This document shows positions 1 through 64,000 of a stretch of DNA of 64,000 bases, one piece after another. Source of the DNA: Candidatus Gottesmanbacteria bacterium (GTDB taxonomy: Bacteria > Patescibacteriota > Microgenomatia > UBA10105 > UBA927); contig JAHFKK010000001.1 in the NCBI GenBank assembly GCA_023245335.1, positions 427,282-491,281 of the forward strand, in the 5' to 3' direction. The position numbers and the translations under genes are program-made. The notes beneath the pieces are model-generated. The model made no database searches, had not been told where the DNA came from, and saw only the letters and a list, made by a program, of their open reading frames with translations. Positions within the stretch are counted from its first letter, which is position 1; each line of letters begins with the position of its first letter.

Positions 1-27
1 ATATAATATGTATTTATCGTTACACAT

Positions 28-423
28 ATGGCGAAAGTATCAATGAAGGACGAACCGCATGTAGAAATTTTCGGTGACTCGATGGGTAGGCATCACCACC
101 GTGACTCCGGCAGTGTCGTATGGGGAGTCATGCTCCTTCTCGGAGGATGTATGCTTCTTCTCAACACCATGAATGCCGTGCCGTGGCAGGTATGGGATTA
201 CATCGGGCACTTCTGGCCGATACTATTTATTTTCATGGGACTACAGGTCATATTCGGGAACACGATACTTGCCAGTATTATTCTTTTCGTGACGTCCGTT
301 ATCGCATTCGGACTCATATTCGTCGCATCACTCCAGTGGATCGGGTCTCCCATCGTCGCGCATATGAATTTGTCGCCGGAAGTATCGGCAGTATTAGATT
401 TCATAAGGAGGATTAGGATATGA
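28..423 (+). CDS. hypothetical multi-pass membrane protein
   Basis: 131 aa ORF with several hydrophobic segments; overlaps the next ORF by 4 nt (ATGA), which suggests an operon. Confidence 0.35.
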   Translation: MAKVSMKDEPHVEIFGDSMGRHHHRDSGSVVWGVMLLLGGCMLLLNTMNAVPWQVWDYIGHFWPILFIFMGLQVIFGNTILASIILFVTSVIAFGLIFVASLQWIGSPIVAHMNLSPEVSAVLDFIRRIRI

Positions 424-923
424 CAACCGGCAGACTCATCATCGGATTCTTTTTATTGGCGATTGGTATCAGCGCATTGACCGGATTTGATATTTTCCAT
501 TACATCGTGCCGTTTATCTTTATCTATTTCGGTATACGGTTACTTACCGGCCGGAGTTGGCGGCATGGGGAGATCAAAGGAATAAATGTCCGTCAGGACA
601 GCCTGAACGAAGTGCTTATTTTTAGCGGTAGTGAGAAACATCTCACGTCTGCGGATTTCGGCGGGGGAAAAGTCGCCGTGATATTCGCCGGTACGGACAT
701 TGACCTTTCCGCCGTCAAAACCAAATCAAAAACCGTGGAACTGGAAGTCGTCGCGGTCTTTGGCGGAGCGAAAGTGCGCGTGCCGAAAAGTTGGCACGTG
801 ACGACGGAAGGAGCCGGGATCATGGGCGGATTTGAAAACCGTACGTCCGGAGACAAAGACACGACATGTAAACTGGTCGCCAAAGGCGCCGCTATCTTCG
901 GCGGCGTCGAGATCTTCAATTAG
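420..923 (+). CDS. LiaF-like / DUF2154-type (toastrack-like) membrane protein
   Basis: two N-terminal TM segments, then a Gly-rich beta-rich C-terminal region (GGAKVRVPKSWHVTTEGAGIMGGFENRTSGD) that resembles the LiaF C-terminal domain from memory. Confidence 0.35.
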   Translation: MTTGRLIIGFFLLAIGISALTGFDIFHYIVPFIFIYFGIRLLTGRSWRHGEIKGINVRQDSLNEVLIFSGSEKHLTSADFGGGKVAVIFAGTDIDLSAVKTKSKTVELEVVAVFGGAKVRVPKSWHVTTEGAGIMGGFENRTSGDKDTTCKLVAKGAAIFGGVEIFN

Positions 924-957
924 TCCCGTAGGCTGTGCTAGTGATATACTTTAGTCC

Positions 958-1719
958 ATGGCATGGACGCACGGCAGTAGATTGTATCAACCGGGTTCAG
1001 TCGTTCCCTTTAAAGTCAGCCGGAGTAAGATCGATCTTTTCCTCGAATGTCCCCGGTGTTTTTACCTGGACCGCCGTCTCGGCATCTCGCGTCCCAGTAT
1101 GCCCGGATTCTCATTAAACTCCGCAGTCGATACGCTCCTCAAGAAAGAATTTGATCTCCTCCGTGAGAAGGGCGAGAAGCACGAACTCATGACGCGCTAT
1201 GGCGTAGATGCACTGCCGTTTGTCCACAAGGATCTGAATACCTGGCGCGAAAACTTCACCGGCAAGCAGGTGCTGCACGAACAAACGAACTTCCTCGTCT
1301 TTGGCGCCGTTGACGACCTGTGGGTGAACTCGAAGAAAGAATTAATTATCGTGGATTACAAATCGACGTCCACGGAAAAGGAGATTTCCCTGAATGACCA
1401 ATGGAAGCAGGGCTACAAAAAACAGCTGGAAGTCTACCAATGGATTTTCCGTGCGAGCGGATTTACCGTTTCCGACATCGCGTACATCGTGTATGCCAAT
1501 GCCTCGAAAAACCGCGAAGAGTTCGACGGCAAGCTGGAATTTGCGCTTACGCTCCTGGCACACAAGGGACATGCGGATTGGATAGAACCGACGCTTATCG
1601 GCATGAAAGCCTGCCTCGACGGGATAGAGGTGCCAGACGCATCGAGCGCGTGTGAATACTGCACCTATCGAAAAAAAGCGGCTGGTTACGAGGGATCACA
1701 GGGACAGCTATTGTTGTGA
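958..1719 (+). CDS. PD-(D/E)XK nuclease, Cas4/RecB-like with Fe-S cluster cysteines
   Basis: N-terminal ECPRCFYLD; central IIVDYKS (D-x-K) and QLEVYQW (QxxxY) motifs; C-terminal C-x2-C (ACEYCTYRK). Confidence 0.6.
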   Translation: MAWTHGSRLYQPGSVVPFKVSRSKIDLFLECPRCFYLDRRLGISRPSMPGFSLNSAVDTLLKKEFDLLREKGEKHELMTRYGVDALPFVHKDLNTWRENFTGKQVLHEQTNFLVFGAVDDLWVNSKKELIIVDYKSTSTEKEISLNDQWKQGYKKQLEVYQWIFRASGFTVSDIAYIVYANASKNREEFDGKLEFALTLLAHKGHADWIEPTLIGMKACLDGIEVPDASSACEYCTYRKKAAGYEGSQGQLLL

Positions 1720-1731
1720 TAGAGTATATAT

Positions 1732-2241
1732 ATGAAGCGCCGCTCCCACGGTAGTCGACCGAAGAAGTCATTTTCCATTATCGCACTCGGCGGGTGGATT
1801 CTCCTGTGTGAAGCTGTCGGTTTGGTCGCAGGTATGTTTACCATCCCACAGATTCCCGTGTGGTATGCGACATTGATGAAGCCTTCATTCAGTCCTCCTA
1901 ACTGGGTATTCGGCCCGGTGTGGACAATTCTTTATGCGCTTATGGGGATAGCTGCATATCGTATTTGGATCTTGGGAATAAAGAATCCTGCCGTACGTAC
2001 GAACATCGTTCTGTTTACCGCACAACTTGTATTTAATTTTTTGTGGTCTTTCATTTTTTTCTCCCTACACAGTATTCCTGCCGCATTTGTGGATATATCC
2101 ATTCTTTGGATACTCATCGTCTTTTTGGTTGTGCGCATGGAACAGCTGGATAAAACAGCAGGGTATCTCATGACCCCGTATTTGCTGTGGGTATCCTTTG
2201 CGATGGTCCTCAACTATAGCCTCTGGCTACTAAACCCCTGA
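1732..2241 (+). CDS. tspO: TspO/MBR family tryptophan-rich sensory protein
   Basis: 169 aa, five TM helices, Trp-rich, family-typical WxPP..W..W layout. Confidence 0.75.
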   Translation: MKRRSHGSRPKKSFSIIALGGWILLCEAVGLVAGMFTIPQIPVWYATLMKPSFSPPNWVFGPVWTILYALMGIAAYRIWILGIKNPAVRTNIVLFTAQLVFNFLWSFIFFSLHSIPAAFVDISILWILIVFLVVRMEQLDKTAGYLMTPYLLWVSFAMVLNYSLWLLNP

Positions 2242-2249
2242 AATAGTTA

Positions 2250-2666
2250 TTAGATCCACACGGCGAGGATGATGCCGGAAACGACGAGACACACAAGCTG
2301 ATAGCCGCTATTTATAAGAAATAGTGTCCACGGTTTGCTTTCAAATACGACCGTATTGACCAGGGTGACCGCGACGAATCCCAGCCAGACCATGGCGCCC
2401 AGTGTCGCTCCCTCCATTACCGATGATGTCAGAGTGAGGTCGATAAGTTGTGCGAGTATATAGGCACCGATAAGGGTCGAGATGAAGCTTATTGAATACA
2501 TTTTCGTCATGTGCTTGTTGGCTTCTTTCATTTTTTTCGGGTCGATCTTACTCAGTTTCATCCACTGCTTCCCGAAAAGTGCCGGCGAGTACCATAAGAA
2601 TCCCAGCGCCATGGAGGCAAGTGCAGATACGAGGACTGCCCAGACATTGATAGGTAATAAAAACAT
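2250..2666 (-). CDS. DUF1761-family membrane protein
   Basis: N-terminal INVWAVLVSALASMALGFLWYSPALFGKQW matches the DUF1761 signature from memory. Confidence 0.55.
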   Translation of the reverse strand: MFLLPINVWAVLVSALASMALGFLWYSPALFGKQWMKLSKIDPKKMKEANKHMTKMYSISFISTLIGAYILAQLIDLTLTSSVMEGATLGAMVWLGFVAVTLVNTVVFESKPWTLFLINSGYQLVCLVVSGIILAVWI

Positions 2667-2739
2667 AATGTTTCCTCCTTATGTACTATAGTATCATAGC
2701 AGATTTTATTCCCTGTCAACGCAGATTGTATGTGTGGGC

Positions 2740-2767
2740 TTGACAAGGAGAAATAGTGATATATAAT
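2740..2767 (+). promoter_or_regulatory. sigma70-type promoter for rpoB (TTGACA-16-TATAAT)
   Basis: TTGACA at 2740-2745 and TATAAT at 2762-2767, about 100 nt upstream of the rpoB ATG. Confidence 0.5.
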
Positions 2768-2792
2768 AATGACTAATTGAATAGCCCAAGAG

Positions 2793-2819
2793 GCGAACGT
2801 TCATTGTTCGCTTCTTTTT
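2793..2819 (+). terminator. leader hairpin plus U-run (putative attenuator) in the rpoB 5' UTR
   Basis: GCGAAC-gttcatt-GTTCGC stem-loop followed by CTTCTTTTT, between the promoter and the rpoB start. Confidence 0.4.
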
Positions 2820-2868
2820 GTCGTTCTTTCCAATTTTTACAAACCGGTCTTGTATTTCAAAGGATTGA

Positions 2869-5800
2869 TTGATGGCATCTAAATCAACTTCACATAAGCG
2901 CGAGTTTTGGGGAACGGACTTCCCGGACCTTCCAAGACTGGATCTGACATTGGTACAGCGCGAGTCGTACCAGTGGTTTCTGGAACGCGGAATCAAGGAA
3001 CTCCTCGAAGAAGTGACCCCCATGACCGATTTCACCGGCAAGAACTGGGAACTCACCCTTGGCGATTATTACTTCGGACGACCACGCCTCACCCCGGAAG
3101 TCGCCCAGGAAAAAGGACTGACCTACGACATGCCTCTCAAAGTAAAAGCAACCCTCACCAATAAACAAACAGGCCACCAGATGTCCCAGGAAGTTTTTTT
3201 GGGTGACATCCCGTCCATGACGGAACGCGGCACTTTTGTGATAAACGGTATCGAGCGGTGTGTGGTCAACCAATTGGTCCGGTCACCGGGCATCTACCTC
3301 ACCGGAGAAGTGGATCCTACCACGGGACGTACATTATATAGTGCAGAGATCCGGCCGATGCATGGCAGTTGGCTCGAATTTTTCATTACCCGAAACGACG
3401 TTCTCATGGTTAGGATAGACCGCCGTCGCAAGTTCGTTGCCTCCACCTTCCTTCGTGCAGTCGGCTATGGCACGAACGAGGAAATTGAACGGATACTGAA
3501 AGACGCCGACACGAACCCGGATCACCAGTTTACCAAGGCAACGCTTGCCAAAGATACGACTACCAACCAAAACGAAGCAGTCCTTGAACTCTACCGCAAA
3601 CTTCGCCCGGGAGAGCCCATCGTCCTTGATAATGCTCAGGAGCTATTGCGGACGATGTTTTTTGACTATCGCCGCTATTCACTTGAGCGTGTAGGACGCT
3701 ACAAGATGAATAAAAAGCTAAAATTGAATGTCGCAAACGAAAAAGCAAACTGGGTTCTCACCAAAGATGATATCGTTGGCGGTATCCAGTACCTCATGAA
3801 TCTCGCGAACGGTAAAGGGGATGTCGATGATATCGATCACCTGGGAAACCGTCGGGTACGCCGTGTCGGCGAGCTCGTAGCAACCAATGCATTCCGCGTA
3901 GGTTTATTGCGTTTGGAGCGTTCTATCCGGGAAAAAATGAGCTTAGCAGGTCCCAATGCCGAAGACCTTACCCCGAGTCATCTGGTCAATGCGCGACCGA
4001 TTATCGCATCCATTAACGACTTTTTCCGTACCTCACAACTTTCGACCATCCTCGACCAAACGAATCCCTTAGCAGAAATAGACAACTTGAGAAGGCTTAC
4101 GGTTATGGGTGTCGGCGGTATTTCCCGCGAGCGCGCAAGCTTCTCTATCCGGGACATTAATGCATCCCAATACGGCCGTGTCGATCCGGTCAGATCACCG
4201 GAAGGACCGAACATCGGATTGGTCACCTACATGGCGCTCTATTCACGGGTCAACGAATACGGATTCCTGGAGACTCCCTATAGGAAAGCCGAAAAAGTGA
4301 GCCATGGCGGCACACAAAAAGTACGGGTGACCGCCGCGATAGAGTACCTTGATGCCAACGATGAAATGTATCACTACATCACCCACGCAGATTTGCCGAT
4401 AGACGGTGACGGATTTATCACGGGTACGCGTGTTCCGGTCCGGTACAAAGGCGAATTTTTGGAAACAGACGCTTCCAATATCGAATACATAGACATCGTA
4501 CCGCGACAGGTGGTCGGCGCTCCGGCATCTCTTATTCCGTTTTTGGCCCATGACGAGGCTAACCGGGCGCTTATGGGTACGCACATGCAATGTCAGGCAG
4601 TCCCTCTTTTGGTCCCGCAGTCACCCATCGTGGGTACGGGTATGGAGGGTGCTGTCGTAGAAGCTATGGGACGGTTAGTACGGGCCAAAGATGACGGAGA
4701 AGTGATCTATGCGGATGCGGCTCTCGTCAAAGTGAAGTACAAAAATGGAGATATAGCAAGCTATATGCCGGAAAAGTTTAAACGTACCTCGCAATCAACG
4801 TGTTATAACCAAGAAGTATTGGTCGAGATCGGCCAAAAAGTGGTGAAAGGCGATGTGCTTATCGAAGCTCCAGCATCAGAAAACGGCGAACTCGCACTCG
4901 GCACGAACCTCACGATTGCATACATGAGCTATGAAGGGTTGGGGTATGAAGATGCTATCGTCATTTCCGATCGTCTGGTCCGTGATGATGTTCTCACATC
5001 CGTCCACATAGAAGAGCATGAATGCAGTGTCGTCGACACCAAACTGGGACCGGAAGAAACGACACGGGACATCCCCAATGTCGGAGAAGAAGCACTGCGA
5101 AATCTGGATGAAAACGGCATTGTGGTCATAGGCGCAGATGTAGGACCCAATGACATTCTGGTCGGAAAAATCGCGCCGAAAGGCGAGACGGAACTGACGG
5201 CAGAAGAGCGTTTGCTTCGTGCCATATTCGGTGAAAAAGCCCGTGAGGTCCGTGACACATCGTTGCGTTTGCCGCACGGAGAGCGGGGTACGATTATCGA
5301 TGTTGCGGTTCTTGATAAAGAAAAAGGCGATGAGTTGGAACCGGGCACAAACCGCAAGATTATCGTCAAAGTCGCACAAATGCGTAAAGTCGTCGTCGGA
5401 GACAAGCTTGCCGGCCGACACGGCAACAAAGGCGTCATTTCCAAGATCGTCAAGTCCGGCGACATGCCGTACCTCGCAGACGGAACGGTTATCGACATTA
5501 TCATTTCTCCGCTTTCCGTTCTTTCCCGTATGAATTTGGGACAACTTTTGGAATCACACCTGGGGCTTGCTCAGTCGAAGCTGAATCTCCGAGTCGCATT
5601 GCCGGTTTTCGAACACGTTTCGGAAGAGCGCATGGTCGGTCAGATAAGTAAAGCGAATTTGCCGCTTTCCGGCAAGAGCACCCTCTACGACGGGAAAACC
5701 GGGGAACCGTACAAAGAGCCCATCGTCGTCGGTATCGGGTACATCATGAAGCTTATCCACATGGTCGAGGACAAAACACACGCCCGGTCAACCGGTCCGT

Positions 5801-6246
5801 ATTCACTCGTCACGCAACAACCGCTCGGAGGGAAAGCCCAAATGGGAGGACAGCGCTTGGGAGAAATGGAAGTCTGGGCACTTGAGTCCCACCGCGCCGC
5901 ACATATACTTCAGGAGATGCTGACGATCAAATCCGATGATGTGGTCGGCCGCGCGAAAGCGTTTGAAGCAATCGTCAAAGGCACGGATATCCCGGCCTCT
6001 ACCGTACCGGAGTCGTTTAAAGTATTGGTCAAAGAATTACAGGCGTTGGGACTCAATGTCATCCCGACCGGGGTCGTGACCGTGAAACCTCCCGTCGTTA
6101 CCGATACTGTCAAAGAAGAAGTTGTCGAAAAAGTAGCCAAGGAATTAGCAGTCGAAAGCGGTGAGACCACCGTGACCGATGAAGCGGCAGAAAATCGCGC
6201 AACAGAAGTACCGGCTGAACCGAACGAAGGAGAAAAAAATGGATAA
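2869..6246 (+). CDS. rpoB: DNA-directed RNA polymerase subunit beta
   Basis: 1125 aa, unmistakable RpoB sequence throughout. Confidence 0.97.
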   Translation: MMASKSTSHKREFWGTDFPDLPRLDLTLVQRESYQWFLERGIKELLEEVTPMTDFTGKNWELTLGDYYFGRPRLTPEVAQEKGLTYDMPLKVKATLTNKQTGHQMSQEVFLGDIPSMTERGTFVINGIERCVVNQLVRSPGIYLTGEVDPTTGRTLYSAEIRPMHGSWLEFFITRNDVLMVRIDRRRKFVASTFLRAVGYGTNEEIERILKDADTNPDHQFTKATLAKDTTTNQNEAVLELYRKLRPGEPIVLDNAQELLRTMFFDYRRYSLERVGRYKMNKKLKLNVANEKANWVLTKDDIVGGIQYLMNLANGKGDVDDIDHLGNRRVRRVGELVATNAFRVGLLRLERSIREKMSLAGPNAEDLTPSHLVNARPIIASINDFFRTSQLSTILDQTNPLAEIDNLRRLTVMGVGGISRERASFSIRDINASQYGRVDPVRSPEGPNIGLVTYMALYSRVNEYGFLETPYRKAEKVSHGGTQKVRVTAAIEYLDANDEMYHYITHADLPIDGDGFITGTRVPVRYKGEFLETDASNIEYIDIVPRQVVGAPASLIPFLAHDEANRALMGTHMQCQAVPLLVPQSPIVGTGMEGAVVEAMGRLVRAKDDGEVIYADAALVKVKYKNGDIASYMPEKFKRTSQSTCYNQEVLVEIGQKVVKGDVLIEAPASENGELALGTNLTIAYMSYEGLGYEDAIVISDRLVRDDVLTSVHIEEHECSVVDTKLGPEETTRDIPNVGEEALRNLDENGIVVIGADVGPNDILVGKIAPKGETELTAEERLLRAIFGEKAREVRDTSLRLPHGERGTIIDVAVLDKEKGDELEPGTNRKIIVKVAQMRKVVVGDKLAGRHGNKGVISKIVKSGDMPYLADGTVIDIIISPLSVLSRMNLGQLLESHLGLAQSKLNLRVALPVFEHVSEERMVGQISKANLPLSGKSTLYDGKTGEPYKEPIVVGIGYIMKLIHMVEDKTHARSTGPYSLVTQQPLGGKAQMGGQRLGEMEVWALESHRAAHILQEMLTIKSDDVVGRAKAFEAIVKGTDIPASTVPESFKVLVKELQALGLNVIPTGVVTVKPPVVTDTVKEEVVEKVAKELAVESGETTVTDEAAENRATEVPAEPNEGEKNG

Positions 6247-9200
6247 AAAAGGAAATTTCGCCAACATAGCTGATTTCACCGGGTTACTTATCAAACTTGC
6301 TTCCCCCGATGAAGTGAAAAACTGGTCCTACGGTGAAGTCATCAAGCCGGAGACCATCAACTATCGTACCCTCAAGCCGGAAAAAGACGGATTATTTGAC
6401 GAACGCATCTTCGGGCCGACCAAGGACTGGGAATGTTACTGCGGCAAATACAAGAGAATCCGCTACCGCGGCATCATCTGCGACAAATGCGGAGTCGAAG
6501 TCACACAAAGCAAAGTCCGTCGCGAGCGCATGGGACATATATCGCTTGCCGCTCCGGTTGCGCACGTGTGGTTTTTCAAGGGCGCTCCGAGCAAGCTTTC
6601 ACTTCTTATGGACATTAGTCCTCGGGCTTTGGAGGGTGTCATTTACTTCGCACAGTACCTCGTCGTCCATGTCGATGATGATAATAAGAAAAAGGTGATG
6701 GCCAGTCTCGCGGAACAGGGAGAAAAGCGCGTCGCGGAACTCACCAAACGGATTGATGCAGAAAAAGACAAACGCAAGAAAGAGCTTGCCAAAGAAAAAG
6801 ACGGCGTCCATACCTCTATCCAGGGGAAAGAAGGACAGGATCTCGCCATTTCAGAGCTGACGCTCCGTGAACGTCAGGAACTCGCGAGTCTCGATGAGCA
6901 GGCGCGCAAAGAATCAGAGAAAATTAAAGAAGTCATCGAACAACTGACCGCGATCGTCAAAAGCATTAAGACACTTTCGACCGTTACGGAAGATGAGTAT
7001 CTCCGGCTTTTGGACTATGACGCCGCGTCGTTTTTGAAAGTCGGCATGGGAGCAGAGGCGGTTTTGGAAGTCGTCAAGAAAATTGACCTTGATAAACTCG
7101 CCGCAGAACTGCGGGAAGAGATCCAGAATTCTAGCGGCCAGCGGCATGTGAAGGCGACCAAGCGTCTGCGTGTCGTCGACGGGATGCGTAAATCCGTCAT
7201 CAATCCGTCATGGATGATCATGAATATATTGCCGGTCATCCCGCCGGATTTGCGCCCGATGGTGCAGTTAACCGGCGGACGGTTTGCGACAAGCGATTTG
7301 AATGACCTTTATCGACGTGTCATCAACCGCAACAACCGCTTAAAGCATCTTATGGATTTGGGCGCGCCGGAAATAATCCTGCGGAACGAGAAACGGATGC
7401 TTCAGGAAGCGGTCGATTCGTTAATCGATGCGACGCAAAGGCCAAGCAGCAGAACCGTCATCCAACCACTCCGGTCGTTGTCCGACATGCTGCGCGGGAA
7501 ACAGGGCCGGTTCCGTCAGAACCTCTTGGGTAAACGGGTAGACTACTCGGGTCGGTCAGTCATCGTCGTCGGACCGGAACTTCGGCTCAATCAATGCGGA
7601 ATTCCCAAGGAAATGGCGCTTGAGATGTTTAAGCCTTTTGTCCTTCGCGAACTTATCGTCCGCGGTATTGCTCCGAACGTCAAGAATGCCAAGAACGTAT
7701 TGGAACGCCGGACACCGGAAGTGTACGACATCCTCGAAGAAATCACGAAGAATCATCCGGTCATGCTGAATCGGGCGCCGACGCTGCACAAACTGGGATT
7801 CCAGGCGTTTTATCCGGTCCTTATCGAAGGATCTGCTATCCGGGTACACCCCTGTGTGTGTGCGGGATACAACGCAGACTTCGACGGAGACCAGATGGCA
7901 GTCCACATACCGCTTTCTGCGGCTGCACAAAAGGAAGCCATAGACCTCATGCTGCCGACGCACAACTTGTTGAAACCCGCAGACGGATCACCGATCACCG
8001 TACCGAATAAGGAAATGGTTGTCGGATGCTATTACCTGACCACGACCGATCCGGAAGAAGCCAAAAAAGACGAAAAGTCCTTGCCGGTATTCTCCGATGA
8101 GGAAGAGGCGATGTATGCATACCAGGCCGGGAAAACCGGTCTACGGGAAATGATACGCGTGCGGATCGATAAAGCGCTCGTCGCGACGACCGTCGGACGG
8201 CTTATGTTTAACGAGATATTGCCTGACGGACTCCGGTATATCAATACGCCCGTCAAGGCCGCGACTGTCAAACAGCTCATCACCCAGGCATTTGGCATGT
8301 ATACCAAAGAAGAAGTAACGACCCTCATTGACGCGATCAAAAACATCGGATTTTTCGGAGCGACCATCTGTGGAGGACTTTCCGTGTCGGTATTTGATAA
8401 TGAGATGATCAGCGAAAAGGGCGACATCATAAAAGAAGCCGATGGCAAGGTCATCGAAATCGACCAGAACTTCCAGATGGGTCTTATCACGCTGGAAGAA
8501 AAGAAGCGATTGTCCAACGAAGTCTGGATCGAAATTACGGAGCGCATCGCGGATATGACCTGGGACCGGTTGGCAGATAACAATCCGGTCAAGATGATCA
8601 TCGAGTCCGGCGGTGCCCGGGCCAGCAAAGACCAACTTAAACAACTCTGTGCCATCAAGGGATTGGTCGTCGATCCGCTTGGTAAGATCGTGGAATTGCC
8701 GACCAAAAGCAACTACCGCCAGGGATTGTCCATTTTCGAATACGTGACGAGTACCCGCGGATCCCGAAAAGGACTGACGGATTCGGCCCTCAAGACTGCA
8801 GATGCAGGATATCTGACCCGACGGCTCGTCGATGTGGCACATGACATGATCGTCCGTGTCGGCGACTGCGGCACCAGCGAAGGATGGACGGTATCGAGAA
8901 AAGACGGACGCCAGACTGCATTTGGTACCCGTATTGTCGGCAGGTTCAGTGCGGAAGATGTCGTCGTACCGGGAACGAAGAAGACATTAGTGAAAAAAGG
9001 CGAAGAGATTACCGACGATGTCGCCAAAGCAATCGACGAATCTACCGTTGAGACGGTACTGGTCCGTTCACCGATTGCCTGTCAGGCAAAAATCGGTATC
9101 TGCGCGACCTGTTATGGCCGTGATTACTCGACGACCAAGCTTGTCGAAATCGGAACTCCCGTTGGAGTCATGGCAGCACAGTCTATCGGAGAGCCGGGTA

Positions 9201-9961
9201 CACAACTCACGATGCGGGTACGTCACGCGGGAGGAATCGTCGGACTCGACGTAACCCAAGGTTTGCCGCGTGTGGAAGAGCTTTTTGAGTCCCGCACGCC
9301 CCGGAATCTTTCACCTGTATCCGAGATTGCCGGAAAAGTGGAGATTACCGAAACAGAGCAAGGATATAAAGTACGGGTAAGGAATACCGCGATGAAACCG
9401 CCGGAAGAGCGGGAATACAGCATTGCCCTCACCAGTGAACTTCTGGTGAAAGAAGGGGACCTGGTTGCGGCCGGAGATCAGTTGGCAGGCGGGTATCTCG
9501 ATATCAAAGAAGTCCTGCAGGTCCGCGGACAGACCGGAGCCCAGCTCTATCTCATAAGCGAGATACAGAAAGTCTACGAATCACAAGGAATCTCTATCCA
9601 TGACAAGCATTTTGAAGTCATTGTCCGGAAGATGAGCGATAAAGTACGTATCGACACATCCGGAGATACGGTACTTCTGCCGGGCGAGCTGGTCGACAAA
9701 AACAGGTTCCATGAGGAAAACGCACGAGTCCTTGCCGAAGGCGGAGAGCCGGCGACCGCAAACATCACGATGCTTGGAATTACGCGTGCGTCTTTGTACA
9801 CCGAATCCTGGTTGTCCGCTGCAAGTTTCCAGGAAACGACCAACGTATTGACCGATGCGGCGCTTGCCAATAAGGAAGATAAGTTGTTGGGACTCAAAGA
9901 AAACGTTATAATCGGAAGACTCATTCCGGTCTCACCCGAACGGGCGATGATGCAAAACTAG
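6239..9961 (+). CDS. rpoC: DNA-directed RNA polymerase subunit beta'
   Basis: RpoC motifs including NADFDGD and the zinc-binding Cys; likely start is ATG 6239 (MDKKGNF, preceded by GAAGGAG) rather than the ORF-track start 6179; overlaps the rpoB stop by 8 nt. Confidence 0.95.
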   Translation: MDKKGNFANIADFTGLLIKLASPDEVKNWSYGEVIKPETINYRTLKPEKDGLFDERIFGPTKDWECYCGKYKRIRYRGIICDKCGVEVTQSKVRRERMGHISLAAPVAHVWFFKGAPSKLSLLMDISPRALEGVIYFAQYLVVHVDDDNKKKVMASLAEQGEKRVAELTKRIDAEKDKRKKELAKEKDGVHTSIQGKEGQDLAISELTLRERQELASLDEQARKESEKIKEVIEQLTAIVKSIKTLSTVTEDEYLRLLDYDAASFLKVGMGAEAVLEVVKKIDLDKLAAELREEIQNSSGQRHVKATKRLRVVDGMRKSVINPSWMIMNILPVIPPDLRPMVQLTGGRFATSDLNDLYRRVINRNNRLKHLMDLGAPEIILRNEKRMLQEAVDSLIDATQRPSSRTVIQPLRSLSDMLRGKQGRFRQNLLGKRVDYSGRSVIVVGPELRLNQCGIPKEMALEMFKPFVLRELIVRGIAPNVKNAKNVLERRTPEVYDILEEITKNHPVMLNRAPTLHKLGFQAFYPVLIEGSAIRVHPCVCAGYNADFDGDQMAVHIPLSAAAQKEAIDLMLPTHNLLKPADGSPITVPNKEMVVGCYYLTTTDPEEAKKDEKSLPVFSDEEEAMYAYQAGKTGLREMIRVRIDKALVATTVGRLMFNEILPDGLRYINTPVKAATVKQLITQAFGMYTKEEVTTLIDAIKNIGFFGATICGGLSVSVFDNEMISEKGDIIKEADGKVIEIDQNFQMGLITLEEKKRLSNEVWIEITERIADMTWDRLADNNPVKMIIESGGARASKDQLKQLCAIKGLVVDPLGKIVELPTKSNYRQGLSIFEYVTSTRGSRKGLTDSALKTADAGYLTRRLVDVAHDMIVRVGDCGTSEGWTVSRKDGRQTAFGTRIVGRFSAEDVVVPGTKKTLVKKGEEITDDVAKAIDESTVETVLVRSPIACQAKIGICATCYGRDYSTTKLVEIGTPVGVMAAQSIGEPGTQLTMRVRHAGGIVGLDVTQGLPRVEELFESRTPRNLSPVSEIAGKVEITETEQGYKVRVRNTAMKPPEEREYSIALTSELLVKEGDLVAAGDQLAGGYLDIKEVLQVRGQTGAQLYLISEIQKVYESQGISIHDKHFEVIVRKMSDKVRIDTSGDTVLLPGELVDKNRFHEENARVLAEGGEPATANITMLGITRASLYTESWLSAASFQETTNVLTDAALANKEDKLLGLKENVIIGRLIPVSPERAMMQN

Positions 9962-10038
9962 AAAGGAGTGAGTAGAGAGTAGAAAGACAGATAACGATAT
10001 AGCCATATTTCTACTTACTGTTTACTATTTACAGAATT
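9962..10038. repeat. AGTAG-rich imperfect palindrome in the rpoC-rpsL spacer
   Basis: GAGTGAGTAGAGAGTAGAAAG ... TTTCTACTTACTGTTTACTATTTAC; shares GAGAGTAG, GTGAGTAG and TATTTAC blocks with the element at 25844-25921. Confidence 0.35.
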
Positions 10039-10473
10039 ATGCCGACAGTCAATCAATTAGTCCGTAAAGGACGACATCATAAAGCAAAAAAGGTGAAAGC
10101 AACCGCGCTTCGCAAATTTTTTAATGCGAAAGACGGCATCACGTCATCTCTTCCGGCGCCGTTTAAACGCGGTGTGGTGACTTTAGTCAAAACCATGACG
10201 CCGAAAAAGCCGAACTCCGCTCTCCGGAAGGTCGCTCGTGTGCGTCTTTCCAACAAGCAGGAAGTCACGGCATATATTCCCGGAATCGGACATGAACTCA
10301 CCGAACACGCGATTGTCCTTATCCGCGGCGGACGCGTACCGGATTTACCAGGAGTCAAATACCATATCGTCCGCGGCAAGTACGACACCACGGGTGTCGC
10401 CAACCGGAAGCAAGGGCGGAGCCGCTACGGCGCGAAAACTACGAGCGGTCCGGTAACCGCGGCAGCCAGTTAA
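10039..10473 (+). CDS. rpsL: 30S ribosomal protein S12
   Basis: [11 protein letters not shown] ... [10 protein letters not shown] ... [20 protein letters not shown]. Confidence 0.95.
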
Positions 10474-10486
10474 TGTACCACATAGT

Positions 10487-10960
10487 ATGAGAAGCAAAAA
10501 AACATACAAAAGACTTGTCACTCCGGACGCCGTCTACGGGAACCGGATGCTTGCACGGCTCATAAACCGCGTCATGCTCCATGGCAAAAAGACTATTGCC
10601 GAAAGCCACGTCTACAAAGCGCTCGATATCATCAAGGAAAAAGGCGAAGACCCGATCAAGGTTTTTGAGGCGGCACTCAATAATGTCGGCCCCAAAATGG
10701 AAGTCCGTACGCGTCGTGTCGGGGGAGCATCCTATCAGGTGCCGACCGAAGTCCGGGGAGACAGACGGGTTTCTCTGGCAATCCGATGGGTCGTTGAGTT
10801 TGCGAAGAACCGTTCGAACAAGGAATTTCATACCTACGCCGAAAAGCTGGCCGTAGAGCTTATGGATGCCGCGAAGAATCAGGGAGAGGCTATTAAACGC
10901 CGTGATACCGTCCTCCGCATGGCTGATGCCAACAAGGCGTTTGCACATTTCCGTTGGTAA
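10487..10960 (+). CDS. rpsG: 30S ribosomal protein S7
   Basis: 157 aa with typical S7 sequence. Confidence 0.95.
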   Translation: MRSKKTYKRLVTPDAVYGNRMLARLINRVMLHGKKTIAESHVYKALDIIKEKGEDPIKVFEAALNNVGPKMEVRTRRVGGASYQVPTEVRGDRRVSLAIRWVVEFAKNRSNKEFHTYAEKLAVELMDAAKNQGEAIKRRDTVLRMADANKAFAHFRW

Positions 10961-11566
10961 ATGAATAACGCTATTCTTTCGCACTTTCGGAAGAATGATC
11001 CCCGCATAGTCCCTCTCCTGGAATCCATTGTTTTAGAAGAAATTGTTTCCCGTAGACCCCAAGATTTTTTTGTGAGCCTTACGAGTGAGATCATCGGACA
11101 ACAGCTGTCCGGGAGAGTTGCTGATGTCATTGAGGGCAGGTTCCGGAAACTTTTTGGTAGGAAAAGGATCACCCCGGCTGCAGTGCTTGCTGTTTCGGAT
11201 GACGCGCTTCGAGGCACCGGTATGTCCTGGTCCAAAGTACACTTTATCAAAGACCTCGCGGACAAAGTGGTGAAAAAGGACGTGGATTTGTCGCGCCTCA
11301 CAACTCTCGATGATCACGACGTCATCATAGAGCTCACGAAAATAAAAGGTATCGGCCCGTGGACTGCGGAGATGTTTCTCATCTTTACGTTGGGGCGTCC
11401 CGATGTGTTTTCCTATGGAGATTTAGGGCTTCGACAGGCAATACAGAAGCTCTACGGGTTACGTAAAGAACCCACGGTGCGGCAGATGGAGCGGTTGACC
11501 AAGCGCTGGAGTCCGTATCGTACCCACGCCGCTCGTGTTCTCTGGCGGTATAAGGATGCGAAGTGA
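10961..11566 (+). CDS. HhH-GPD DNA glycosylase (AlkA-like 3-methyladenine glycosylase)
   Basis: HhH-GPD core (IKGIGPWTAEMFLIF ... PDVFSYGDLGL); its ATG immediately follows the rpsG stop codon. Confidence 0.75.
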   Translation: MNNAILSHFRKNDPRIVPLLESIVLEEIVSRRPQDFFVSLTSEIIGQQLSGRVADVIEGRFRKLFGRKRITPAAVLAVSDDALRGTGMSWSKVHFIKDLADKVVKKDVDLSRLTTLDDHDVIIELTKIKGIGPWTAEMFLIFTLGRPDVFSYGDLGLRQAIQKLYGLRKEPTVRQMERLTKRWSPYRTHAARVLWRYKDAK

Positions 11567-11669
11567 CCAGGGACATGCTGGACAAAGTATAGCTAATCAT
11601 CAATACTGGTTCTAACGAGTACTACCGCATGGAACCGATGCAAAACGAACGCTATATAGCATTCCCCGA

Positions 11670-12089
11670 ATGCATGGAGGACATACAATACCCATGAAAA
11701 TACTTATCGCTATCCTTTTGTCGATCGGCCTCGGCGTACTCCTATGGCAGGGGATCATGATAGGATCCGCTATCCGATCCTGCGCGGCAAATCATCAGGA
11801 AGAACTTGCGCTTGCCAGGACCCAGATAGAATCGATACGAGGGGATCATGTGCAATACTGCTCTACCTCCTACGATATACTGGCGTCCTGGGATGCCTGT
11901 GTGTCTGCGGCCCCCATGCAAACGTCTACGCCTAAATTTATTGTCTTGCGACTTAAGCCGGTCGTGACGCAAGTCCTTGCCATCATCGGGGATCCCAATA
12001 GTATGGTCAACCAGCTGAAGCTGGAGCACGATGATCTTTGCAAAGACCAGATCTATCTCATATTTTATCCGCCGCAGCAGGACAAATGA
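11670..12089 (+). CDS. hypothetical secreted or membrane-anchored Cys-containing protein
   Basis: N-terminal hydrophobic segment, four Cys, no recognisable family; the start may be the internal MKILIAI. Confidence 0.35.
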   Translation: MHGGHTIPMKILIAILLSIGLGVLLWQGIMIGSAIRSCAANHQEELALARTQIESIRGDHVQYCSTSYDILASWDACVSAAPMQTSTPKFIVLRLKPVVTQVLAIIGDPNSMVNQLKLEHDDLCKDQIYLIFYPPQQDK

Positions 12090-12099
12090 CACGAAACCA

Positions 12100-12741
12100 A
12101 TGAGAAATATCGTCACACGCGTGATGAGTCGGGTTTGGATCAAACGGAAAACATCCAAACGATTATTTCTTGCGGTTCCTATTCCGCTCCAATGGTCAGA
12201 AGCGTTATCCTCTTTGCAGGAGTCGGTGAAATCCCGCCATATTACGGGTGCCGTACCGACACGCTGGACGGAGAGAGATAGTCTCCACATGACCGTCCGC
12301 TTTATCGGTAATGTCGATGAACGGTGTATCCCGAGTTTGGTCACGACGATCCGGAGGCTTCTTCGGGAAGTGCGTCCATTTGAACTTCCATTCGAATCTG
12401 CGCATGTCGCAACGGTTGATGATCCCAAAATGATTTGGGCGACGTTCAGGAACGTCAAACCGTTTCAACAGGTGGTTACCAGGAGCACAAGGAGAATCGC
12501 GAAGTTCCTTTTCAAAGAATGTAACGGTACGGTGATGCACAACGGCCATGATGTCATCCCGCACGTGACGCTTGCCCGTCTGAACGGCACGGTTTCGTTT
12601 TCGGCTGATGTCCCGGGGAATATGCTTTTCCCCAAAGCATTACCCGTCTCATCTCTGGTTCTCTATGAATCTAGGACGTTTTCGACCGGGTCGGTGTATC
12701 ATACGATAGCAACGTTTCCGTTAAACGATATACGTATATGA
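12100..12741 (+). CDS. thpR: RNA 2',3'-cyclic phosphodiesterase (2H phosphoesterase, LigT/ThpR family)
   Basis: two H-x-T/S-x motifs (LHMTVRF and PHVTLARL); start trimmed to ATG 12100 to avoid overlapping the upstream ORF (ATG 12124 is an alternative). Confidence 0.7.
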   Translation: MRNIVTRVMSRVWIKRKTSKRLFLAVPIPLQWSEALSSLQESVKSRHITGAVPTRWTERDSLHMTVRFIGNVDERCIPSLVTTIRRLLREVRPFELPFESAHVATVDDPKMIWATFRNVKPFQQVVTRSTRRIAKFLFKECNGTVMHNGHDVIPHVTLARLNGTVSFSADVPGNMLFPKALPVSSLVLYESRTFSTGSVYHTIATFPLNDIRI

Positions 12742-13952
12742 AGAAAATCGGTATCGGTATAGCTGCAGTTTTTTTGGTCGGTGCATTGGGGTATGCCGGC
12801 TGGTTTGCCTATACGAATTTACGGGGTTCCGGCCCCGCGTTCGGACCGGTGCCAGGCAATATCGTCAATTACTTTAACACCCCCACGGCCGCCGTTTCGC
12901 CCCGGGCGCCGGTAAATAATACTGAGTTTCCTCTCACGGTCCCCCAAGGATTTAGCATAGCGCTCTATGCTAAAGATCTAGGGAGTCCGCGGGTACTGGC
13001 GTGGGATCCCAAAGGAACGCTCGTCGTGAGTATAACCCAGGATGGGAAAGTCGTCGCTCTTCCCGATGATAATCATGATGGTATATCGGATCGCACGGTC
13101 ACCATTCTTTCCGGACTCAGGCTGCCGCACGGACTGGCATTTCGCGGCAATACGCTCTATGTTGCAGAAACAAATGAGATAGCTACATACGACTATAACC
13201 CGGCGACCCTGACAGCAACCAATAGAAAAAAAATCATCGATCTGCCGGATAAAGGATTTCATTTTACCCGAACGATCGGCTTCGGTCCGGACGGGAGACT
13301 GTATACCGCTATAGGAAGCGACTGTAATGTTTGTGTGGAAAAAGATGCCAGGCGCGCGGCTATATATGCATCGAATAGCGATGGCACAGACTTTAAACCA
13401 TATGCCACCGGGTTACGGAATGCGGTGTTTTTTACCTGGAGTTCCGACCGGCGCATGTGGGCAACGGTCATGGGTAGGGATTATCTTGGTGACAACGTGC
13501 CGCCTGATACGGTCGACATTATTTCCGGCGGTAAAAATTACGGTTGGCCGTACTGTTACGGGAAAAATGTTTGGGATCAGACCTTTGATCCGTCACAAAA
13601 AGCAAAGGACTTTTGCGCAACAGTAGAACCATCGCATATAGATATGCAGGCGCACTCAGCTCCCCTCGGATTGGCGTTTGTGCCGAAAAGTTGGCCGCAG
13701 GAGTATCAGAATAATTTACTAGTTGCGATGCACGGGTCATGGAATAGGAGTGCTCCTACAGGCTACAAAATCGTCCGATTCAAACTGGATAACAAGGGAA
13801 ATTATTTAGGAGTTGAAGATTTTATATCCGGTTGGCTCACAAACGGCGGCGCTCTCGGCCGTCCGGTAGATTTGTTATCTGATCAACAAGGAAATCTTTT
13901 TGTTTCCGATGATAAGGCGGGGGTGATCTACAAAATTTCCTCAGCGCATTGA
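12738..13952 (+). CDS. PQQ-dependent sugar dehydrogenase (soluble glucose/sorbosone dehydrogenase family)
   Basis: N-terminal TM anchor; beta-propeller SGDH-like motifs (PHGLAFRGNTLYVAE, GRDYLGDN). Confidence 0.75.
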   Translation: MKKIGIGIAAVFLVGALGYAGWFAYTNLRGSGPAFGPVPGNIVNYFNTPTAAVSPRAPVNNTEFPLTVPQGFSIALYAKDLGSPRVLAWDPKGTLVVSITQDGKVVALPDDNHDGISDRTVTILSGLRLPHGLAFRGNTLYVAETNEIATYDYNPATLTATNRKKIIDLPDKGFHFTRTIGFGPDGRLYTAIGSDCNVCVEKDARRAAIYASNSDGTDFKPYATGLRNAVFFTWSSDRRMWATVMGRDYLGDNVPPDTVDIISGGKNYGWPYCYGKNVWDQTFDPSQKAKDFCATVEPSHIDMQAHSAPLGLAFVPKSWPQEYQNNLLVAMHGSWNRSAPTGYKIVRFKLDNKGNYLGVEDFISGWLTNGGALGRPVDLLSDQQGNLFVSDDKAGVIYKISSAH

Positions 13953-14311
13953 CAGCCCGGCTGCGACAGATTATTCTCCAGAGAATGAGCATGGGGAGAA
14001 GGCAGATTGCCGTTAGGACAAAGGACTGGAATGAGCTGCACGACCGGGTAAAAGCGATGAGACGGGCATGGAGTGTCGGAAATTCTGCCGAGGCCTTCGC
14101 CTATTTTCCCCGGGTATACCGGTTAGTCGAAGAAATGGATTTGGACACATTATATGTTGCCAGGGAATATCCGCCGTCTTTACGAATGAAACCGGAAGTG
14201 TTGAGACACAGCATGTATGTTGAACCGGGTGAATTTTTTACACGCGTTGCGTTTGAATTGGATTACGAAAAGTATCCCGAAGGGCAAAAACGTCTCGAAG
14301 AACGTGTTTAA
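13949..14311 (+). CDS. hypothetical protein
   Basis: 120 aa ORF overlapping the upstream gene by 4 nt; no family recognised. Confidence 0.4.
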   Translation: MTARLRQIILQRMSMGRRQIAVRTKDWNELHDRVKAMRRAWSVGNSAEAFAYFPRVYRLVEEMDLDTLYVAREYPPSLRMKPEVLRHSMYVEPGEFFTRVAFELDYEKYPEGQKRLEERV

Positions 14312-14313
14312 AT

Positions 14314-16026
14314 CTATCCGAACGTAAACGCGTAGAGTTCTAGGTTCCCATCCAGGAATTCAAGCTTCAGTATATGGTCTCCCGGCTGTGACAAGGTGAT
14401 AAGTGTATACAATCGATCCGTGTCCACGGTGACGATACCATCTTTTACGTCCACTCCCGCTGATCCGCTGACGTCAGTTCCGTCCAGCGTCACTTTGAGT
14501 TTTCCTGATACTCCCGCTGTGTGCGGACGCATGACAAGGTAGGCGTTCTTCGCGCTGAAATGATAGATGAGCGTCGCACCGGCGCTTGGCATGGTGCGTT
14601 CCGCTCCGACATTCCATGCGCCGCCTAAGGCGAACGTGTTGGACGGTACGCTTGCGGGTGCCGTATAGGATGTTGTCTTATCCGGCTGTACGTTTTCGGC
14701 GCTTACCAGTCCCGCCATACGGTTATACCCGACATACGTTTCCGGCGTTTGGGAATATACGTGATATTCCGCGTTGTCGATTTTCGGTTGGTCCGTGACT
14801 CCGGTTTCGGCAAGGAGCGTTTGTATATATCCTTCCGATTCATTATAGTTTCCTTCACCGAAATGGGTGAAGCGGATCTTGCCGTTTTTGTCGATGAAGT
14901 ATTCCGCCGGCCAGTATTGGTTGGTATACGCGTTCCATGTGGCGTAATCGTTGTCCTGCATCACCGGATAGGTAATGCCGAAATCTTTTATGGCTTTTCC
15001 GACATTGTCGGCATTTTTTTCAAACTCAAACTCCGGTGTGTGTACGCCCACTATGACGAGGCCTTTGTCTTTGTATTTGGCATACCACGCTTTGGTATAG
15101 GGAAGCGTCCGGATGCAGTTGATGCACGTGTACGTCCAGAAGTCTACGATAACCACTTTGCCCCGAAGCGATTTTATGGAGAGTGCCGGACTATTAAACC
15201 ATTTGCCGCCGGCGACGAATTCCGGTGCTGTTCCATAGTTGGATTCGAGTAAATCTGTGATCATAGAACCTCCTTTATTATTTTTAATCGTTTGTAATTG
15301 TTTTTGGACGGCTTGATTATTTTCTATGTTGGTAAGCCCTGTGCCATAGGTCGGAAATTTGGTCAGGATATACGTTTGGAACTGCCGGTCCCAGGAGAAG
15401 AAGATGGCGATAGCTGTGAACAGCATGAGTATGCCGAATATTTTTTGGATATGTTCAGTATTTTTCGTGAGCCACGGATGATTGGTGAGTAATGTCCGTC
15501 CTCCGAAAGTGATTGCAAGAAGGGGAAGCGATGTGCCGAGTGCATAGACGAGTGTGATTATGATTGCGTTGAGTCCTACGGTTTGGGTCGCCGCAAGAGC
15601 GATAATTGAGGCTAAAATCGGTCCCACGCACGGGGTCCAGACCAATCCGAGACTTAGGCCCACCAATATTCCGGAAAGAAATCCGTCACCAGTCTGATTT
15701 TTGGGCCCGGCATTTGCCAGGCGCGAAAACATAAGCTCCAGCCGTTTTTGGAATGAGGGTATGACGAGCCCTAATCCGAATACTGCGATGACACCTACGG
15801 CGACAATCCGCAGAGCGTCAGGCGAGATGCCCGTCGCTTTCACAATTGCGGTGAGAAACAAAGTGAAGAATGTGAAGCTTGCGATAAATCCCGTAACCAC
15901 CCCAAACGGCCGGCGCTTGCCTCCCGTGATCGTGCCGGAGAGAACGATGGGAAGAATCGGTAATATGCATGGAGAAAGTATCGTTACTATTCCGCCAAGG
16001 AAAGCAAAAAGAACGAGAATAAGCAT
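14314..16026 (-). CDS. DipZ-like fusion: CcdA/DsbD transmembrane domain + thioredoxin-like domain + C-terminal beta-rich domain
   Basis: N-terminal CcdA with two Cys (SPCILP, TPCVGP); central redoxin CxxC (WTYTCINC); ~170 aa C-terminal extension. Confidence 0.8.
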   Translation of the reverse strand: MLILVLFAFLGGIVTILSPCILPILPIVLSGTITGGKRRPFGVVTGFIASFTFFTLFLTAIVKATGISPDALRIVAVGVIAVFGLGLVIPSFQKRLELMFSRLANAGPKNQTGDGFLSGILVGLSLGLVWTPCVGPILASIIALAATQTVGLNAIIITLVYALGTSLPLLAITFGGRTLLTNHPWLTKNTEHIQKIFGILMLFTAIAIFFSWDRQFQTYILTKFPTYGTGLTNIENNQAVQKQLQTIKNNKGGSMITDLLESNYGTAPEFVAGGKWFNSPALSIKSLRGKVVIVDFWTYTCINCIRTLPYTKAWYAKYKDKGLVIVGVHTPEFEFEKNADNVGKAIKDFGITYPVMQDNDYATWNAYTNQYWPAEYFIDKNGKIRFTHFGEGNYNESEGYIQTLLAETGVTDQPKIDNAEYHVYSQTPETYVGYNRMAGLVSAENVQPDKTTSYTAPASVPSNTFALGGAWNVGAERTMPSAGATLIYHFSAKNAYLVMRPHTAGVSGKLKVTLDGTDVSGSAGVDVKDGIVTVDTDRLYTLITLSQPGDHILKLEFLDGNLELYAFTFG

Positions 16027-16121
16027 ATATATGTATTATACATCACTGAATCGTTCGTTCATCCTGGTCGAGTTTGAATTTGCTCAGATGTCGTATAATA
16101 TATGCGACAAAGGAGATTATT

Positions 16122-16346
16122 ATGGCAGGTACAGCAAAATCCGAACTTGTTGAGTGGGTATTAGGTCTTGATGAGATCCCGAAATTTGTGGCGTTAGCCG
16201 CTGAACATCATATTAAAATGGATGGTGTTCCTCGGAAAGACGCAGATGGGCGGCGCGTTTATTTGCAGGTTGTGAGACCGGCTTTAGAACAAACATATAG
16301 AGATTTTGCTATTGCTGTTCGTCCCCATCACCAGTCAGATTCCTAG
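16122..16346 (+). CDS. hypothetical small protein
   Basis: ATG 16122 preceded by AAAGGAG and a TATAAT box (16094-16099); directly followed by the cupin gene. Confidence 0.45.
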   Translation: MAGTAKSELVEWVLGLDEIPKFVALAAEHHIKMDGVPRKDADGRRVYLQVVRPALEQTYRDFAIAVRPHHQSDS

Positions 16347-16694
16347 TTGATCTTTATGGATCTTAAAGCATTCGTGGGAAAGTATAACCTTGCCGAAGTA
16401 GATAAAAAACTTGGCGAGACCTATTGGTCGCCCGTTGATGTTGCATACATTAATGATTGGGTCTTGCGCGCGGCCGCTGTGAAAGGCGAATTCCATTGGC
16501 ATACACACGATGATGATGAGTTCTTTCTCGTCTATAAAGGATCTTTGACCATCCAGACGGAAAAGGGAGACGTTAAATTACTTGAGGGTGAGGGATATGT
16601 TGTTCCTAAAGGAGTTAAGCATTGTCCTAAAACAAATGTCCGTACCGTTGTCCTTCTTCTTGAGCCGAAGCGTGTGAATACAAAGGGGGACTAG
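16347..16694 (+). CDS. cupin domain protein
   Basis: two cupin motifs (HWHTHDDDEFFLVYKG and VVPKGVKH); the first ATG is at 16356. Confidence 0.8.
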   Translation: MIFMDLKAFVGKYNLAEVDKKLGETYWSPVDVAYINDWVLRAAAVKGEFHWHTHDDDEFFLVYKGSLTIQTEKGDVKLLEGEGYVVPKGVKHCPKTNVRTVVLLLEPKRVNTKGD

Positions 16695-16701
16695 TTTCTT
16701 T

Positions 16702-16896
16702 TTATTTGGACGGAAGTTTTTGATTATTATCTTCTTTTTCCTCAGACTTGGTTATTCTATCCCCTGGATTATCGCTGTATGCCCACCGACTCATTTGCCG
16801 GATTGCCCAGACGGTATCCCGCCACCAACACAATTCGACGTTGCAACCCTTAGGATCGCACATTGTCCCTTTTGCTTTACAATACTCCGGAGCCAT
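16702..16896 (-). CDS. hypothetical Cys-rich small protein, leaderless
   Basis: C-x6-C-x4-C-x4-C spacing; a TATAAT box 6 nt upstream of the ATG on the minus strand. Confidence 0.3.
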   Translation of the reverse strand: MAPEYCKAKGTMCDPKGCNVELCWWRDTVWAIRQMSRWAYSDNPGDRITKSEEKEDNNQKLPSK

Positions 16897-16950
16897 CTCG
16901 GTATTATAGAGTTTAGGGTGTAAATTCGCCAGTTGGCTTATAATAACAGT

Positions 16951-17166
16951 ATGAATCCTCTCACAACGATTCCCGGCGTCGGCAAAAGCATTGCTGCGGA
17001 TTTGAACGGCATCGGCGTTTATCGTGTGGAAGAACTAAAAGGAAAAGATCCGGAGAAGTTATACCAACAGTTGTGTAAGAAGCAAGGCGTGAGGCTTGAT
17101 CCCTGTGTACTCTATACTATGCGTTGCGCAGTCTATTTCGCCTCAAACAACGTTCATGATCCGTAA
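16951..17166 (+). CDS. helix-hairpin-helix protein (Cdd1 / pathogenicity-locus-like)
   Basis: TIPGVGKSIAADLNGIGVYRVEELKGKDPEKLY HhH motif; TATAAT 16939-16944 then 6 nt then ATG (leaderless). Confidence 0.5.
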   Translation: MNPLTTIPGVGKSIAADLNGIGVYRVEELKGKDPEKLYQQLCKKQGVRLDPCVLYTMRCAVYFASNNVHDP

Positions 17167-17220
17167 TTCCTCAAATGGTGGAAGTGGAAGGATGGTCGCA
17201 GGAGTTGATACAATGCTCAT

Positions 17221-17484
17221 ATGAAACCATCGAACAGTTTAGAAAAACGGGTTGTGGAGATAGAAGAACGCAACAAACGAGTCGAGACGGATAAGGCGTG
17301 GGAAACAAGTTGGGTCCGGCGGGGGTTATTGGTCGCATTCACATATCTTTCTGTCGGTCTATACCTTCGCGTCATCGCTATCCCGAATCCGTGGCTCAAT
17401 GCGATCGTACCATCACTGGGATTTTTGCTCTCTACACTGTCGCTCCCGTTCTTCAAGCAGTGGTGGATGATGATGCATAAGTGA
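17221..17484 (+). CDS. 2TM-domain small membrane protein
   Basis: RVETDKAWETSWVRR followed by two TM helices and LSTLSLPF, resembling the 2TM family from memory; TACAAT then 6 nt then ATG. Confidence 0.5.
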   Translation: MKPSNSLEKRVVEIEERNKRVETDKAWETSWVRRGLLVAFTYLSVGLYLRVIAIPNPWLNAIVPSLGFLLSTLSLPFFKQWWMMMHK

Positions 17485-17524
17485 ATGATTGCGAGTGAAT
17501 GTCTTGAGGTGTATGTCGGAGGTA

Positions 17525-17908
17525 TTAAGGGGTGAGCATGACATCAAGCGATTTATATTTTCGATTAGCCTCCAGATTAACAAGAAAAGCTGCAACGCCG
17601 GCGGGACGAATATGAATATTTGCTCTTTCGCCAGTGAATGTTCTTGATAATGTAAATTTTTTCTCAAAGTCAGGAGGGTCATTTTCAATGCCGCTCACAT
17701 CCAGCATATCCTTAAGAGATCTTCTGCGGTTTCTTGTTTCAAAAGAGAGAACCGTTGCATCCCGACTCTCGGCGCGGCTAACACGAACGGATCCTAATAC
17801 AGTACCGTCACTTTTTTGAATCTGGAGTTGCAGTTCAGATCCGGGATGTTTAACGTCCGAAAATTCTGCGTTTGTTTCGTACTCTTTCGCAACAGTTTGG
17901 ATTGGCAT
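17525..17908 (-). CDS. hypothetical protein
   Basis: 127 aa ORF with no strong competing ORF; no SD and no family recognised. Confidence 0.3.
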   Translation of the reverse strand: MPIQTVAKEYETNAEFSDVKHPGSELQLQIQKSDGTVLGSVRVSRAESRDATVLSFETRNRRRSLKDMLDVSGIENDPPDFEKKFTLSRTFTGERANIHIRPAGVAAFLVNLEANRKYKSLDVMLTP

Positions 17909-17983
17909 ACTATGGGGGCAGAAGTTGGGATGATAGTACCAACTAACTGCATATATATCAAGTAAGGGGTTTCTCCCGAATCT

Positions 17984-18012
17984 CTAGACACAGGAGACAA
18001 TTTCCCGTATAA
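17984..18012 (+). promoter_or_regulatory. putative promoter for fusA (TAGACA-17-TATAAT)
   Basis: TAGACA 17984-17989 and TATAAT 18007-18012. Confidence 0.4.
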
Positions 18013-18040
18013 TCATAGAGTTGAATTGATGAAGCAGTTT

Positions 18041-18067
18041 TGCTTCCCAAGTCGGGGAGCTTTTTTT
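18041..18067 (+). terminator. hairpin plus T8 run in the fusA leader
   Basis: GCTTCCC-aagtc-GGGGAGC followed by TTTTTTTT, ending 6 nt before ATG 18074. Confidence 0.35.
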
Positions 18068-18073
18068 GATTTT

Positions 18074-20182
18074 ATGGCAAATCCACAAACAACGCTGACA
18101 GAAGACCGAGACGTACCGCTTGATAAGGTGCGTAACATCGGTATCATCGCGCACATCGACGCGGGTAAAACTACCACGACCGAACGCATTCTCTACTACA
18201 CCGGACGTACGTATAAAATCGGTGATATCGACGAAGGCACCACCCAGATGGACTGGATGGAGCAGGAAAAAGAACGGGGAATTACCATTGTGTCAGCTGC
18301 TACTACCACTTTCTGGAAAAGCTACCGGTTTAACATCATTGACACACCGGGACATGTAGACTTCACCGCGGAGGTTGAGCGATCATTGCGCGTTCTGGAC
18401 GGGGGAATTACCGTCCTCGATGCAGAAGAGGGCGTGCAATCCCAATCCGAGACCGTGTGGCACCAGGCGGACAAATATAAAGTGCCGCGTATCTGTTTTA
18501 TCAACAAAATGGACAAAATCGGCGCGGACTTCCGTCATACCATCGGCCAGATCGAAGAGCGTTTGGGTGCGCGTACCGCCGTCATGGTGGTTCCGATCGG
18601 TCGGGAAGCGGCTCACAAAGGTATTGTCGACCTTCTGACGCTCAAAGCATATGTATGGAGTACGGATGACCTCGGAGCACATGCAGAAGAATTACCGGAA
18701 ATTCCTGCGGATCTCAAAGACGAAGTTACTAAATCCCGTCATGACCTCATCGAACGCATTTCCGAAACTGATGACGTCCTCATCGAAAAATATCTTGCAG
18801 GTGAAGAGCCGACAGTGCCCGAGCTCAAAGCGGCACTCCGCCGCGCAGTCATCGCATACAAATTAGTTCCGATTTATTGCGGTACCAGCCTCCGGAACAA
18901 AGGTGTCCAGCCGCTTCTGGATGCTGTCGTCGATTATCTGCCGTCGCCTCTCGATCTTCCGCCTGTTGATGGCATCGAACCCAGGACGGGAGAAAAGATC
19001 ACCCGCAAACGCGATCAAAGCGATCCGTTTTCGGGACTCGCGTTCAAGATTCAGATCGATCCGCACGTCGGAAAACTCACCTATGTCCGCATATATTCCG
19101 GCAAACTGGAATCCGGCTCTTATACCTGGAACTCGAGTAAAGGCGCGCAGGAGCGCGTCGGCCGACTCCTTCTCATGCATGCCAACCAGCGCGAAGAGAT
19201 AAAGGAAGCGTATGCAGGAGAGATTGTTGCCGTGGTAGGACTGAAAGACACAATCACCGGCGATACGCTTTCTGATCAGGATCACCCGATCGTTTTAGAA
19301 AAGATTATTTTCCCGGATCCTGTTATTTCGCTTGCCATCGAGCCTAAAACCAAAAACGATCAGGAGAAGATGGGATATGCGCTCCAGCGGCTCGCCGAAG
19401 AAGACCCGACATTTAAGATAAAAAGCAATCTCGAGACCAACCAGACCATTATCTGGGGTATGGGAGAGCTGCATCTGGAAATTCTTGTGGACCGCATGAA
19501 ACGCGAATTTAAAGTAGAAGCCAACGTCGGCGCGCCGCAGGTCGCGTACAAGGAAACGATTAAGAAACTCGCCGAAGGCGAAGGCAAATACATTCGCCAA
19601 ACCGGCGGTCATGGTCAATACGGTCACGCGCTTATCCGTATCGAACCCAAAGGCCGGGGAGAAGGATTTGAATTTATCGATGCGATAAAAGGCGCTACTA
19701 TTCCCAATGAGTTTATCGCGCCGGTAGAAAAAGGAATCAAGGAAGCCATGGAAAATGGCGTTCTCGCGGGCTATCCCCTCGTCGATATGTCAGCAACCCT
19801 TTATGACGGGAGCTACCACGACGTCGATTCTTCAGAAATCGCATTTAAGATAGCAGGAAGCATGGCGCTTCAGGATGCGGTCAAGCATGCAGATCCTACG
19901 ATTCTCGAGCCTATTATGAAGGTCGAGGTCACGACCCCGGATGAATACATGGGAGATGCAATCGGAGATTTATCCGCCAGGCGTGCGGAAATTCAGGGGA
20001 CGGAGAAGCGGGGAACGGTCACGATCATCCTTGCCATGGTGCCCCTTGCAGAGCTTTCCGGATACGCGACGGTTCTGCGGAGTTTGTCCAAAGGCCGCGC
20101 AACATATTACATGGAACCGAGCCATTATGAGGAAGTCCCGAAAAATATTCAGGAAAAGATCATTGCAAAAACAGTGGCCTGA
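18074..20182 (+). CDS. fusA: elongation factor G
   Basis: GTPase motifs ([27 protein letters not shown]) and full EF-G architecture; the alternative in-frame start 18026 would add 16 aa. Confidence 0.95.
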
Positions 20183-20246
20183 TGATAAAATAAACACGCG
20201 ATCACATTGTTGAGTCGTACTTATTGGTTTATTAAAGGAGGAAGTT

Positions 20247-21434
20247 ATGGCTGATGCTGCAAAATATGTTCGGACGAAACCACATTTGAATATCGGAACC
20301 ATTGGGCACGTTGATCATGGTAAGACCACACTTACATCAGCCATCACGCACGTCTTGGCAAAAGTTGGTATGGCCAAAGCCCTCAAATATGAGGAAATCG
20401 ATAACGCTCCGGAGGAAAAGGCCCGAGGCGTCACCATCAACATCCATCACTCTGAATACGAAACAGCAAAACGGCACTATGCACACATCGATGCGCCGGG
20501 ACATGCTGACTATGTCAAAAATATGATTACCGGAGCCGCCCAGATGGACGGAGCGATATTGGTCGTTTCCGCGCCGGACGGTCCTATGCCGCAGACCCGG
20601 GAACACATTTTGCTTGCCAAACAGGTAAATGTGCCGGCAATTGTCGTATTTATGAACAAATGCGACATGGTACAGGATAAAGAGCTTTTGGACCTCGTCG
20701 AAATGGAAGTCCGTGAGCTTCTGACCAAATACGGATATCCCGGCGACAAGATTCCGGTCATCCGCGGAAGTGCTCTCAAAGCGCTCCAGGGTGATGCCGA
20801 AGCGGAAAATTCTATTACCGAGCTCATGAAGACGGTCGACGAGTACGTGCCGGAACCGGTACGGGAACTCGACAAACCGTTCCTCATGCCGATTGAAGAC
20901 GTCTTTTCTATCAAGGGTCGAGGTACGGTCGTTACCGGCCGCATAACCCGAGGAAAAGTCAAAGTCGGTGAGACGGTTGAGATCATCGGTATTAAGGCCA
21001 CGCAACCCACAGTGGTTACGGGAGTCGAAATGTTCCGGAAATCACTCGACGAAGGACTCGCAGGCGACAACGTCGGTATTCTTCTTCGCGGAGTGGAAAA
21101 AGAACAGGTCGAACGCGGACAAGTGTTAGCCGCTCCGGGCAGCGTCAAGCCGCATACGGAATTTGAATCCGAAGTATACGTCCTGACGAAAGAAGAGGGT
21201 GGACGTCACACACCGTTCTTCACCGGGTACCGACCACAATTCTATATCCAGACGACAGACGTGACCGGAGAAGTGACTTTGCCGCAAGGCGTTGAGATGG
21301 TCATGCCGGGAGACAGCACAAAGATGGTTGTTAAGCTGATTGTGCCGGTCGCTCTTGAAGAAGGATTGCGATTTGCTATCCGAGAAGGTGGACATACAGT
21401 TGCAAGCGGAGTTGTTACAAAAATTGTTGCTTAA
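20247..21434 (+). CDS. tuf: elongation factor Tu
   Basis: [22 protein letters not shown]; 395 aa. Confidence 0.97.
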
Positions 21435-21557
21435 GCGGAGCGTCTTTACGCGACGTCTCGAGGCGCGAAGCGCCGAGAGATCCCAACGGGATCCCTCGAC
21501 AAAGCTCGGGATGAAGCTGTCAAAGAGACATCTTCACTTGGCACCTTACAAACCATA

Positions 21558-21866
21558 ATGCCGAAAGGTCGCATACGAGTCAGGCTCAAAGCCTATGACA
21601 GCAGGATCATTGATGACTGTTGTCAAAAAATATTAGACACGGCGGTGAGAACCGGGGCACGGGTCGTCGGACCCATCCCGCTTCCTACCGACAAGCAGCA
21701 CTTTAATGTCGCCAAAGCGACATTTATTGACCGCAATAGCCGTGAAGATTTTATGATCCGTGTGCACAAGCGACTTATCGACATTGTGGAACCGACAGAC
21801 AAAACCATCGACCAGCTCATGCACCTGGACCTGCCAGCAGGCGTGGACATTGAGCTCAAGATGTAA
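21558..21866 (+). CDS. rpsJ: 30S ribosomal protein S10
   Basis: 102 aa, RIRVRLKAYD ... GPIPLPT. Confidence 0.95.
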   Translation: MPKGRIRVRLKAYDSRIIDDCCQKILDTAVRTGARVVGPIPLPTDKQHFNVAKATFIDRNSREDFMIRVHKRLIDIVEPTDKTIDQLMHLDLPAGVDIELKM

Positions 21867-21972
21867 TTTGAGTTATCGGGGATACTTTGGTATACTTGAA
21901 GATAGATTGATATGACGCGACAGCGTACGTATCGGGAACATCGGTACACCAAAAGTCTCGGATGAGCGTAAT

Positions 21973-22020
21973 TTCCGCCAATCGGCGGAAGTAGACGACC
22001 TCGACCGAGGTCGTTTTTTT
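21973..22020 (+). terminator. two consecutive hairpins, the second a terminator-like stem plus T7 run, between rpsJ and rplC
   Basis: TTCCGCC-aatc-GGCGGAA (21973-21990), then ACGACCTC-gacc-GAGGTCGT followed by TTTTTTT (21995-22020). Confidence 0.4.
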
Positions 22021-22033
22021 GTTGGTGAAGACT

Positions 22034-22675
22034 ATGATCACATCACTATTAGCATTGAAGCAGTCACAATCTCAGACGTTTACCGAAAACGGGAAGCGGA
22101 TTCCCGTCACGGTCGTTTTGGCCGGTCCGAATTGGGTGACGACTCTGACAGATACACCGGATCATAAAACAATTCAGCTCGGATTCGGTACCATCAAAAA
22201 CCTTAGCAAGCCGGAAATAGGACATATAAAGAAAGCGGGGCTCGACAAAAAGCTCCGTTTTTTGCGCAATTTCACGGTCGAGGACCTAGAGGGTCTGACC
22301 TTGGGCGGTCACGTAAAAGTCGAACAGGTTTTCGCGCCGGGCGATGTGATTCGCGTCCAGGGAACGAGCAAGGGCAAAGGATTTGCAGGGGTTGTCAAAC
22401 GCCATCATTTCCGCGGCGGTCCCAGGACCCACGGTCAGTCTGACCGGGAGCGCGCACCGGGATCCATCGGGCAAACGACGACACCGGGTCGTGTCTATAA
22501 AGGCAAGCGTATGGCGGGACGCATGGGCAGTGATACGATTACCGTCCGAAATCTCACCGTCGTCGCTGTCGATCCGACCGCACAGACACTCACGATCAAA
22601 GGATTAGTACCAGGAGCCAAAAACGGGCTCCTTGTCGTTTCTAAAGAACCCAAGCATCCGGTAAAGAAGGAATAA
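22034..22675 (+). CDS. rplC: 50S ribosomal protein L3
   Basis: L3 sequence; ATG 22034 is chosen because the TTG at 22019 lies inside the terminator T-run. Confidence 0.9.
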   Translation: MITSLLALKQSQSQTFTENGKRIPVTVVLAGPNWVTTLTDTPDHKTIQLGFGTIKNLSKPEIGHIKKAGLDKKLRFLRNFTVEDLEGLTLGGHVKVEQVFAPGDVIRVQGTSKGKGFAGVVKRHHFRGGPRTHGQSDRERAPGSIGQTTTPGRVYKGKRMAGRMGSDTITVRNLTVVAVDPTAQTLTIKGLVPGAKNGLLVVSKEPKHPVKKE

Positions 22676-22676
22676 T

Positions 22677-23420
22677 ATGGCACCAAAAGCAAACGCGAAA
22701 CCAGTCAAAAAGGCAGCACCGAAGGCAAAAGTAACCAAAGCTCCGGTGAAGGCTGTGGAATCCAAAAAAGAACCGACGGAAAAATCAACAGGTCTCGTCG
22801 TTTCCGTTCTGGGAGTAGATGGCAAGGCGGCCGGTCATGTGACGCTTCCTGCAGAGCTTTTTGGCGTGAAAGTGAATAAAGCCATACTTGCCCAGGCAGT
22901 CCGCGTGTATCTTGCCAATCAGCGAGCAGGGTCTGCTTCCACCAAGACGAGAGGCGAAGTTGAAGGTTCTACCCGCAAAATATATAAGCAAAAGGGTACC
23001 GGACGCGCACGGCACGGCGGCATCAGGGCTCCTATATTTGTCGGCGGAGGCGTTACGTTTGGTCCCAAGCCGCATGACTTTACACTTAATATGTCCAAAA
23101 GCATGAGGCATGTAGCCCTTGCATCCGCACTCTCCGAGAAACAGGCGAATCATGACATCATTGTCGTTGACGGATTTGAGGCACTGGAACCGAAAACCAA
23201 GCTGGTGGCGGCAGCACTCGGAGCAGCAGGGGCAGTCGGCGGCACCATTCTGTTTGCCGTACCGAAGGAAGCCGTCAATCTACGAAAGGCCGCGAGAAAC
23301 ATAGCGAAACTCGATATTCTTCGCGCGACGGATCTACATCCATACGCTGTTCTCACACACGCAAAACTCGTTATCACGAAAACTGCTCTCGATGAGGCAA
23401 AGCATAATTTTATCAAATAA
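22677..23420 (+). CDS. rplD: 50S ribosomal protein L4 (with Lys/Ala-rich N-terminal extension)
   Basis: L4 core [11 protein letters not shown]; 247 aa. Confidence 0.93.
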
Positions 23421-23423
23421 TTT

Positions 23424-23729
23424 ATGACACACACGATCATACAAAGACCGCTCATTACCGAAAAATCCATGACACTCGCCCAGCGGGGATGGTATACGTT
23501 TGCGGTGACGAAGACCGCTCGCAAAGAAATGATTGCGAAAGCGATTAGCCGACTTTACAATGTCCAGGTTCGTGACGTGCGGACAATTAAAAAGGTCGGA
23601 AAAGTACATCGGGCAGGAAAGAAAATGATCAGGGTACAGAAGCCGGATTGGAAAAAAGCCATGGTGAAACTAGCGAAGGGTCAGCGCATCCCGGTATTTG
23701 AAGTAACGGGAGCGACTGAGAAAGCCTAA
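23424..23729 (+). CDS. rplW: 50S ribosomal protein L23
   Basis: 101 aa with typical L23 sequence. Confidence 0.92.
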
Positions 23730-23733
23730 CTCT

Positions 23734-24489
23734 ATGCAAAAAGTAAGCGTCCGATCACTCATGAATATATTGCCGAAACGTTCCGGACGGGACATGTTCG
23801 GTCACGTGTCGGCGCATCACCAGGGCGGCCGGGAGAAGCGCTTTTTGCGTACGATCGATTGGAAACGGCAAAAAGACGGCGTACCTGCGAAGGTTATGAC
23901 TATCGAGTATGACCCGAACCGATCCGCAGATATAGCACTTCTCTTCTATAAAGACGGAGACAAACAGTATATACTTGCTCCTCAGGGTTTGAAGGTTGGA
24001 GCGGTAGTCCGATCAGGAGCAGGCATAGACGCCAATGTTGGCAATACGCTGCCTCTTCGGGATATACCGGTCGGTACAGTTGTACACAATCTGGAAATCA
24101 AACCGGGAAGAGGCGCCCAGATGGTCCGGTCAGCCGGCAACAGCGCAACGGTTTTGGCTAAAGACGGTGATGCTATACAAGTGAAGCTGCCTTCCGGTGA
24201 GGTTCGTGCATTTGTCGGTAAGTGCCGGGCGACGGTCGGTCAAGTCGGCAACGAGGAATGGAAAAATCGCGTTATCGGCACCGCCGGTCGCAGCCGGCAT
24301 ATGGGTATACGTCCGACAGTTCGGGGAGTCGCGCAGAATCCGAGAAGCCATCCGCACGGCGGAGGAGAAGGACGAAGCGGCATCGGTATGAAATCACCGA
24401 AATCTCCATGGGGAAAGAGAACGCTTGGTAAAAAGACACGAACAAAACGCAAATACAGCAATAAGTCTATTTTGCAGCGGAGGAAATAA
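23734..24489 (+). CDS. rplB: 50S ribosomal protein L2
   Basis: [11 protein letters not shown] ... HPHGGGEGR. Confidence 0.95.
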
Positions 24490-24492
24490 TAT

Positions 24493-24777
24493 ATGGCACG
24501 AAGCAACAAAAAAGGTCCGTACATAGATAAAAACCTTATTACGAAAGTAAATAAACAAAAGGGTGGAGCAAGCCGTACACCGATTAAAACCTGGGCGCGG
24601 GACAGCCAGATTCCGCCGGATTTCGTGGGCGTGACGTTTGCAGTTCATAATGGTCGCGTATTTACCGAAGTGTTTGTGACGGAAGCCATGGTCGGACACC
24701 GATTGGGTGAATTTTCTCCGACACGGACATTCCGGGGACACGGTCAAGTGACCAAACGAGTACTCGATAAGACATAA
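24493..24777 (+). CDS. rpsS: 30S ribosomal protein S19
   Basis: [11 protein letters not shown] ... HNGR ... GHRLGEF. Confidence 0.95.
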
Positions 24778-24781
24778 ACCT

Positions 24782-25162
24782 ATGGAATACCAAGCAACAG
24801 CAAAATATATTCGGGTGTCGACACGCAAAGTGCGGCTTCTCGCAGACAGCATTCGTGGTATGAAGGCTCTGGAAGCAGTCGGCATTCTTCGGGCGACCCC
24901 GCAGCATGCGGCTAAGCCTATGGTTGATGCAATTATGTCAGCGGTAGCAAACGCCACCCAAAAACAGGCAGCTGCCGATAGTTTGAAGATTGCCGCAATT
25001 GACGTCATGGGGGGACCAGCGCTTAAGCGTTGGCATGCAGCGTCCAAAGGCATGGCGCATCCTTTCAAAAAACGCATGAGTCATATCAAAGTTATCTTGA
25101 CCGATGGCGTTACTAAAGTGAATACGGAAGAAAAGAAGGAAGTCATTAAAGGGGGCAAATAA
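24782..25162 (+). CDS. rplV: 50S ribosomal protein L22
   Basis: 126 aa, typical L22. Confidence 0.92.
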   Translation: MEYQATAKYIRVSTRKVRLLADSIRGMKALEAVGILRATPQHAAKPMVDAIMSAVANATQKQAAADSLKIAAIDVMGGPALKRWHAASKGMAHPFKKRMSHIKVILTDGVTKVNTEEKKEVIKGGK

Positions 25163-25165
25163 CTT

Positions 25166-25843
25166 ATGGGACAAAAAGTTCATCCATACGGATTTAGACT
25201 CGGACCATTGTATACATGGATATCCCGGTGGTTCGCCGATGATTCTCGCTATGCCGGTCTCCTCATACAGGACGTCTTACTGCGGGAAGAGCTCATGAAG
25301 CGCCTGAAGACGGCGGGACTTGCCCAGGCCGAGATTGAACGCTCAATTAACAAAATTCGGGTGATTTTACACGTCTCCCGTCCGGGCATGGTGATTGGCC
25401 GGGGCGGCACAGGCTTAGAGGACATCAAAAAGTTTGTTGAAAAAACACTGGTAACGATCGCAAAAGAAAAACGGTTGGGGAAAGTCGTCTTTGATCCGAC
25501 AAAAATGAAAGTAGAAGTCGTCGTCGAACCGATCAAAGAACCGAATTTGAGTGCACAGATTGTCGCGAGTAACATTGCGGATCAGCTAATAAAGCGCATG
25601 CCGCATAAACGGATTTGTGTACAGACACTCGATCGGGTCATGACGGCAGGAGCAAACGGCGTAAAGATTAAACTCGCAGGGCGTATCGCCGGCGCAGAAA
25701 TTTCGCGTCGGGAAACGTACAAATCAGGAAGCATTCCGCTTTCTACGATTCGGGAACAGGTAGAGTACGCGGAAGTGCCGGCACTTACGAAATCAGGATA
25801 TATCGGCGTAAAAGTATGGATTTATAAGAAAGCGAGTAATTAG
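25166..25843 (+). CDS. rpsC: 30S ribosomal protein S3
   Basis: MGQKVHPYGFRLG with KH domain and GRIAGAEISR. Confidence 0.95.
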   Translation: MGQKVHPYGFRLGPLYTWISRWFADDSRYAGLLIQDVLLREELMKRLKTAGLAQAEIERSINKIRVILHVSRPGMVIGRGGTGLEDIKKFVEKTLVTIAKEKRLGKVVFDPTKMKVEVVVEPIKEPNLSAQIVASNIADQLIKRMPHKRICVQTLDRVMTAGANGVKIKLAGRIAGAEISRRETYKSGSIPLSTIREQVEYAEVPALTKSGYIGVKVWIYKKASN

Positions 25844-25921
25844 AAAATAGAGAGTAGTGAGTAGGAAAATAGTAATGCATCACATACTATTTTCTATTTA
25901 CTACTCACGTATTACTAATAT
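25844..25921. repeat. AGTAG-rich imperfect palindrome in the rpsC-rplP spacer
   Basis: AGAGAGTAGTGAGTAGGAAAATAG ... CTATTTTCTATTTACTACTCAC; related to the element at 9962-10038. Confidence 0.35.
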
Positions 25922-26338
25922 ATGTTAGCACCAAAACGAGCCAAACATCGTAAATCGTTCCGGGGCAAAATGCGGGGAAAATCCATCCGGGGTTCCGTAC
26001 TATCCTTCGGAGAGTTCGGTTTGAAGGCGATGGAAGCCGGTTGGGTGAGCAGCCGTCAGATAGAAGCTGCCCGTCGGGCATTGACACACAGTATCAGGCG
26101 CGGAGGACGCGTATGGATCCGGATATTTCCGGATAAGCCGATTACCAAAAAGCCTCCGGAAACCCGTATGGGAAGCGGTAAAGGCGATGTCGCTGAATAC
26201 GTCTGTGTTGTGCGGCCGGGACGGGTAGTTTTTGAGATGTCAGGAGTCAGCCGGGAAGCAGCCGCGGAAGCGATGCGCTTGGCAGGAGTGAAGTTACCGA
26301 TTAAAGCGAAGTTTATGAGTCGGAGTGAATCCGTATGA
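25922..26338 (+). CDS. rplP: 50S ribosomal protein L16
   Basis: [10 protein letters not shown] ... GSGKGD. Confidence 0.95.
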
Positions 26339-26544
26339 AAAAAAACGACAAAGACCAAATAATGAGTGCGGCACCCGCAGAGCTTCTGAAGAAATCGACC
26401 GAGCTCATGAAACAGATTTCTGATGAGATTCTGAAGCGCCAGAATGGTAATGTCAAAAACGTACACACGGTGAAGACATTGCGACGGAAACTTGCAGTCG
26501 TGCTTTCGGTGAAGCGGGCTCATGAGTTAGCACAGAAAGGCTAA
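26335..26544 (+). CDS. rpmC: 50S ribosomal protein L29
   Basis: 69 aa helical protein in the conserved position after rplP. Confidence 0.85.
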
Positions 26545-26554
26545 GGGAAATGAT

Positions 26555-26836
26555 ATGGCAGACACAGCAAAACAAACAAATGTTACGGTAAAGAATCCCC
26601 AAAAGCGGGATCTGGATGGTACGGTTATTTCGATTGCATCGAAACAGACCGTGATTGTGGAAGTGGTCCGATCTTCCCGGCATCCGTTATACAAAAAGAT
26701 GGTCAAACGTACAAAACATTTTGCCGTACACAACGAAGTCGAAGGCATCGCCGTCGGCGATCACGTACGGATTGCCGAAAGCCGGCCGATGAGCAAAACA
26801 AAACATTTTAAGATGGTTGGAAAGGTAGCGAGGTAA
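26555..26836 (+). CDS. rpsQ: 30S ribosomal protein S17
   Basis: 93 aa, GTVIS ... KTVIVEV ... HPLYKK. Confidence 0.92.
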   Translation: MADTAKQTNVTVKNPQKRDLDGTVISIASKQTVIVEVVRSSRHPLYKKMVKRTKHFAVHNEVEGIAVGDHVRIAESRPMSKTKHFKMVGKVAR

Positions 26837-26840
26837 GCGT

Positions 26841-27215
26841 ATGGTACAGCGGAGAACCAGTTTAGTCGTCGCAGATAACTCAGGAGCGCTTGAGATGGTC
26901 ATCATACATATTTACGGCGCATCCAAAAAGATGACGGCGACTCTTGGTGATATCGTCCAGTGCGTCGTGAAGCGGGCAGACCCGTTGGGTATCGTCAAAG
27001 ACGATGAGTTGGTGACGGTCGCGATCGTACGGGTGAGAAAAGAATATCACCGTGAAGACGGATCGTACATCCGATTTGACGAGAATGCCGGCGTCGTCAT
27101 CGACAACGCGAAAGACAAAAATCCCCGCGGGACGCGCGTGTTCGGTCCGATTGCCCGCGAGCTAAAAGAAAAAGGATTTGATAAAATAGCAAGTCTTGCA
27201 GAGGAAGTGTATTAA
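26841..27215 (+). CDS. rplN: 50S ribosomal protein L14
   Basis: MVQRRTSLVVADNSGA. Confidence 0.95.
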   Translation: MVQRRTSLVVADNSGALEMVIIHIYGASKKMTATLGDIVQCVVKRADPLGIVKDDELVTVAIVRVRKEYHREDGSYIRFDENAGVVIDNAKDKNPRGTRVFGPIARELKEKGFDKIASLAEEVY

Positions 27216-27229
27216 TTATTTGATATCGT

Positions 27230-27535
27230 ATGAAACTTAAAAAAGGTGACACCATTATCGTGACGGTCGGGAAAGACAAGGGAAAGAAGGGGAAAGTCGA
27301 ACAGATTATTCCCTCGACTGCGACCATAGTGGTCCCGGGCATCAATGTCTTCAAGCGCCATATGAAGCGTAAAGACGATAAGAATCCCGGGGGCATCATT
27401 GATCTGGTCAAACCGATCGGTATGGGAAAAGTCGCTCTCGTTTGTCCGTCTTGCGGCAAGCCGACACGGGTGGGCTACATCGTTGCCAAAAACGAAAAGG
27501 TACGGATCTGTAAAAAATGCGGTAAGAAAATATAA
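27230..27535 (+). CDS. rplX: 50S ribosomal protein L24 with C-terminal C4 zinc ribbon
   Basis: KOW motif MKLKKGDTIIVTVGKDKGKKGKV plus C-terminal CPSCGK ... CKKCGK. Confidence 0.9.
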   Translation: MKLKKGDTIIVTVGKDKGKKGKVEQIIPSTATIVVPGINVFKRHMKRKDDKNPGGIIDLVKPIGMGKVALVCPSCGKPTRVGYIVAKNEKVRICKKCGKKI

Positions 27536-27537
27536 CT

Positions 27538-28095
27538 ATGAATACATTGCAGAGCACATACAAAACAGAACTAGTTCCGAAACTCATGACAGAGCTCGGG
27601 ATTACGAATCGTATGGCTGTCCCCAAGCTCACCAAAATTGTGATAAACTGCGGCATTGGCGCCGAAGCACTTAAAGACAAGAAGATCATAGAAAAAGTAC
27701 GTGAGCAGTTAGGCGTCATCAGCGGACAAAGACCGCAGTTGACCAGAGCCAAAAGAGCGATCTCGACGTTTAAATTGCGGGCCGGCGATCCGGTCGGGCT
27801 GCGGGTAACGTTACGCGGTACACGCATGTACGATTTTTTGACCCGGTTAATTTCGCTCGCATTACCACGGGTACGTGACTTTCGCGGTATCCCGCGAAAA
27901 GGCTTTGATGGCAAAGGGAATTACACGTTGGGAATTGTGGAACAAACGATATTTGCAGAAGTCGAATACAGCATGATTGATAGGATCCGCGGATTTGAGG
28001 TGACATTTGTCACGACCGCGACAGATGACCGGCAAGGGGTAGCGCTTTTGACCGCTTTGGGCATGCCGTTTGAGAAAGACGGTACGGAGAAATAA
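27538..28095 (+). CDS. rplE: 50S ribosomal protein L5
   Basis: 185 aa, typical L5. Confidence 0.95.
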   Translation: MNTLQSTYKTELVPKLMTELGITNRMAVPKLTKIVINCGIGAEALKDKKIIEKVREQLGVISGQRPQLTRAKRAISTFKLRAGDPVGLRVTLRGTRMYDFLTRLISLALPRVRDFRGIPRKGFDGKGNYTLGIVEQTIFAEVEYSMIDRIRGFEVTFVTTATDDRQGVALLTALGMPFEKDGTEK

Positions 28096-28098
28096 TAT

Positions 28099-28284
28099 AT
28101 GGCAAAAACATCAGACATCGTCAAATTTGAGCACAAGCAAAAGTATGCCGTCAGGCATCGGAACCGCTGCGTTCTCTGCGGAAGGTCGCGGGCATACATG
28201 AGAAAATTTAAGATGTGCCGCATTTGTTTCCGGAAACTCGCCCATAAGGGAGAATTGCCGGGAGTAGTGAAGGCGTCATGGTAA
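28099..28284 (+). CDS. rpsZ: 30S ribosomal protein S14 type Z (zinc-binding)
   Basis: 61 aa with CVLCGR ... CRICFR. Confidence 0.93.
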
Positions 28285-28297
28285 AGGAGAGTCACCT

Positions 28298-28693
28298 ATG
28301 GTTATAAACGATCCTATCGGAGACATGTTAACGCGTATAAGAAACGCAGCTTTGGCGCACAAAAAAACCGTGGAATTGCCCGGCAGCAGCGTCAAACAGG
28401 CCGTCGCCCAGATTCTTTCCAAAGAAGGGTACTTAACGTCCGTGGAAAAAGTGCAAAGCGAACACGGCATGACGCTTCGTTTGGAGCTCGCGTATGAGGG
28501 AAAAGAACCGGTATTGACGGGGGTAAAGAGAATCAGTAAACCAGGACTCCGTTGGTACGTCGGCAAAAAGAAAATCCCCATGGTCATGGGAGGAACGGGA
28601 ATATCCATCGTGAGTACTCCCCAGGGAGTCATGAACGGAAAAGAAGCACGGACAAAAGGTATCGGCGGAGAATTATTGTGTGAGGTTTGGTAA
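28298..28693 (+). CDS. rpsH: 30S ribosomal protein S8
   Basis: DPIGDMLTRIRNA. Confidence 0.95.
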   Translation: MVINDPIGDMLTRIRNAALAHKKTVELPGSSVKQAVAQILSKEGYLTSVEKVQSEHGMTLRLELAYEGKEPVLTGVKRISKPGLRWYVGKKKIPMVMGGTGISIVSTPQGVMNGKEARTKGIGGELLCEVW

Positions 28694-28697
28694 ACAT

Positions 28698-29258
28698 ATG
28701 TCACGAATAGGCAATACACCAGTAGAGATTCCGAAAGAAGTCACGACAGTCGTCGCGGCGGACTCGGTAACGATCAAAGGTCCCAAAGGGGAATTAGTTT
28801 TTCCCGTGCCGCACGGCATAGTGGTGAAAGCCGAGGGGATGACGCTTGTCGCGACACGGAAACGAAACGATACGGCCGTGAAAGCACTGCATGGCACTAT
28901 GGTCGCGCTTCTTACCAATGCGGTAACGGGCGTGACCAAAGGATGGACCAAGCAGCTGGAACTTCAGGGCGTCGGGTATCGGGCAGCTCTTTCCGGCGCT
29001 GATTTGGTCCTCAACGTAGGATTTTCACACCAGGTGACCATAAAGCCTCCCGCAGGAATTACGTTTGCCGTCACGGAAGGCAAGATTTCCGTTTCCGGAG
29101 TAGATAAGTATCTCGTCGGACAAGTGGCCGCTTCCATACGGGACGTCAAACCGCCAGAGCCGTATAAAGGCAAAGGCATCAGGTACGTCGGCGAATATGT
29201 CCGGAAGAAAGCAGGCAAATCTGCAAAAGCAGTCGGGGGAGCCCCGGGAGCCAAATAA
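28698..29258 (+). CDS. rplF: 50S ribosomal protein L6
   Basis: MSRIGNTPVEIP; the start is the internal ATG of the ORF-track ORF that begins at 28680. Confidence 0.92.
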   Translation: MSRIGNTPVEIPKEVTTVVAADSVTIKGPKGELVFPVPHGIVVKAEGMTLVATRKRNDTAVKALHGTMVALLTNAVTGVTKGWTKQLELQGVGYRAALSGADLVLNVGFSHQVTIKPPAGITFAVTEGKISVSGVDKYLVGQVAASIRDVKPPEPYKGKGIRYVGEYVRKKAGKSAKAVGGAPGAK

Positions 29259-29264
29259 ACCTAT

Positions 29265-29594
29265 ATGAAAACACGAAAAGAAATGCGCGCGAAACGTAAA
29301 TTAGCAAGTCGGGTACTCGTCCGGGGCAGCGAAGCCCGTCCGAGACTTGCCGTATACCGGTCAAATACGAGGATTTCGGCACAGCTTATAAATGATGATG
29401 CCAGGGTAACCTTCCTGACTGCATCCGTGAAAGGCAAAAATTCAGCGGCCGCGACCGCTCTGGGAAAAGAGATTGCAGAAAAAGCAAAAGCCAAAAAAAT
29501 AAGCACGGTCGTTTTTGACCGCGCAGGGTTCCGATATCACGGGGTCGTCAAGGCTGTGGCTGATGCCGCCCGTGCCGGAGGATTGGTGTTTTAA
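29265..29594 (+). CDS. rplR: 50S ribosomal protein L18
   Basis: 109 aa, typical L18. Confidence 0.92.
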   Translation: MKTRKEMRAKRKLASRVLVRGSEARPRLAVYRSNTRISAQLINDDARVTFLTASVKGKNSAAATALGKEIAEKAKAKKISTVVFDRAGFRYHGVVKAVADAARAGGLVF

Positions 29595-29605
29595 AAAGGA
29601 GACCT

Positions 29606-30091
29606 ATGGATAACAATCGCAGAAGTCGTTCATACAATCAGGTACCGAGTGAGTTCGAAGAAAAAGTCGTCCAGGTCAATCGTGTTTCCAAAAAGACCAA
29701 AGGCGGCAATAAGATCGGATTTTCCGTTTTGGTCGTCGTCGGAGACAAAAAAGGTCGTGTCGGTGTCGGCTTGGGCGGGGCGCCGGATGTATCGTCAGCC
29801 GTGAAAAAAGCGGTTCTCTATGCACGGAAACACCTGTTTACCATACCGATGAAAAAAAGCACCATCCCGCATGTCGTATTTGTGAAAGTCGGGGCTGCGA
29901 AAATCATGCTGAAGCCAGCTCCTCCCGGAACGGGAGTCATCGCCGGAGGTCCGGTACGGTCCGTCGTGGAAGCTGCTGGCATTCGTGACATAAGCTCCAA
30001 GATTTTGGGAACCAAAAATAAAGCATCCAACGTCTATGCGACGATGGAGGCTTTGAAGCAATTGAAGCCGGCGCGGGCCGCACGATCATAA
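29606..30091 (+). CDS. rpsE: 30S ribosomal protein S5
   Basis: 161 aa with the S5 dsRBD and C-terminal domain. Confidence 0.95.
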   Translation: MDNNRRSRSYNQVPSEFEEKVVQVNRVSKKTKGGNKIGFSVLVVVGDKKGRVGVGLGGAPDVSSAVKKAVLYARKHLFTIPMKKSTIPHVVFVKVGAAKIMLKPAPPGTGVIAGGPVRSVVEAAGIRDISSKILGTKNKASNVYATMEALKQLKPARAARS

Positions 30092-30095
30092 CTAT

Positions 30096-30530
30096 ATGCA
30101 CACATCACAGTTACCATCTGTCGTAGACAGAAGTCATAAACGCCTCGGACGGGGACATGGGTCCGGCCGCGGGAAGACGTCAGGACGAGGCACCAAAGGG
30201 CAAAAAGCTCGCGGGACAATCCCTCCGTATTTCGAAGGGGGACAGCTATCGGTTTTTGAGCGGATGCCGTATTTGCGGGGCAAGCTTCGCAACAAATCAC
30301 TGAAGGCGAAACCCGTCATTATACAAGTCGGCGCTTTGAGTGTATTACCCGCGAAATCAACCGTCACGTTGGCGGCACTCCAAAAAGCTGGTATGGTGGA
30401 AGAAGATACCACAGGCGTAAAGATACTTTCAGGTGGTACGCTTACGGTCGCGCTGACGGTTGAAGTCCCGTGTTCTGAAGGGGCGAAGCGTGTCATAGAA
30501 AAAGCAGGTGGTAGTGTCACCCGTGTATGA
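30096..30530 (+). CDS. rplO: 50S ribosomal protein L15
   Basis: [24 protein letters not shown]; it directly follows rpsE, with no L30 gene between them. Confidence 0.95.
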
Positions 30531-31813
30531 ACACATTCATCACTGCCCTCGTCAACAGTTGGAAAACGCCTGAACTCCGGCGGAAGATAGTCCTCACGCT
30601 CGCTTTATTTGTCGTATTCCGCATTTTTGCTCATATCCCTATTCCAGGAATTGACCGTGCGAAGCTTGCCCTTCTATTTTCCCAGAATCAATTTTTGGGA
30701 CTTCTGGATATCTTTTCCGGAGGGACGCTCGTGAACTTTTCTGTTCTTGCACTGGGACTCAATCCATATATCAACGCATCCATCATTCTTCAGTTATTGA
30801 CGATCGTGTTTCCGAAATTAGAAGAACTACAAAAAGAGGGTGAGTACGGGCAGGAAAAAATAAATCAATATACGCGGTTTATCACCGTGCCGCTTGCGGT
30901 GGTACAGTCGATCGGTATGTATCTCCTCTTACGGAATCAGGGTATCGTCAGTGCGCTTAATCCGATTACGCTTCTTTCTATAGTGCTGACGATGACCGCC
31001 GGAACCATATTTGTCATGTGGTTGGGCGAGCTCATCACGGAGTATGGAGTGGGGAACGGCATATCGCTTCTTATATTTGCGGGTATCGTCGGCCGTATGC
31101 CGGTCGCGTTTTTCCAGACGGCAAGTGTCGTCCGTCCGGAAGCGATTACCAATATCATTATATTTGTCGTCATGGCACTGGTCGTCATAGCTGGTACTGT
31201 TTTTATGAACGAAGCCGTGCGAAGGATACCAGTACACTATGCCCGACGGATACGGGGAAACAAAATTTATGGAGGAAATACGTCCTATCTACCGCTACGG
31301 GTAAATCAGGCCGGAGTGATCCCTATCATATTTGCGGTATCGCTTGTCCTTCTGCCGTCACTTTTGGGAGGATTTCTGCAGCAATTGCATAATCCTGCTC
31401 TTTCGGGGCTTGGAAGATTTTTTACCACGGTATTCAATCCCAACAGTCTCTCATATAACGCTATCTATTTTCTTCTGGTTATAGGATTTACCTATTTTTA
31501 TACAGCGATCACTTTCAATCCAACCAAGATTGCCGGAGAGATCCAGAAGTACGGCGGATTTATCCCCGGGATACGTCCGGGGAGTCCGACAGCCGCTTAC
31601 CTCAACTACATCCTGACCCGCATAACGCTTGCCGGTGCTTTGTTCCTGGGAGTCCTTGCAATATTTCCGGCAATTGCCCGGGGTATTTCCGGACTCACGA
31701 CGTTACTCGTCGGGGGAACGGGAGTTCTCATCGTCGTATCGGTCGTTCTTGAGACAGTGAAGGCCTTGGAAGCGCAGCTAGTCATGAGAAATTACGAAGG
31801 CTTTTTGGAGTAA
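30527..31813 (+). CDS. secY: preprotein translocase subunit SecY
   Basis: 428 aa, 10 TM helices, SecY-typical sequence. Confidence 0.95.
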
Positions 31814-31828
31814 AGGAGAGTACTCATT

Positions 31829-32404
31829 ATGCATATCGTATTTTTTGGGCCGGAGGGATCCGGGAAGGGTACCCAGGCGAAACTTTTAAGCGACGCGTTG
31901 CATTTAGCTATACTGACATCCGGCGATCTTGTCCGCGATGCGGCGACCAACGATCAGGGCATCATCGGTGAAGTTTGCCGTCAGGCGCTTTCCGAAGGAA
32001 AATATGTCGCGGACAGCGAAATGTTTGTTCTTTGGAAGCACCGTCTCAAGCAGGACGATGCGATGGGCGGATGGATCATGGACGGATTTCCCAGGAACGT
32101 AGAACAAGCGAAGTTTTTGGATGACAAGATTGATAAATACGGCTATAAAGTAGAAAAAGTCATTTATCTCAACCTTTCCGAAGAGGAATCTATTCGAAGA
32201 CTTTTGAAGCGTGCCCGGCCTCTCCATTCCGGAAGCACTGAACTCCATGATTCTCCTGAACGCATCAAACAGCGGTTGTCTATATATAAGGAAGGCGAGA
32301 AGAATGTGCTTGAGTACTACCGTCAAAAAGGCATCCTCGTCGAGATAAATGCAGACCGTTCGATCGAAGACGTACATCAGGATATTTTGTCCCACGTAAA
32401 ATGA
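31829..32404 (+). CDS. adk: adenylate kinase (short form without Zn lid)
   Basis: GPEGSGKGTQA P-loop; 191 aa. Confidence 0.9.
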   Translation: MHIVFFGPEGSGKGTQAKLLSDALHLAILTSGDLVRDAATNDQGIIGEVCRQALSEGKYVADSEMFVLWKHRLKQDDAMGGWIMDGFPRNVEQAKFLDDKIDKYGYKVEKVIYLNLSEEESIRRLLKRARPLHSGSTELHDSPERIKQRLSIYKEGEKNVLEYYRQKGILVEINADRSIEDVHQDILSHVK

Positions 32405-32955
32405 GTGACGCATTGACGCTCGTTGCTATCGTTGGCCTTCCCGGCTCAGGTAAAACTGTCGCCGCGGATTTTTTCCGCTCACACGGGTTTACTGTTCTTC
32501 GGTTCGGAGATCAGACGGATATAGGACTCAAGGAACTGGGGTTGCCGATGAATGAGGTAAATGAACGAACCTATAGGGAGAATATCCGTAAAGAATTAGG
32601 CATGGCAGCCATGGCGATAAAGATAGAGCCCAGGATTACTGCGGCATCGAAAGAAAGCAACAGAATAGTACTCGATGGCATGCGGAGTTTCGAAGAATAT
32701 GTATACCTCAAGGGTAAATTTCCCTTTCTTACCGTTCTTTGCATTTTCGCTCCTCCTCACGTGAGGTATGAACGGCTGGCAGCCCGAAAGGTCCGTCCGT
32801 TAACCAGGGAAGAATCAAAAGCCCGTGACATGTCGGAAATTACGGCGTTAAACTCCGGCGGTCCCATAGCAATCGCGGATTACCTTATCCAAAACGAAGG
32901 CTCGTCCGATACATTTGCATCGGAGCTCGAACGGTATCGAGAGACACTATCATGA
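32401..32955 (+). CDS. UPF0200-type P-loop kinase (archaeal adenylate/dephospho-CoA-kinase-like)
   Basis: Walker A GLPGSGKT; overall similarity from memory to archaeal UPF0200 proteins (LRFGD, DGMRS, ADYLIQNEGS). Confidence 0.55.
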   Translation: MSDALTLVAIVGLPGSGKTVAADFFRSHGFTVLRFGDQTDIGLKELGLPMNEVNERTYRENIRKELGMAAMAIKIEPRITAASKESNRIVLDGMRSFEEYVYLKGKFPFLTVLCIFAPPHVRYERLAARKVRPLTREESKARDMSEITALNSGGPIAIADYLIQNEGSSDTFASELERYRETLS

Positions 32956-33731
32956 AACAGCAGAATACGGAAAAAAAGATTATTGCAATGACTGAAGGCG
33001 GCGCTAAGATGGGTGCGATTCTTTCGGAGCTTCTTGCATTTTCGCAGCCCGGCGTGACGCTTATAGAAGTGGAGGAGCTTGCTATGAAGCGGATTAAAGA
33101 ATCCGGCGGGCAGCCTTCATTTACGACGGTCGAAGATTATAAGTGGGCGACCTGCCTTTGTGTAGACGACGTCATCGTACACGGCATTCCGAATGGCAGA
33201 GTCCTAAAAGACGGCGATGTGTTTACCATCGACGTCGGTATGATTTATAAGGGATACCATACAGATACAGCATGGACGAAGATCATCGGTACGGAAACGG
33301 ATAGCGTAAAACTTGCGAAGAACGAAGCGTTTTTGGAAGCAGGTCGCGAGGCCCTGCGGCAGGCGATAGCGGTCGCACGGCCGGGCAACCGCATCGGGCA
33401 TATTTCCCAGATTACTCAGCGTATCGTTGAGGGCGCGGGGTATGGAGTCGTTACGTCACTTGTTGGTCACGGAGTAGGTGAAGAGCTCCATATGCCTCCA
33501 CAGATCCCGGGCTATCTCAAAGGAAAAATTGAATCCACATTGCCGCTCCGTCCCGGCATGACCATCGCCATCGAAATTATCTACAGCATGGGGAATCCGG
33601 CAGTATACTATGTCAATGAAGACGGCTGGTCGATCGCGACTCGGGACCACTCACTTTCGGCGGTTTTCGAGCAAACAGTACTCATTACAGAAGGTGACCC
33701 CGTTGCCCTGACTCCGGTTCCGGAAGTATAG
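32952..33731 (+). CDS. map: methionine aminopeptidase type I
   Basis: metal-binding residues in family-typical positions (D ... D ... H ... E ... E); 259 aa. Confidence 0.93.
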   Translation: MKQQNTEKKIIAMTEGGAKMGAILSELLAFSQPGVTLIEVEELAMKRIKESGGQPSFTTVEDYKWATCLCVDDVIVHGIPNGRVLKDGDVFTIDVGMIYKGYHTDTAWTKIIGTETDSVKLAKNEAFLEAGREALRQAIAVARPGNRIGHISQITQRIVEGAGYGVVTSLVGHGVGEELHMPPQIPGYLKGKIESTLPLRPGMTIAIEIIYSMGNPAVYYVNEDGWSIATRDHSLSAVFEQTVLITEGDPVALTPVPEV

Positions 33732-33776
33732 TAATCCTCTTGACGCTAAAGCTACGATTAGAGTATCCTCAAGTGC

Positions 33777-35777
33777 ATGAAGAAATTATTCCAGATAGCC
33801 GGAGTATTCATTCTTCTGGGAGTCATTGGATTTTTTTATCGACAACGGTCGCTTGCTCCCACGCATCACATCAAGCTCTATTGGTTTATTCCGGACGGCG
33901 TACGGGCGGAGCCCTCGGTATTCACCGTCTTTGAATGGGCGAAGGAAGGGAAACTTCCTAATATCAAAAAACTCATGGATCGGGGAACCTACGGATATTC
34001 CTATCCCAATTTCCCGAGTCACACTCCCACGAACTTTGCCGCACTTCTCACCGGTACATATCCTGAGGTAAACGGCGTCGATGATGGTCCGATGCGCGAG
34101 GTGGGGAAACCTCTTAACGCAGTTGCCGTTCCCGGTTTCCGGTCGACTGCGAAGAAAGTTCCTCCTATTTGGAAAACATTAGAAGACGCGGGGATGAAGG
34201 TCGCCATATTGTCTGTGCCGGGCTCAACGCCGCCGGAGGTCCAAAAAGGCGTCGTTATCCGTGGGAGATGGGGCGGGTGGGGCGCTGATTTCAATGCAAT
34301 TAATTTTGAAACAAAGGGAGACCTCGAACAGCGGGTGAAGCAAGGGAGAGCGGTGCGCCTTTTCTATTTTGGTGCCGTACTCACCAACTATGTCGACGGT
34401 ACGACCCCGGAAGGATGGGAGAATGCACCGAAAAGTTATACACCCCCCGTAGAAATTCCGCTCCTTGGATGGGGGAAGACGATCTACGCCTATATGTATG
34501 ATTCCAAAGATGACAGCAAACCGGTTTTTGACCGTGTAGCGTTTTCTTTGGATAAGAAGACGATACTTGGCGATATACCTGCGGGTGACTGGACGGATTG
34601 GAAACCTGTTACGTTAGTCTGGAAAACAGCAGATGCATCGGTAAACGTCCCGTCTCATTTTCGTGCGACCGTCATCAAGCTCGGCGACAGCGGATTTTTC
34701 CGTATCAGAATCGTCTACGATACGCTCAACAGGTATATAACCTTCCCGGATACAGCATCCGATATGCTGGAAGCATCTGTTGGTCCCATGGTGGATTTTG
34801 CCGATAATTATCCTGCACAGCTTATTTATTATCCTGAAGATAAAAAGACATTCATGGATGAGTCTGACTTTTCATTTGACTGGCATACCCGCGCGGTGTC
34901 GGCTCTTTCCAAAGATTTTTCACCGGATGTCGTCATTCATGATATCTATACCCCGAACCAGATGCTGACGAGCAAATGGTGGATGGGATATGTCGATCCC
35001 TCCGGAAGCGGATACAATACGTTGCCGGCAGCCGAACGCGAAAAACTTTGGCAGGAAGTCCAGGGCATGTATAAAAAGCTGGATGCCATGGTAGGGGAAA
35101 TACTCAAGGTTTCTGATTCGCAAACATATATCGTCTTCAGTTCCGATCATGGTGCGGTGCCCCTCAATCAAAACGTCAACCTCAACAATCTTTTTGCCAA
35201 AAAAGGCTGGTTGAAATTTACGATCGATCCCAAAACAGGCGAACCAAATATCGACTGGGCGCATTCACAAGTCATATATCTAAAAATGGCACACGTATAC
35301 GTGAATCCCAATGGTTTAGCAGGTCCTTATGTGCGGGCAAGCGGCCCGACATATGAAGCACTCCGCGAGGAAGTCATTCAGACTTTGAAGGATCTCCGGG
35401 ATGATAACGGGAATGCACCGGTTGTCGACATCGTCAAATGGGAGAACGCGAAGGCATACATGCAACTGGATCCGGATAGGATCGGTGATCTGGTCATCGC
35501 AAACAGTCCAGGATTTGGATGGAACGAAGAGATGACCAATGATCTTGCTGTGTTTTCGACACCGGCAGTCACCGGATACAAACAGGCAATCAAGGCTATT
35601 GATGTTCCGGGGATGTGGACGCCGTTTATCATCGCCGGGCCAGGCATCAAGCAGAATAATTTCCTGGGGAATAAACCATTTACCCTCATCAATCAGTACC
35701 CGACCATTATGAAAGCTTTGGGGGTGAAAGTTCCCGCGTTCGTCCAGGGGAAGGCGCTCGATATCTTCTCGCGCTAA
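33777..35777 (+). CDS. membrane-anchored nucleotide pyrophosphatase/phosphodiesterase (NPP, alkaline phosphatase superfamily)
   Basis: N-terminal TM; catalytic-Thr motif YPNFPSHTPTNFAALLTGTYPEVNGV matches the NPP signature; SDHG metal motif. Confidence 0.75.
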   Translation: MKKLFQIAGVFILLGVIGFFYRQRSLAPTHHIKLYWFIPDGVRAEPSVFTVFEWAKEGKLPNIKKLMDRGTYGYSYPNFPSHTPTNFAALLTGTYPEVNGVDDGPMREVGKPLNAVAVPGFRSTAKKVPPIWKTLEDAGMKVAILSVPGSTPPEVQKGVVIRGRWGGWGADFNAINFETKGDLEQRVKQGRAVRLFYFGAVLTNYVDGTTPEGWENAPKSYTPPVEIPLLGWGKTIYAYMYDSKDDSKPVFDRVAFSLDKKTILGDIPAGDWTDWKPVTLVWKTADASVNVPSHFRATVIKLGDSGFFRIRIVYDTLNRYITFPDTASDMLEASVGPMVDFADNYPAQLIYYPEDKKTFMDESDFSFDWHTRAVSALSKDFSPDVVIHDIYTPNQMLTSKWWMGYVDPSGSGYNTLPAAEREKLWQEVQGMYKKLDAMVGEILKVSDSQTYIVFSSDHGAVPLNQNVNLNNLFAKKGWLKFTIDPKTGEPNIDWAHSQVIYLKMAHVYVNPNGLAGPYVRASGPTYEALREEVIQTLKDLRDDNGNAPVVDIVKWENAKAYMQLDPDRIGDLVIANSPGFGWNEEMTNDLAVFSTPAVTGYKQAIKAIDVPGMWTPFIIAGPGIKQNNFLGNKPFTLINQYPTIMKALGVKVPAFVQGKALDIFSR

Positions 35778-36412
35778 TTACTTTTCCCGCACAGCATGGT
35801 AATCATCTGCTGAGTGATTTCTTGTTCATGAGCAGTAAATTCTTTGGTAGGAGCGATAAGTTCTACCCGTAACGTAAGAGAATTAGCGGGACAATACATA
35901 AACATCATTATCCCTTTGTAGACTGCCTGATTTTGTGAGCAGGAACCGAACGTCATGCGGTTATTGAGATACCCTACGAAATAACGGGCATTGGTTCCAT
36001 CGGGAAGCTTAACAGTTTCATACCGGGGTGCGAAGCTCGGATCGCATACGATGGTGTCGGAAATATCTCCGGGGTACGGGGCCGGTGCTTTTTCAAAAAG
36101 CGCTTTCATGCGGATGATTGATGCATCGAGTTGTTTTTGTGCGTCTGCGGCATTGGTCGGTTGGGCTTCGATACGGATGTATCTGGTCCCGGATGCATAT
36201 AATGCGCGATAGGCAGCTTCGGTGTCCGTATACATTTCTTTCAGTCGGTAGGAGGAAATGCCAGGTATCGACACGCATGACAGATTACGGCACAGCGACG
36301 GGGAGATGAATTGGTGTGATAGGAAGATGCCGCTCACGATACAACCAATAAATATCACGGTCATACCAATGAGCATCCTGGTGTTCAAGAGGCGCATATT
36401 ATAATATGTCAA
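35774..36412 (-). CDS. hypothetical membrane-anchored protein
   Basis: 212 aa ORF on the opposite strand within the NPP cluster; N-terminal TM; no family recognised. Confidence 0.4.
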   Translation of the reverse strand: MTYYNMRLLNTRMLIGMTVIFIGCIVSGIFLSHQFISPSLCRNLSCVSIPGISSYRLKEMYTDTEAAYRALYASGTRYIRIEAQPTNAADAQKQLDASIIRMKALFEKAPAPYPGDISDTIVCDPSFAPRYETVKLPDGTNARYFVGYLNNRMTFGSCSQNQAVYKGIMMFMYCPANSLTLRVELIAPTKEFTAHEQEITQQMITMLCGKSN

Positions 36413-36421
36413 CTATACCAT

Positions 36422-37834
36422 ATGATGGCGTTATACAAGATAAAAAAAGGATTGATAATTATTGCAGCGTCCCTGTGTGTCGGATATATCTTGTACCTTT
36501 TCGTAGTCCGAGTCGTACCCATATCAGGTCATACAGCGACCCGTGTCCCCATATGTCAGGGTTGCAATGTCGTCCTTATTGCCATTGATCCGTTTCGTGC
36601 AGACGGCCTCCATGTGCTTGGGAACCAAAGGACAATAACGCCAACTCTCGACCGGCTTGCACGGCAGGGATATTTGTTTACGAACGCGTTTGCCGTATCT
36701 TCGTGGACGCTTCCGTCTGCCATGAGTCTTATGACCGGCACGTACCCCTCGCAGCATAAAATTATAAACAAAGAACTCATCGGTCAGACCGAACAGCAAG
36801 GGATCGTTCCCGCTCGTCTTGCCGACACGAATCCGGGAATGGAAACCTTAGCATCCATTCTCAAGTCCCATGGGTATGTCACAGGAGGATTTGCCGGGGG
36901 GGCAGCGCTTGATCCGTCGTACGGATTTGATCGGGGGTTTGACCGGTATGTTAGTGATGGAGATTTTGAAGGGCTGCAAACAACACAACCCAAAGCCCTT
37001 GATTTCATACGATCGCACGTTCATGACCGTCTGTTTATTTTTTTGCACGGATTTGACGTGCATGGACAATATATCCCGCCGGAGGGATTAACCAAGAAAT
37101 ATATACCGCCAGGTTACAATGGAATGCTTACGGGATCAAAAGACGAACAAAAAGCATTACGAGAAGAAGGGGTGAAACAGCAATCAATTCACCTTACTCC
37201 TTTGGATGTCGGATTTCTCCGGGGAATCTATGACGAAAAAGTAGAGCGGGTTGATGCACAGATCGCAGAGTTTCTTGCGGCATATAAAGCACTGCATGTG
37301 AAAAATAAAACAGTCTTCATATTTACGTCGGATCATGGCGACGAATTTTATGAGCATGGCAGGATTGATCATGGCATGACCCTTTTTGATGAAGTTATTC
37401 ATGTGCCGCTTATTATTGTCGTTCCGGGAGTTTCTCCCGGATACCGTGTCACGGATCAGGTTCGAAATATCGATATTATGCCCACGATACTTTCTCTGGT
37501 GGGGCTTGTACCATCACCGGAGGGGAAACGCCAAATGGAGGGCGTGAGCATTATCCCATCCATGCAAGGCGAACATCAGCGTTTGGATCTTTTCGCCGAA
37601 ACATCTTACCGGTACGCAACTTTTGAGCGCGCGGTCAGAACGTGGGATGGATGGAAACTCATCTATGATCAGAATGCGTCAACAGATCACATATTTAATC
37701 TGAAAAGAGATCCCGCGGAACTGAGTGATTTAATATGGAAAAATAATGCAAAGGAACAGGAATTGATGACCAAGTTATTCCTATGGACAGATATGATTGA
37801 AAAATCCGTGACAGGGCGGAATGGACGACCATGA
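36422..37834 (+). CDS. NPP/sulfatase-like alkaline-phosphatase-superfamily hydrolase, paralog A (Thr nucleophile predicted)
   Basis: TM anchor; CQGCNVVLIAIDPFRAD; SSWTLPSAMSLMTGTYPSQH aligns to the NPP TFPNH ... TG.YPE.H motif; SDHGDEFYEHG. Confidence 0.7.
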   Translation: MMALYKIKKGLIIIAASLCVGYILYLFVVRVVPISGHTATRVPICQGCNVVLIAIDPFRADGLHVLGNQRTITPTLDRLARQGYLFTNAFAVSSWTLPSAMSLMTGTYPSQHKIINKELIGQTEQQGIVPARLADTNPGMETLASILKSHGYVTGGFAGGAALDPSYGFDRGFDRYVSDGDFEGLQTTQPKALDFIRSHVHDRLFIFLHGFDVHGQYIPPEGLTKKYIPPGYNGMLTGSKDEQKALREEGVKQQSIHLTPLDVGFLRGIYDEKVERVDAQIAEFLAAYKALHVKNKTVFIFTSDHGDEFYEHGRIDHGMTLFDEVIHVPLIIVVPGVSPGYRVTDQVRNIDIMPTILSLVGLVPSPEGKRQMEGVSIIPSMQGEHQRLDLFAETSYRYATFERAVRTWDGWKLIYDQNASTDHIFNLKRDPAELSDLIWKNNAKEQELMTKLFLWTDMIEKSVTGRNGRP

Positions 37835-39447
37835 AGCATTTTTCCTCCGTATTCAATACTCGCTTCGTTATGCTTCTCCTTGCCATACTCATGTGTGCGG
37901 TTCTCTGGGAGTCGGGGATAGTAGGGAGGATAAGCCGTGATATATACGCGAGAATTCCGTTTGCCTTCGCTGGTATTCCTACATGTCCGGATTGTAATGT
38001 TATTCTCGTATCGTTGGACGTACTGCGGGCAGATGATTTACCGTGTTACGGATACAGCCGCAATACAGCTCCGAACTTATGCGCATTTGCTGAGCGCAAT
38101 ACGTATTTTACCCGTTTTTACTCCGTGTCTTCGTACACCCTGGACGATCATATTTCTATGGTTACCGGTCTGTATCCGTCGACGCATCACGTGCTCGTGC
38201 CTTTTCGGGATTCTCTTAACCCTTCGATTCCGACGCTTGCAGAATCCTTACAGGCCCATGGCTACCGGACTTTGTATTTAGGCGTGACGGACGACCCGAA
38301 TTTACCGCTCGATAAAGGCGTGGGGCGGGGATTTACTGAAATTCATAGGTTAGACAGAAGTGATTCGAGTTTACAGACTCAGTTACGAACTATCCTTCCT
38401 ACATTGCAGGACCATAAGCCGACGTTTCTTTTTGTCCATTCGTATCTTTTGCATGCCCCATTTCTTGTCGGTCCCGGCCCGAGACGATATGCAGAGGGTG
38501 CGTTCCCCGAGATCCCGCTGACGCCGAAGGAATATAAGGTCAATAGCATTCCGTTTTACGCATCGGTGCTTAATGAGCTCCAGCTTCGCGTAGACGCCAA
38601 CGATGCGCCGAAAAGCGTTCGTCGAAACACATCTATTATTTCGGATTTGTCCTCAGCCGTCGTCTCCGGTGATCTTACTCGCGCACAGGCGATCTTTTTG
38701 GGATCGTTATATTGGCTTGAACAAACGAACGCCTACGATATTTGGTATTGGAAACATATTGATCCGTATAACGATACGATGATTGCGTACCTGAGAGGAC
38801 TGTATGACGAGCGCATCAATACAGCGGACGACGCGCTGAAGCCGTTATTGGATTTTGTCGATCAGCCGGAAATGAAGCGAAAAACCGTGGTCATTATTAC
38901 GTCCGACCATGGGGAAGAATTTCAGGAACACGGCGAGTTTGGTCATGACTATAACCTCTATAACACATCGACCTACATTCCGTTTATCATCGCCGCCCCC
39001 AAAATACAACGGAGTATCAATAATTCACTCGCGCAGGTAACTGATATTTTCCCGACAGTTCTGGATTTGGTAGGAATACCTAAGCCCAGAGTAGAAGGAA
39101 AGAGTCTCTTGCCTCTATTGGTCGGGAGCGCTGGCGCAACAGGTGACCAGTATGCGGTAAGCGAGTATCGCGGAACCGTGATACAGTCAATTCAGGATGG
39201 TCGCTGGAAGCTGTATGTGCATCATGAAAATCCAAAGGCACCATGGGTAGAGCTGTATGATCTCGTAAGCGACCCGGGGGAGTACCATAATGTGTCAGGT
39301 GGTTTCCAAGCCGTACAAGAACGACTCACGAAGGCACTTGACGTAATACAAGAGAAAGCTCCGCGATACGCACCTGTCATCGGAGGATTTCCGGATTGGA
39401 TAGACAAAAAAAAGCAGAAGAATATCATTGAGCACGGATATTTTTGA
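37831..39447 (+). CDS. NPP/sulfatase-like alkaline-phosphatase-superfamily hydrolase, paralog B
   Basis: CPDCNVILVSLDVLRAD; SSYTLDDHISMVTGLYPSTHHV; SDHGEEFQEHG; close paralog of the next gene. Confidence 0.7.
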   Translation: MKHFSSVFNTRFVMLLLAILMCAVLWESGIVGRISRDIYARIPFAFAGIPTCPDCNVILVSLDVLRADDLPCYGYSRNTAPNLCAFAERNTYFTRFYSVSSYTLDDHISMVTGLYPSTHHVLVPFRDSLNPSIPTLAESLQAHGYRTLYLGVTDDPNLPLDKGVGRGFTEIHRLDRSDSSLQTQLRTILPTLQDHKPTFLFVHSYLLHAPFLVGPGPRRYAEGAFPEIPLTPKEYKVNSIPFYASVLNELQLRVDANDAPKSVRRNTSIISDLSSAVVSGDLTRAQAIFLGSLYWLEQTNAYDIWYWKHIDPYNDTMIAYLRGLYDERINTADDALKPLLDFVDQPEMKRKTVVIITSDHGEEFQEHGEFGHDYNLYNTSTYIPFIIAAPKIQRSINNSLAQVTDIFPTVLDLVGIPKPRVEGKSLLPLLVGSAGATGDQYAVSEYRGTVIQSIQDGRWKLYVHHENPKAPWVELYDLVSDPGEYHNVSGGFQAVQERLTKALDVIQEKAPRYAPVIGGFPDWIDKKKQKNIIEHGYF

Positions 39448-39483
39448 TATACTGGCTGAAGTTTGTGCAAGTAGAACGCCGCT

Positions 39484-41124
39484 ATGCAAATATCTCGGCA
39501 TATAGCTATAAAGCAGTACCGTTATCTCGCGTTCGGCGTTGCAGTAACGCTCTGCGTGATTGCAATCGCCGCAGTATTACTTCACCAGCAAGCTGCGGTT
39601 CTTCACGTAGAGGATGAGATAATCCAAAGAATGCCATTTGCCGTGCCGGGTCTACCCACATGCCCCGGCTGCAACGTTATTCTCGTTTCATTGGATACTT
39701 TGCGTGCGGATGAGTTGCCTTGCTACGGATACGCACGGAATACCGCGCCCAATCTATGTGCCTTTGCCGGTCAGAATATACAGTTTAATCGGTTGTATTC
39801 AGAATCCTCAAACACATTAGATGGCCACATGTCCATATTTACCGGATTGTATCCAAGTACGCATCACGTCATTAATGAACTAACGGATGCGTTAAATCCG
39901 AACATCAAGACACTGACAGAAACTCTTGCGGGTCATGGGTATAAAACCATATATGCAGGAACGACGGGTGATCCGAATTTGCCGATCAAGCTCGGGTTAG
40001 GGCGCGGGTTTACAGAAATTCATCCTATGCAATCTCTGCAACCAGGATGGAAGGAGGATTATATGCGACTCCTCCCGGAACTCACGGGTACCAAACCGGC
40101 ATTTATTTTTTTGCACACGTATGCCGTCCACGATCCCTACGTTGCCGGTCACGGCCCCCGTTTGTACGTGCCGGGATCGATTCAGGGATTGCCGATGACG
40201 CTCGACGAGTTTTCCCCGACGAGTATAGAATTTTATCAATTTGTCCTCAGTGACTATCGTATTCGTCTTGCGGCAAGTGATACGTCAGACAGTGTCGCCA
40301 GAAGTCAGGCAATCGTTTCCGGCTTACAGGATGCGATAGCAACAGGAAATATCAAGAGCGGCAAGGCTATATTCGATTCATTTCCGTCGTATGAACAGTA
40401 CAAATATCATGACGGTTGGTATTGGCATTTGATCGACAAGCATAATCCCGGTGATGTTGCGTATATTCGAGGGTTATATGACGAGCGGCTTCATAGTCTT
40501 GATGCCAATCTCAAACCGCTTCTTGAGTTTGTCTCCAGGCCGGAGATCAAACGAAAGACCATCATCATATTTGTCGCAGATCACGGGGAAGAGTTTATGG
40601 AACACCGTCATATGTTGCATACCAATAATATTTACAATACCGTTACCCACGTGCCGTTTATTATGGCGGCCCCCCGCATCCCGTCCGGCCAGATAAACGC
40701 TCTTGTTCAGAATATCGACCTATATCCGACGATATTGGCTTTGACCGGTATTCAGTCGCCGGGCGCTGTCGAAGGGAATAGCATCCTGCCTATTCTGTTG
40801 GGGGATCGGTCACAAAAAGGAGATCCGTACGTCATAAGCGAACATCGCAATGATTTCGTCCGCAGTATACAGGATGGCAGCTGGAAGCTCTATGTCAATA
40901 AGCTCGAAAATGGCACCATCACTCATGAGCTGTATAACCTTGTTGTTGATCCGGCCGAACAGCACAATGTGCTCACAATGCATCCCGACATTCAGAGTCG
41001 GCTGACGAAGGCCCTCAAGACTATATTATCCAGATCACCGGTCTATAAGCCGATAAACAATGAATTTCCCGACTGGATCGATCAAAAAACGCGTGATGAA
41101 CTCTCGACAGAAGGGTATTTTTGA
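39484..41124 (+). CDS. NPP/sulfatase-like alkaline-phosphatase-superfamily hydrolase, paralog C
   Basis: CPGCNVILVSLDTLRAD; SSNTLDGHMSIFTGLYPSTHHV; ADHGEEFMEH; colinear with paralog B. Confidence 0.7.
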   Translation: MQISRHIAIKQYRYLAFGVAVTLCVIAIAAVLLHQQAAVLHVEDEIIQRMPFAVPGLPTCPGCNVILVSLDTLRADELPCYGYARNTAPNLCAFAGQNIQFNRLYSESSNTLDGHMSIFTGLYPSTHHVINELTDALNPNIKTLTETLAGHGYKTIYAGTTGDPNLPIKLGLGRGFTEIHPMQSLQPGWKEDYMRLLPELTGTKPAFIFLHTYAVHDPYVAGHGPRLYVPGSIQGLPMTLDEFSPTSIEFYQFVLSDYRIRLAASDTSDSVARSQAIVSGLQDAIATGNIKSGKAIFDSFPSYEQYKYHDGWYWHLIDKHNPGDVAYIRGLYDERLHSLDANLKPLLEFVSRPEIKRKTIIIFVADHGEEFMEHRHMLHTNNIYNTVTHVPFIMAAPRIPSGQINALVQNIDLYPTILALTGIQSPGAVEGNSILPILLGDRSQKGDPYVISEHRNDFVRSIQDGSWKLYVNKLENGTITHELYNLVVDPAEQHNVLTMHPDIQSRLTKALKTILSRSPVYKPINNEFPDWIDQKTRDELSTEGYF

Positions 41125-41130
41125 CGCCCA

Positions 41131-41159
41131 TTGACCGAGAAACCGGCTTCGGGTATAAT
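41131..41159 (+). promoter_or_regulatory. sigma70-type promoter for infA (TTGACC-17-TATAAT)
   Basis: TTGACC 41131-41136 and TATAAT 41154-41159; a second TTGACG lies at 41121. Confidence 0.5.
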
Positions 41160-41216
41160 AAGCTTCTTATAGATTTCCCTCTCTAACTAAGAGGGAAGTC
41201 TTGTTTGTATCTTGTT

Positions 41217-41435
41217 ATGACGCATCAGGGAAATATAGAAATAGAGGGGGAAGTAACCGAGTGTCTGCCGAATACATTATTTCGTGTAAAGTTAGCGAAT
41301 GGGCATATTGTACTTTGTCATCTTTCGGGCAAAATGAGGCTGAATTTCATCCGCATCATGCCGGGAGACAGGGTGAGGTTGGAAATGACCCCGTATGATC
41401 CGACGAAGGGAAGAATTACGTATAGGATGAAATAA
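41217..41435 (+). CDS. infA: translation initiation factor IF-1
   Basis: [25 protein letters not shown] ... SGKMR; the alternative TTG start at 41205 has better spacing to GAGGGAAG. Confidence 0.9.
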
Positions 41436-41439
41436 ACGT

Positions 41440-41553
41440 ATGAAAGTCCGAGCAAGCATCAAGCCAATGTGTAGAAAATGTAAGATCGTCCGCCGCCGGG
41501 GGCGGGTATTTGTCATTTGTGACAACCCGAAGCACAAACAGCGACAAGGATAA
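41440..41553 (+). CDS. rpmJ: 50S ribosomal protein L36
   Basis: Hand-translated [37 protein letters not shown], 37 aa; absent from the ORF track because it is shorter than 60 aa. Confidence 0.9.
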
Positions 41554-41555
41554 CT

Positions 41556-41972
41556 ATGGTACGTATCTCTGGAGTTGATTTACCAAACGAAAAACGCCTG
41601 GACATCGCGCTTACCTACCTCTATGGGATTGGAAGGGCAAATGTGGTGCGCGTCATAAAGATAGCGGAGTTGGATCCGAGTAGGAGACTGAAGACTCTTA
41701 CCGATGATGAGGTCAGCAAACTTTCCAAAATTATAGAAAAAGATTTTGTCGTGGAAGGAAATTTGCGCCGGAGCGTCGGAGACAATATCAAACGCCTTAT
41801 CGAGATCAAAGCATACCGGGGAATGCGACATGCCCACAGGCTGCCGGCACGCGGACAGCGAACCCGTACGAATGCCCGTACCAAGCGCGGGAAGCGCTTG
41901 ACGGTCGGTGCACTTAAGAAAGAAGATCGAGCAAAGCAGGACACAAAACCGACAGCAGAGGGGGCAGCATAA
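41556..41972 (+). CDS. rpsM: 30S ribosomal protein S13
   Basis: [10 protein letters not shown] ... AYRGMRH. Confidence 0.95.
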
Positions 41973-42343
41973 TGGCAGCAAAGTCAGCAACACCGGTACC
42001 AGCCAAAGGACGCGTGTATATCACAGCGACGTTCAATAACACCTTAGTGACCATCACCGATGAACACGGTAACGCGTTTTATTGGGGGTCATCCGGCTTG
42101 GTCGGATTCAAGGGTGCCCGTCGGGCTACCCCATATGCCGCGACTACCGCGGTTGAAGCAGTCGCACGCAAAGCACAGGATGCGGGTATGCGGGAAGTGG
42201 AAGTATACATCAAAGGACCGGGCGCGGGACGGGATGCAGCGCTTCGGGCCCTGAAAGCAGTCGGGATGGGTATCACGCTTATTGCCGATGTGACGCCGAT
42301 TCCTCATAACGGAGTGCGACCGAAGAAAAAGAGGAGAGTCTAA
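41972..42343 (+). CDS. rpsK: 30S ribosomal protein S11
   Basis: 123 aa, typical S11. Confidence 0.95.
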
Positions 42344-42344
42344 T

Positions 42345-42968
42345 ATGGGACGATATACAGGACCAACCAACAGATTATCACGCAAGGAAGGTATTGACCT
42401 CGGGTTCAAAACCGTAGGGTCCCACGCACATGCGTCGCTTCTTCGAAGACTCAATGTTCCTCCGGGTCAGCACGGTCCCAAAGGCAGCAAACGAAAAGTA
42501 TCCAGCTACGGACAACAGCTTCGGGAAAAACAGAAAGTGAAGCGTATGTACGGACTACTCGAACGGCAATTCCGCCGCTATTATGCTATGGCGCGGAAAT
42601 GGCGGGGAAATACCGGGGATATGCTGGTGCAGTTTCTCGAGCGCAGACTTGATAATACGATTTACCGTATGGGCCTCGCCCCGACGCGCACATCCGCACG
42701 TCAGTTTGTTTCCCATGGGCATATCATGGTGAACGGTGCACGGGTCAACATTCCCTCGTATCTCGTTGATGTTGATCAGGTAATCGCTTTGAAGCCAAAA
42801 GGCGCGAATATTCCTGCGGTCAAGAAATTACTGGAAGATAAAACATTTGCGCCGCCGGAGTGGCTCGCGCGTCAGGGTCCGGCAGGCAAAATCGTGCGTT
42901 TACCGGAGCGCGCAGACGTAAAAGAAGATATCAATACACAGTATATTGTGGAATATTATTCTCGTTAA
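42345..42968 (+). CDS. rpsD: 30S ribosomal protein S4
   Basis: MGRYTGP ... S4 domain. Confidence 0.95.
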
Positions 42969-43035
42969 GGAGGTAGAGTTTCGGAGAGGTACTTATCCAA
43001 AGTAAGTACACTACCGTAAGCTCTAACACTAAGGT

Positions 43036-43956
43036 ATGATGGAACCAAATTTTACAATCAAAACGGAAGTTGAGAAGCCGAATTACGGTATGTTTGTCAT
43101 CGAGCCTCTTGAACAAGGGTATGGTCACACCCTGGGAAACAGCTTGCGCCGCGTGCTTTTGTCCTCTCTTTCCGGCGCCGCGTTGACGTCAGTGAAAATT
43201 AACGGCGTGAGCCACCAGTTTTCTACCCTTGAAGGGTTGAAAGAAGATGTCGTAGAACTTATTTTGAATCTCAAAAAAGTCCGTCTTTCGATGGCTGATG
43301 GAGAAAGTGCTGTCATTAAGCTCTCGAAAAAAGGACCGGGAACGGTTACCGCCAATGATTTTGATCTTCCGGCGGGAATTGAGATCGTCAATCCGAATTT
43401 GGTTATCGCAACGCTTTCAGACAAGAAAGCATCGCTCGAGTTGGAAGCAACGGTCGCCAAAGGGTATGGCTATGTTCAGGCTGATGAGCAGAAGGTCGAT
43501 GAAGTCGGCCGTATCTCAATGGATTCGTTATTCAGCCCGGTTGTCCGCGTGAATTACCGAGTGGATGCCACCCGCGTCGGCCGGATGACAAACTTGGATA
43601 AGCTGGTCATGGAAATCTGGACAGACGAAACAGTGAGTCCTTTGGAAGCGCTGCGGTCAGCGGCAAAAGTGTTGGTTTCGTTCTTCCTGCAGGTCTATGA
43701 ACCGAAGACAAAAGCCATGGAGGAAAATGTTGCCGTGACACCGACGATTTCCGACGAGGTGTTGAAAATGCGTATCGAGGAGCTCGATATCCCGACCCGT
43801 ATCGTCAATGCTCTTGCACGCGGCAATATCGAAACCATCGGACAACTTTTGGGTACACCGAAAGCGGAACTGATGAAGATCAAAAATCTCGGCGCCAAGT
43901 CCCTTTCTATCGTAGAAGAGAAACTTCGCGAAAAGGGAGTAGCGCTCACGGTTTAA
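43036..43956 (+). CDS. rpoA: DNA-directed RNA polymerase subunit alpha
   Basis: NTD plus CTD (ELDIPTRIVNALARGNIETIGQL). Confidence 0.95.
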   Translation: MMEPNFTIKTEVEKPNYGMFVIEPLEQGYGHTLGNSLRRVLLSSLSGAALTSVKINGVSHQFSTLEGLKEDVVELILNLKKVRLSMADGESAVIKLSKKGPGTVTANDFDLPAGIEIVNPNLVIATLSDKKASLELEATVAKGYGYVQADEQKVDEVGRISMDSLFSPVVRVNYRVDATRVGRMTNLDKLVMEIWTDETVSPLEALRSAAKVLVSFFLQVYEPKTKAMEENVAVTPTISDEVLKMRIEELDIPTRIVNALARGNIETIGQLLGTPKAELMKIKNLGAKSLSIVEEKLREKGVALTV

Positions 43957-43965
43957 GCATACTTT

Positions 43966-44454
43966 ATGAATCACGGTTATTTCGGTCGTAAGTTAGGTCG
44001 AGACGTTGGGCAGAGACGACGGTTGTTCATGCAGCTTTCGCGGTCCCTCATAACGTACGGTCGCATCAAAACAACTCTCGCCAAAGCCAAGGCTATCCAG
44101 CCGATGGTCGACAAACTTATTACTAAGGCAAAATCTGAATCGAATGCGGCGCTTTCTGAACTGCGGAAAACGCTGGCTCTCGAATCCAGCGTTGCGTCAC
44201 TCCGTGAGATGGCCAAAAGCAGATTTCATACCCGTTCAAGCGGATACACGAGGATTATTCGCCTCGGTAAACGCCATGGGGACGCAGCGGAAGAAGTATT
44301 ACTCGAATTTGTCGATGCTGCGCCGGTCAAGACGGAGGTCGTGAAGGCAAAGGCAGTCAAAGAGCCATCTTCCAAAGTACAGGAAGCAGAAGTTGTCGAA
44401 GAAAAGAAACCGGTTCAGGCCCCAAAGAAACCGGCAGTATCATCCAAAAAATAA
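43966..44454 (+). CDS. rplQ: 50S ribosomal protein L17 (with Lys/Glu-rich C-terminal extension)
   Basis: 162 aa with L17 core. Confidence 0.9.
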   Translation: MNHGYFGRKLGRDVGQRRRLFMQLSRSLITYGRIKTTLAKAKAIQPMVDKLITKAKSESNAALSELRKTLALESSVASLREMAKSRFHTRSSGYTRIIRLGKRHGDAAEEVLLEFVDAAPVKTEVVKAKAVKEPSSKVQEAEVVEEKKPVQAPKKPAVSSKK

Positions 44455-44457
44455 CCT

Positions 44458-44877
44458 ATGCAAAAACAAACCAAGTCAACAAAAATCGGCGATGTCAAAC
44501 ACGGGTGGCATCTCGTCGACGTAAAAGATAAAATACTCGGACGGGTCGCGGTAGAGATCGCAGGGAAGCTCATCGGCAAGTCCAAGCCGTATTTTGTCCG
44601 TAACCTCGACTGTGGGGATTACGTCGTCGTCATAAATGCGAAGCATGTCAAAGTGACCGGTCGCAAAGAAAAAGAAAAGGTGTATACTCGGTATTCCGGA
44701 TATCCGGGAGGGTTACACAAAAAAATGTTGTGGGAATTACGAGCCGACAAACCTGATGAGATCATCCGTCGGGCAGTGATGGGAATGTTGCCGAAAAATC
44801 ATCTGCGTTCGATCCTTATATCCCGGCTCCATGTCCGACCGGAGGGAACGCACGAATTTGCGGATAAATTTAAGTAA
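44458..44877 (+). CDS. rplM: 50S ribosomal protein L13
   Basis: 139 aa, typical L13. Confidence 0.93.
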   Translation: MQKQTKSTKIGDVKHGWHLVDVKDKILGRVAVEIAGKLIGKSKPYFVRNLDCGDYVVVINAKHVKVTGRKEKEKVYTRYSGYPGGLHKKMLWELRADKPDEIIRRAVMGMLPKNHLRSILISRLHVRPEGTHEFADKFK

Positions 44878-44882
44878 AGCAT

Positions 44883-45434
44883 ATGGCAGAAGATACCAAA
44901 ACACCGGTAGAAAAAACAGAAAAAGTGGTAACGGCCAAGAAAGCTGAAAAAGCCGAAGTGGTCGAGAAGACGGAAAAAGCGGAAAAGACGACAAAAGAAG
45001 CGGTGTCATATTATGAAGCGGTCGGACGCAGGAAAAATGCATCCGCACGCATACGTCTCCACGTCGTGAAAGAAGAATCAGTCACTGTGAGCGGCGTCAC
45101 CGTAGAAAAAGGCGGCATGATCGTGAACGGGCGGCCGGTAGAGAATTATTTCCCCGGTGAAGTTGCCAAAAAGATGTATCAGGAACCATTCCGTACCACC
45201 AATACGATCGGGCGGTTTGCCGTAACCGTCGTAGTCAATGGCGGAGGACCCTCCGGACAATTGGGCGCGACTATTCATGGTCTCTCACGGGCACTTGTGA
45301 AAGTAGACAAGGAAAAATTCAGGCCGATATTGAAAAAGCGCGGTCTCATGACGCGGGATTCCCGGAAGAAACAACGCATCAAAGCAGGATTTGCCCACAA
45401 ATCACGCGCGCGGAAACAATCTCCGAAACGATAA
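44883..45434 (+). CDS. rpsI: 30S ribosomal protein S9 (with Lys/Glu-rich N-terminal extension)
   Basis: C-terminal KAGFAHKSRARKQSPKR. Confidence 0.93.
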   Translation: MAEDTKTPVEKTEKVVTAKKAEKAEVVEKTEKAEKTTKEAVSYYEAVGRRKNASARIRLHVVKEESVTVSGVTVEKGGMIVNGRPVENYFPGEVAKKMYQEPFRTTNTIGRFAVTVVVNGGGPSGQLGATIHGLSRALVKVDKEKFRPILKKRGLMTRDSRKKQRIKAGFAHKSRARKQSPKR

Positions 45435-45437
45435 CGT

Positions 45438-46025
45438 TTATTTTCCTCCCGATCGCTGTATAAAATCCTTGAGAAGCTGTTGTTGCGATTGTTTGGAAAG
45501 CAGCTTCATCCCGCTTCGTTGTTTAGTGATCTCCCACAACGTGATTGCCGTTGCGACCGATACGTTGAGGCTCTGTACAAATCCCATCATGGGGATCAGG
45601 ATTATTCTGTCAGCAAAGGTCAGCGCACCCTCCGACAGTCCGCGGTGCTCATTGCCAACCAGTACGGCGATTTTCTTTTCGGGAAATGTCGCCGTCATCA
45701 ATGATTCTGACCGGTTTGTTAGTGCCGTGGCGATAGTCGTATACCCGTCATCCTTTAGTTCCCGGAGGCAGGCTTTCGTTGATGTGAATGTTTTGAAGTT
45801 CAGCCATTTGTTGGCCGAGGAACTCGATGACTTGCCGATTTTTGCGGGGTTATACGTTTCTTCTTTTTCAAAAATGAAGTAGACATTCTGAATGCCCAAG
45901 GCGTCACACGTCCGAAGGATTGCTCCTGCATTATGCGGATCGTGGATATCCTCAAGTACTACGATAAATCCAGATTGCCTTTGAGATACAACTGAAGTGA
46001 TTTTTCGTTTGCGCGCATCGTTCAT
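45438..46025 (-). CDS. SpoU/TrmH-family RNA 2'-O-methyltransferase
   Basis: SpoU motifs (LVGNEHRGLS, IPMMGFVQSLNVSVATAI); start trimmed to M27 (46025) because the ORF-track N-terminus overlaps the tRNA. Confidence 0.8.
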   Translation of the reverse strand: MNDARKRKITSVVSQRQSGFIVVLEDIHDPHNAGAILRTCDALGIQNVYFIFEKEETYNPAKIGKSSSSSANKWLNFKTFTSTKACLRELKDDGYTTIATALTNRSESLMTATFPEKKIAVLVGNEHRGLSEGALTFADRIILIPMMGFVQSLNVSVATAITLWEITKQRSGMKLLSKQSQQQLLKDFIQRSGGK

Positions 46026-46035
46026 GAAACGCTTG

Positions 46036-46109
46036 TCGGGGTGGGCAGACTTGAACTGCCAACCGCTCGCACCCCATGCGAGTGCGCTAGCCAATTGCGC
46101 CACACCCCG
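46036..46109 (-). tRNA. tRNA-Pro (anticodon GGG)
   Basis: Hand-folded cloverleaf: 7 bp acceptor with C1-G72, U8, 4 bp D-stem, anticodon loop AUGGGGU, TTCAAGT T-loop, A73 discriminator; CCA not encoded. Confidence 0.8.
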
Positions 46110-46110
46110 G

Positions 46111-46362
46111 TTAAAAATTCTCTAAAATTATTTTTTTAAACTTTTTCCCTACGCCAGTTTTTAAATATTTTTCTCTTCTTAGTGCATCTTCCTTACAGAC
46201 AAAAGATTCATAGTACTTCAGCTCAAATGGACCATTTGCCGATGTCCACTGATTTGACCCCGTATTATGTTCTCTTAACCGTTCTGACGGATGTTTTCCA
46301 GTACTTCCCACATATGATTTTCCATTGCTAATACTAACCAAAACGTATACATACCACAACAT
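46111..46362 (-). CDS. small GIY-YIG nuclease-domain protein
   Basis: YVYVLVS ... GKSYVGSTGKHPSERLREHN; stop codon 1-2 nt upstream of the tRNA-Pro 5' end; start set at M18 because further upstream overlaps the repeat and hairpin. Confidence 0.6.
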   Translation of the reverse strand: MLWYVYVLVSISNGKSYVGSTGKHPSERLREHNTGSNQWTSANGPFELKYYESFVCKEDALRREKYLKTGVGKKFKKIILENF

Positions 46363-46405
46363 ACAAATCCAATTGTCGTCCAGAGGACGATCAGCCTCTG
46401 GCTGA

Positions 46406-46417
46406 CGCCACACCCCG
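46406..46417. repeat. 12 bp direct repeat of the tRNA-Pro 5' end (CGCCACACCCCG on the + strand)
   Basis: identical to 46098-46109; the two copies bracket the GIY-YIG gene; a 7 bp-stem hairpin CCAGAGG-acgatcag-CCTCTGG lies at 46381-46402. Confidence 0.5.
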
Positions 46418-46471
46418 AGTCCTTGTATTCTACCATTTTTTGTGTAAGAATGAGACTCATCTTACGCACGT

Positions 46472-47245
46472 ATGGCTATTTCTCCTCTACTTGTCATTAT
46501 CGGGATACCGCTTTTTATATTCATTGTTTTTTCTCTCCGCATCCTGCAGGAATATGAGCGGGGAGTCATTTTTTTCCTCGGAAGATTAACGGGCGTCCGG
46601 GGACCCGGTATCATTTTGTTGTTTCCGTTTCTGGAAACGATGACGAAAGTGGGACTCCGGACCGTGACGATGGACATCCCGTCGCAAAAAATTATTACCA
46701 AGGATAACGTTTCCATCGATATCGCAGCAGTTGCGTATTATCACATCAGTGATCCTTCCAAGTCAGTCGTTGCGGTAGAAAACGTCGAGTACGCCGTCAA
46801 CCAAATCAGTCAGACGACTGTACGAAACGTCGTCGGGCAGTTTATGCTGGATCAGCTGCTTTCCAAAACGAAAGATATCAATGCGCAGATCGGGACGATT
46901 ATCGATCAGCATACCGAACCATGGGGGGTACAGGTGACTGCAGTCGAAATTAAAGACATCACCCTACCGGACAACATGCAGCGGGCTATGGCCAAAGAAG
47001 CCGAAGCGGAACGTGAACGCCGCGCCAAGATTGTGGCAGCCGAAGGAGAATTTCAGGCGGCACAAAAGTTAGGAGAGGCCGCTGATCTCATCACCCAGCA
47101 CCCGGTAGCCCTGCAGCTGCGGACGCTTCAGACGATGGCGGAAATAAGCACAGAGAAGAACTCAACGATTATTTTTCCCGCTCAGTTCATGACCACAGTT
47201 ACGGAAGCGCTGAAGACGTTGAAAGCGGATTCGTCAGCTAAATAA
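46472..47245 (+). CDS. SPFH/band-7 (stomatin-like) family protein
   Basis: N-terminal TM, SPFH core, Ala/Glu-rich coiled coil. Confidence 0.8.
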
Positions 47246-47274
47246 CACACTTGCCCAAGTGAAAGGAGCATCCT

Positions 47275-48312
47275 ATGTCAGTTGATGCAAAAGTTCAAGC
47301 GATACGGCTTGCTATGGACCAGATCGAGAAACAATACGGAAAAGGCTCGATCATGAAGCTCGGTGAGAAAGCGAATATCCGGGATGCGATCGACGTCATT
47401 TCGACCGGAATACTTCCTCTCGATATGGCGCTCGGCGTCGGAGGAGTTCCGCGCGGCAGGATACTCGAAATTTACGGCCCGGAAGCGTCAGGAAAGACGA
47501 CTGTGTGCCTTTCGATCATCGCAGAAGCACAGAAGGCGTCAGGGGTCGCGGCATTTATCGACGCGGAACACGCGCTTGACCCGCAGTGGGCCGAAGTGCT
47601 CGGGGTCCAGCTTGACGATCTTCTCATTTCCCAACCGGACACCGGCGAACAGGCGCTTGAAATTGCGGAAACGCTTATCCGAAGCGGTGGCATAGATGTC
47701 ATAGTCATAGACTCGGTCGCGGCGTTAGTGCCGAGGGCAGAGATAGAAGGGGAAATGGGAGATAGTATGGTTGGCGTGCAGGCCCGGCTTATGTCGCAGG
47801 CGCTTCGCAAACTTACCGCAGTCATTTCCAAATCAAAAACGGTCGTCATATTTACCAATCAATTGCGCCAAAAGATCGGCGTCATGTTTGGGAATCCGGA
47901 GACGACACCGGGAGGACTGGCGCTCAAGTTTTACGCGAGCGTCCGCATGGATTCACGCAAGATCGAGACACTGAAAGACGGCGACAAAGTGATCGGAAGC
48001 CGCCATCGTGTACGTATCGTCAAAAACAAAGTCTCCCCGCCGTTCCGGCTTGCGGAGTTTGACGTGATGCATGACGGCATATCCAAAGAAGGGTCGCTTA
48101 TCGATGTCGGGGTAGAGCTCGGTGTCGTCAATAAATCCGGCGCGTTTCTCAAATACGGGTCACAGATGCTCGGCCAGGGGAAGGAAGCGGCCAAGCAGTA
48201 CCTCAGAGAGAATACAAAAGTCGCCCGGGAGATCGGTGAAGCGATTTGGAAGATAGTCAAATCCGGCCACGCGCAGCCGAAAGTCGCACCAGCTGAACCG
48301 AGTGAGGAGTAA
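47275..48312 (+). CDS. recA: recombinase RecA
   Basis: GPEASGKTT Walker A; canonical RecA throughout. Confidence 0.97.
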
Positions 48313-48330
48313 GACACTTCCTGCCACACC

Positions 48331-48819
48331 ATGGACGAGACGGAGTACGAGAAACTATTAGGAGCCGCCATCCGGTTCGTGTCATTCCGCCCGAGAAGCG
48401 AGAAAGAACTTCGGGATTTTTGTCGGAAAACACTCAAGCGCCACCATACGACGGCGCCCATCGTCATCGAGAAAGTACTTACGAGACTTACGGAGTATGG
48501 ATACGTCGATGACGTGAAGTTCGTCGAGTGGTGGGCGGGACAGCGTGCCTCGTTTAAACCCAAAGGCAGGCGGGCGGTGACTGTCGAACTTCGCGCGAAA
48601 GGAATTCCGAAAGAGGCGATTGAGGCGTATTTCTTATCTTCGAATGACGCTCCGGACGACCTCGCGCTCGCCCGGAAAGCAGTAGGACGCAAGCTCGTAT
48701 TGTGGGAGGCATTGCCGCTTCAGGCGAAGAAAAAGAAGCTCTATGATTTTTTGTACCGGCGCGGATTTGATGCCGACGTCGTCGGCCGCGTCGTTGACGA
48801 TGCCTTCGGAAAAGAGTAA
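48331..48819 (+). CDS. recX: RecA regulator RecX
   Basis: 162 aa helical repeat protein immediately after recA. Confidence 0.75.
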   Translation: MDETEYEKLLGAAIRFVSFRPRSEKELRDFCRKTLKRHHTTAPIVIEKVLTRLTEYGYVDDVKFVEWWAGQRASFKPKGRRAVTVELRAKGIPKEAIEAYFLSSNDAPDDLALARKAVGRKLVLWEALPLQAKKKKLYDFLYRRGFDADVVGRVVDDAFGKE

Positions 48820-48938
48820 AATACCTTTATAGTCAGGAAATATTGTCCTGACCCATGCGAATTATCTCAAAGGTTCAGCAAAAAAAGCATCTGTAGGATT
48901 ATGACGATTCTTTCTCACAATTTTTCTCCTACATACTC

Positions 48939-48965
48939 GGCCGCCTAAATTTAGCGGCTCTTTTT
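48939..48965 (+). terminator. putative intrinsic terminator after recA-recX
   Basis: GCCGC-9 nt loop-GCGGC stem followed by TCTTTTT. Confidence 0.35.
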
Positions 48966-49008
48966 GCTGGCTTCAGCGACAGTTCGTTCCTAAGAAAGGA
49001 TTTAACCT

Positions 49009-50559
49009 ATGTTAGACGTATTGAAGACCTTATCCGCTTTAGTGAAGCAAAAGCACCAACAACCTATACCTGCGCAGACGGTACGGCCTACCCAAGTTGC
49101 AGCGCAAAAAGAAGACAATAAACCGGCCAAGAAGGGTAAAAAGCAGCCACAGATAGTCGAACCCTCCGTAGATTTTGAAGCCCAGCGGAAGCTTGCAGAA
49201 GCACAGGGACGGGAGATCGTCCTGGAAGCCAAAGACGAAGCGCTCCGTATCCGGCGGGAAGCCGAGTTGGAAACCCGGAGACTTGAAGAAGACGTCCGGG
49301 CCCGTGAAATCGCAGCGGATCGTAAAGATGCAGCGCTTGTAGACCGGGAAAAACGGATATTGGATTCGGAAGATGCTAATCTCAAGAAACGTGAAGAAAT
49401 AGAGGCTCTTCGCAAAGAAACGCTCACAAAGCTCGAAAAAGTAGCTCATCTCACCCGAGATGAAGCCAAGGATCTCATCCTGACAGAACTTCGGAGTGAG
49501 CTTGCTGAAGATGTCGCCAAAGAGATCAAGGAAGCGGAAGCAAAAGCCAAGGAAGAAGCAGAAGCGAAGTCCCGGGAAATTTTGGTAGATGCCATGCGTC
49601 ATGGTGCTACAGATTACGTATCGGAGTACACAGTGTCCGTCATCAAAGTAACGGATGAAGAAGTCAAAGGTCGCATCATCGGGAAAGAAGGCCGCAACAT
49701 CCGGGCGTTTGAGACGGCAACCGGTGTCGACGTAGACCTGGATGAAGAAGGGGTGATCCGGCTTTCCAGCTTTGACCCGGTGCGCCGGGAAATCGCTCGG
49801 GTGACGCTTGAGCGGTTGCTTCGGGACGGCAGAGTACAGCCCGGACGTATCGAGGAACTCATCGAGCAAGTGAAGAAGGAGATTGACCGCATCATGTTCG
49901 AGGAAGGTCAGAAACTCTGTCATGCGGTCGGCGTATATAATCTCCCGCCGCCGCTTGTCGCGCTTCTGGGACGGTTCAAATACCGATATTCCTACGGTCA
50001 AAATATGATCGCGCACACGATGGAGGAAACCAAGATTGGTATCGCGATCGCTCAGGAAATCGGTGCGGACGTCAATGTCGTGCGATTGGGATGTCTCCTC
50101 CATGATATCGGGAAGATCGTCACGGAAAAGGAAGGAAACCATATCACGCTCGGCGTCGAGCTTTGCAAGAAATACGGTTTGCCGCAAAAGGTGATTGACT
50201 GTGTCGCGCAGCATCACGAAGACACGCCGTTCACCAGTTCCGAATCCATGATCGTCTACATAGCTGACGCCATATCCGGCAGCCGGCCTGGGGCGAGGTA
50301 CGAGAACTATGACGAATACGTCAAACGTTTGAAGGATCTGGAGGATATCGCCCGTAGCCACAAAGGCGTGACGGAATCATTTGCCTTTCAGGCAGGACGC
50401 GAAATCCGCGTCATCGTGGATCCTGGTCAGGTCGATGATGCCACAGCGGTCGTCATGGCAAAGGAAATCCGTGATGAAATCGCGAAAAAAGTCATCGTGC
50501 CAGGGTCAGTCAAAGTGACGGTCATCCGTGAGTTGCGGGCGACTGAAGTAGTGAAATAA
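49009..50559 (+). CDS. rny: ribonuclease Y
   Basis: Lys/Glu-rich coiled coil, KH domain (GKEGRNIR), HD domain (LLHDIGK). Confidence 0.85.
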   Translation: MLDVLKTLSALVKQKHQQPIPAQTVRPTQVAAQKEDNKPAKKGKKQPQIVEPSVDFEAQRKLAEAQGREIVLEAKDEALRIRREAELETRRLEEDVRAREIAADRKDAALVDREKRILDSEDANLKKREEIEALRKETLTKLEKVAHLTRDEAKDLILTELRSELAEDVAKEIKEAEAKAKEEAEAKSREILVDAMRHGATDYVSEYTVSVIKVTDEEVKGRIIGKEGRNIRAFETATGVDVDLDEEGVIRLSSFDPVRREIARVTLERLLRDGRVQPGRIEELIEQVKKEIDRIMFEEGQKLCHAVGVYNLPPPLVALLGRFKYRYSYGQNMIAHTMEETKIGIAIAQEIGADVNVVRLGCLLHDIGKIVTEKEGNHITLGVELCKKYGLPQKVIDCVAQHHEDTPFTSSESMIVYIADAISGSRPGARYENYDEYVKRLKDLEDIARSHKGVTESFAFQAGREIRVIVDPGQVDDATAVVMAKEIRDEIAKKVIVPGSVKVTVIRELRATEVVK

Positions 50560-50570
50560 AGCAAAAACTC

Positions 50571-51302
50571 ATGAAGACTGCGGTCGTGACAGGCGCAAGT
50601 AGCGGGATAGGTGATGCAATCTGTAAAGAGTTGCTTAATTCGGGGTTCGTGGTATACGGAATTTCCCGAACGAGGCCGCAGTTCCGACATGCGAGTTTCC
50701 GATGGATTCAATTGGACCTTACCAAGACGCAGAATATACCCCGGACCGCCGCCCAAATATCCGAGACCTCGATAGACCTTTTGATAAATGCCGCCGGTAC
50801 GGCAGGGAAGCACACGGGTCTGGATTTCGATGAAAAAATCTTTCATCGGATTTTTGACCTTAATTTTCTCGCTCCTATCTATTTGGCGTCTTCATTAAAG
50901 AATAAATTGAAGCGGAGCCTCATCATCAATATATCTTCAACATCAGATAGAATCGCTGAACCGGGATATGCATTGTATTGCAGTTCGAAGGCCGCACTCA
51001 ACATGTATTTTGATGTTGTTTCCCTGGAACAAAAGAACTGTAAGGTAATAAGTATCCTGCCGGATTACGTCGATACGCCGCTTCTCCGGAAAGAAATCGG
51101 AAGCGAAGCGTTTGATTGGGATAAAACGATGAAACCGGAGCACGTTGCTTCGTTTGTCGGTTCAATTGTCGGAAATCACGCGCACATACCAACAGGTGCG
51201 CGGATCATGGTACTCAATACGGCAACCCTCGGATCATTTTCGAAAAAAGAATTGCTGTATGCATACAATGTCGATACAGATACACTGATTTCTTCACAAT
51301 AG
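50571..51302 (+). CDS. SDR-family short-chain dehydrogenase/reductase
   Basis: TGASSGIG Rossmann motif and YCSSK catalytic motif. Confidence 0.8.
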   Translation: MKTAVVTGASSGIGDAICKELLNSGFVVYGISRTRPQFRHASFRWIQLDLTKTQNIPRTAAQISETSIDLLINAAGTAGKHTGLDFDEKIFHRIFDLNFLAPIYLASSLKNKLKRSLIINISSTSDRIAEPGYALYCSSKAALNMYFDVVSLEQKNCKVISILPDYVDTPLLRKEIGSEAFDWDKTMKPEHVASFVGSIVGNHAHIPTGARIMVLNTATLGSFSKKELLYAYNVDTDTLISSQ

Positions 51303-51374
51303 GTTGTTTGTATGCCCCAAAGATTGTTATAGTTTCTATTTAGATTGTTATATTGCGATGTATTTAAATATACC

Positions 51375-51403
51375 TTGACACGACGCGCTGTATCTTCTAC
51401 AGT
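51375..51403 (+). promoter_or_regulatory. putative promoter for the HU gene (TTGACA-17-TACAGT) with an AT-rich upstream region
   Basis: TTGACA 51375-51380; upstream 10 bp direct repeats GATTGTTATA at 51322 and 51343. Confidence 0.35.
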
Positions 51404-51484
51404 GGCTCATGGAGATTGTTGCAACAATCCCTTAATTTTTTTTCCTTGTCATAACCTTCTGCCCGAAGGAGGTGAATTCTACAA

Positions 51485-51757
51485 ATGACAAAAGCAGATC
51501 TCGTTGAAGTCGTTGCAAAAAAGGCCAATTTGACCGCAAAAGCAGCCCGTGAGGCTGTAGCTGCAGTTTTTGGCGCCGTCACCGACGCTTTGAAAAAAGG
51601 CGACAAGGTGGTGGTAACTGGTTTCGGAACATTTATGGTTCGAAGCCGGAAAGCACGTACCGGGCGAAACCCCCAAACAGGGGCCGCGATCAATATCCCG
51701 GCGCGCAAGACTCCTGGCTTTACCGCTGGGAAAGCACTCAAAAAAGTTGTCCGGTAA
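51485..51757 (+). CDS. hup: DNA-binding protein HU
   Basis: 90 aa, GFGTF ... R.ARTGRNPQTG; strong SD GAAGGAGGTG. Confidence 0.93.
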   Translation: MTKADLVEVVAKKANLTAKAAREAVAAVFGAVTDALKKGDKVVVTGFGTFMVRSRKARTGRNPQTGAAINIPARKTPGFTAGKALKKVVR

Positions 51758-51834
51758 ACGGATTCTTTTTTCCAATAAGGGACTCACTTTTTCTATAAGT
51801 CGAGTCTCTTTTGGTTTTTTGGGAGAGAATACAG

Positions 51835-52239
51835 TTAACTTCGCGGCCGATACCGCTTATTCAGATTCCATGTAGAGGTGAGAGGAAGATCCCGATCGGG
51901 CGGCAATGGCGTCGGGTCTCTAAGTTCAACATATGTGGCCGACAGCGCTCCTGCTTCGAGCGCAACTGCTACAGGGATAAGGCCGTGAAAATAGTGACCT
52001 ATGACAAACAAAACCGCTGCGGATAAGCCCGTACCCAGTATGATTTGGTCATTATGTTCTTGGTATAGCTTTCTGAGACCCGTAGGAATAATGTCTTTTT
52101 CGCGACTATTCATATAATGGATGCAGATTATAGCACGCTCTATGGCAATAGACTTGCACTGGCAGGGCAGATTACCTATACTAATCCTGTATGCCACCCA
52201 AAGGGAAAAAGAAACGAGCATCACTGCATCTGGATTCAT
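51835..52239 (-). CDS. hypothetical protein (possibly starting at the internal Met, 52113)
   Basis: only sizeable ORF in a 430 bp gap; a hydrophobic segment; no SD and no family recognised. Confidence 0.2.
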   Translation of the reverse strand: MNPDAVMLVSFSLWVAYRISIGNLPCQCKSIAIERAIICIHYMNSREKDIIPTGLRKLYQEHNDQIILGTGLSAAVLFVIGHYFHGLIPVAVALEAGALSATYVELRDPTPLPPDRDLPLTSTWNLNKRYRPRS

Positions 52240-53039
52240 CCTCCGGCCAAATTAAAGAGGGAGAGATATCGGCGGAAGCGGCGGCAGTGACGAAGAGTGA
52301 GCCTCCCGTGCGACAGGTGGTGGAAGTGGTGGATGAACAAGAGGTTCCGGAAGCCATCGAAACGATCAAAAAAGATGCGGCGGAGATAGAAGAAGCGGCG
52401 TCAGATATAGAGGAAGAGGTGAAGGAACAGCGGGAACAGGAAGCGCCGGTAGAGGATACAGCGGATGTCACGCCGCAGCCGATGCGTGAAGAAGTCGTCG
52501 AAGACTCCAAAGGAAGCGTCGAGTCGCTCTTTATGAAAGCGACTTCCCCGGTGACTCCGGAGATTACCGTGGTCGGCAAGCGGGACAAGTCGCTCGGCGT
52601 CTGGGTCGGAGCGATGCTTGGGATAGCTTTAGCAATCGGCGTCTCCCTCATTCTTTTGGTTCGCGGGCCTTCCCATATTTCGTTATTTAAGCCGAAACCC
52701 ACACCCACGCCGACGCTTGCTCCCACTGCGACTCCGGCGCCTATGAGTGCTGTAAGCCGGAAAGACATAAAGGTGGCAGTAGTAAATGGCGGCGGGGTAG
52801 TCGGAGCCGGCAGTAAAATGAAGGCATTTTTAGAGAGTAAGGGGTATACCGTGAGCGGTGTTTCGAATGCCGATGCATATACATACGATCAAACAGAAAT
52901 TCATGTCAAAACCGGCAAAGATGCGGTCGCAAGCCTCCTGAGCGATGATCTCAAGTCTGATTACACACTTTCCTCATCATCCACGGCAACGATAGCTGAT
53001 AGCGCGGCATACGACGCGCAAGTCATCGTCGGAAAGTAG
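52191..53039 (+). CDS. LytR_C domain membrane protein with acidic N-terminal region
   Basis: acidic low-complexity N-terminus, one TM, PT-rich linker, C-terminal IKVAVVNGGGVVGAGSKMKAFLESKGY (LytR_C-like). Confidence 0.6.
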   Translation: MPPKGKKKRASLHLDSSSGQIKEGEISAEAAAVTKSEPPVRQVVEVVDEQEVPEAIETIKKDAAEIEEAASDIEEEVKEQREQEAPVEDTADVTPQPMREEVVEDSKGSVESLFMKATSPVTPEITVVGKRDKSLGVWVGAMLGIALAIGVSLILLVRGPSHISLFKPKPTPTPTLAPTATPAPMSAVSRKDIKVAVVNGGGVVGAGSKMKAFLESKGYTVSGVSNADAYTYDQTEIHVKTGKDAVASLLSDDLKSDYTLSSSSTATIADSAAYDAQVIVGK

Positions 53040-53087
53040 TAAGTTACCGCTTTTGAATTTCCCCTGCTCCATAAAACCCGTATAATT

Positions 53088-53846
53088 GTGCTCATGCGGT
53101 ATAAGGCATTGTTTTTGGATGTGGACGGCACGCTTGTCTTCCACGGATTGGACAGCATACCAAGTCCCCGGGTGACCCGGGCAATCCTGGCCTGTGAACG
53201 GGCCGGCATTTCGGTAAGTCTTGCGACATCACGCCCCCCCCGGTCGGTACAAAAGGTTCTTTCGTATCTTCAACTGAGCGGCTATTGCGTGCTGGCAAGC
53301 GGCGCGCAGATTTACGATCCGCGGGCAAAGAAAGTGATCATCGAACAGCTGTTCCCGAAGTCCGCGATGACCCGTATTATCCGGGTAGCCGACGAATCAC
53401 AGGTACAAGTCAGTATTTATGACGGCACGAAAGAGTTTTTCTACGACGGCATCCATCCCCCGAAAAAAATTGTCGGTATGTGGTTTCCCGAACTCACACC
53501 GGAAGCGCTGCAGATTATCATGAAAAAACTTGTCGGGATCTCCGGCATATCGCTGCATCGCATGGACGCGTGGGACCGGAAATTTGAAAGCCTTGATATC
53601 GTCAATGAACACGCATCTAAGCTGCATGGCATTGTGGAGGTTGCCAAACTTCTAGGTGTGAAGACTCAAGAAATCATCGGCGTCGGGGACGGATATAATG
53701 ATTTTCCGCTCCTTATGGCCTCGGGGCTCAAAATTGCGATGGGCAATGCCGTGCCGGAGCTGAAGGCTATTGCCGACTTTGTCGCGCCGACCGTTGAGGA
53801 AGACGGTGTAGCCACAGTTATTGAGAAGTTTGTCCTGGGGCGCTAA
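53088..53846 (+). CDS. HAD-superfamily hydrolase, Cof-like (type IIB)
   Basis: FLDVDGTL motif I and GDGYNDFPLL motif IV. Confidence 0.8.
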   Translation: MLMRYKALFLDVDGTLVFHGLDSIPSPRVTRAILACERAGISVSLATSRPPRSVQKVLSYLQLSGYCVLASGAQIYDPRAKKVIIEQLFPKSAMTRIIRVADESQVQVSIYDGTKEFFYDGIHPPKKIVGMWFPELTPEALQIIMKKLVGISGISLHRMDAWDRKFESLDIVNEHASKLHGIVEVAKLLGVKTQEIIGVGDGYNDFPLLMASGLKIAMGNAVPELKAIADFVAPTVEEDGVATVIEKFVLGR

Positions 53847-53942
53847 ATTGGACTTCATACGTTATATTTTTTTGGTACAATAGGGGACAATGAAATACTT
53901 CATCCCTCCTTCGTTAACACTACGGAGGGCAGGTAAAACAAT

Positions 53943-55211
53943 ATGAAATATTATATAAAGACGTTTGGTTGTGCGGCAAACGAGGCGGATAGCGAGCGGA
54001 TTGCGGCGTTTTATGAAGCCCGTGGGTACACCGCCGCGAAAACCATGAAGACCGCTGACGACGTCGTCATAAACACCTGCATGATACGACAGTCAGCGGA
54101 AAACAGGGTGTACGGCATCGTCTATAATCTCACCCAGGAGAAGGAAAAGGGTCGAAAAGTAAAGATTGTGGTGACCGGATGCATGGTGGGTATGGCGGCC
54201 CGCGAAAAAACCGGGAAAATGCTGTCGCTCCTTGCCAAAAAAATGCCCGGGGTAGATGAATTCCTTCCGATAGAGGAAGTAGGGTTTGATTTCGCACCGG
54301 TTCGGACAGATCCGCATCACGCGTGGGTGCCGATAGCCAATGGCTGCAATAATTTCTGTACGTTTTGCGTGGTGCCTTTCACCCGCGGGCGGGAAATCAG
54401 CCGACCGCTAGAAGAAATTATCGCTGAATGCAAAATGCTTGCGGAGAAAGGTATCGTGCACGTCACTCTCGTCGGGCAGAACGTCAATTCTTACGGGGCG
54501 GATTTACTGTTGGGGGCAGAAAATGTGCAGGTGATGCGGGACCTGCCTGATAAAAACTATTTCAACAACATGTCATCGCGAGCAAAGCGCAGTGAACCTG
54601 ATGCGGTTACGGGATTGCCTCGCCGTCAGAACGGTCTCGCAAGTACGTTTAAGCCCACGTACGTCAAACATTTGGGTCGTCTAAGAATCCCGACGTTATT
54701 TCCACAACTTCTCGCGGAAGTCGCAAAGATTGAGGGCATCAGATTAATCGACTTTATTTCCAGTAATCCCTGGGATTTTTCTGATGAACTTATAGAAGTC
54801 ATGGCGGCAAATGAAAAAATTTCCCATGATATTCATCTGCCGGTTCAGGCGGGGGATAATGAAGTACTTCGGCGAATGAACCGCTGGTATAGCCGCGAGG
54901 ATTATCTCACACTCGTTAGCAAGATTAAATCCGCGATGCCGGACGTACGGATTTCGACGGACATCATTGTCGGCTTTTGCGGTGAAACCAAGGAGCAGTT
55001 CCAAAACACGGTCAGGCTCGCGAAAAAAGTCGGATTCTCGAAAGCCTATGTCGCCATGTATTCGGATAGACCTATGACTGCGGCCCATAAAGCGTATACG
55101 GATGATGTGCCGCATACGGAGAAGAAACGGCGCTGGCAGGTTTTAGAGAACCTCATCAATAAAACGAATTTGCGGAAAGGCACGTATGCCAAAAGTATCC
55201 GATACGCATAA
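53943..55211 (+). CDS. miaB: radical-SAM methylthiotransferase, MiaB family
   Basis: UPF0004 N-domain Cys (GCAANEADSE, NTC), radical SAM CNNFCTFC; adjacent to miaA. Confidence 0.75.
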   Translation: MKYYIKTFGCAANEADSERIAAFYEARGYTAAKTMKTADDVVINTCMIRQSAENRVYGIVYNLTQEKEKGRKVKIVVTGCMVGMAAREKTGKMLSLLAKKMPGVDEFLPIEEVGFDFAPVRTDPHHAWVPIANGCNNFCTFCVVPFTRGREISRPLEEIIAECKMLAEKGIVHVTLVGQNVNSYGADLLLGAENVQVMRDLPDKNYFNNMSSRAKRSEPDAVTGLPRRQNGLASTFKPTYVKHLGRLRIPTLFPQLLAEVAKIEGIRLIDFISSNPWDFSDELIEVMAANEKISHDIHLPVQAGDNEVLRRMNRWYSREDYLTLVSKIKSAMPDVRISTDIIVGFCGETKEQFQNTVRLAKKVGFSKAYVAMYSDRPMTAAHKAYTDDVPHTEKKRRWQVLENLINKTNLRKGTYAKSIRYA

Positions 55212-56079
55212 GCTTCTTATAATTAGCGGACCCACGGCGACGGGAAAAACCAAACTCGCTACTCATTTCGCTAAACGGTTTAACGGAGAGCTGATAAGCG
55301 CAGATTCGCGGCAGGTGTATAAGGGACTGGATGTCCTGACAGGAAAAGACACCAAGGAGCTCGCCGGTATTCCTGTTTGGTTATATGACGTAGTGGATAT
55401 GGGTGAGCAATTTAGTGTGTCTCTGTACCGGAAGCTTGCGATGAAAGCCATTGCCGATATCCGTGCACGGGGGAAATTGCCTATCATCGTTGGCGGGACC
55501 GGTTTGTATATCCGATCGATCATACATCCTCCTGAAACGATCAATATTCCTCCGGATACTATCTCCCGGCGTCGATGGGACGGGTTACCGGTCACTGATC
55601 TTCAGGACGAGTTACGCGGGCTGGATGCGAAGCGGTTTGCCCGGATGAATAATTCGGATGAGCAGAATCCCCGTCGGCTCATACGGGCTTTAGAGATTGC
55701 TAGGTGGCAAAAGAAATATAAAGGACCCAGAGTTTCCGAGCGTCCGTTTGATTGGTATTGGATCGGTTTAACGCGTGATATGGATGAACTAACGCATAGG
55801 ATCGCGATGCGGGTACAAGCCCGATGGGAAGAAGGGGCGCTTGAGGAGGTGCGGCGTTTCCCGATGGCTGTCGCGACAGGCATGAAAGCGTTACGTCGGT
55901 ATTTGAAAGGCGAGGTAACTAAAGAGGAAGCGCAGGCTGCATGGATACGGGAGGAAGTCTCCTACGCGAAGCGTCAGATGACCTGGTTTCGGAGAGAAGA
56001 GGGGATCCGCTGGTATGATGCGGGGGATGAGAATTTTATCCGTAAAGTAGAGACAGATGTCGAAGGATGGTATACTTGA
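55186..56079 (+). CDS. miaA: tRNA dimethylallyltransferase
   Basis: P-loop GPTATGKT, SADSRQVYKGLDV. Confidence 0.88.
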   Translation: MPKVSDTHKLLIISGPTATGKTKLATHFAKRFNGELISADSRQVYKGLDVLTGKDTKELAGIPVWLYDVVDMGEQFSVSLYRKLAMKAIADIRARGKLPIIVGGTGLYIRSIIHPPETINIPPDTISRRRWDGLPVTDLQDELRGLDAKRFARMNNSDEQNPRRLIRALEIARWQKKYKGPRVSERPFDWYWIGLTRDMDELTHRIAMRVQARWEEGALEEVRRFPMAVATGMKALRRYLKGEVTKEEAQAAWIREEVSYAKRQMTWFRREEGIRWYDAGDENFIRKVETDVEGWYT

Positions 56080-56088
56080 GGTCGAGGC

Positions 56089-57072
56089 GTGCCTATGCTA
56101 ACCAAAGTCGAGATTTCTCACCGGACGATCATATTTACTTTAGTACTTCTGGCCGGTTTGTGGCTCCTCCTGCAGATACGGGATATCCTGTTTCTACTTT
56201 TCATTTCGTTCATTCTCATGTCAGCACTTCAGCCAATCATTGATTGGTTTGAGGATCGCCGCATACCACGCGTGCTTTCTATCGTACTCATTTACGCAGT
56301 CGTGGTAGGAGGAATCGGAGCGGCTATTGCCGGTATGATTCCGACGCTCGCCGCCCAATCCGGTAAGCTGTTTACCGAAATACCGAATTTCTTAAATAGA
56401 ATGTTTCCGTATGTTTCCCTGGACGTGCAGGCACTTTCTCAACAAGTCGCCCCTGTTGGTGAAAACATCGTGAAGGTGACCGTCGGCGTGTTCACCAATT
56501 TCATTACGACGCTTACCGTCTTCACATTTACGTTTTATTTCTTGCTTGAGCGGGGAAATCTCAAGACTGCGATGTCCGGACTTCTCGGAGAAGGGATGGG
56601 AGACCGTATTTTTTCGATCCTCCTGCGGGTAGAAAAGCGATTAGGCGCATGGGTATTGGGAGAACTTATGCTCATGCTGTTTATCGGAACGCTGGTATAT
56701 ATAGGATTATTTTTTCTGCGGGTCGACTTTGCCCTGCCTCTGGCTATCATGGCAGGTCTTTTAGAAATCGTTCCGACCATAGGTCCTATTGTTTCAGCGG
56801 TGCCGGCCATACTGGTCGCGTTTTCTCATTCACCGATTCTCGCACTCACGGTGATCGCACTCTATATAGTCGTCCAGCAGGTGGAAAACAATATTGTTGT
56901 TCCATTGGTCATGCGAAGAAGCGTAGGACTTCCGCCCATACTGACAATCCTTGCCCTTATGATCGGGGGGAGATTTGCCGGAGTGACCGGAGCAATTCTT
57001 GCCGTACCGGTGCTTCTCACGCTTCAGGAGATCATTGCTTCTTTGGCGGCTCCTACTTCGTCCAAACGCTAA
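56089..57072 (+). CDS. AI-2E family transporter (PerM/UPF0118)
   Basis: 327 aa, eight TM helices, family-typical layout. Confidence 0.75.
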   Translation: MPMLTKVEISHRTIIFTLVLLAGLWLLLQIRDILFLLFISFILMSALQPIIDWFEDRRIPRVLSIVLIYAVVVGGIGAAIAGMIPTLAAQSGKLFTEIPNFLNRMFPYVSLDVQALSQQVAPVGENIVKVTVGVFTNFITTLTVFTFTFYFLLERGNLKTAMSGLLGEGMGDRIFSILLRVEKRLGAWVLGELMLMLFIGTLVYIGLFFLRVDFALPLAIMAGLLEIVPTIGPIVSAVPAILVAFSHSPILALTVIALYIVVQQVENNIVVPLVMRRSVGLPPILTILALMIGGRFAGVTGAILAVPVLLTLQEIIASLAAPTSSKR

Positions 57073-57436
57073 TGCACTTTTGGGAACCTCGTAAGCCAGA
57101 TTCTGTTTTTCCCGCCAAGGCGGGATAGATTCTCATTTCTCTAATGCCCGTAAACTTCGGTCCTTCCGAATGTGTGGTATAACGGACCATTCGCCGGTTG
57201 CAGCGGGTGGGATTGCCAACGTTTCACCCATCTACCATAGCCGTCAGGCTACAGGTTGACGATCGTCTCTGTGGCTCTCTCGTCCTGTCAATTCAGGATT
57301 TGTTCCCGGTACCTTTCGGTATCGGAACACCCGACCTTTCAGTGAGGAGCTTACGCTCCTTCCCCTCACATTCTGCTGTCTGGACTTTCCTCTCACGACT
57401 TTCGTCGGAGCGAGAATCCGGGTTCCCAAAGTGCAG
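57073..57436 (-). ncRNA. rnpB: RNase P RNA, bacterial type A
   Basis: minus strand reads GAGGAAAGTCCAGAC (P4 5'), GGGTGAAACG, CCCGCCTTGGCGGG hairpin, AAACAGAATCTGGCTTA (P4 3'); P1 pairing GCACTTTGGGAACC with GGTTCCCAAAAGTGC. Confidence 0.85.
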
Positions 57437-57507
57437 CTTATAGTATAACTCATCATTGTAAGATAGTCCACTGCGCCGGCGTACAATTTCGCCTATCGTA
57501 AAAGGAT

Positions 57508-59037
57508 ATGCTTGCCCAAATTCAGTCCGGAGCCGTCGTTGGTCTCGACGCCGTTCCCGTGACGGTAGAAGTGGACATTGCGTCTCTTGGGTTGCCGTCA
57601 TTCACCATCGTCGGTCTTCCGGATAAAGCAGTAGAAGAGAGTCGGGAACGGGTGCGTGCGGCCATAAAAAATAGTGGTGCAGAATTTCCGGCGAAACGGA
57701 TTACCGTAAATCTCGCTCCTGCGGATCTTCCGAAAGTGGGACCGGCATATGATCTGCCCATCGCACTCGGTATACTTTACGCTTCGGGTCAGCTAGGAAT
57801 AATTCCCAAAGACGCGGTATTCGTCGGTGAGCTCTCTCTGGATGGCAGTGTGCGGCACACAAACGGCGTATTGCCGCTTGCCATGTTAGTCACCAAGATG
57901 CACGGAGAGAAGAACCTTTTTGTCCCGATTTCGGATGCAAGGGAAGCAGCCATCATAAAAGAAATACATGTCTATGGTGTACCGTCTTTGTTAGCATTAT
58001 TTCATCACTTGTCCGCAACCAAACTCATCGCGAGAGAGACACATGTATCATTTACTAAGGTGGTTGGATCTCAAGCATTTGAGTCGGATATGGCTGATAT
58101 TCAGGGCCAGGAGCACGCCAAGCGCGCTTTAGAGATTGCAGCCGCCGGCGGGCACAATCTCTTCATGCAGGGGCCTCCTGGAGCCGGGAAGACCATGCTG
58201 GCGCGTACGTTGCCCTCAATACTCCCGAGCCTCACAGAAGACGAGGCGCTCGAAGTCACAAAAATATATTCGGTGACGGGTAATTTGCCGCCGGGTGAAT
58301 CCGTGATGAAATTTCGTCCGTTTCGATCTCCTCACCATACGACGTCCCGAATCGGGCTTATCGGCGGAGGGACACATCCTTCCCCGGGCGAGATATCGCT
58401 TGCGCATCGGGGCGTACTCTTCCTGGATGAATTCCCGGAATTTCCGAGGAATGTCCTGGAAGCGCTGCGGCAACCGATGGAGGATGGTGTCGTGAGTATA
58501 TCCCGTGCCGTGGGATCGGTGCGGTATCCTGCCAAATTCATGCTGATTGCGGCGGCCAACCCGTGTCCATGCGGCAACAGCGGTTCGGAAACCCGGCGGT
58601 GCACCTGCCTTCCCGGCATGGTTCTTCGCTACCAGAAGCGTGTATCCGGTCCGATTATCGACCGCATAGATCTTCATGTCCATGTCCCGACGGTGGCAAC
58701 AGAGAAACTGACCGATACGTCGACAAAAAATGAATCCTCCGCTCATATCCGGATACGTGTTCAAAAGGCGAGAGATAGGCAAACCAAACGGTTGCACCGT
58801 TTCGCGCTTCGGGCAAATGCTGAAATGCCGACGCGTGTGGTGCGGGAATGCTGCCCCCTTTCCCCGGAATGCGAACAGTTTCTTCGTCTGGCGGTAACGA
58901 AGTTCCGTCTGACTGCCCGGGGGTATTATCGGGTCACGAAAGTCGCACGTACCATCGCCGATTTATCGGGTGACACCGTGATTTCTGTTCCTCACATAGC
59001 CGAAGCGCTGCAATACCGGCCTATCGAGGAGACCTAA
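57508..59037 (+). CDS. YifB/ComM-family Mg-chelatase-like AAA+ ATPase
   Basis: N-terminal Lon-like domain, Walker A GPPGAGKT, C-terminal ChlI domain. Confidence 0.88.
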   Translation: MLAQIQSGAVVGLDAVPVTVEVDIASLGLPSFTIVGLPDKAVEESRERVRAAIKNSGAEFPAKRITVNLAPADLPKVGPAYDLPIALGILYASGQLGIIPKDAVFVGELSLDGSVRHTNGVLPLAMLVTKMHGEKNLFVPISDAREAAIIKEIHVYGVPSLLALFHHLSATKLIARETHVSFTKVVGSQAFESDMADIQGQEHAKRALEIAAAGGHNLFMQGPPGAGKTMLARTLPSILPSLTEDEALEVTKIYSVTGNLPPGESVMKFRPFRSPHHTTSRIGLIGGGTHPSPGEISLAHRGVLFLDEFPEFPRNVLEALRQPMEDGVVSISRAVGSVRYPAKFMLIAAANPCPCGNSGSETRRCTCLPGMVLRYQKRVSGPIIDRIDLHVHVPTVATEKLTDTSTKNESSAHIRIRVQKARDRQTKRLHRFALRANAEMPTRVVRECCPLSPECEQFLRLAVTKFRLTARGYYRVTKVARTIADLSGDTVISVPHIAEALQYRPIEET

Positions 59038-59038
59038 G

Positions 59039-59070
59039 AAAACCCCCCGCTATGATGCGAGGGGTTTTGT
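59039..59070. terminator. hairpin with flanking A-run and T-run (putative bidirectional terminator)
   Basis: AAAACCCCCCGC-tatgat-GCGAGGGGTTTTG between convergent comM (+) and the small zinc-ribbon gene (-). Confidence 0.45.
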
Positions 59071-59097
59071 TGATAAAACGTCTTACCAAAAAAGGAA

Positions 59098-59238
59098 TTA
59101 GCCACCAATTTTATACATTCCCGTTCCGCAAACTGGGCATTTTCCTTTCATTGCCGGTTTGCCGTTTTTCATCGTCACTTTGACGGCCTTTGGATCTTCG
59201 CGCTTCGCGCGACATTTTACACAATACATTTGTGCCAT
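59098..59238 (-). CDS. small C4 zinc-ribbon protein (DUF5679-like), 46 aa
   Basis: Hand-translated MAQMYCVKCRAKREDPKAVKVTMKNGKPAMKGKCPVCGTGMYKIGG; strong SD GGGAGGTGA 8 nt upstream; missed by the ORF track (<60 aa). Confidence 0.65.
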   Translation of the reverse strand: MAQMYCVKCRAKREDPKAVKVTMKNGKPAMKGKCPVCGTGMYKIGG

Positions 59239-59372
59239 AGTAGTAATTCACCTCCCTTCGCCCTCCAAAGCTTTACGCGAAGGAGGGTTTCGCGACCTTA
59301 GTGTTTTTATATTACGAAGCCATACTAAGGATAGGCTTCGGGAGGCACGGCCTCCTTTGTTGTTTTCAATCG

Positions 59373-59729
59373 TTAATGCGGCAGATAATGGGCGAGCAGG
59401 AATTCACTGATGATGATAGCGCCGGTAATAATCAATGTTTTCACGAGATCTCTATGAATAGCTGTAAATTCATCGACTGATCCAGTGACGGCACGCGTAG
59501 TCGTTGGCGTTTGGACAGGGAGCGTGAGATGAAACGAATTCACGTTCTTAACCGATTCGGGTAACCGGGATTCAACGACGGCGGGAGGCAGATGCACACG
59601 ATGGTGTTGAGCGAGCAGTTTTTCCTTTTTTGTTTTCTTTGGCATACTGCGTAAGGGTCGTGCGCATGAGCGTAGCATAGTAGATTCAGGCTTGTCAACA
59701 TTTATCAGCCTCAAAACACGGTGCGTCAA
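59373..59729 (-). CDS. hypothetical protein with C-terminal TM helix (start possibly MPKKTKKEK at 59645)
   Basis: ORF with Lys-rich N-terminus and hydrophobic C-terminus; no family recognised. Confidence 0.3.
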   Translation of the reverse strand: MTHRVLRLINVDKPESTMLRSCARPLRSMPKKTKKEKLLAQHHRVHLPPAVVESRLPESVKNVNSFHLTLPVQTPTTTRAVTGSVDEFTAIHRDLVKTLIITGAIIISEFLLAHYLPH

Positions 59730-59771
59730 TTTTGGAATATCTTATAGTATAAGCATGTCTAGACAGAGTGA

Positions 59772-59801
59772 TTGACAAAACAAAGTATGCGATCGTACTA
59801 T
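59772..59801 (+). promoter_or_regulatory. putative promoter (TTGACA-18-TACTAT) for the DUF4446 gene
   Basis: TTGACA 59772-59777 and TACTAT 59796-59801, 10 nt upstream of ATG 59812. Confidence 0.3.
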
Positions 59802-59811
59802 GTGAATACGA

Positions 59812-60297
59812 ATGGTGTTCAATACAACTGTTATAATTTGGGCAGTAGTGGTGGGGATTGTTATCTGGCTTACGGTACTTACAGTGCTGGTCATTCAGTC
59901 AGTTTCCCATTATAATAGATTAAGTAACGGTATAACGAAAAAAGGATTGCAGGAGGTGTTAGACGCGATACTGCGGACACTTCAGACAGTACGGGGAAAG
60001 ACAGAGAATTTGGAACGAGTCGTTGAAGCTCTCGGGACTGATGGAGAGCTTCATATACAAAGGATAGGCATCATACGATTTAATCCGTTTGCGGACACCG
60101 GAGGTGCACAAAGCTTTGTCATCGCGCTTCTGGATAAGATGAATAACGGTATAGTCATGACGTCATTATACGGGAGAAGCAGTAATCGTTGGTATGTGAA
60201 GGAGCTTGTTTCAGGGAAAGGGAAGGACATTACTTTATCGAAGGAAGAGGAATCGGCAATAGATAAAGCGAAGCATATTGGGAGCATGCGCGTATGA
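59812..60297 (+). CDS. DUF4446-family protein
   Basis: N-terminal TM; RFNPFADTGGAQSFVIALLD ... NGIVMTSLYGR matches the DUF4446 signature from memory. Confidence 0.55.
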   Translation: MVFNTTVIIWAVVVGIVIWLTVLTVLVIQSVSHYNRLSNGITKKGLQEVLDAILRTLQTVRGKTENLERVVEALGTDGELHIQRIGIIRFNPFADTGGAQSFVIALLDKMNNGIVMTSLYGRSSNRWYVKELVSGKGKDITLSKEEESAIDKAKHIGSMRV

Positions 60298-61469
60298 ATA
60301 AACAACAGTTTATTACCACAATCGTCATCGGCCTGGCTCTCTATCTCATAGCGACGGGACTTTCGTTCGCCGGATTTTCGTATCTGGGTAAGATTGCCCC
60401 TCCAAAAACGACCACCACGAGTACGACGGGAACTCAAGGGCACCTTACGATTGATCCGTCCATCCCGCGCACTGAGCCGTGTCCTATAAACGGAAAACTC
60501 TACACCGCACAGGAAAAAGGAATTTGGGAAAAGCGCCGGCCGCTTGCGGTCATGATCGAAAATCATCAGGAAGCACGGCCGCAATCAGGACTGTCGTACG
60601 CAGATGTGGTATATGAGTCAGTTGCAGAAGGCGGGATCACCAGGTTTATGGGCATTTTTTACTGCGGTGTGGCGGCACAATCAGTCAATGTGGCGCCAGT
60701 CAGAAGTGCGAGGACCTATTTCCTCCCGTGGGTATTGGAATATGACGCTTTGTATAATCACGTGGGCGGAGCCGGAAACTGTGATGATGACACGGTAGAT
60801 GAGCGTGCCAAAGCGCTCTGCCAGATTGATCAGTACAAGGTAAAGAACATGGATCAGTTCGGCATTTCATTCCCGACATGCTACCGAAATTATGACCGCC
60901 TGGACCACCCTGTCGCGACAGAGCACACTATGGTCTGCGTGACCGACAAGCTTATCCAGCTTGCCGCGTCGCGTGGATGGACCAACGTCGATAGTGCCGG
61001 TGTCTCGTGGGATAAGAATTTCACTCCATGGAAGTTTAAGGACGATGCCAAGGAAAGCGATCGGGGTACAGCAACGTCGATAAGCTTCGTCGCCTGGAAA
61101 GGGTATGAAGCAGAATATGGCGTGCGATGGGATTACGATAAAATCGCAAACGTATATAAACGGTTCAATGCAGGAGTCGCACACACGGATCTTGAGACGA
61201 AACAGCAGCTCGCGGCAAAAGCAGTCGTTGTTCTATTTGCCAAAGAGACGGGTCCTGTCGATGGACACGGGCATCTCCTGTATGGCAATATCGGAACTGG
61301 AGATGCGATAGCGTTTGAAGACGGGAAGGCAACCAAAGCGATATGGCGCAAGGCGACCAAAAATGCACGGACGGTTTTTTATGATGCGGCTACGAATAAA
61401 GAAATTACCTTTACTCGCGGTCAATTATGGATCGAAATGCTGCCCACCGGTACGCCTGTGACGTACTAA
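60294..61469 (+). CDS. DUF3048-family (YerB-like) secreted/lipo-protein
   Basis: N-terminal TM/signal; PLAVMIENHQEARPQSGLSYADVVYESVAEGGITRF matches DUF3048. Confidence 0.65.
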   Translation: MNKQQFITTIVIGLALYLIATGLSFAGFSYLGKIAPPKTTTTSTTGTQGHLTIDPSIPRTEPCPINGKLYTAQEKGIWEKRRPLAVMIENHQEARPQSGLSYADVVYESVAEGGITRFMGIFYCGVAAQSVNVAPVRSARTYFLPWVLEYDALYNHVGGAGNCDDDTVDERAKALCQIDQYKVKNMDQFGISFPTCYRNYDRLDHPVATEHTMVCVTDKLIQLAASRGWTNVDSAGVSWDKNFTPWKFKDDAKESDRGTATSISFVAWKGYEAEYGVRWDYDKIANVYKRFNAGVAHTDLETKQQLAAKAVVVLFAKETGPVDGHGHLLYGNIGTGDAIAFEDGKATKAIWRKATKNARTVFYDAATNKEITFTRGQLWIEMLPTGTPVTY

Positions 61470-61523
61470 GGTGCCCTCTGCCCGAAATATTCCCCGATCA
61501 CACGTCGGGAAAAGGGAGGATTT

Positions 61524-62105
61524 ATGCTTCTTGAAGAACTCGTTATTTCGAGAGTAAGGGTAAAAGTATTGACTCTTTTTCTCGCGAATCCCGGTAAGAT
61601 CTATCACGTGCGTGACATCGTCCGCAAAGTGGATGAAGAAATAAATGCTGTCCGACGCGAACTTGCTCACCTGGAAAAAGCCGGTATGCTCACGAAAGAG
61701 CAGCGGGCGAACCGGTTGTTTTACGCTTTCCGTAAAGATTATCCTTTGTATTATGAACTCATGGAACTTATAGCAAAGACAAGCGGCTTGGGTTGGGATA
61801 TCGTCAAGAACAAAGCCAAACTCGGGAAGATTAAGTTTGCCATGATGTCCGGTCGGTATATACGCGGTTTGCCCCATAAAGGCGGTAATGACGTGGATAT
61901 TCTGATCGTCGGCTCCGTTGTTTTGGCGGAACTCGGACAGTTAGTCAAAAATGAGGAAGTCAAACGCGAACGCGAGCTTAACTATACGGTGATGACCGAA
62001 GAAGAATTTGCATTCCGTAAAAGGCGCCGCGACCCCTTCGTGCTGGAGATACTGAGCAGCTCCCGTATCATGCTCATCGGTGATGAAGAGGAGCTGGTGA
62101 ACTAA
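61524..62105 (+). CDS. winged-helix transcriptional regulator with C-terminal nucleotidyltransferase-like region
   Basis: N-terminal wHTH (RVRVKVLTLFL ... HVRDIVRKV); C-terminal GGNDVDILIVG resembles the minimal NTase fold. Confidence 0.45.
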   Translation: MLLEELVISRVRVKVLTLFLANPGKIYHVRDIVRKVDEEINAVRRELAHLEKAGMLTKEQRANRLFYAFRKDYPLYYELMELIAKTSGLGWDIVKNKAKLGKIKFAMMSGRYIRGLPHKGGNDVDILIVGSVVLAELGQLVKNEEVKRERELNYTVMTEEEFAFRKRRRDPFVLEILSSSRIMLIGDEEELVN

Positions 62106-62109
62106 GAGT

Positions 62110-63474
62110 ATGTTTAAAAATTCCCGCCGGGTATTCATCCTGTTGTGGTTACTGACGCTCGCGCTCATATTTATTGACTTGCCGGAAAATTATCACGTCA
62201 AATTTTCCGCTTTCGGACACAAAGTTGACCGCGTGATCAATCCGCCGACACTGCGCCTCAACGTATTCGGATTCAACATCCAGAAAACATTCAAAACTTC
62301 CTTGGGATTAGACCTCGCCGGCGGGAGCGATATATCGCTCCAGGCGGATATGAAAGACATAAAGCCCGCGGATCGGCTGTCGGCGCTTGAGTCGGCAAAG
62401 GAGGTTATCGACCGCAGGGTAAACTTTTTTGGCGTTTCCGAACCGATTGTGCAAACAGCGGTCGAGAATAATTCTTACCGCATTATCGTCGAGTTACCCG
62501 GCGTGAGTAATGTCGATGAGGCGATCGCGCTCATCGGGCAGACCGCGCTTCTCGATTTCCGTGAGTTTACTTCAGCGCCGCAGGCCACCGCTGCCGCCTA
62601 CACGATCCCGTCCCTTACGAATACCAAATCTGTCGGCATAACCGGTAAGGATCTTTCCCGTGCAACTATGGAATACGGTCAGCAGACGGGTACGCCGGAA
62701 GTAGCTATAGAATTTACCGGAGAAGGGCAGAAGAAATTCGGTGATGTGACTACTCGCTTAGTCGGCAAGCAGCTCGCGATATTTCTGGACGATATTCCGG
62801 TTACAGCCCCCGTCGTACAGACGCCGATAACAGACGGGAAAGCCGTCATAACGGGAAACTTCACCAAGGATGCCGCAAGCGCCTTAGCACTTCAACTAAA
62901 CGCCGGAGCACTCCCGGTGCCGGTGTCTGTCGTGGAGCAGCGGACGGTTGAGGCGACACTGGGTGCTGAATCGGTCGCCAAAAGCATCCGCGCCGGAGCA
63001 GTAGGACTGACGCTGGTAGCACTATTCATGATCCTGCAGTACGGGAGACTGGGGCTTATTGCAGACGCGGCACTTCTTCTCTACGGCCTTTTGTCATTCG
63101 GAGTATTCAGACTTTTGGGTATTACGCTCACCCTTCCGGGAATTGCCGGGTTCATCTTATCGATAGGTATGGCTGTCGATAGCAACATCCTTATTTTTGA
63201 GCGTTATAAGGAGGAAAGGTGGAACGGTAAACCCTGGCATATCGCGATCGAGCAGGCCTTCGGAAAAGCATGGGACAGTATACGGGATGCGAATGTCACA
63301 ACTATCATTACGTCGCTCATCCTTTATAATCCGGGGAACTGGGCATTGTTGCCGTCGTCAGGGCTGGTACGCGGATTTGCGGCGACACTCCTTATCGGAG
63401 TCGTCATGAGCTTGTTTACCGGAATTGTCGCAAGCCGTACCTATATACGCGTATTGTATAAGGAGAAAGAATAA
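62110..63474 (+). CDS. secD: protein translocase subunit SecD
   Basis: N-terminal TM, periplasmic domain, C-terminal six-TM SecD core. Confidence 0.88.
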   Translation: MFKNSRRVFILLWLLTLALIFIDLPENYHVKFSAFGHKVDRVINPPTLRLNVFGFNIQKTFKTSLGLDLAGGSDISLQADMKDIKPADRLSALESAKEVIDRRVNFFGVSEPIVQTAVENNSYRIIVELPGVSNVDEAIALIGQTALLDFREFTSAPQATAAAYTIPSLTNTKSVGITGKDLSRATMEYGQQTGTPEVAIEFTGEGQKKFGDVTTRLVGKQLAIFLDDIPVTAPVVQTPITDGKAVITGNFTKDAASALALQLNAGALPVPVSVVEQRTVEATLGAESVAKSIRAGAVGLTLVALFMILQYGRLGLIADAALLLYGLLSFGVFRLLGITLTLPGIAGFILSIGMAVDSNILIFERYKEERWNGKPWHIAIEQAFGKAWDSIRDANVTTIITSLILYNPGNWALLPSSGLVRGFAATLLIGVVMSLFTGIVASRTYIRVLYKEKE

Positions 63475-63475
63475 T

Positions 63476-64000
63476 ATGATTCGATTCAGTAAATATATCT
63501 GGGTATATTTTTTGCTTTCGGGACTGGTACTCGTCTCCGGTGTTTTTTCTCTCATACGTTGGGGGTTCAGACCATCAGTTGATTTTTCCGGCGGTACCCT
63601 CATCGAATTTACGACGAACCGTGATTTATCGGCAGATACCGTTAAACAAACTGCAGCTGCACTCAAGATGGACGTGGCGAGCGTGCAACGCGCGGGTAAT
63701 GAGCATTACATACTCCGGATGAAGCCCACCACCTCCCAGACGATCAGCCAGCTTGTTTCCGGCATACAGTCCGTCAATTCGGTGAAAGTAACCATCCAGA
63801 GTAACCAGACGGTCGGACCGGTTCTCGGCAGGGAACTCCTGCAAAAGGCAACGTTCGCGGCCCTTCTTGCCATTACCGCGATATTACTCTACGTAGCGTG
63901 GGCGTTTAAAAATATCAAATTCGGTGTGGCAGCTGTGGTTGCACTTCTTCATGATTTACTTGTCGTCCTGGGAAGCTTTTCCCTCTTTGGACATTTCCTA
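63476..64000 (+). CDS. secF: protein translocase subunit SecF (partial, runs off the window)
   Basis: Hand-translated MIRFSKYIWVYFLLSG ... DFSGGTLIEF ... LHDLLVVLG; no stop before the window end, so it is absent from the ORF track. Confidence 0.75.
   Translation, partial: MIRFSKYIWVYFLLSGLVLVSGVFSLIRWGFRPSVDFSGGTLIEFTTNRDLSADTVKQTAAALKMDVASVQRAGNEHYILRMKPTTSQTISQLVSGIQSVNSVKVTIQSNQTVGPVLGRELLQKATFAALLAITAILLYVAWAFKNIKFGVAAVVALLHDLLVVLGSFSLFGHFL

Follow-up and report, generated by a model that had tools for sequence, protein, structure and literature searches.

The genes for S12, S7, EF-G and EF-Tu (rpsL-rpsG-fusA-tuf) usually form one contiguous block, the str operon. That this block is normally contiguous, as a first-pass annotation had stated, holds for 60 of the 78 informative species that we sampled. 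However, breaks between rpsG and fusA recur in other Patescibacteria, where they contain unrelated inserts. The window analyzed here, a stretch of 64,000 nucleotides from an uncultured groundwater-type bacterium of the Gottesmanbacteria lineage (Patescibacteria/CPR), carries such a break, with 14 ORFs occupying ∼7.1 kb between rpsG and fusA. This split is a genuine, inherited gene-order variant found across the clade and not an assembly error. We consider it likely that two transcription units are now separated by an old, flexible interval, that the glycosylase gene at the start of this interval is coupled to rpsG, and that fusA belongs to an independent, attenuated unit. As a variation on a familiar operon that also has a candidate attenuator in a leader, the locus is of modest interest.

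Genes of the rpsG-fusA interval

The features of the window that bear on this reading are as follows.

2740-2816, plus strand: start of the rpoB unit, with promoter TTGACA-16-TATAAT (2740-2767) and 12-bp hairpin plus U-run (2788-2816); rpoB ATG at about 2872
6239-9961: rpoC
10039-10473, plus strand: rpsL (ribosomal protein S12; PF00164)
10487-10960, plus strand: rpsG (ribosomal protein S7; PF00177), ending in AFAHFRW and TAA
10958-10963, plus strand: stop-start junction TAAATG, spacer zero
10961-11566, plus strand: compact Mag/AlkA2-type HhH-GPD 3-methyladenine DNA glycosylase, 201 aa (PF00730, 5.8e-13)
11694-12089, plus strand: small membrane-anchored or secreted protein with four Cys; likely start at 11694 (GGAGGA 12 nt upstream), longest ORF from 11670
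12100-12741, plus strand: 2H phosphoesterase (ThpR/LigT-type RNA 2',3'-cyclic phosphodiesterase; PF02834, PF13563)
12738-13952, plus strand: membrane-anchored GSDH-family (glucose/sorbosone dehydrogenase-like) beta-propeller (PF07995, 4.3e-12; DUF7133)
13949-14311, plus strand: hypothetical 120-aa ORF whose TTG start overlaps the GSDH stop
14314-16026, minus strand: DipZ-like fusion
16122-16346, plus strand: hypothetical 74-aa ORF (hyp74) with Shine-Dalgarno (SD) sequence AAGGAG
16356-16694, plus strand: cupin
16702-16896, minus strand: Cys-rich 64-aa ORF, TATAAT 6 nt upstream of ATG
16951-17166, plus strand: Cdd1-family helix-hairpin-helix protein, 71 aa (PF11731, 2e-25)
17221-17484, plus strand: 87-aa hydrophobic, probably membrane, protein, TACAAT-N6-ATG
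17525-17908, minus strand: hypothetical 127-aa ORF with low GC3 (0.34)
17985-18013, plus strand: fusA promoter-like element, TAGACA (17985-17990), 17-nt spacer, TATAAT (18008-18013)
18020-18073, plus strand: fusA leader, with conserved block GTTGAATTGATGAAGCA, hairpin GCTTCCC-aagtc-GGGGAGC (18042-18060) and U7 (18061-18067)
18074-20182, plus strand: fusA (EF-G, 702 aa from ATG 18074)
20247-21434, plus strand: tuf (EF-Tu)
21558-21866, plus strand: rpsJ, after tuf
21868-22023, plus strand: third promoter-hairpin-start unit, lying between rpsJ and rplC, with TTGAGT-17-TATACT (21868-21896) and hairpin plus U-run (21993-22023)

Profile matches and structural homologues showed that the genes had been identified essentially correctly in the first pass. 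The solved structures closest to the glycosylase are D. radiodurans AlkA2 (2yg8, 4.7e-37) and B. halodurans Mag (2h56, 2e-31); across 11 glycosylase sequences, neither its HhH motif GIGPWTAEMFL nor its Asp154 varies, and the enzyme looks functional. The 2H phosphoesterase scored 78.9 bits against TIGR02258 (cut-off, 65.7) and has both HxT motifs (HMTV and HVTL). The GSDH-like protein scored far under the cut-off of TIGR03606, and any PQQ dependence is putative. The DipZ-like protein combines a CcdA/DsbD membrane domain (Cys in SPCILP and TPCVGP), a TlpA/ResA-like thioredoxin domain (CINC) and a C-terminal Thioredoxin_10 domain. The small Cys protein matched no Pfam family and also lies 3' of the glycosylase gene in lineages L165, L168, L170, L175, and L176 (25-44% identity).

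The region downstream of the cupin gene, in which three tiny genes had been described, contains four small ORFs, and two of the four lie on the minus strand. Three (starts at 16896 on the minus strand and at 16951 and 17221 on the plus strand) match the signature proposed for leaderless genes, TAnAAT-N6-ATG, and are at most putatively leaderless. The Cdd1-family gene has TATAAT-N6-ATG in L170 as well, and the 87-aa protein precedes fusA in L165 and L168 too (75-76% identity).

The putative fusA promoter and leader

The start of fusA, annotated earlier at TTG 18026, is more plausibly ATG 18074, since EF-G proteins of relatives begin with MA(N/S)PQTT and L165 has a closed frame upstream of this point. 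The suggestion that fusA has its own promoter-like element gained support from conservation. TAGACA-17-TATAAT matches 11 of 12 consensus positions, the top match in the 16.4 kb scanned, and in nine lineages (the window, L165, L168, L170, L175, L177, L179, L180, and L006) the element keeps its position, its two hexamers and its 17-nt spacing while the upstream genes vary in identity and strand. This sigma-70-type promoter, ∼60 nt 5' of fusA, would drive a fusA-tuf-rpsJ unit.

Overlooked in the first pass, a conserved terminator-like hairpin and U-run (18042-18067) end 6 nt before the fusA ATG. When the leaders of six lineages were folded, they formed the centroid or minimum free energy (MFE) structure in five, and the MFE structure of L165 was an alternative GAAGCA/UGCUUC hairpin instead. 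Six different stem sequences were found, those of L170, L177, L179, L180, and L006 being other than that of the window; in the model-fitted alignment, 100% of cells pair, with compensatory changes in three of seven pairs. When 514 kb were searched with a covariance model, E values of <1 were obtained only at fusA leaders, and the matches with E values of 1.5 to 10 look like noise. GAAGCA could pair with UGCUUC as an antiterminator in five lineages; this pairing is marginal in L170 and is missing from L177, L179 and the short leader of L006. Intrinsic terminators have a canonical signature, a GC stem followed by U5-7, and the GC hairpin and U-run in this leader of ∼54 nt are probably a promoter-proximal attenuator.

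The promoter-hairpin-start layout is common to fusA, rpoB, and rplC. The rpoB promoter matches the consensus at 12 of 12 positions, a scan of 300 nt showed no terminator-like site other than the rpoB hairpin, and both promoter and hairpin are kept in L165, L172, and L173, where the hairpin is nearly identical. ATG 22034 is the putative rplC start, and the hairpin upstream of it is conserved in L175 and L180.

The fusA promoter and hairpin might instead constitute a small RNA gene of ∼50 nt, or an mRNA-stabilizing or S1-binding initiation element for fusA, in which we found no well-placed SD. Such a role appears somewhat unlikely. It would agree with a promoter-to-U-run distance that is constant in most lineages (50-55 nt), with the second promoter-like element (TGATATAAT) and second hairpin that L165 carries between the first hairpin and fusA, which make the first unit look like a separate one, and with a U-run 6-26 nt from the ATG, a possible U-rich ribosome-standby site. 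Yet the element was found solely before fusA and lies immediately 5' of the fusA start in 8 of 9 lineages, the analogous elements before rpoB and rplC fit leaders better than independent small RNA genes, and the terminator signature itself argues against a nonterminator role. We thus retain the attenuator as the preferred reading. A point against it is that a hairpin and U-run just past a promoter would stop that promoter's own transcripts too.

The rpsG-glycosylase junction

Reading the junction directly confirmed the reported zero spacer: the end of rpsG, TTCCGT-TGG-TAA (TAA at 10958-10960), is followed at 10961 by the ATG-AAT-AAC of the glycosylase gene. By itself this is weak evidence, since the genome is compact and has many tight junctions; the spacer is ≤0 in 4 of the 13 codirectional pairs near the locus. 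The geometry is nevertheless retained in relatives, with a 7-nt overlap (ATGGTAA) in L165, L168, L170, and L176 and a 1-nt overlap (TAATG) in L172, despite identities of only 63-75% for the glycosylase and 68-89% for S7. In the lineages with the 7-nt overlap, the penultimate S7 codon ends in A (CGA, CGA, AGA, and AAA), which creates the ATG. Conservation of the glycosylase N-terminus begins at residue 5 or before, which makes a start further downstream implausible.

No SD-like sequence precedes the glycosylase gene, nothing resembling a promoter turned up on the plus strand when the stretch from rpsL to 11579 was scanned, and a scan from rpsG to the end of the codirectional block found no terminator-like intergenic site; the junction leaves no space for a terminator. 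In relatives, rpoB, rpoC, rpsL, and rpsG are spaced by ≤20 nt, and in L168 the successive gaps along rpsL-rpsG-glycosylase-Cys protein-2H-GSDH are 6, -7, -1, 12, and -11 nt. The overlapping or abutting start in six diverged lineages, with no SD, backs the earlier proposal of coupling and supports a glycosylase gene that would be cotranscribed with rpoBC-rpsLG and translated by termination-reinitiation. This unit would begin at the consensus promoter and leader before rpoB, continue through rpoB-rpoC-rpsL-rpsG into the glycosylase gene and, in the window species, probably run on through the genes for the Cys protein, the 2H phosphoesterase, the GSDH-like protein, and the hypothetical protein to the convergent DipZ-like gene. 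The genes beyond the glycosylase gene may, however, have a transcript of their own, given a weak promoter-like site (9/12) between it and the next gene (11579-11607). Ribosomes terminating on rpsG would most likely reinitiate at the glycosylase ATG, because this gene lacks an SD and its ATG abuts the S7 stop and overlaps it in relatives. If so, a housekeeping base-excision-repair enzyme would be tied to the expression of ribosomal proteins and RNA polymerase.

The coupling is not universal in the clade, because in deeper-branching relatives (L173/L178, L177, L179, and L005) a gap of 45-1040 nt separates rpsG from the glycosylase gene, which in some cases has its own TATAAT (∼17 nt upstream of the ATG in L178). 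In addition, 80 homologues at 38-50% identity are all unlinked to rpsG, so the enzyme does not need this context, and unrelated genes often overlap or abut in the window genome. The junction could accordingly reflect mere adjacency in a compact genome, the glycosylase gene having its own promoter inside rpsG and being translated independently, with an overlap that persists because it is not selected against. We regard this as unlikely: six lineages have kept the -7, -1, and 0 junctions through heavy divergence at synonymous sites, a start-codon shift in the window genome restored an abutting ATG, and neither an SD nor a promoter-like site within rpsL-rpsG was detected. Moreover, however it is translated, a gene with a same-strand start at or inside the rpsG stop will be part of the rpsG transcript, barring a terminator within the coding sequence. 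Coupling to rpsG is therefore the reading that we favor.

Age and origin of the interval

From its distribution among genomes, the interval is ancestral and clade-wide, with a conserved core and variable cargo, and is not a recent accessory insertion. The glycosylase and a DipZ-type reductase recur down to the deepest branches, the remainder being lineage variable; the small Cys-rich protein joins this core in the sub-clade of the window. The DipZ-like gene is kept in the rpsG-fusA interval of relatives at 58-73% identity. The interval measures 11.3 kb in the nearest GTDB species representative, where the glycosylase gene again comes first. The closest named relatives of the EF-G are all Candidatus Gottesmanbacteria or Patescibacteria.

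That this species recently gained, by horizontal transfer, a genomic island or mobile element within a previously intact str operon is very improbable. The last (3') 2 kb do have a lower GC content (GC of 0.43-0.46, with 0.45-0.46 for hyp74 and cupin, and GC3 of 0.33-0.46 over the hyp74, cupin, 64-aa, and 127-aa ORFs), and these ORFs lack homologues in the relatives examined, except for one weak hyp74 match (L175, 39% identity); the 120-aa ORF likewise had none. The cargo also varies among relatives (three sulfatases; DsbA/VKOR/SDR/Crp; DUF2000), one of which carries KilA-N and RhuM genes inside the interval. However, a search for an integrase, a transposase, a flanking tRNA, and direct repeats found none, and GC and GC3 of the first 5 kb, from the glycosylase to DipZ, match those of the flanking core genes. 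Glycosylase and DipZ-like genes share this interval across genomes with just 76-91% RpoC identity, so the split is far older than the species, and only parts of the cargo are recent.

A chimeric contig joining unrelated DNA between rpsG and fusA is scarcely conceivable even though every source is a short-read metagenome assembly, and misassembly is refuted for practical purposes by other assemblies, in which both junctions (a 311-kb ENA contig and a Logan contig assembled from a different run) or the 5' junction (a second ENA contig) are identical, and by rpsG-glycosylase-...-fusA synteny in at least 10 related genomes (NCBI, JGI, ENA, and Logan). These three assemblies have the arrangement of the window, the second ENA contig representing a different strain because its proteins are 99% identical. 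A further contig (1,218,111 bp), possibly not independent of the window, has it too. The genomic context of glycosylase homologues (56-100% identical) was looked up 10 times, and each time every contig reaching beyond the gene showed rpsL-rpsG upstream or fusA downstream.

Gene order in the interval between rpsG and fusA

The rpsL-rpsG and fusA-tuf pairs are intact in the window, in the same order and orientation as in the E. coli and B. subtilis str operon (rpsL-rpsG-fusA-tufA), with gaps of 13 nt on the same strand (10473 to 10487) and 64 nt (20182 to 20247), respectively. In contrast, the canonical adjacency of rpsG and fusA, which we defined as fusA less than about 700 nt downstream of rpsG without intervening genes, is absent: the end of rpsG (10960) and the start of fusA (18074) are separated by 7,113 nt and 14 ORFs, three of which have the opposite orientation. 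The position between rpoBC and the S10 operon is shared with the canonical arrangement, as is the tight joining of rpsG to the gene that follows it, but here that gene encodes a DNA glycosylase rather than EF-G, fusA has a conserved putative promoter and leader of its own, and rpoBC and rpsLG are packed as one unit.

Features from rpsL to tuf, with the basis of each assignment
10039-10473, plus strand: rpsL (ORF map and raw sequence)
10487-10960, plus strand: rpsG (protein end ...AFAHFRW-TAA)
ATG at 10961, plus strand: HhH-GPD glycosylase, 201 aa (PF00730, Pfam)
11694(11670)-12089, plus strand: membrane-anchored Cys protein with four Cys and no Pfam family (ORF map, Pfam)
12100-12741, plus strand: ThpR/LigT 2H phosphoesterase (TIGR02258, 78.9 bits against a cut-off of 65.7; HxT motifs HMTV and HVTL)
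12738-13952, plus strand: beta-propeller of the glucose/sorbosone dehydrogenase (GSDH) family (Pfam/NCBIfam)
13949-14311, plus strand: hypothetical ORF (ORF map)
14314-16026, minus strand: DipZ-like fusion of DsbD_TM, redoxin and Thioredoxin_10 (PF02683, PF00578/PF08534, PF17991 at 2.9e-36)
16122-16346, plus strand: hypothetical ORF (ORF map)
16356-16694, plus strand: cupin (Pfam/NCBIfam)
16702-16896, minus strand: small ORF, 64 aa (ORF map)
16951-17166, plus strand: Cdd1-family HhH protein (Pfam)
17221-17484, plus strand: conserved 87-aa hydrophobic, probably membrane, protein (sequence comparison)
17525-17908, minus strand: small ORF (ORF map)
18074-20182, plus strand: fusA, most likely from the ATG (EF-G N-termini of relatives)
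20247-21434, plus strand: tuf, followed by rpsJ from 21558 (ORF map)

The first-pass annotation had described this locus as a split str operon, a reading that proved essentially right; the finding is real. The coordinates that it gave for the rpsG stop and the glycosylase start agree with the ORF map and with the raw sequence, in which the junction reads TGG TAA ATG, and its gene names for the interval ORFs agree with the Pfam and NCBIfam matches. It was also correct in placing tiny genes after the cupin, but there are four of them and not three.

The minus-strand DipZ-like protein has the three-part architecture of Mycobacterium tuberculosis DipZ (DsbD_TM, redoxin, Thioredoxin_10), with membrane-domain Cys in SPCILP and TPCVGP and a thioredoxin-fold CxxC that reads CINC. 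Unlike M. tuberculosis dipZ, the gene belongs to the conserved content of the rpsG-fusA interval, in which it lies on the opposite strand, and in relatives it is often found beside DsbA, VKOR, and thioredoxin genes.

Conservation, age and frequency of the split

The possibility of a mis-assembly was ruled out by identical independent assemblies and conserved synteny in relatives. The exact glycosylase and S7 proteins occur with the same neighbours in three other assemblies, namely, a 311-kb ENA contig with the same arrangement, a 7.8-kb Logan contig from another run that spans both junctions, and a 4.3-kb ENA contig, which represents a different strain since its neighbouring proteins are 99% identical. 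Both proteins are also encoded on a contig of more than 1 Mb (1,218,111 bp), which may be the source of the window itself. Related genomes, which had been proposed as the check on this point, also displayed the split order. A mobile element or genomic island was rejected as well. No integrase or transposase gene was found among the interval ORFs with Pfam and NCBIfam, no direct repeats were found flanking the interval, and the sole tRNA of the window, at 46035, is not adjacent. A younger composition is seen only in the last 2 kb, where the lineage-specific ORFs at 16.1-17.9 kb have a lower GC content (0.43-0.46); from the glycosylase through the DipZ-like gene, GC is 0.50, and both GC and GC3 match the flanking core genes. 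In one Gottesmanbacteria relative (L173, GCA_030679255.1; L numbers denote loci or contigs from related or sampled genomes), the interval runs for more than 10 kb downstream of the glycosylase and contains KilA-N and RhuM-family genes (17275-19325), which hints at a mobile or prophage-derived piece in the same slot.

Candidatus Gottesmanbacteria and "Patescibacteria group" account for all of the closest named relatives of the window EF-G (83-94% identical), and the named relatives of the glycosylase belong to Gottesmanbacteria and Roizmanbacteria. The window accordingly derives from a CPR bacterium of the Gottesmanbacteria lineage, whose genome measures about 1.2 Mb. We examined the context of glycosylase homologues 56-100% identical in ten look-ups, and every contig of this set that reaches past the glycosylase has rpsL-rpsG upstream or fusA downstream. 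In the nearest GTDB species representative (S7 71% and glycosylase 46% identical), the glycosylase gene begins 45 nt after rpsG, and fusA lies 11.3 kb downstream of it on the same strand. A linkage of the whole glycosylase family to rpsG was excluded, as none of 80 JGI metagenome loci with 38-50%-identical homologues had rpsL or rpsG nearby; the linkage is limited to orthologues at least 56% identical, plus locus L005. In L088 (2686-6595), a DipZ-like gene (60% identical) is followed 1.6 kb downstream by a glycosylase homologue (48% identical), and neither rpsL nor rpsG is in the vicinity. The association of the glycosylase with DipZ may therefore predate the linkage to rpsG or have arisen independently of it.

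The conserved core of the interval consists of the glycosylase and the minus-strand DipZ-like gene (58-73% identical), to which the Cys protein (25-44% identical) is added in the sub-clade of the window only. The 87-aa protein and the Cdd1 protein are often found just before fusA in relatives. The remaining cargo varies. The window and L168 have the 2H phosphoesterase together with GSDH, and L165 has three sulfatases. The cargo of L172, L173, and L178 comprises DsbA, VKOR, thioredoxin, flavodoxin, SDR, and Crp; that of L177, cupredoxin and pterin-4a; that of L179, DUF2130, AstE-like, MGMT/ATL-like, and PfkB; and that of L005/L180, AP_endonuc_2, LigT, PGA_cap, and others. Two of these intervals carry a further DNA repair gene, one of the MGMT/ATL-like DNA-binding type (PF01035; L179, 9664-9981) and one with an endonuclease IV-type TIM barrel (AP_endonuc_2; L005, 14776-15621, corresponding to L180, 3028-3873). 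The LigT 2H phosphoesterase recurs in the window, L168, and L005. In L177 (4575-5985) and L179 (5294-5998), an extra ORF (349 and 90 aa, respectively), neither with a Pfam family, lies between rpsG and the glycosylase gene; the S7 gene calls of both loci are short at the N terminus (128 and 136 aa), probably because of start codon miscalls.

In a similarly distant relative, UBA10118 (L008, RpoC 75% identical), rpsG and fusA are 162 nt apart, so the split arose, or was reverted, within Microgenomates. Together, these comparisons describe the split str operon as a clade-wide, long-standing variant with a conserved first gene; neither the genes nor the mechanisms involved are of a new kind. For a long evolutionary time, an entire CPR lineage has lived with a split str operon, with the glycosylase in the place of fusA beside rpsG, implying that bacteria can do without the str arrangement if both halves have promoters of their own. 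The variable interval and the junction of rpsG with the glycosylase also make useful synteny markers for Gottesmanbacteria-like genomes. A published account of the core-machinery operon block describes lineage-specific multigene insertions with order and orientation kept, as seen here; the breaks that its abstract describes fall between operons, whereas the present one is old, lies inside the str operon, and has its conserved first gene fused to the upstream unit.

The str operon is among the most conserved bacterial gene arrangements and serves as a synteny anchor. To evaluate how often it is interrupted, we retrieved 80 species loci with S7 from one-genome-per-species contigs, 78 of which were informative. 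The operon had been described at first as normally contiguous; this holds for 60 of the 78 loci, in which fusA lies within 700 nt of rpsG. In 11 loci, mostly deltaproteobacterial or Desulfobacterota-type MAGs by their record titles, rpsG is followed by tuf. The rpsG-fusA junction is interrupted in the other seven, six of which are Patescibacteria-like relatives (L005, L006, L007, L011, L035, and L042), and five of these six have unrelated genes in the gap (OmdA; TGT; LytR_C and nucleotidyl transferase; Obg and GatB). In a survey of 305 genomes, only two of those with a single EF-G had it outside the str operon (PMC3150367). Taken with our sample, this survey indicates that the rpsG-fusA junction is normally very stable, yet is a recurrent breakpoint in the CPR. 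Our literature search turned up neither an rpsG-glycosylase linkage nor a CPR str operon described as split. The records of several of the GTDB-representative MAGs sampled (among L005-L012 and L021) bear the title "uncultured Gammaproteobacteria/Pseudomonadales bacterium"; the RpoC, S12, and EF-G of these MAGs are 60-88% identical to those of the window (S7, 52-71%), with S12 and EF-G identities higher than in non-CPR loci, and these titles look like mislabels.

The glycosylase and its junction with rpsG

The HhH-GPD domain of the glycosylase was matched by PF00730 with 49.6 bits, against a Pfam gathering threshold of 26.2. The stretch GIGPWTAEMFL...GRPDVFSYGD154, which spans the HhH motif and the GRxD loop and ends with Asp154, does not vary among 11 homologues; the Asp154 region aligns to SSGD of Deinococcus radiodurans AlkA2 (DrAlkA2), and Asp154 itself presumably aligns with the catalytic Asp238 of E. 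coli AlkA. The closest solved structures are DrAlkA2 (2yg8/2yg9, 4.7e-37) and Bacillus halodurans Mag (BhMag; 2h56, 2e-31), and Schizosaccharomyces pombe Mag1 (SpMag1; 3s6i, 7.6e-21) and Mag2 are also among the closest. We rejected a full-length, three-domain equivalog of E. coli AlkA: the N-terminal beta-sheet domain is missing, E. coli AlkA is matched over its two C-terminal domains only (residues 126-273), and the AlkA equivalog model NF007641 scored 37.6 bits, far below its cut-off of 229. The protein resembles the compact enzymes DrAlkA2, BhMag, and SpMag1 in its fold family, in its length of about 200 aa without the AlkA N-terminal domain, and in its HhH motif and the Asp aligned with the catalytic one. 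Given these closest structures and the invariant HhH, GRxD, and Asp154, the glycosylase is predicted to be an ordinary compact Mag/AlkA2-type 3-methyladenine glycosylase under purifying selection, a housekeeping repair enzyme unusual in its context only. We know of no link of the DrAlkA2, BhMag, or SpMag1 genes to ribosomal protein genes.

The first-pass annotation had read the absence of a spacer after rpsG as a sign of cotranscription or translational coupling and had proposed a comparison of related genomes. In that comparison, the glycosylase start overlaps or abuts the S7 stop in six lineages, with spacers of 0, -7, -7, -7, -7, and -1 nt. In L165, L168, L170, and L176, the glycosylase ATG is made from the last rpsG codons, (CG/AG/AA)A TGG TAA being read as ATG GTA A.. 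with a 7-nt overlap, and the junction of L172 is TAATG, with a 1-nt overlap; the start in the window has shifted, by a frame change, to the ATG right after TAA. As S7 (68-89% identical) and the glycosylase (63-75% identical) have diverged among these genomes, the kept geometry reflects more than inertia. The conserved N terminus of the glycosylase (..ILSHF.. DP) excludes a start further downstream. No Shine-Dalgarno-like sequence was found ahead of the glycosylase start, our scan detected no plus-strand promoter-like site within rpsL-rpsG, and the junction leaves no room for a terminator. In relatives, the gaps between rpoB, rpoC, rpsL, and rpsG are at most 20 nt.

From the sequences, we infer an rpoB-rpoC-rpsL-rpsG unit with the glycosylase gene as its distal cistron, which would be translated by termination-reinitiation. 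In the window species, this unit probably extends through four more codirectional genes: the gaps after the glycosylase are 127 nt to the Cys protein start at 11694 (103 nt to the longest-ORF start), then 10, -4, and -4 nt, and the convergent DipZ-like gene lies 2 nt past the last stop of the block. However, a weak promoter-like site at 11579-11607 qualifies this extent, and coupling has to be weighed against the frequency of tight gene junctions in this region and against the deeper branches, where the glycosylase gene lies at a distance of 45-1040 nt from rpsG, perhaps with a separate promoter. S7 exerts translational feedback on coupled translation in the canonical str operon (Saito, Mattheakis & Nomura 1994, as cited in PMC2965389). 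The conserved rpsG-glycosylase junction provides an easily testable natural case for termination-reinitiation among organisms for which growth alone is not yet possible.

The genes upstream of rpoB in the window (961-2872) encode a PDDEXK_1 nuclease, TspO/MBR, and DUF1761 (minus strand), and are not rplK-rplA-rplJ-rplL. Because other genes precede rpoB, the usual L10-L7/L12-rpoBC linkage is absent in the window and in L165; in L172 and L173, a Dus gene occupies the position upstream of rpoB instead.

Proposed promoters and leaders of fusA, rpoB, and rplC

The EF-G N terminus of relatives reads MA(N/S)PQTT, and the window fusA most likely starts at ATG 18074, judging from these N termini. An extension from TTG 18026 or ATG 18029, as in a 717-aa gene call, was rejected: it would cross the stretch 18026-18073, which is a conserved RNA hairpin region, its protein is not conserved, and the stretch is out of frame with fusA or closed in L165 and L168. 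A leader peptide was dismissed for want of a conserved reading frame. The fusA 5' end is easily over-extended across the leader hairpin by annotation.

The promoter-like element TAGACA-17-TATAAT that had been reported upstream of fusA is present at 17985-18013. It matches 11 of 12 consensus positions, more than any other promoter-like site across the 16.4 kb scanned, and both hexamers and the 17-nt spacing recur before fusA in eight relatives (L165, L168, L170, L175, L177, L179, L180, and L006), although the upstream neighbour varies in identity and strand among these loci. Overlooked in the first pass, a conserved block, GTTGAATTGATGAAGCA, follows the promoter, and then a GC hairpin with a U-run, GCTTCCC-aagtc-GGGGAGC-T7 (18042-18067), with the ATG 6 nt after the U-run. 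A hairpin and U-run between promoter and start are conserved in nine lineages with six stem sequences, the other five being GUCCCGC/GCGGGAC, GGCUGCGC../..GCGUAGCC, CUGUCCCGCC/GGCGGGGCAG, CUGCUUCG/CGAAGCAG, and AGCUUCCA/UGGGAGCU.

Of the six lineages folded, five have the hairpin as their centroid or MFE structure; the MFE fold of L165 has an alternative GAAGCA/UGCUUC hairpin instead. In an alignment of six sequences fitted to the structure, all cells pair, and double changes occur in three of seven pairs. Since MAFFT placed the divergent stems out of register, we built a covariance model from four leaders; it recovered L170 and L180 but missed the most divergent L177, L179, and L006, which were judged by eye and by folding. 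Over 514 kb (the window plus related loci), matches of this model with E <1 occur only upstream of fusA, and nine weaker ones (E 1.5-10) look like noise. Rfam 15 gave no match at the gathering threshold across the whole window, and nothing credible at E ≤5 at 17900-18150, where a chance lncRNA match (E=2) was the only one. In the window, L165, L168, L175, and L180, UGCUUC of the 5' arm can pair instead with the GAAGCA upstream of it, which is the geometry of a classical antiterminator; this pairing is marginal in L170, and L177, L179, and the short leader of L006 lack it, so an antiterminator model is only partly supported. We infer that fusA-tuf is re-promoted behind a candidate attenuator.

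Precedents for such attenuators are the E. coli S10 leader (L4), the one between rplL and rpoB, predicted "rpsL-leaders", and the one in the streptococcal rpsG-fusA region (PMC2965389), and related RNA motifs precede rpsL and fusA in Pelagibacter (PMC2704228; PMC2965389). The fusA leader shares with known machinery-operon attenuators the layout of a GC hairpin and U-run between transcription start and first codon and, in several lineages, a possible alternative pairing that overlaps the terminator 5' arm. In contrast to them, it has no sequence or Rfam similarity to known leaders, and it follows a dedicated promoter rather than an upstream cistron, a design that recurs before rpoB and rplC.

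Indeed, a perfect TTGACA-16-TATAAT (2740-2767) precedes rpoB and is followed about 20 nt later by a 12-bp hairpin and U-run (2788-2816), a candidate leader or attenuator without Rfam match. This promoter and the nearly identical hairpin are conserved in L165, L172, and L173, as far as named Gottesmanbacteria. The rpsJ-rplC gap contains a promoter-like TTGAGT-17-TATACT with TG (21868-21896) and a strong terminator-like hairpin, CGACCTCGACCGAGGTCG plus T7 (21993-22023), 17 nt before the putative rplC start (22034) and conserved in L175 and L180. Thus, the S10 operon appears divided after rpsJ, and the three promoter-plus-hairpin leaders appear to delimit three units, rpoB to the glycosylase and probably beyond, fusA-tuf-rpsJ, and rplC onwards, a layout which supports fusA opening a new transcript. 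To our knowledge, almost no regulation has been described in this phylum, for which the three leaders are candidate cis-regulatory RNAs.

A reading that we consider improbable would join the leaders to the junction: the rpoB, fusA, and rplC attenuators would share an effector, and the glycosylase would be locked to the rate of ribosome synthesis via S7. Lineage-specific promoter-proximal attenuators would then replace operon-level coupling and re-coordinate the separated units, possibly through S7, another ribosomal protein, a Nus factor, or nucleotide pools, and termination-reinitiation on S7 would lock the 3-methyladenine glycosylase deliberately. Were this so, growth-rate-coupled alkylation repair of DNA, and possibly of RNA, would sit inside a ribosomal protein regulon.

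In L165 (18100-18230), another 125 nt separate the conserved promoter and hairpin from fusA. This stretch includes a second, extended -10-like element, TGATATAAT, as well as another hairpin, GGAAGGTACCCCTCC...GGAGGGTAT, and may be a duplicated or layered leader.

The 64 kb contain five occurrences of the motif TAnAAT-N6-ATG, where 2.2 were expected, and 11 of 100 shuffles had at least as many. Three of the five, those at 16896 (minus strand), 16951, and 17221, coincide with ORF starts inside a 330-nt stretch, and the Cdd1 gene of L170 has the same spacing, which makes leaderless transcripts plausible at these three starts. The DipZ-like gene has a TATAAT 8 nt before its ATG (16026).

Follow-up and report, generated by a model that had tools for sequence, protein, structure and literature searches.

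A conserved module of predicted membrane-anchored proteins occupies the map-infA junction of a Gottesmanbacteria-like genome

In the stretch of 64,000 nucleotides analysed here (the window), a real insertion of 7.4 kb separates map from infA in a Gottesmanbacteria-like genome (Table 1). map is the last gene of an spc-type block with the synteny secY-adk-(kinase)-map, and five ORFs, four on the plus strand and one on the minus strand, lie between it and infA. As judged from their sequences, these ORFs belong to a conserved, widespread and uncharacterised three-component module made up of a PF01663 protein, a PsbP-like protein and Thr-type PF00884 proteins. The reading that we prefer, to which we give an even chance, is that this extracytoplasmic module was relocated as a unit and performs phosphoester chemistry through a phospho-Thr on envelope substrates.

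Table 1. Features at the map-infA junction of the window
Feature	Position	Strand	Description
map	32952..33731	+	methionine aminopeptidase; PF00557, 133.8 bits; left flank
Promoter-like site TTGACG-18-TATCCT	33740..33769	+	immediately follows the map stop and precedes the 666 aa gene; scan 9/12 matches
P666, 666 aa	33777..35777	+	membrane-anchored, very divergent PF01663 (NPP-like) protein of the alkaline-phosphatase superfamily
H212, 212 aa	35774..36412	-	predicted N-terminal membrane helix and extracytoplasmic PsbP/DcrB/LpqN-like alpha/beta domain
S470, 470 aa	36422..37834	+	'short' Thr-type PF00884; PF00884 126 bits, plus SGSH_C; nucleophile motif SSWTLPSA
S538, 538 aa	37831..39447	+	'long' Thr-type PF00884 paralog; PF00884 123.5 bits; TLDDH motif
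S546, 546 aa	39484..41124	+	second 'long' Thr-type PF00884 paralog; PF00884 117.6 bits; TLDGH motif
infA promoter-like site TTGACC-17-TATAAT	41131..41159	+	scan 11/12 matches
Conserved hairpin, then U-rich tract	41171..41201	+	resembles a terminator or attenuator; lies between promoter and start of infA
infA	41205..41435	+	from ORFs; PF01176, 95.6 bits; right flank
rpmJ	41440-41553		after infA; followed by rpsM

The junctions between map, the block and infA are identical in three independent assemblies (an ENA contig of 311 kb, a Logan contig of 16 kb and an NCBI contig of 1.2 Mb). The order map-P666-H212(-)-PF00884(x1-5)-infA also recurs in about 14 related genomes (L003, L005/6, L007, L012-L019, L098, L103 and L121). 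Because the same arrangement is present in three assemblies and in many related species, the insertion is neither a chance event nor an artefact. It is unusual nonetheless, as the initial annotation had stated: map adjoins infA in 72 of 75 informative relatives (InfA 69-94% identical). Since the empty-site relative L092 in addition carries the same infA promoter and hairpin, the block at this junction is a derived state.

The genes had been described as embedded in the core translation operon, which does not agree with the signals found at either end of the block. In 14/14 insertion-bearing loci a TTGAC is found 35-45 nt before the ATG of the P666 gene, and the sequence around it varies; we infer that the site after map acts as a promoter. 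Before infA, TTGACC-N17-TA[TC]AAT was present in every related locus examined, namely L003, L005 and L007, judged by eye, and all 9 of the 9 loci where the script located infA; in L092 it overlaps the 3' end of map. The hairpin that follows was the top match of the terminator scan (MFE -17.2 kcal/mol, z = -4.2) and matched no Rfam family. Its core, CCCTCT-N7-AGAGGG, occurs in L092 and in every insertion locus examined but L007, where a different hairpin takes its place. Because a conserved TTGAC -35 element follows map and a conserved promoter and hairpin precede infA, the block has the look of a separate transcription unit placed at an operon boundary, promoters and terminator being assigned by consensus and conservation.

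Each of the five proteins has a single hydrophobic N-terminal segment of 19 residues, and the block proteins contain conserved Cys pairs. All five are predicted to be anchored by this one segment with their bulk outside, in agreement with the N-terminal anchor and external catalytic domain proposed earlier.

P666 is the only NPP-type protein of the block. It matches PF01663 alone, with 95.9 bits against a cut-off of 23 and in two stretches. Its putative nucleophile Thr83 aligns to the ENPP1 nucleophile (the Thr of PTKT), and D40, within FIPDGVRAE, aligns to the Asp of the ENPP1 motif DGFRAEY. D40, T83, D457 and H458 are invariant among 31 homologues; D40, D457 and H458 are putative metal ligands. 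P666 shares with the NPPs (PF01663; Xanthomonas NPP, ENPP1-7, PafA and PhnA) the first metal Asp, the Thr nucleophile followed by TG.YPE..G, and the Asp/His pair of SDHG. However, NPPs align with it over only some 110 residues at the N terminus, with E values of about 1e-4 to 1e-5. About 350 of its 666 residues have no counterpart in NPPs; they include a large beta-sandwich insert (about residues 203-314). Ligands of the second metal site aligned with no solved NPP; in the AF2 model, pLDDT is <50 in the active-site loops. P666 also differs from NPPs in its single-pass anchor and in its constant linkage to genes for a PsbP-like protein and Thr-type PF00884 enzymes.

P666 is 74-76% identical to its orthologues in L003 and L005. 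Between the same relatives, S4 and L6 are 73-78% identical, Map 59% and the PF00884 copies 42-55%. By these figures, P666 is conserved to ribosomal-protein level and the PF00884 copies evolve fast. Homologues of P666 remain 50-57% identical across domains, and the family bears signs of transfer between very distant lineages.

The initial annotation counted four NPP-type paralogs. The sequence motifs on which it relied, YPNFPSHTPTNF..TGTYPE, SS.TL...TG.YPS.H and SDHG.EF.EHG, are all present, but PF01663 is the best model for P666 only. S470, S538 and S546 have the arylsulfatase fold, with 118-126 bits for PF00884 and 45-52 for SGSH_C against 42-58 for PF01663. A profile built from the three scores P666 at E=7e-4 only, and by these comparisons they are not close paralogs of it. 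Among the PF00884 genes of a cluster, the S470 type always comes first. S538 begins within the end of S470 (4-nt overlap at the stop). A start at 37870 (525 aa), as chosen by gene callers, would cut the anchor short; the hydrophobic segment (residues 4-34) is whole only from 37831. S546 is 48% identical to S538, and its homologues are labelled 'sulfatase' in Gottesman-, Levy- and Microgenomates records.

The finding that these three proteins have a Thr nucleophile and lack the formylglycine motif stands, on column counts and on alignments to sulfatases of solved structure. Among 54 family sequences, D71, H127 and H379 are invariant (54/54), T111 is found in 53/54, D366 in 50/54 and H367 in 45/54, the others having Asn; the motif Arg is absent here too. 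In the nucleophile column of 89 module-linked PF00884 ORFs, 80 have T, 2 have S, 7 have a gap and none has Cys; C/S-x-P-x-R is absent from all 82 alignable copies, none of which has the motif Arg. The Thr of S470 aligns to the FGly/Ser position of the sulfatases 4uph and 7p24, with Ala in place of the motif Arg. No conserved Lys/His stands at the GKWHLG place in the 54-sequence alignment, and the place of the second Lys is occupied by the invariant H379; since this alignment contains no sulfatase sequence, both places were read by position against the canonical sulfatase motif. The sulfate-binding Arg/Lys are replaced, mostly by His.

S470, S538 and S546 resemble two groups in different ways. 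With the S1 formylglycine-dependent sulfatases and phosphonate monoester hydrolases (PF00884; 7p24, 4uph, choline sulfatase) they have in common the whole fold, the C-terminal SGSH_C included, the first Asp, the DHG pair and the TG.YP..H segment. They differ from these in having Thr for the Cys/Ser-formylglycine, Ala or His for the motif Arg and His for the second Lys, in missing the GKWHLG Lys/His and in being membrane-anchored. With LtaS, EptA/MCR-1, OpgB and YejM, of the same Pfam family, they share the Thr nucleophile, the type of catalytic set (acidic residue, Thr, Asp, His, one metal, extra His) and, as predicted, an extracytoplasmic catalytic domain. This group is the best analogy for how the three proteins probably work, although sequence similarity is weak (15-41 bits with the curated LtaS, EptA and MCR models, against cut-offs of 500-1250) and the block proteins have a sulfatase-type C-terminal subdomain. 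LtaS/EptA-type enzymes have five or more membrane segments, as opposed to one here; the absence of a multi-pass membrane domain counts against the preferred reading.

The minus-strand gene, H212, had been called divergent. This is true relative to the 470 aa gene; with the 666 aa gene it is convergent (4-nt overlap). Gene callers start it at 36397 (207 aa). H212 matched no Pfam or NCBIfam model. In fold comparison it resembles alpha-beta sandwich proteins of the PsbP/DcrB/LpqN type, and its structural relatives DcrB, LpqN, MTC28 and TiME are envelope proteins. Sequence identity to PsbP, Mog1, DcrB and LpqN proteins is only 5-13%, and six invariant Cys and the motifs APAPYPG..SD..CD / GYLNNR.TFGSCS are specific to H212's own family.

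What the initial annotation missed is that these genes form a conserved three-component module, which in most genomes is located elsewhere. It occurs in other Microgenomates, Parcubacteria, DPANN archaea, Omnitrophota, Planctomycetota and Bacteroidota, at other genomic sites in most cases (e.g. L009, L010 and L011); the flanks of the L009 module (ComM ... DUF3048-SecD) are found in the window without it. These differing locations show that the module is mobile. Of the 54 loci that extend at least 3 kb in both directions, an H212 homologue is present in 39 and a Thr-type PF00884 gene in 37; in 33, DPANN archaea included, both are within 5 kb of P666. PF00884 copies vary from 1 to 5 per locus (one short and 0-4 long; two long in the window). 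Variants in Bacteroidota and Omnitrophota have an arylsulfotransferase-like protein instead of the PF00884 gene. Neighbours in other lineages, archaea too, include PMT_2 (GT-C), GT2, GT4, GT8, Wzy_C and sugar epimerases; GT2 is found in 14/72 loci, which by a rough estimate is about chance level, and glycan genes are only modestly enriched. Beside the module, 5-6 non-CPR loci have an ABC importer whose binding protein is of the NMT1/phosphonate type, and others have ASST-like proteins and radical-SAM genes. These importer, ASST-like and radical-SAM neighbours fit scavenging or sulfur-ester chemistry better than the preferred reading. We found no characterised member of either enzyme subfamily or of the H212 family.

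Three other explanations for the block were weighed. A recent foreign island, or an assembly chimera, could have been put into the ribosomal cluster by chance; the unusual position, missing in most relatives, and the signs of distant transfer in the P666 family suit this. We consider it very improbable: the junctions agree between assemblies, protein identities of the block in the roughly 14 species-level relatives track those of the flanking ribosomal genes, GC content shows no anomaly relative to the flanks, no flanking or terminal repeats were found around the block and no integrase is present among the ORFs in or at it. The PF00884 proteins could also serve sulfate-ester metabolism, either as working sulfatases or as sulfotransferase partners, with sulfated glycans or lipids as their targets. 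'Sulfatase' and SGSH_C are their best Pfam families, S1 sulfatases are the closest solved structures by sequence, the arylsulfotransferase-like replacement points the same way and radical SAM-SPASM genes, a class that includes the anaerobic sulfatase maturase, recur near the module. Loss of the formylglycine motif and of the GKWHLG Lys/His and second Lys makes this improbable, as do the scores with all NCBIfam sulfatase equivalogs, which fall far under their cut-offs (e.g. 130 against 481; the best model, PRK13759 arylsulfatase, gives 98-131), and the block in the window has no maturase gene.

Nutrient scavenging, the idea put forward in the initial annotation, has more to recommend it, and we regard it as possible, if somewhat unlikely. 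Surface enzymes would cleave external nucleotides, nucleic-acid fragments, phospholipid head groups or other organophosphates, and a reduced-genome CPR cell would import the products. The absence of L30 and homologues under the names Gottesmanbacteria or Patescibacteria mark the organism as CPR-like, the enzymes are oriented outward, nucleotide pyrophosphatases belong to PF01663, the importer beside some non-CPR modules would suit uptake and the variable PF00884 copy number suits variable external substrates. adk and a second NMP-kinase-like gene (cytidylate kinase at that place in L003) lie just upstream, but adk holds that place in most bacteria anyway. Against scavenging, the ribosomal-protein-like conservation of P666, maintained across domains, is unusual for scavenging hydrolases, a transporter in or beside the block is absent in the window and in Microgenomates loci, and simple hydrolysis would give no obvious task to the constant, dedicated PsbP/LpqN-like partner. 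Microgenomates and DPANN neighbours, moreover, are mostly glycan genes.

Gene context and the conservation pattern lean mildly toward an envelope role. Most likely, the proteins perform extracytoplasmic phospho-Thr chemistry on phosphoester substrates, and we favour modification of envelope glycoconjugates or lipid head groups over nutrient scavenging; substrate and direction (hydrolase or transferase) we infer for both enzyme types. In the relocated-module reading, one Gottesmanbacteria-like subclade would have received the module whole in the gap that separates map from the infA promoter. Both enzyme types would form a covalent phospho-Thr intermediate on a metal centre and would hydrolyse or transfer phosphoester (most likely phosphodiester) groups at the outer face of the membrane, with H212 as a partner for substrate presentation or scaffolding. 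The physiological substrates would be envelope-associated, either lipid phospho-head groups or phosphodiester-linked surface glycans. The conserved P666 would carry out an invariant step, and the duplicated PF00884 copies may act on variable substrates.

The 7.4-kb block between map and infA encodes five proteins, named here by their length in amino acids (see the table). P666 matched only the NPP-like family PF01663 in Pfam. S470 (the short type) and S538 and S546 (the long type) scored 118-126 bits against PF00884, with a C-terminal SGSH_C subdomain, and much more weakly (42-58 bits) against PF01663, and H212, whose fold resembles PsbP, DcrB and LpqN, had no match among Pfam or NCBIfam models. 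All matches of the cluster proteins to the NCBIfam sulfatase, LtaS, EptA/MCR and PafA models were far under the cut-offs. The initial annotation described four NPP paralogs; the motifs it quoted are found in the block ORFs and its NPP-type assignment holds for P666, but because the other three enzymes fit PF00884 best, the cluster is, on Pfam assignments, one NPP-like enzyme, one protein without a family and three arylsulfatase-fold enzymes.

Features of the window that belong to or bear on the block
Feature	Position	Strand	Remark
DsbD fusion gene	14314-16026	-	570 aa
rpsE (S5) to rplO (L15)	29606-30530		no rpmD (L30) between
P-loop kinase-like gene	32401-32955		between adk and map
map	32952-33731		left flank of block
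P666	33777-35777	+	666 aa; PF01663 only, 95.9 bits
P666/H212 stop overlap	35774-35777		4 nt
H212	35774-36412	-	212 aa; gene callers use 207 aa start; no Pfam/NCBIfam match
H212/S470 start region	36397-36425		divergent starts
S470	36422-37834	+	PF00884 'Sulfatase' + SGSH_C
S538	37831-39447	+	4-nt overlapping start keeps membrane anchor whole
S546	39484-41124	+	PF00884 'Sulfatase' + SGSH_C
infA near-consensus promoter + hairpin	41131-41216		
infA leader hairpin	41171-41201		
infA	41205-41435		right flank
rpmJ	41440-41553		followed by rpsM
Mg_chelatase	57508-59037		
DUF3048	60294-61469		
SecD	62110-63474		

Each of the five proteins has one N-terminal hydrophobic segment with basic residues before it, in agreement with the membrane anchor and outside domain predicted earlier. 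The conserved cysteines, six invariant in H212 and a CxxC plus a second Cys pair in the PF00884 proteins, fit an extracytoplasmic location. The DsbD fusion gene of the window, which joins a DsbD transmembrane domain to redoxin and thioredoxin-like domains, is a candidate source of reducing equivalents for extracytoplasmic disulfides, a point of interest given the many cysteines of H212 and the PF00884 proteins.

The active sites of both enzyme types appear intact. In P666, D40, T83, D457 and H458 are invariant across 31 homologues; D40 aligns with the metal Asp and T83 with the Thr nucleophile of ENPP1, the alignment of the P666-family profile with PDB sequences being confined to the N-terminal ~110 residues. 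In the PF00884 proteins, Thr stands where sulfatases 4uph and 7p24 have formylglycine or Ser, and Ala or His replaces the motif Arg, so that the C/S-x-P-x-R formylglycine motif is indeed missing, as had been noted. All 54 family members compared have D71, H127 and H379; T111 is kept in 53, D366 in 50 and H367 in 45 (the rest having Asn), and, judged by position, both the Lys/His of GKWHLG and the second Lys for sulfate binding are missing. Of 89 module-linked copies from bacteria and archaea, 80 have Thr in the nucleophile column and 2 have Ser, 7 are fragments with a gap there, and none has Cys. A true sulfatase is rejected on the nucleophile motif and the absent Lys and Arg residues, and sulfatase chemistry is unlikely, as judged from active-site residues. 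The catalytic make-up is that of the Thr-type phosphoryl-transfer enzymes LtaS and EptA and not that of sulfatases, although LtaS and EptA have a multi-pass membrane domain of their own, which the PF00884 proteins lack. The Mn-dependent arylsulfatase EfAS was rejected as a Thr-type relative, since it uses Cys61-formylglycine.

The initial annotation placed these genes in an insertion at the map-infA junction, and this insertion is real. Three contigs, each from a different assembly (ENA, 311 kb; Logan, 16 kb; NCBI, 1.2 Mb), code for a P666 of exactly this sequence, and the ENA and Logan contigs have an identical gene order from ribosomal proteins through the block to rpoA. In other genomes, homologues 42-76% identical occupy the same junction, without exception in the order map-P666-H212(-)-PF00884(n)-infA. 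The number of PF00884 genes is one in the locus of the closest relative (L019; short type only), two in loci L003, L005 and L012-L018, three in the window and five in L007. Mis-assembly is ruled out by the separate assemblies and the many relatives sharing the arrangement. A recent island or mobile element is likewise ruled out: no integrase or other mobility genes were found at the block and no direct or inverted terminal repeats at its flanks, and its GC content is the same as that of the flanks. Repeats in the block region are short matches, mostly of paralog to paralog.

The placement is also unusual, as first proposed. In a survey of 80 metagenome loci encoding InfA 69-94% identical to that of the window, map directly adjoins infA in 72 of the 75 informative loci and the block is present in three. 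At the empty site of L092, the infA promoter and leader hairpin are as in the window, with the promoter overlapping the 3' end of map. Together, the empty junctions and the signals shared by L092 argue that one subclade of Gottesmanbacteria-like Microgenomates acquired the insertion as a derived trait. In this lineage-specific rearrangement, the module landed at an operon boundary between map and infA; the position serves as a lineage marker and brings no new operon logic. In a Parcubacteria locus (L084, CG10_big_fil_rev_8_21_14_0_10_38_31, 6619-14210), the order is SecY-adk-Map-H212(+)-P666-218 aa-PF00884, with the module directly after map, so insertion downstream of map may have happened more than once. 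The adk-map junction is also variable in the clade, since the kinase-like gene of the window (AAA_18; weak (d)CMP kinase and CoaE matches) has a 64% identical orthologue in L005, and in L003 a cytidylate kinase takes its place. Farther upstream, rpsE is followed directly by rplO; absence of L30 is a known CPR trait and supports the organism assignment, which otherwise depends on the names carried by the source records.

Promoter-like sequences border the block on both sides. One, TTGACG-18-TATCCT, lies directly 3' of the map stop, and TTGAC is found 35-45 nt upstream of the P666 ATG in 14/14 insertion-bearing loci, with differing bases around it. The other, TTGACC-17-TATAAT (11/12 matches), follows the S546 stop and recurs as TTGACC-N17-TA[TC]AAT in every related locus examined, by eye in L003, L005 and L007 and in all nine loci where the script placed infA. 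Downstream of it is a hairpin, TTTCCCTCTCTAACTAAGAGGGAA (-17.2 kcal/mol, z = -4.2), with a U-rich tail; its core is kept in L092 and, apart from L007 with a different hairpin, in every insertion locus examined. An Rfam scan of the whole window gave no family, the infA leader hairpin included. This hairpin could be a terminator of upstream transcription or an attenuator of infA. The promoter-like sites and the hairpin indicate that the block is a separate transcription unit at the boundary of the spc-type operon and the infA-rpmJ-rpsM unit, and do not support the earlier suggestion that it is embedded in the core translation operon. Within the block, H212 is convergent with P666, their stops overlapping, and its start is 10-25 nt from the divergent S470 start, so the H212 promoter must sit within the S470 coding sequence. 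Around the H212 start, TTGACATATTATAATATG has perfect -35 and -10 hexamers with a spacing too short for one promoter.

The same trio is found at other sites, and gene order points to the block being a module that has relocated. In three loci from more distant Microgenomates, P666, an opposite-strand H212 and a Thr-type PF00884 gene lie between a ComM-type Mg-chelatase gene and DUF4446-DUF3048-SecDF (L009), in two copies beside a PMT_2 glycosyltransferase and an epimerase (L010), and within a cluster of epimerases, GT2, GT4 and Wzy_C (L011). In L009 (4066-17214), the module fills exactly the interval between Mg-chelatase and DUF3048-SecD. The window has these flanking genes without the module: Mg-chelatase is followed by ~770 bp with small ORFs only, then a 161 aa unannotated ORF, DUF3048 and SecD. 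By this comparison, the Mg_chelatase-DUF3048 interval of the window is a second, empty module site.

Searching one genome per species with the P666 profile gave 195 relatives, and the best 80 loci were retained. Among these, identity is 61-87% in Gottesman-, Woese-, Levy- and Collierbacteria, and 48-57%, along nearly the whole protein, in Parcubacteria, Peribacteria, Omnitrophota, Planctomycetota, Elusimicrobia, Bacteroidota and Bacteriovorax as well as in DPANN archaea (Woesearchaeota, Nanoarchaeota and Iainarchaeum). Of the kept loci, 54 have at least 3 kb on both sides; ORF profile searches found an H212 homologue in 39, a PF00884 homologue in 37 and both within 5 kb of P666 in 33. Most Microgenomates loci keep H212 inverted, but most other lineages do not. 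In loci of Bacteroidota and Omnitrophota, the place of the PF00884 gene between P666 and H212 is taken by an arylsulfotransferase-like beta-propeller. L071 (7603-13769) has such a variant, with radical SAM-SPASM, an unannotated ~400 aa protein, P666, a PF14269 arylsulfotransferase-like beta-propeller and an H212 homologue; L063, L069, L070, L074, L077, L079 and L091 are of this type, with no PF00884 between P666 and H212.

P666 is 74-76% identical to its L003/L005 orthologues (61-71% in distant Microgenomates), on par with ribosomal S4 and L6 (73-78%); RpoA is at 82-84% and Map at 59%. For H212 the corresponding values are 48-49% (28-36%), and for the PF00884 copies 46-55% (24-39%). By these identities, P666 resembles a strongly constrained core gene and the PF00884 copies a fast-evolving family with duplication and loss.

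The sequences thus describe enzymes predicted to face outward on a membrane tether, with apparently intact Thr/metal sites and a constant PsbP-like partner, inherited together. Such enzymes would use covalent phospho-Thr catalysis at the cell surface on phosphoester, probably phosphodiester, substrates. We favour a role in the envelope, altering lipid head groups or phosphodiester-linked surface glycans, because P666 is conserved like housekeeping machinery, the structural relatives of H212 are envelope or lipid-handling proteins, and the genes right beside the module in Microgenomates and DPANN often encode PMT_2, GT2, GT4, GT8, Wzy_C and epimerases. This is not a strong case. When the unrelated neighbour proteins of P666 were aligned and each member scanned, glycan-gene enrichment was modest, and GT2 and ABC ATPase frequencies were near chance by a rough estimate, so they are not taken as strong evidence. 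Some non-CPR loci adjoin an ABC importer with an NMT1/phosphonate-type binding protein, radical SAM neighbours recur in DPANN, Planctomycetota and other lineages, and ASST-like genes also recur beside the module; scavenging, the role first suggested, therefore stays a serious rival to the envelope role. Within 7 kb of P666, in loci from L020 to L091, B12-binding radical SAM genes number 17 in 12 loci and radical SAM-SPASM genes 16 in nine.

A narrower form of the envelope role, which we consider improbable, is that P666, H212 and the Thr-type PF00884 protein form a surface complex remodelling the phospho-head groups of host- or environment-derived lipids. CPR bacteria and DPANN archaea are lineages unable to make their own lipids. 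The reactions might be head-group exchange or removal on glycerophospholipids: P666 would perform the invariant phosphodiester step, the LpqN/DcrB-like H212 would pass the lipid on, and the duplicated PF00884 copies would give head-group specificity. Such a machine would have spread horizontally among CPR bacteria, DPANN archaea and some neighbours.

Both the superfamilies of the enzymes and the H212 fold are known. In the literature, we found no description of the Thr-type, single-anchor arylsulfatase-fold subfamily that databases annotate as 'sulfatase', of the highly conserved P666 subfamily, of the linkage of P666 and PF00884 with a PsbP-like protein in both bacteria and archaea, or of the module at the map-infA junction. 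A clear subfamily of 'sulfatase'-annotated proteins is almost certainly not composed of sulfatases, which bears on metabolic inference from metagenomes. If these readings are true, CPR bacteria, DPANN archaea and several other phyla would have in common a widespread, uncharacterised extracytoplasmic module that pairs two alkaline-phosphatase-superfamily enzymes with a PsbP/LpqN-like partner and has one component conserved like ribosomal proteins. With such conservation, it is a candidate for a core function of the envelope in organisms with a poorly known surface biology and lipid supply, and the finding would carry greater weight if the module were a lipid or glycan head-group editing machine common to CPR and DPANN organisms.

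What the first reader, a model, noticed from the sequence alone, without database searches (positions are those of the whole stretch)
46036..46417. tRNA-Pro(GGG) directly preceded by a GIY-YIG mini-gene flanked by a 12 bp direct repeat of the tRNA 5' end
A complete tRNA-Pro (C1-G72, A73, anticodon GGG) lies on the minus strand at 46036-46109. An 84-100 aa GIY-YIG nuclease-domain ORF ends 1-2 nt before the tRNA 5' end. About 300 bp further upstream, the first 12 nt of the tRNA (CGGGGTGTGGCG in tRNA sense) recur exactly at 46406-17, next to a 7 bp-stem hairpin. The geometry looks like a tiny mobile GIY-YIG cassette, homing-endonuclease-like, that inserted at or into the 5' end of the tRNA gene. 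It would have duplicated or carried a copy of the tRNA 5' segment, so an intact tRNA is preserved and an orphan 5' fragment remains. No integrase or transposase is nearby. The ORF-track 'SpoU' N-terminus and the long GIY-YIG N-terminus are artefacts of reading through the tRNA and the repeat.
Basis: partly seen in the sequence, partly recalled or inferred. Interest (0 to 1): 0.7.

Follow-up and report, generated by a model that had tools for sequence, protein, structure and literature searches.

The report
Nuclease mini-gene nested in tRNA gene
A 300-base, selfish-looking cassette (an 83-residue GIY-YIG nuclease gene plus a 30-base double hairpin) has split the start of a proline tRNA gene, which stays intact because its first 19 bases are present twice. 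The same design recurs at about 90 tRNA genes of candidate-phyla-radiation bacteria, and I found no published description of it.

Summary
An intact tRNA-Pro(GGG) lies at 46036-46109 (-). An 83-aa GIY-YIG ORF (46111-46362) ends 1 nt before it. The tRNA's first 12 nt recur exactly at 46406-46417.

The repeat is larger than reported. tRNA nt 13-19 follow at 46369-46375, so a 19-nt orphan 5' piece is split by a 30-nt pair of 15-nt palindromes (46376-46405).

This is not a one-off. Among 89 distinct homologous ORFs from public genomes and metagenomes, 59 sit directly 5' of a same-strand tRNA, covering 9 amino-acid types. Of 57 with enough upstream sequence, 50 carry the hairpin pair, and 34 carry an exact tRNA prefix of at least 11 nt.

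A mirror class (tRNA-ORF-broken tRNA), tandem arrays, pseudogenised ORFs and ORF-less scars also occur. Close relatives of the window organism lack the ORF at the same locus. The ORF has the lowest GC in the window.

The protein is a minimal Slx1/UPF0213-type GIY-YIG nuclease under purifying selection.

Best reading: a homing-type mobile cassette nested in tRNA genes, kept harmless by partial tRNA duplication. Mobility and the cutting step are inferred, not shown. It is a new variant of known kinds (T4 SegB, mitochondrial double-hairpin elements).

The parts
46427..46435 (-). Promoter-like extended -10 box TGGTAGAAT, 9 nt upstream of the orphan tRNA start. Presumed native tRNA promoter that now drives orphan piece + ORF + tRNA.
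   Evidence: The block ...TTACACAAAAAATGnTAGAATACAAG.. is conserved in the window, L006, L028, L031, L034 and L121. In ORF-free relatives it precedes the tRNA. The simple sigma-70 scan finds no match, so promoter function is inferred.
46406..46417 (-). Orphan tRNA fragment, part 1: exact copy of tRNA-Pro nt 1-12 (CGGGGTGTGGCG).
   Evidence: (D6).
46376..46405 (.). Double hairpin (HP pair): TCAGCCAGAGGCTGA + TCGTCCTCTGGACGA. It is inserted between tRNA nt 12 and 13 of the orphan copy. The conserved pattern TCnnCC-ArA-GGnnGA | TCnnCC-TyT-GGnnGA reads the same on both strands.
   Evidence: (I7). The family is compared.
46369..46375 (-). Orphan tRNA fragment, part 2: exact copy of tRNA nt 13-19 (CAATTGG). 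It is followed by 6 nt (46363-46368) and the start codon.
   Evidence: (D11).
46111..46362 (-). GIY-YIG nuclease mini-gene: 83 aa plus TAA stop, Slx1/UPF0213-like, catalytic-domain only.
   Evidence: Pfam E 5e-16. PDB profile hits 1zg2 and 1ywl. AF2 pLDDT 93.8 and Foldseek hits to Slx1. GC 33.7% against 49.7% for the window.
46036..46109 (-). Intact tRNA-Pro(GGG). It starts 1 nt after the ORF stop and is presumably co-transcribed and released by RNase P.

Best explanation
The segment 46110-46405 is a small selfish cassette of the free-standing homing-endonuclease kind, nested in the tRNA-Pro(GGG) gene. It consists of a double hairpin, tRNA nt 13-19, a GIY-YIG ORF, and a restored tRNA 5' end.

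The resident gene was broken in its D arm. Its promoter and first 19 nt stayed behind as an orphan piece, which the 30-nt double hairpin interrupts at nt 12/13. A complete tRNA is reconstituted directly after the ORF, so the host loses nothing.

The ORF has no promoter of its own. It is read from the tRNA promoter as one transcript with the tRNA, and RNase P then frees the tRNA.

Spread (inferred):
- The 83-aa Slx1-like nuclease makes a break in tRNA-gene DNA at the conserved D-loop/D-stem (12/13, 17/18) or T-loop (55/56) positions, where the hairpins are always found.
- Recombinational repair uses the short tRNA segments that flank hairpin and ORF in a donor locus as homology. It copies hairpin + ORF, and often a whole or partial donor tRNA, into the cut gene.
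- Depending on which side resolves, the result is broken tRNA - ORF - tRNA (as here) or tRNA - ORF - broken tRNA.
- Later deletion trims or removes the cassette.

Shown: the anatomy, its recurrence, its linkage to hairpins and tRNAs, patchy presence, decay products, foreign composition, and purifying selection on an intact active site.

Inferred: nuclease activity, where it cuts, the repair route, and co-transcription.

I put about 0.7 on 'mobile, selfish, tRNA-nested cassette' and about 0.35-0.4 on the specific target-cleavage (homing) route.
For: (1) Recurrence.
- All 3 word-index homologues and 24 GTDB loci show the layout.
- Among 89 distinct ORFs (window + genomes + metagenomes), 59 are followed by a same-strand tRNA.
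- The ORF stop lies inside the tRNA in 42 of those and 0-10 nt before it in 12.
- Of 57 with enough upstream sequence, 50 have at least 2 hairpin units within 120 nt, and 34 have an exact tRNA prefix of at least 11 nt.
- In the 25 upstream-versus-tRNA alignments (genome loci, L001-L003 and the window), the match typically resumes after a 30-nt gap. Examples: L006 1-17 + 18-27, L010 1-17 + 18-28, window 1-12 + 13-19.

(2) Many targets. Pro, Val, Lys, Asp, Ala, Asn, Gly, His and Met, covering 14 anticodons. The window ORF's nearest relative (71%) sits at a tRNA-Val. ORF relatedness only partly tracks tRNA type: 37 of 66 nearest neighbours share it, against 19±4 in shuffles.

(3) Hairpin linkage. 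119 of 122 hairpin pairs lie within 300 nt of an ORF match, although those regions are 27% of 317 kb. The only pair in the 64-kb window is at the only ORF.

(4) Fixed hairpin sites in tRNA numbering. 52 of 95 at 17/18 and 23 at 12/13. The others include 8/9, 29/30 and 55/56; the three 55/56 cases (L001, L012, L019) were read. The 5' flank ends in T in 88 of 95.

(5) Foreign tRNA parts.
- L001: ORF plus an intact tRNA-Val lie between the 5' and 3' pieces of another tRNA whose acceptor strands match each other.
- L034: the intact tRNA-Pro has a new T arm, while the old T arm with an insert at 55/56 lies just downstream.
- L044: similar.

(6) Patchy presence at this very locus.
- The ORF is present in the window, L006, L011 and L018.
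- It is absent in closer relatives: L121 (SPFH 93%), L028 (92%), L031 (90%, which keeps orphan piece + hairpins but no ORF) and L034 (88%).

(7) Decay. There are in-frame stops in L006/L039, L044 and L105, and a broken C-terminus in L025.

(8) Composition. ORF GC is 33.7% and GC3 28.6%, against GC3 53-61% in the neighbours. It is lower than any sampled 252-nt stretch of the window. The ORF is below its flanks in 21 of 22 loci.

(9) A working protein. Y6, Y17, R28, H32 and E64 are invariant in 21 sequences. dN/dS is 0.06-0.19. The model is confident and Slx1-like.

(10) Precedent. T4 SegB, a free-standing GIY-YIG endonuclease in a tRNA cluster, recognises the conserved T-loop motif GGTTCRANTCC and cuts many tRNA genes (PMC2330249).
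Against: - No cleavage or movement has been observed.
- The intact tRNA next to the ORF keeps the presumed target sequence, so immunity of the carrier locus is unexplained. T4 shows the same paradox for SegB.
- The protein is only a catalytic domain with no DNA-binding domain, unlike characterised GIY-YIG homing enzymes.
- The window and L006 align as one 73%-identical block through the ORF. The cassette may therefore have resided at this site for a long time, and strong purifying selection would also fit a host-useful gene.
- ORF-free relatives show no significant relic of the window cassette in their leaders.
- A simple single crossover would predict more mirror-class than forward-class loci, but the opposite is seen (59 against 9).
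- Low GC may partly reflect the Lys/Asn/Tyr-rich protein.
Confidence: 0.7

Rival explanations
1. Same mobile cassette, different engine. The nuclease does not cut empty tRNA genes but its own double hairpin. The two-fold symmetric palindrome pair extrudes as a cruciform (a four-way junction) or as single-strand hairpins. The Slx1/HIGLE-like enzyme resolves it. The resulting break next to the ORF, flanked by tRNA sequence, drives copying, inversion, tandem amplification or transposition into other tRNA genes. In this reading the hairpin is the element's end or recognition site, as in REP/RAYT, IS200/IS605 ends or mitochondrial double-hairpin elements.
For: - The closest structures are structure-selective junction/flap nucleases: Slx1 TM 0.65-0.68, At-HIGLE 0.68. 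I-TevI and UvrC match far more weakly.
- There is no DNA-binding domain.
- Hairpin stems covary while T1, C5, C6, A9, G10, G11 and A15 are invariant.
- There are almost no G-U pairs, and the pattern is identical on both strands. That fits a DNA site for a symmetric enzyme rather than an RNA.
- L001 carries hairpin pairs on both sides of ORF + tRNA.
- Tandem arrays occur (L043, L067, L110).
- The hairpin segment is inverted between the window and L006/L007.
Against: - In the window and most loci hairpins lie on one side only.
- Six-base-pair stems are short for cruciform extrusion.
- Folding of the window segment is only mildly better than shuffles (DNA z -2.1, RNA z -1.0).
- The hairpin pairs were selected by palindromy, which inflates the pairing statistics.
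Confidence: 0.2
2. Not mobile now. The GIY-YIG protein is a host housekeeping or repair nuclease that happens to be expressed from tRNA operons. The tRNA-like piece plus hairpins is a cis-acting RNA leader (stability, processing or translational control) that mimics the tRNA 5' part.
For: - Purifying selection.
- Long residence at the Pro(GGG) locus in Gottesmanbacteria.
- The orphan piece stays identical to its own tRNA even where the tRNAs differ (window, L011, L018).
- The ORF overlaps the tRNA in 42 of 59 loci, which suggests coupled processing.
- Prokaryotic Slx1-like proteins have been regarded as vertically inherited repair factors (PMC1564403).
Against: - In the mirror class the hairpin-bearing piece lies after the ORF.
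- ORF-less orphan + hairpin scars exist, as do 3'-side broken pieces.
- The orphan piece has variable extent: nt 19 to 63.
- The ORF is absent from the closest relatives.
- Pseudogenised copies exist.
- The composition is foreign.
- The hairpin pattern is strand-symmetric.
Confidence: 0.07
3. Leftover att-site duplication from an integrase-mediated island or prophage that used the tRNA gene.
For: tRNA genes are classic integration sites, and integration leaves a direct repeat of part of the tRNA (general knowledge).
Against: - The whole insert is about 300 nt, with no integrase nearby.
- The repeat is at the 5' end, not the 3' end.
- The same 300-nt unit recurs elsewhere.
- Only 3 weak relatives occur in 2.9 million viral contigs.
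Confidence: 0.02
4. Chance 12-mer match next to an ordinary small gene.
For: None beyond the short length of the repeat.
Against: The shuffle test, the 7-nt continuation, and recurrence in tens of loci.
Confidence: 0.01

Closest known systems
Phage T4 SegB (free-standing GIY-YIG homing endonuclease in the tRNA gene cluster; PMC2330249)
   Same: A GIY-YIG nuclease gene lying among or next to tRNA genes. Its target is a motif conserved in many tRNA genes (T-loop GGTTCRANTCC), so many tRNA genes can be hit. The carrier genome itself keeps cleavable sites. It is absent from close relatives. A 2026 abstract (PMC13096335; abstract only) reports SegB-driven segmental amplification; the link to the tandem arrays seen here is my reading.
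   Different: SegB is 221 aa, and I take it to have a DNA-binding part. It lives in a phage. It is not flanked by a duplicated tRNA piece and has no double hairpin. The protein here is 83 aa, Slx1-like, and chromosomal in CPR bacteria.
Stand-alone prokaryotic Slx1-like GIY-YIG proteins (UPF0213: BH0048 1zg2, EF2693 1ywl; E. coli YhbQ) and eukaryotic Slx1 / At-HIGLE
   Same: Sequence (E 1e-6 and 3e-6) and fold. Minimal domain without accessory domains (PMC1564403).
   Different: Those proteins are regarded as vertically inherited repair or junction nucleases. No tRNA nesting, hairpin module or mobility has been described for them in the papers I could search.
Double-hairpin elements (DHEs) of fungal mitochondria (Paquin & Lang, cited in PMC10085805)
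   Same: Short GC-rich units made of two adjacent hairpins. They are suspected to be mobile, occur in intergenic regions and structural RNA genes, and show near-identical copies across species.
   Different: They are mitochondrial. No sequence relation was tested. DHEs are dispersed copies without a linked nuclease gene, whereas here the pair is almost always within 300 nt of the GIY-YIG ORF and inside a tRNA-derived sequence.
Mobile endonuclease ORFs that carry a replacement piece of their target gene (e.g. the Allomyces mitochondrial atp6 insertion; tRNA-targeting integrative elements that rebuild the tRNA end). Recalled from my own knowledge, not checked here.
   Same: The insertion is harmless because the element brings or regenerates the displaced part of the gene, leaving an orphan fragment.
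   Different: Here the target is a tRNA 5' part of only 12-28 nt (sometimes a whole tRNA). There is no integrase, and a hairpin module marks the break.
GIY-YIG ORFs in non-intron insertion sequences of CPR rRNA genes (PMC11270868) and group I introns in Patescibacteria tRNA genes (PMC13011429)
   Same: The same bacterial group. Structural RNA genes are invaded by small elements, some encoding GIY-YIG proteins. Three loci here combine the cassette with a group I intron in tRNA-Asn.
   Different: Those papers do not mention tRNA-flanking GIY-YIG genes, tRNA duplication or hairpins. The window cassette has no group I intron and is not inside the functional RNA.

Membership tests
GIY-YIG nuclease superfamily | Match to the GIY-YIG domain profile | tested here: met
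   Pfam PF01541 E 5.2e-16, 59 bits against a cutoff of 22.6, covering residues 20-90 of the 100-aa version.
GIY-YIG nuclease superfamily | Conserved Tyr (GIY), Tyr (YIG), Arg, His and Glu of the active site | tested here: met
   Y6, Y17, R28, H32 and E64 are invariant in 21 sequences. Assigning them to the motifs is my reading of the alignment to BH0048.
GIY-YIG nuclease superfamily | The beta-beta-alpha-alpha-beta-alpha fold | tested here: met
   AF2 model pLDDT 93.8, with elements E3-10, E16-21, H25-34, H38-43, E46-54, H57-68, H70-82. Foldseek hits to GIY-YIG structures.
Slx1 / UPF0213 (YhbQ-like) branch | Closer to Slx1/UPF0213 than to the UvrC / I-TevI branch, with no accessory domain | tested here: met
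   1zg2 E 1.1e-6 and 1ywl E 3.4e-6. Slx1 TM 0.65-0.68 at 1.9-3.2 A, against UvrC 0.45 and I-TevI 0.42. Length is 83 aa.
Slx1 / UPF0213 (YhbQ-like) branch | Structure-selective cleavage of branched or hairpin DNA | not testable with these tools
   Needs biochemistry.
Homing endonuclease gene (functional class) | Nuclease ORF in an insertion that is absent from the same site in close relatives | tested here: met
   The ORF is absent in L121, L028, L031 and L034 (SPFH 93-88% identical). It is present in the window, L006, L011 and L018.
Homing endonuclease gene (functional class) | Cycle of invasion, degeneration and loss (pseudogenised and deleted copies) | tested here: met
   In-frame stops in L006/L039, L044 and L105. 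L025 is disrupted. ORF-less scar in L031.
Homing endonuclease gene (functional class) | Site-specific cleavage of the uninterrupted allele, followed by one-way gene conversion | not testable with these tools
There is only indirect support from the fixed hairpin positions and the SegB precedent.
GIY-YIG homing endonucleases of the I-TevI / Seg type | N-terminal GIY-YIG domain joined to a C-terminal DNA-binding domain (about 200-250 aa) | tested here: not met
   The ORF is 83 aa. The family is almost all 80-130 aa. NCBIfam group I intron endonuclease scores 25 bits against a cutoff of 56.
tRNA gene (intact copy) | Cloverleaf with a score above curated thresholds | tested here: met
   ARAGORN. 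Rfam 57.9 bits against a gathering score of 29, full-length model match.
Group I intron in a tRNA gene | Group I ribozyme core within the insert | tested here: not met
   No Rfam hit other than tRNA in 45400-47000 at E <= 1. Introns are detected in the downstream tRNA-Asn of L013, L104 and L026 only.
Integrase-borne island at a tRNA gene | Integrase gene and a large insert bounded by the tRNA repeat | tested here: not met
   The insert is 308 nt. The neighbours are SpoU, SPFH, RecA and ribosomal proteins.
Transposon / MITE | Terminal inverted repeats at both ends plus a short target-site duplication | tested here: not met
   In the window the hairpin pair is on one side only, and no duplication flanks the 30-nt insert. 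L001 does have pairs on both sides.
Double-hairpin elements | Two adjacent GC-rich hairpins forming one short unit, supported by compensatory changes | tested here: met
   98.9% of cells paired, 7 of 12 pairs with changes on both sides, 0 of 500 shuffles as high. The single long hairpin alternative is not supported. Caveat: the units were picked by palindromy.
Double-hairpin elements | Sequence relationship to the mitochondrial DHEs | not tested

The most novel reading that the evidence does not exclude
The 83-aa Slx1-like GIY-YIG protein together with its two-fold symmetric double hairpin is a previously unrecognised class of autonomous mobile element that lives in tRNA genes (and perhaps rRNA genes) of CPR bacteria.

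The nuclease would act as a junction or hairpin resolvase on its own hairpin module, or on tRNA-gene DNA folded as a cloverleaf, rather than as a sequence-reading homing enzyme. Hairpin-only insertions would be its non-autonomous derivatives.

If so, part of the large 'UPF0213/YhbQ' family of unknown function is selfish DNA rather than repair machinery. The unexplained double-hairpin elements of fungal mitochondria would gain a bacterial counterpart with an identifiable enzyme.
Probability: 0.3. Interest if true: 0.85.

Novelty: new variant of a known kind. Interest (0 to 1): 0.68.

Why it matters
- It gives a concrete biological role, and a testable substrate, for a widespread family of minimal GIY-YIG proteins that has carried an 'unknown function' label since its structures were solved in 2005. 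The family has 8,635 clusters at 50% identity with E <= 1e-3.
- It shows how very small genomes tolerate a parasite inside essential single-copy tRNA genes: partial gene duplication makes the insertion harmless.
- It explains recurrent annotation errors at these loci. The nuclease gene is missed, neighbouring genes are over-extended through the tRNA, and contigs break there.
- It offers a compact system (250-nt gene + 30-nt DNA module + tRNA homology) that could be tested quickly in vitro and in E. coli for targeted insertion next to tRNA genes.
- It links three so far separate observations: T4 SegB's tRNA targeting, mitochondrial double-hairpin elements, and GIY-YIG ORFs in CPR rRNA insertions.

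Tried and rejected
- **Single long hairpin.** CCAGAGG/CCTCTGG pairing across the two units shows no covariation, and 12 of 29 central pairs are broken. Rejected in favour of two 6-bp hairpins.
- **I-TevI-type CNNNG motif.** I asked whether the insertion sites and hairpin centres fit this cleavage motif. It fits GCT|CAG (12/13) and the CCnnnGG hairpin centres. It does not fit 17/18 or 55/56, nor the window's own GCG|CAA site. Not pursued.
- **Relics in ORF-free relatives.** Local alignment of the L121, L028 and L031 leaders to the window cassette is no better than shuffles; the best is L121, where 15 of 300 shuffles score as high. Those sites cannot be called scars of this cassette.
- **Phage origin.** Only 3 weak relatives (32-43% identity) in IMG/VR.
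- **Defence-system membership.** No PADLOC hit. PHROGs gives only weak 'homing endonuclease' hits.
- **Sigma-70 and terminator scan.** Nothing found. The promoter claim rests on conservation only.
- **Thermodynamic support for the window hairpins.** Weak: z -2.1 as DNA, -1.0 as RNA.
- **Literature.** Seven full-text searches found no description of GIY-YIG genes flanked by duplicated tRNA pieces and hairpins. The library lacks most subscription journals, so absence is not proof.
- **Link to the adjacent SpoU/TrmH gene.** A GIY-YIG-TrmH fusion is mentioned in PMC1564403. However, SpoU is next to this tRNA in ORF-free relatives too, so the adjacency is ancestral synteny.
- **Structure prediction with the 21-sequence alignment.** The 4-sequence alignment was used instead.
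Full report
**1. Observation**

ARAGORN finds one tRNA in the window, tRNA-Pro(GGG) at 46035-46109 on the minus strand. Rfam's tRNA model matches 46036-46109 end to end at 57.9 bits.

On the same strand an ORF with ATG at 46362 and TAA at 46113-46111 encodes 83 residues that match Pfam GIY-YIG (E 5e-16). One base separates its stop from tRNA nt 1.

The tRNA's first 12 nt, CGGGGTGTGGCG, occur exactly twice in 64 kb, at 46098-46109 and 46406-46417. With up to one mismatch there are 3 sites, against 0.30 expected from shuffles.

**2.

The upstream copy does not stop after 12 nt. It is followed by exactly 30 nt, TCAGCCAGAGGCTGA TCGTCCTCTGGACGA (46405-46376). After that come CAATTGG (46375-46369), which are tRNA nt 13-19.

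The orphan is therefore tRNA nt 1-19 at 100% identity, split between nt 12 and 13 by two 15-nt palindromes (6-bp stem, 3-nt loop). Six bases later the ORF starts.

The orphan begins 9 nt after a TGGTAGAAT box (46435-46427). The surrounding block, TTACACAAAAAATGnTAGAATACAAG, is conserved in relatives, where it precedes the tRNA itself. I read it as the native tRNA promoter, now driving orphan + ORF + tRNA. A simple sigma-70 scan does not call it, so this is inference.

The ORF is 33.7% GC (GC3 28.6%) in a 49.7% GC window. Neighbouring genes have GC3 of 53-61%, and no sampled 252-nt stretch of the window is as low.

There is one GIY-YIG ORF and one hairpin pair in the window, and they are adjacent.

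**3. Recurrence**

The word-index protein search gave three homologues (59-71% identity). All three have the same layout: tRNA 5' piece, hairpins, ORF, tRNA.

A scan of one genome per GTDB species gave 24 loci. Most are CPR lineages (Curtiss-, Gottesman-, Levyi-, Roizman-, Moran-, Woese- and Beckwithbacteria), with some Omnitrophota. A metagenome scan found 224 relatives, of which 80 loci (63 distinct) were kept.

Pooling everything gives 89 distinct ORFs:
- 59 are followed by a same-strand tRNA.
- In 42 of those the ORF runs into the tRNA and stops at the U8-A9-G10 TAG.
- In 12 the gap is 0-10 nt.
- Of 57 with at least 120 nt of upstream sequence, 50 have at least two hairpin units there.
- 34 of the 57 have an exact copy of at least 11 nt of the downstream tRNA's start, and 16 have at least 17 nt.

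The 25 alignments (genome loci, L001-L003 and the window) show the typical pattern: tRNA nt 1-12 or 1-17, a 30-nt gap, then nt 13 or 18 up to nt 19-28.

The tRNAs are Pro, Val, Lys, Asp, Ala, Asn, Gly, His and Met, covering 14 anticodons.

Three loci without an ARAGORN call have a tRNA-Asn interrupted by a group I intron (Rfam 75-83 bits). This matches the 35/36 introns reported for Patescibacteria (PMC13011429).

**4. The hairpin module**

I compared 95 distinct hairpin pairs with their flanks.
- The conserved pattern is TCnnCC-ArA-GGnnGA followed by TCnnCC-TyT-GGnnGA.
- T1, C5, C6, A9, G10, G11, A15, C20, G25 and G26 are invariant in the 29-sequence alignment.
- The nn positions vary but stay complementary within each unit: 98.9% of cells are paired, 7 of 12 pairs show changes on both sides, and 64 cells have double changes against 14 in shuffles (0 of 500).
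- An alternative single long hairpin has no support.

Caveat: I selected the pairs by palindromy (at most 2 mismatches), so the pairing percentage is partly built in. What is not built in is that such units sit at the homologous place upstream of nearly every ORF.

G-U pairs are almost absent, and the pattern reads the same on both strands. That is expected for a DNA site seen by a symmetric protein or extruded on both strands, and it is not expected for an RNA element.

The insertion points are few. In tRNA numbering, 52 of 95 are at 17/18 (CAGTT|GG) and 23 are at 12/13 (GCT|CAG). The rest are mostly at 8/9, 13/14, 29/30 and 55/56 (GGTT|CRA). The 5' flank ends in T in 88 of 95, and the window (GCG|CAA) is the single G case.

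The module is tightly linked to the ORF. 119 of 122 pairs lie within 300 nt of an ORF match, although those regions are 27% of the 317 kb surveyed.

**5. Other arrangements**

- *Mirror class:* intact tRNA, ORF starting 1-2 nt later, then a broken copy that lacks nt 1-12, carries the hairpin pair at 17/18, and continues to nt 76 (L044, L058, L077, L080, L094, L101, L108).
- *Tandem arrays:* broken tRNA-ORF-broken tRNA-ORF (L043, L067, L110).
- *Longer orphans:* some run to nt 35 or into the T loop, with further hairpins there (L012, L013, L015, L019).
- *Nested case:* in L001 the ORF plus an intact tRNA-Val lies between a 5' piece (GGGCTCA...) and a 3' piece (...TGAGCCC) of another tRNA. Each piece has a hairpin pair, at 17/18 and 55/56.
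- *Hairpin-only broken tRNAs* occur beside intact ones (L007, L025).

Both main classes can be written as an insertion at the hairpin site of [hairpin + part of a tRNA + ORF + the complementary part of a tRNA].

**6. The same locus in relatives**

I used the neighbouring SPFH protein to find orthologous loci.
- *L121/L123 (93% identical):* promoter, a 53-nt AT-rich leader and tRNA-Pro(GGG), with no ORF.
- *L028/L029 (92%):* promoter, 36-nt leader, tRNA, no ORF.
- *L031-L033 (90%):* no ORF, but an orphan tRNA piece with two hairpins and a duplicated 11-nt leader in front of the intact tRNA.
- *L034 (88%):* the tRNA starts 10 nt after the promoter block. However, its T arm is new, and the old T arm, interrupted at 55/56 by an 87-nt hairpin-rich insert, lies 7 nt downstream.
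- *More distant Gottesmanbacteria (L006, L011, L018):* these do carry an ORF at tRNA-Pro(GGG) next to RecA/SPFH. The L006 copy has an in-frame stop and aligns with the window as one 73% block through the ORF.

The leaders of the ORF-free relatives show no significant similarity to the window cassette.

So the locus is a recurrent site of gain, rearrangement and loss. I cannot say whether the window copy is old or newly acquired.

**7. The protein**

The profile of four sequences hits the two solved UPF0213 proteins (1zg2 E 1e-6, 1ywl E 3e-6) and, weakly, Slx1.

The AlphaFold model is confident (pLDDT 93.8). Foldseek ranks BH0048, several Slx1 nuclease domains (TM 0.65-0.68, rmsd about 2-3 A, 31-34% identity) and At-HIGLE ahead of UvrC and I-TevI.

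Y6, Y17, R28, H32 and E64 are invariant in 21 sequences. Unsaturated ORF pairs give dN/dS of 0.06-0.19, and 3 of 88 distinct ORFs have premature stops.

A full HMMER pass over 1.84 billion representatives finds 8,635 clusters at E <= 1e-3 and 1,355 at E <= 1e-10, almost all 80-130 aa. Named members include Nomurabacteria and Margulisbacteria. How far the tRNA-nested layout extends into this family is not known.

**8. Mechanism**

*Shown:* the anatomy, its recurrence at many tRNAs, the hairpin linkage and fixed positions, foreign tRNA segments in some intact copies, patchy presence, decay products, low GC, and selection on an intact active site.

*Inferred (my best account, about 0.7 for the class and about 0.35-0.4 for the route):*
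- This is a free-standing homing-type cassette.
- The nuclease breaks tRNA-gene DNA at the conserved D-arm or T-loop positions.
- Repair copies hairpin + ORF (+ tRNA part) from a donor locus, using the short conserved tRNA segments on each side as homology.
- The cut gene ends up as broken copy + ORF + intact copy, or the mirror image.
- Deletion later trims the broken copy, which would explain orphan ends anywhere from nt 19 to 63, or removes the ORF.
- The ORF rides on the tRNA promoter. Where its stop codon lies inside the tRNA, RNase P cleavage would leave a non-stop message, which might keep a dangerous enzyme at a low level (speculation).

T4 SegB is a direct precedent for a GIY-YIG enzyme that reads a conserved tRNA motif and cuts many tRNA genes, including those of its own genome (PMC2330249).

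*Weak points:* the intact tRNA keeps the presumed target; the enzyme has no DNA-binding domain; and the forward class outnumbers the mirror class, contrary to what a simple crossover would give.

**9. Main rival (about 0.2)**

The enzyme acts on the hairpin module itself. A strand-symmetric palindrome pair could extrude as a four-way junction, and the closest structures are junction/flap nucleases. The break beside the ORF then drives copying, inversion or amplification.

This fits the structural family, the strand symmetry, the pairs at both ends in L001, the arrays, and the inverted hairpin segment between the window and L006/L007. Against it, the stems are only 6 bp and most loci have hairpins on one side only.

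The other rivals are unlikely:
- A non-mobile housekeeping gene with a tRNA-like RNA leader (about 0.07) is hard to square with the mirror class, ORF-less scars, absence in the closest relatives and strand symmetry.
- An integrase relic (about 0.02) has no support.
- Chance (about 0.01) is excluded.

**10. Relation to known systems**

- *By family,* the protein is a member of the GIY-YIG superfamily and of its Slx1/UPF0213 branch (tests met). It is not an I-TevI/Seg-type two-domain homing endonuclease (test not met).
- *By behaviour,* it most resembles a free-standing homing endonuclease gene such as SegB, and mitochondrial mobile ORFs that bring a replacement piece of their target (the latter from my own knowledge).
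- *The hairpin pair* resembles the double-hairpin elements of fungal mitochondria (PMC10085805). Sequence relatedness was not tested.
[quoted passage not shown] Neither paper mentions this arrangement.

Seven full-text searches found no description of it. The library is incomplete, so I rate it a new variant of a known kind rather than categorically new.

**11. Limits**

- Only 64 kb of the source genome was available, so copy number per genome is unknown.
- Loci were retrieved through peptide patterns close to the window protein, so the sample is biased toward Pro and Val tRNAs and toward CPR.
- Many loci are cut by contig ends.
- All statements on activity, transcription and movement are inferences.

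Noticed in passing
window 45438-46103 and 46275-46469 (-); loci L119/L120: Public gene calls for this genome extend SpoU to 221 aa by starting inside the tRNA; the true start is ATG 46025, giving 195 aa as in relatives. They also call a spurious 61-aa ORF across the orphan piece and hairpins, and they miss the GIY-YIG ORF. As a result the exact protein is not in the protein database.
   Followed up: yes
59 forward-class loci, e.g. L010 3240, L007 2497, L003 1895: In 42 of 59 loci the GIY-YIG reading frame continues into the tRNA and stops at the conserved U8-A9-G10 TAG. RNase P processing at +1 would then give a non-stop mRNA. This might be a built-in brake on expression. The window ORF has its own TAA because this tRNA reads TGG at nt 8-10.
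   Followed up: partly
L013 3189-3524, L104 1689-2024, L026 3310-3550: The tRNA-Asn that follows the GIY-YIG ORF carries a group I intron (Rfam RF00028, 75-83 bits). Two kinds of invader therefore share one tRNA gene. In L013/L015 the orphan piece ends at nt 35, the same position as the intron site.
   Followed up: partly
L034 2740-2941 (-): A relative without the ORF has an intact tRNA-Pro(GGG) with a different T arm (GCTCG/CGAGT). Seven nt later lies the old T arm + acceptor end, interrupted at 55/56 by an 87-nt hairpin-rich insert. This is a 3'-side version of the same replace-and-orphan process, without any ORF.
   Followed up: partly
L031 2804-2975 (-), same in L032/L033: An ORF-less scar. 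An orphan tRNA piece (nt 1-22) is followed by two hairpins and nt 23-34, and the 11-nt leader CATACATATTT is duplicated in front of the intact tRNA. Further upstream lies a CGGGGT stub and a 38-nt imperfect palindrome directly after the promoter.
   Followed up: partly
L043, L067, L080, L089, L100, L110: Tandem repeats of the unit [broken tRNA with hairpins + ORF], or two ORF copies in one locus. This recalls the segmental amplification attributed to T4 SegB in the abstract of PMC13096335 (paper not read).
   Followed up: no
L023 4930-4959: One hairpin pair lies 2.2 kb from the ORF in a context that is not recognisably tRNA-derived. It is one of only 3 of 122 pairs far from an ORF.
   Followed up: no
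window 46376-46405 versus L007 2202-2231 and L006 2952-2981: The window's 30-nt hairpin pair is the exact reverse complement of the L007 pair and differs by one base from the reverse complement of the L006 pair. L006 is the syntenic locus, and there the pair sits at 17/18 instead of 12/13. Either the segment flips, or the two commonest stems simply occur in both orders.
   Followed up: partly
genome and metagenome loci: Many contigs end within a few hundred bases of the cassette, for example L002, L003, L005, L010, L015, L021, L027 and L047. This suggests that the duplicated tRNA pieces and hairpins break short-read assemblies.
   Followed up: no
L001 554-925: A PF05635 (23S rRNA intervening-sequence protein) gene lies between pheS and pheT in the Curtissbacteria contig. 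It is unrelated to the finding.
   Followed up: no
window 45438-46025 (-): A SpoU/TrmH-type methyltransferase gene starts 10 nt after the tRNA. A GIY-YIG-TrmH fusion is mentioned in PMC1564403. Here the adjacency is also present in ORF-free relatives, so it looks like ancestral synteny. Such 'fusions' in databases could be read-through artefacts like the one at this locus.
   Followed up: partly
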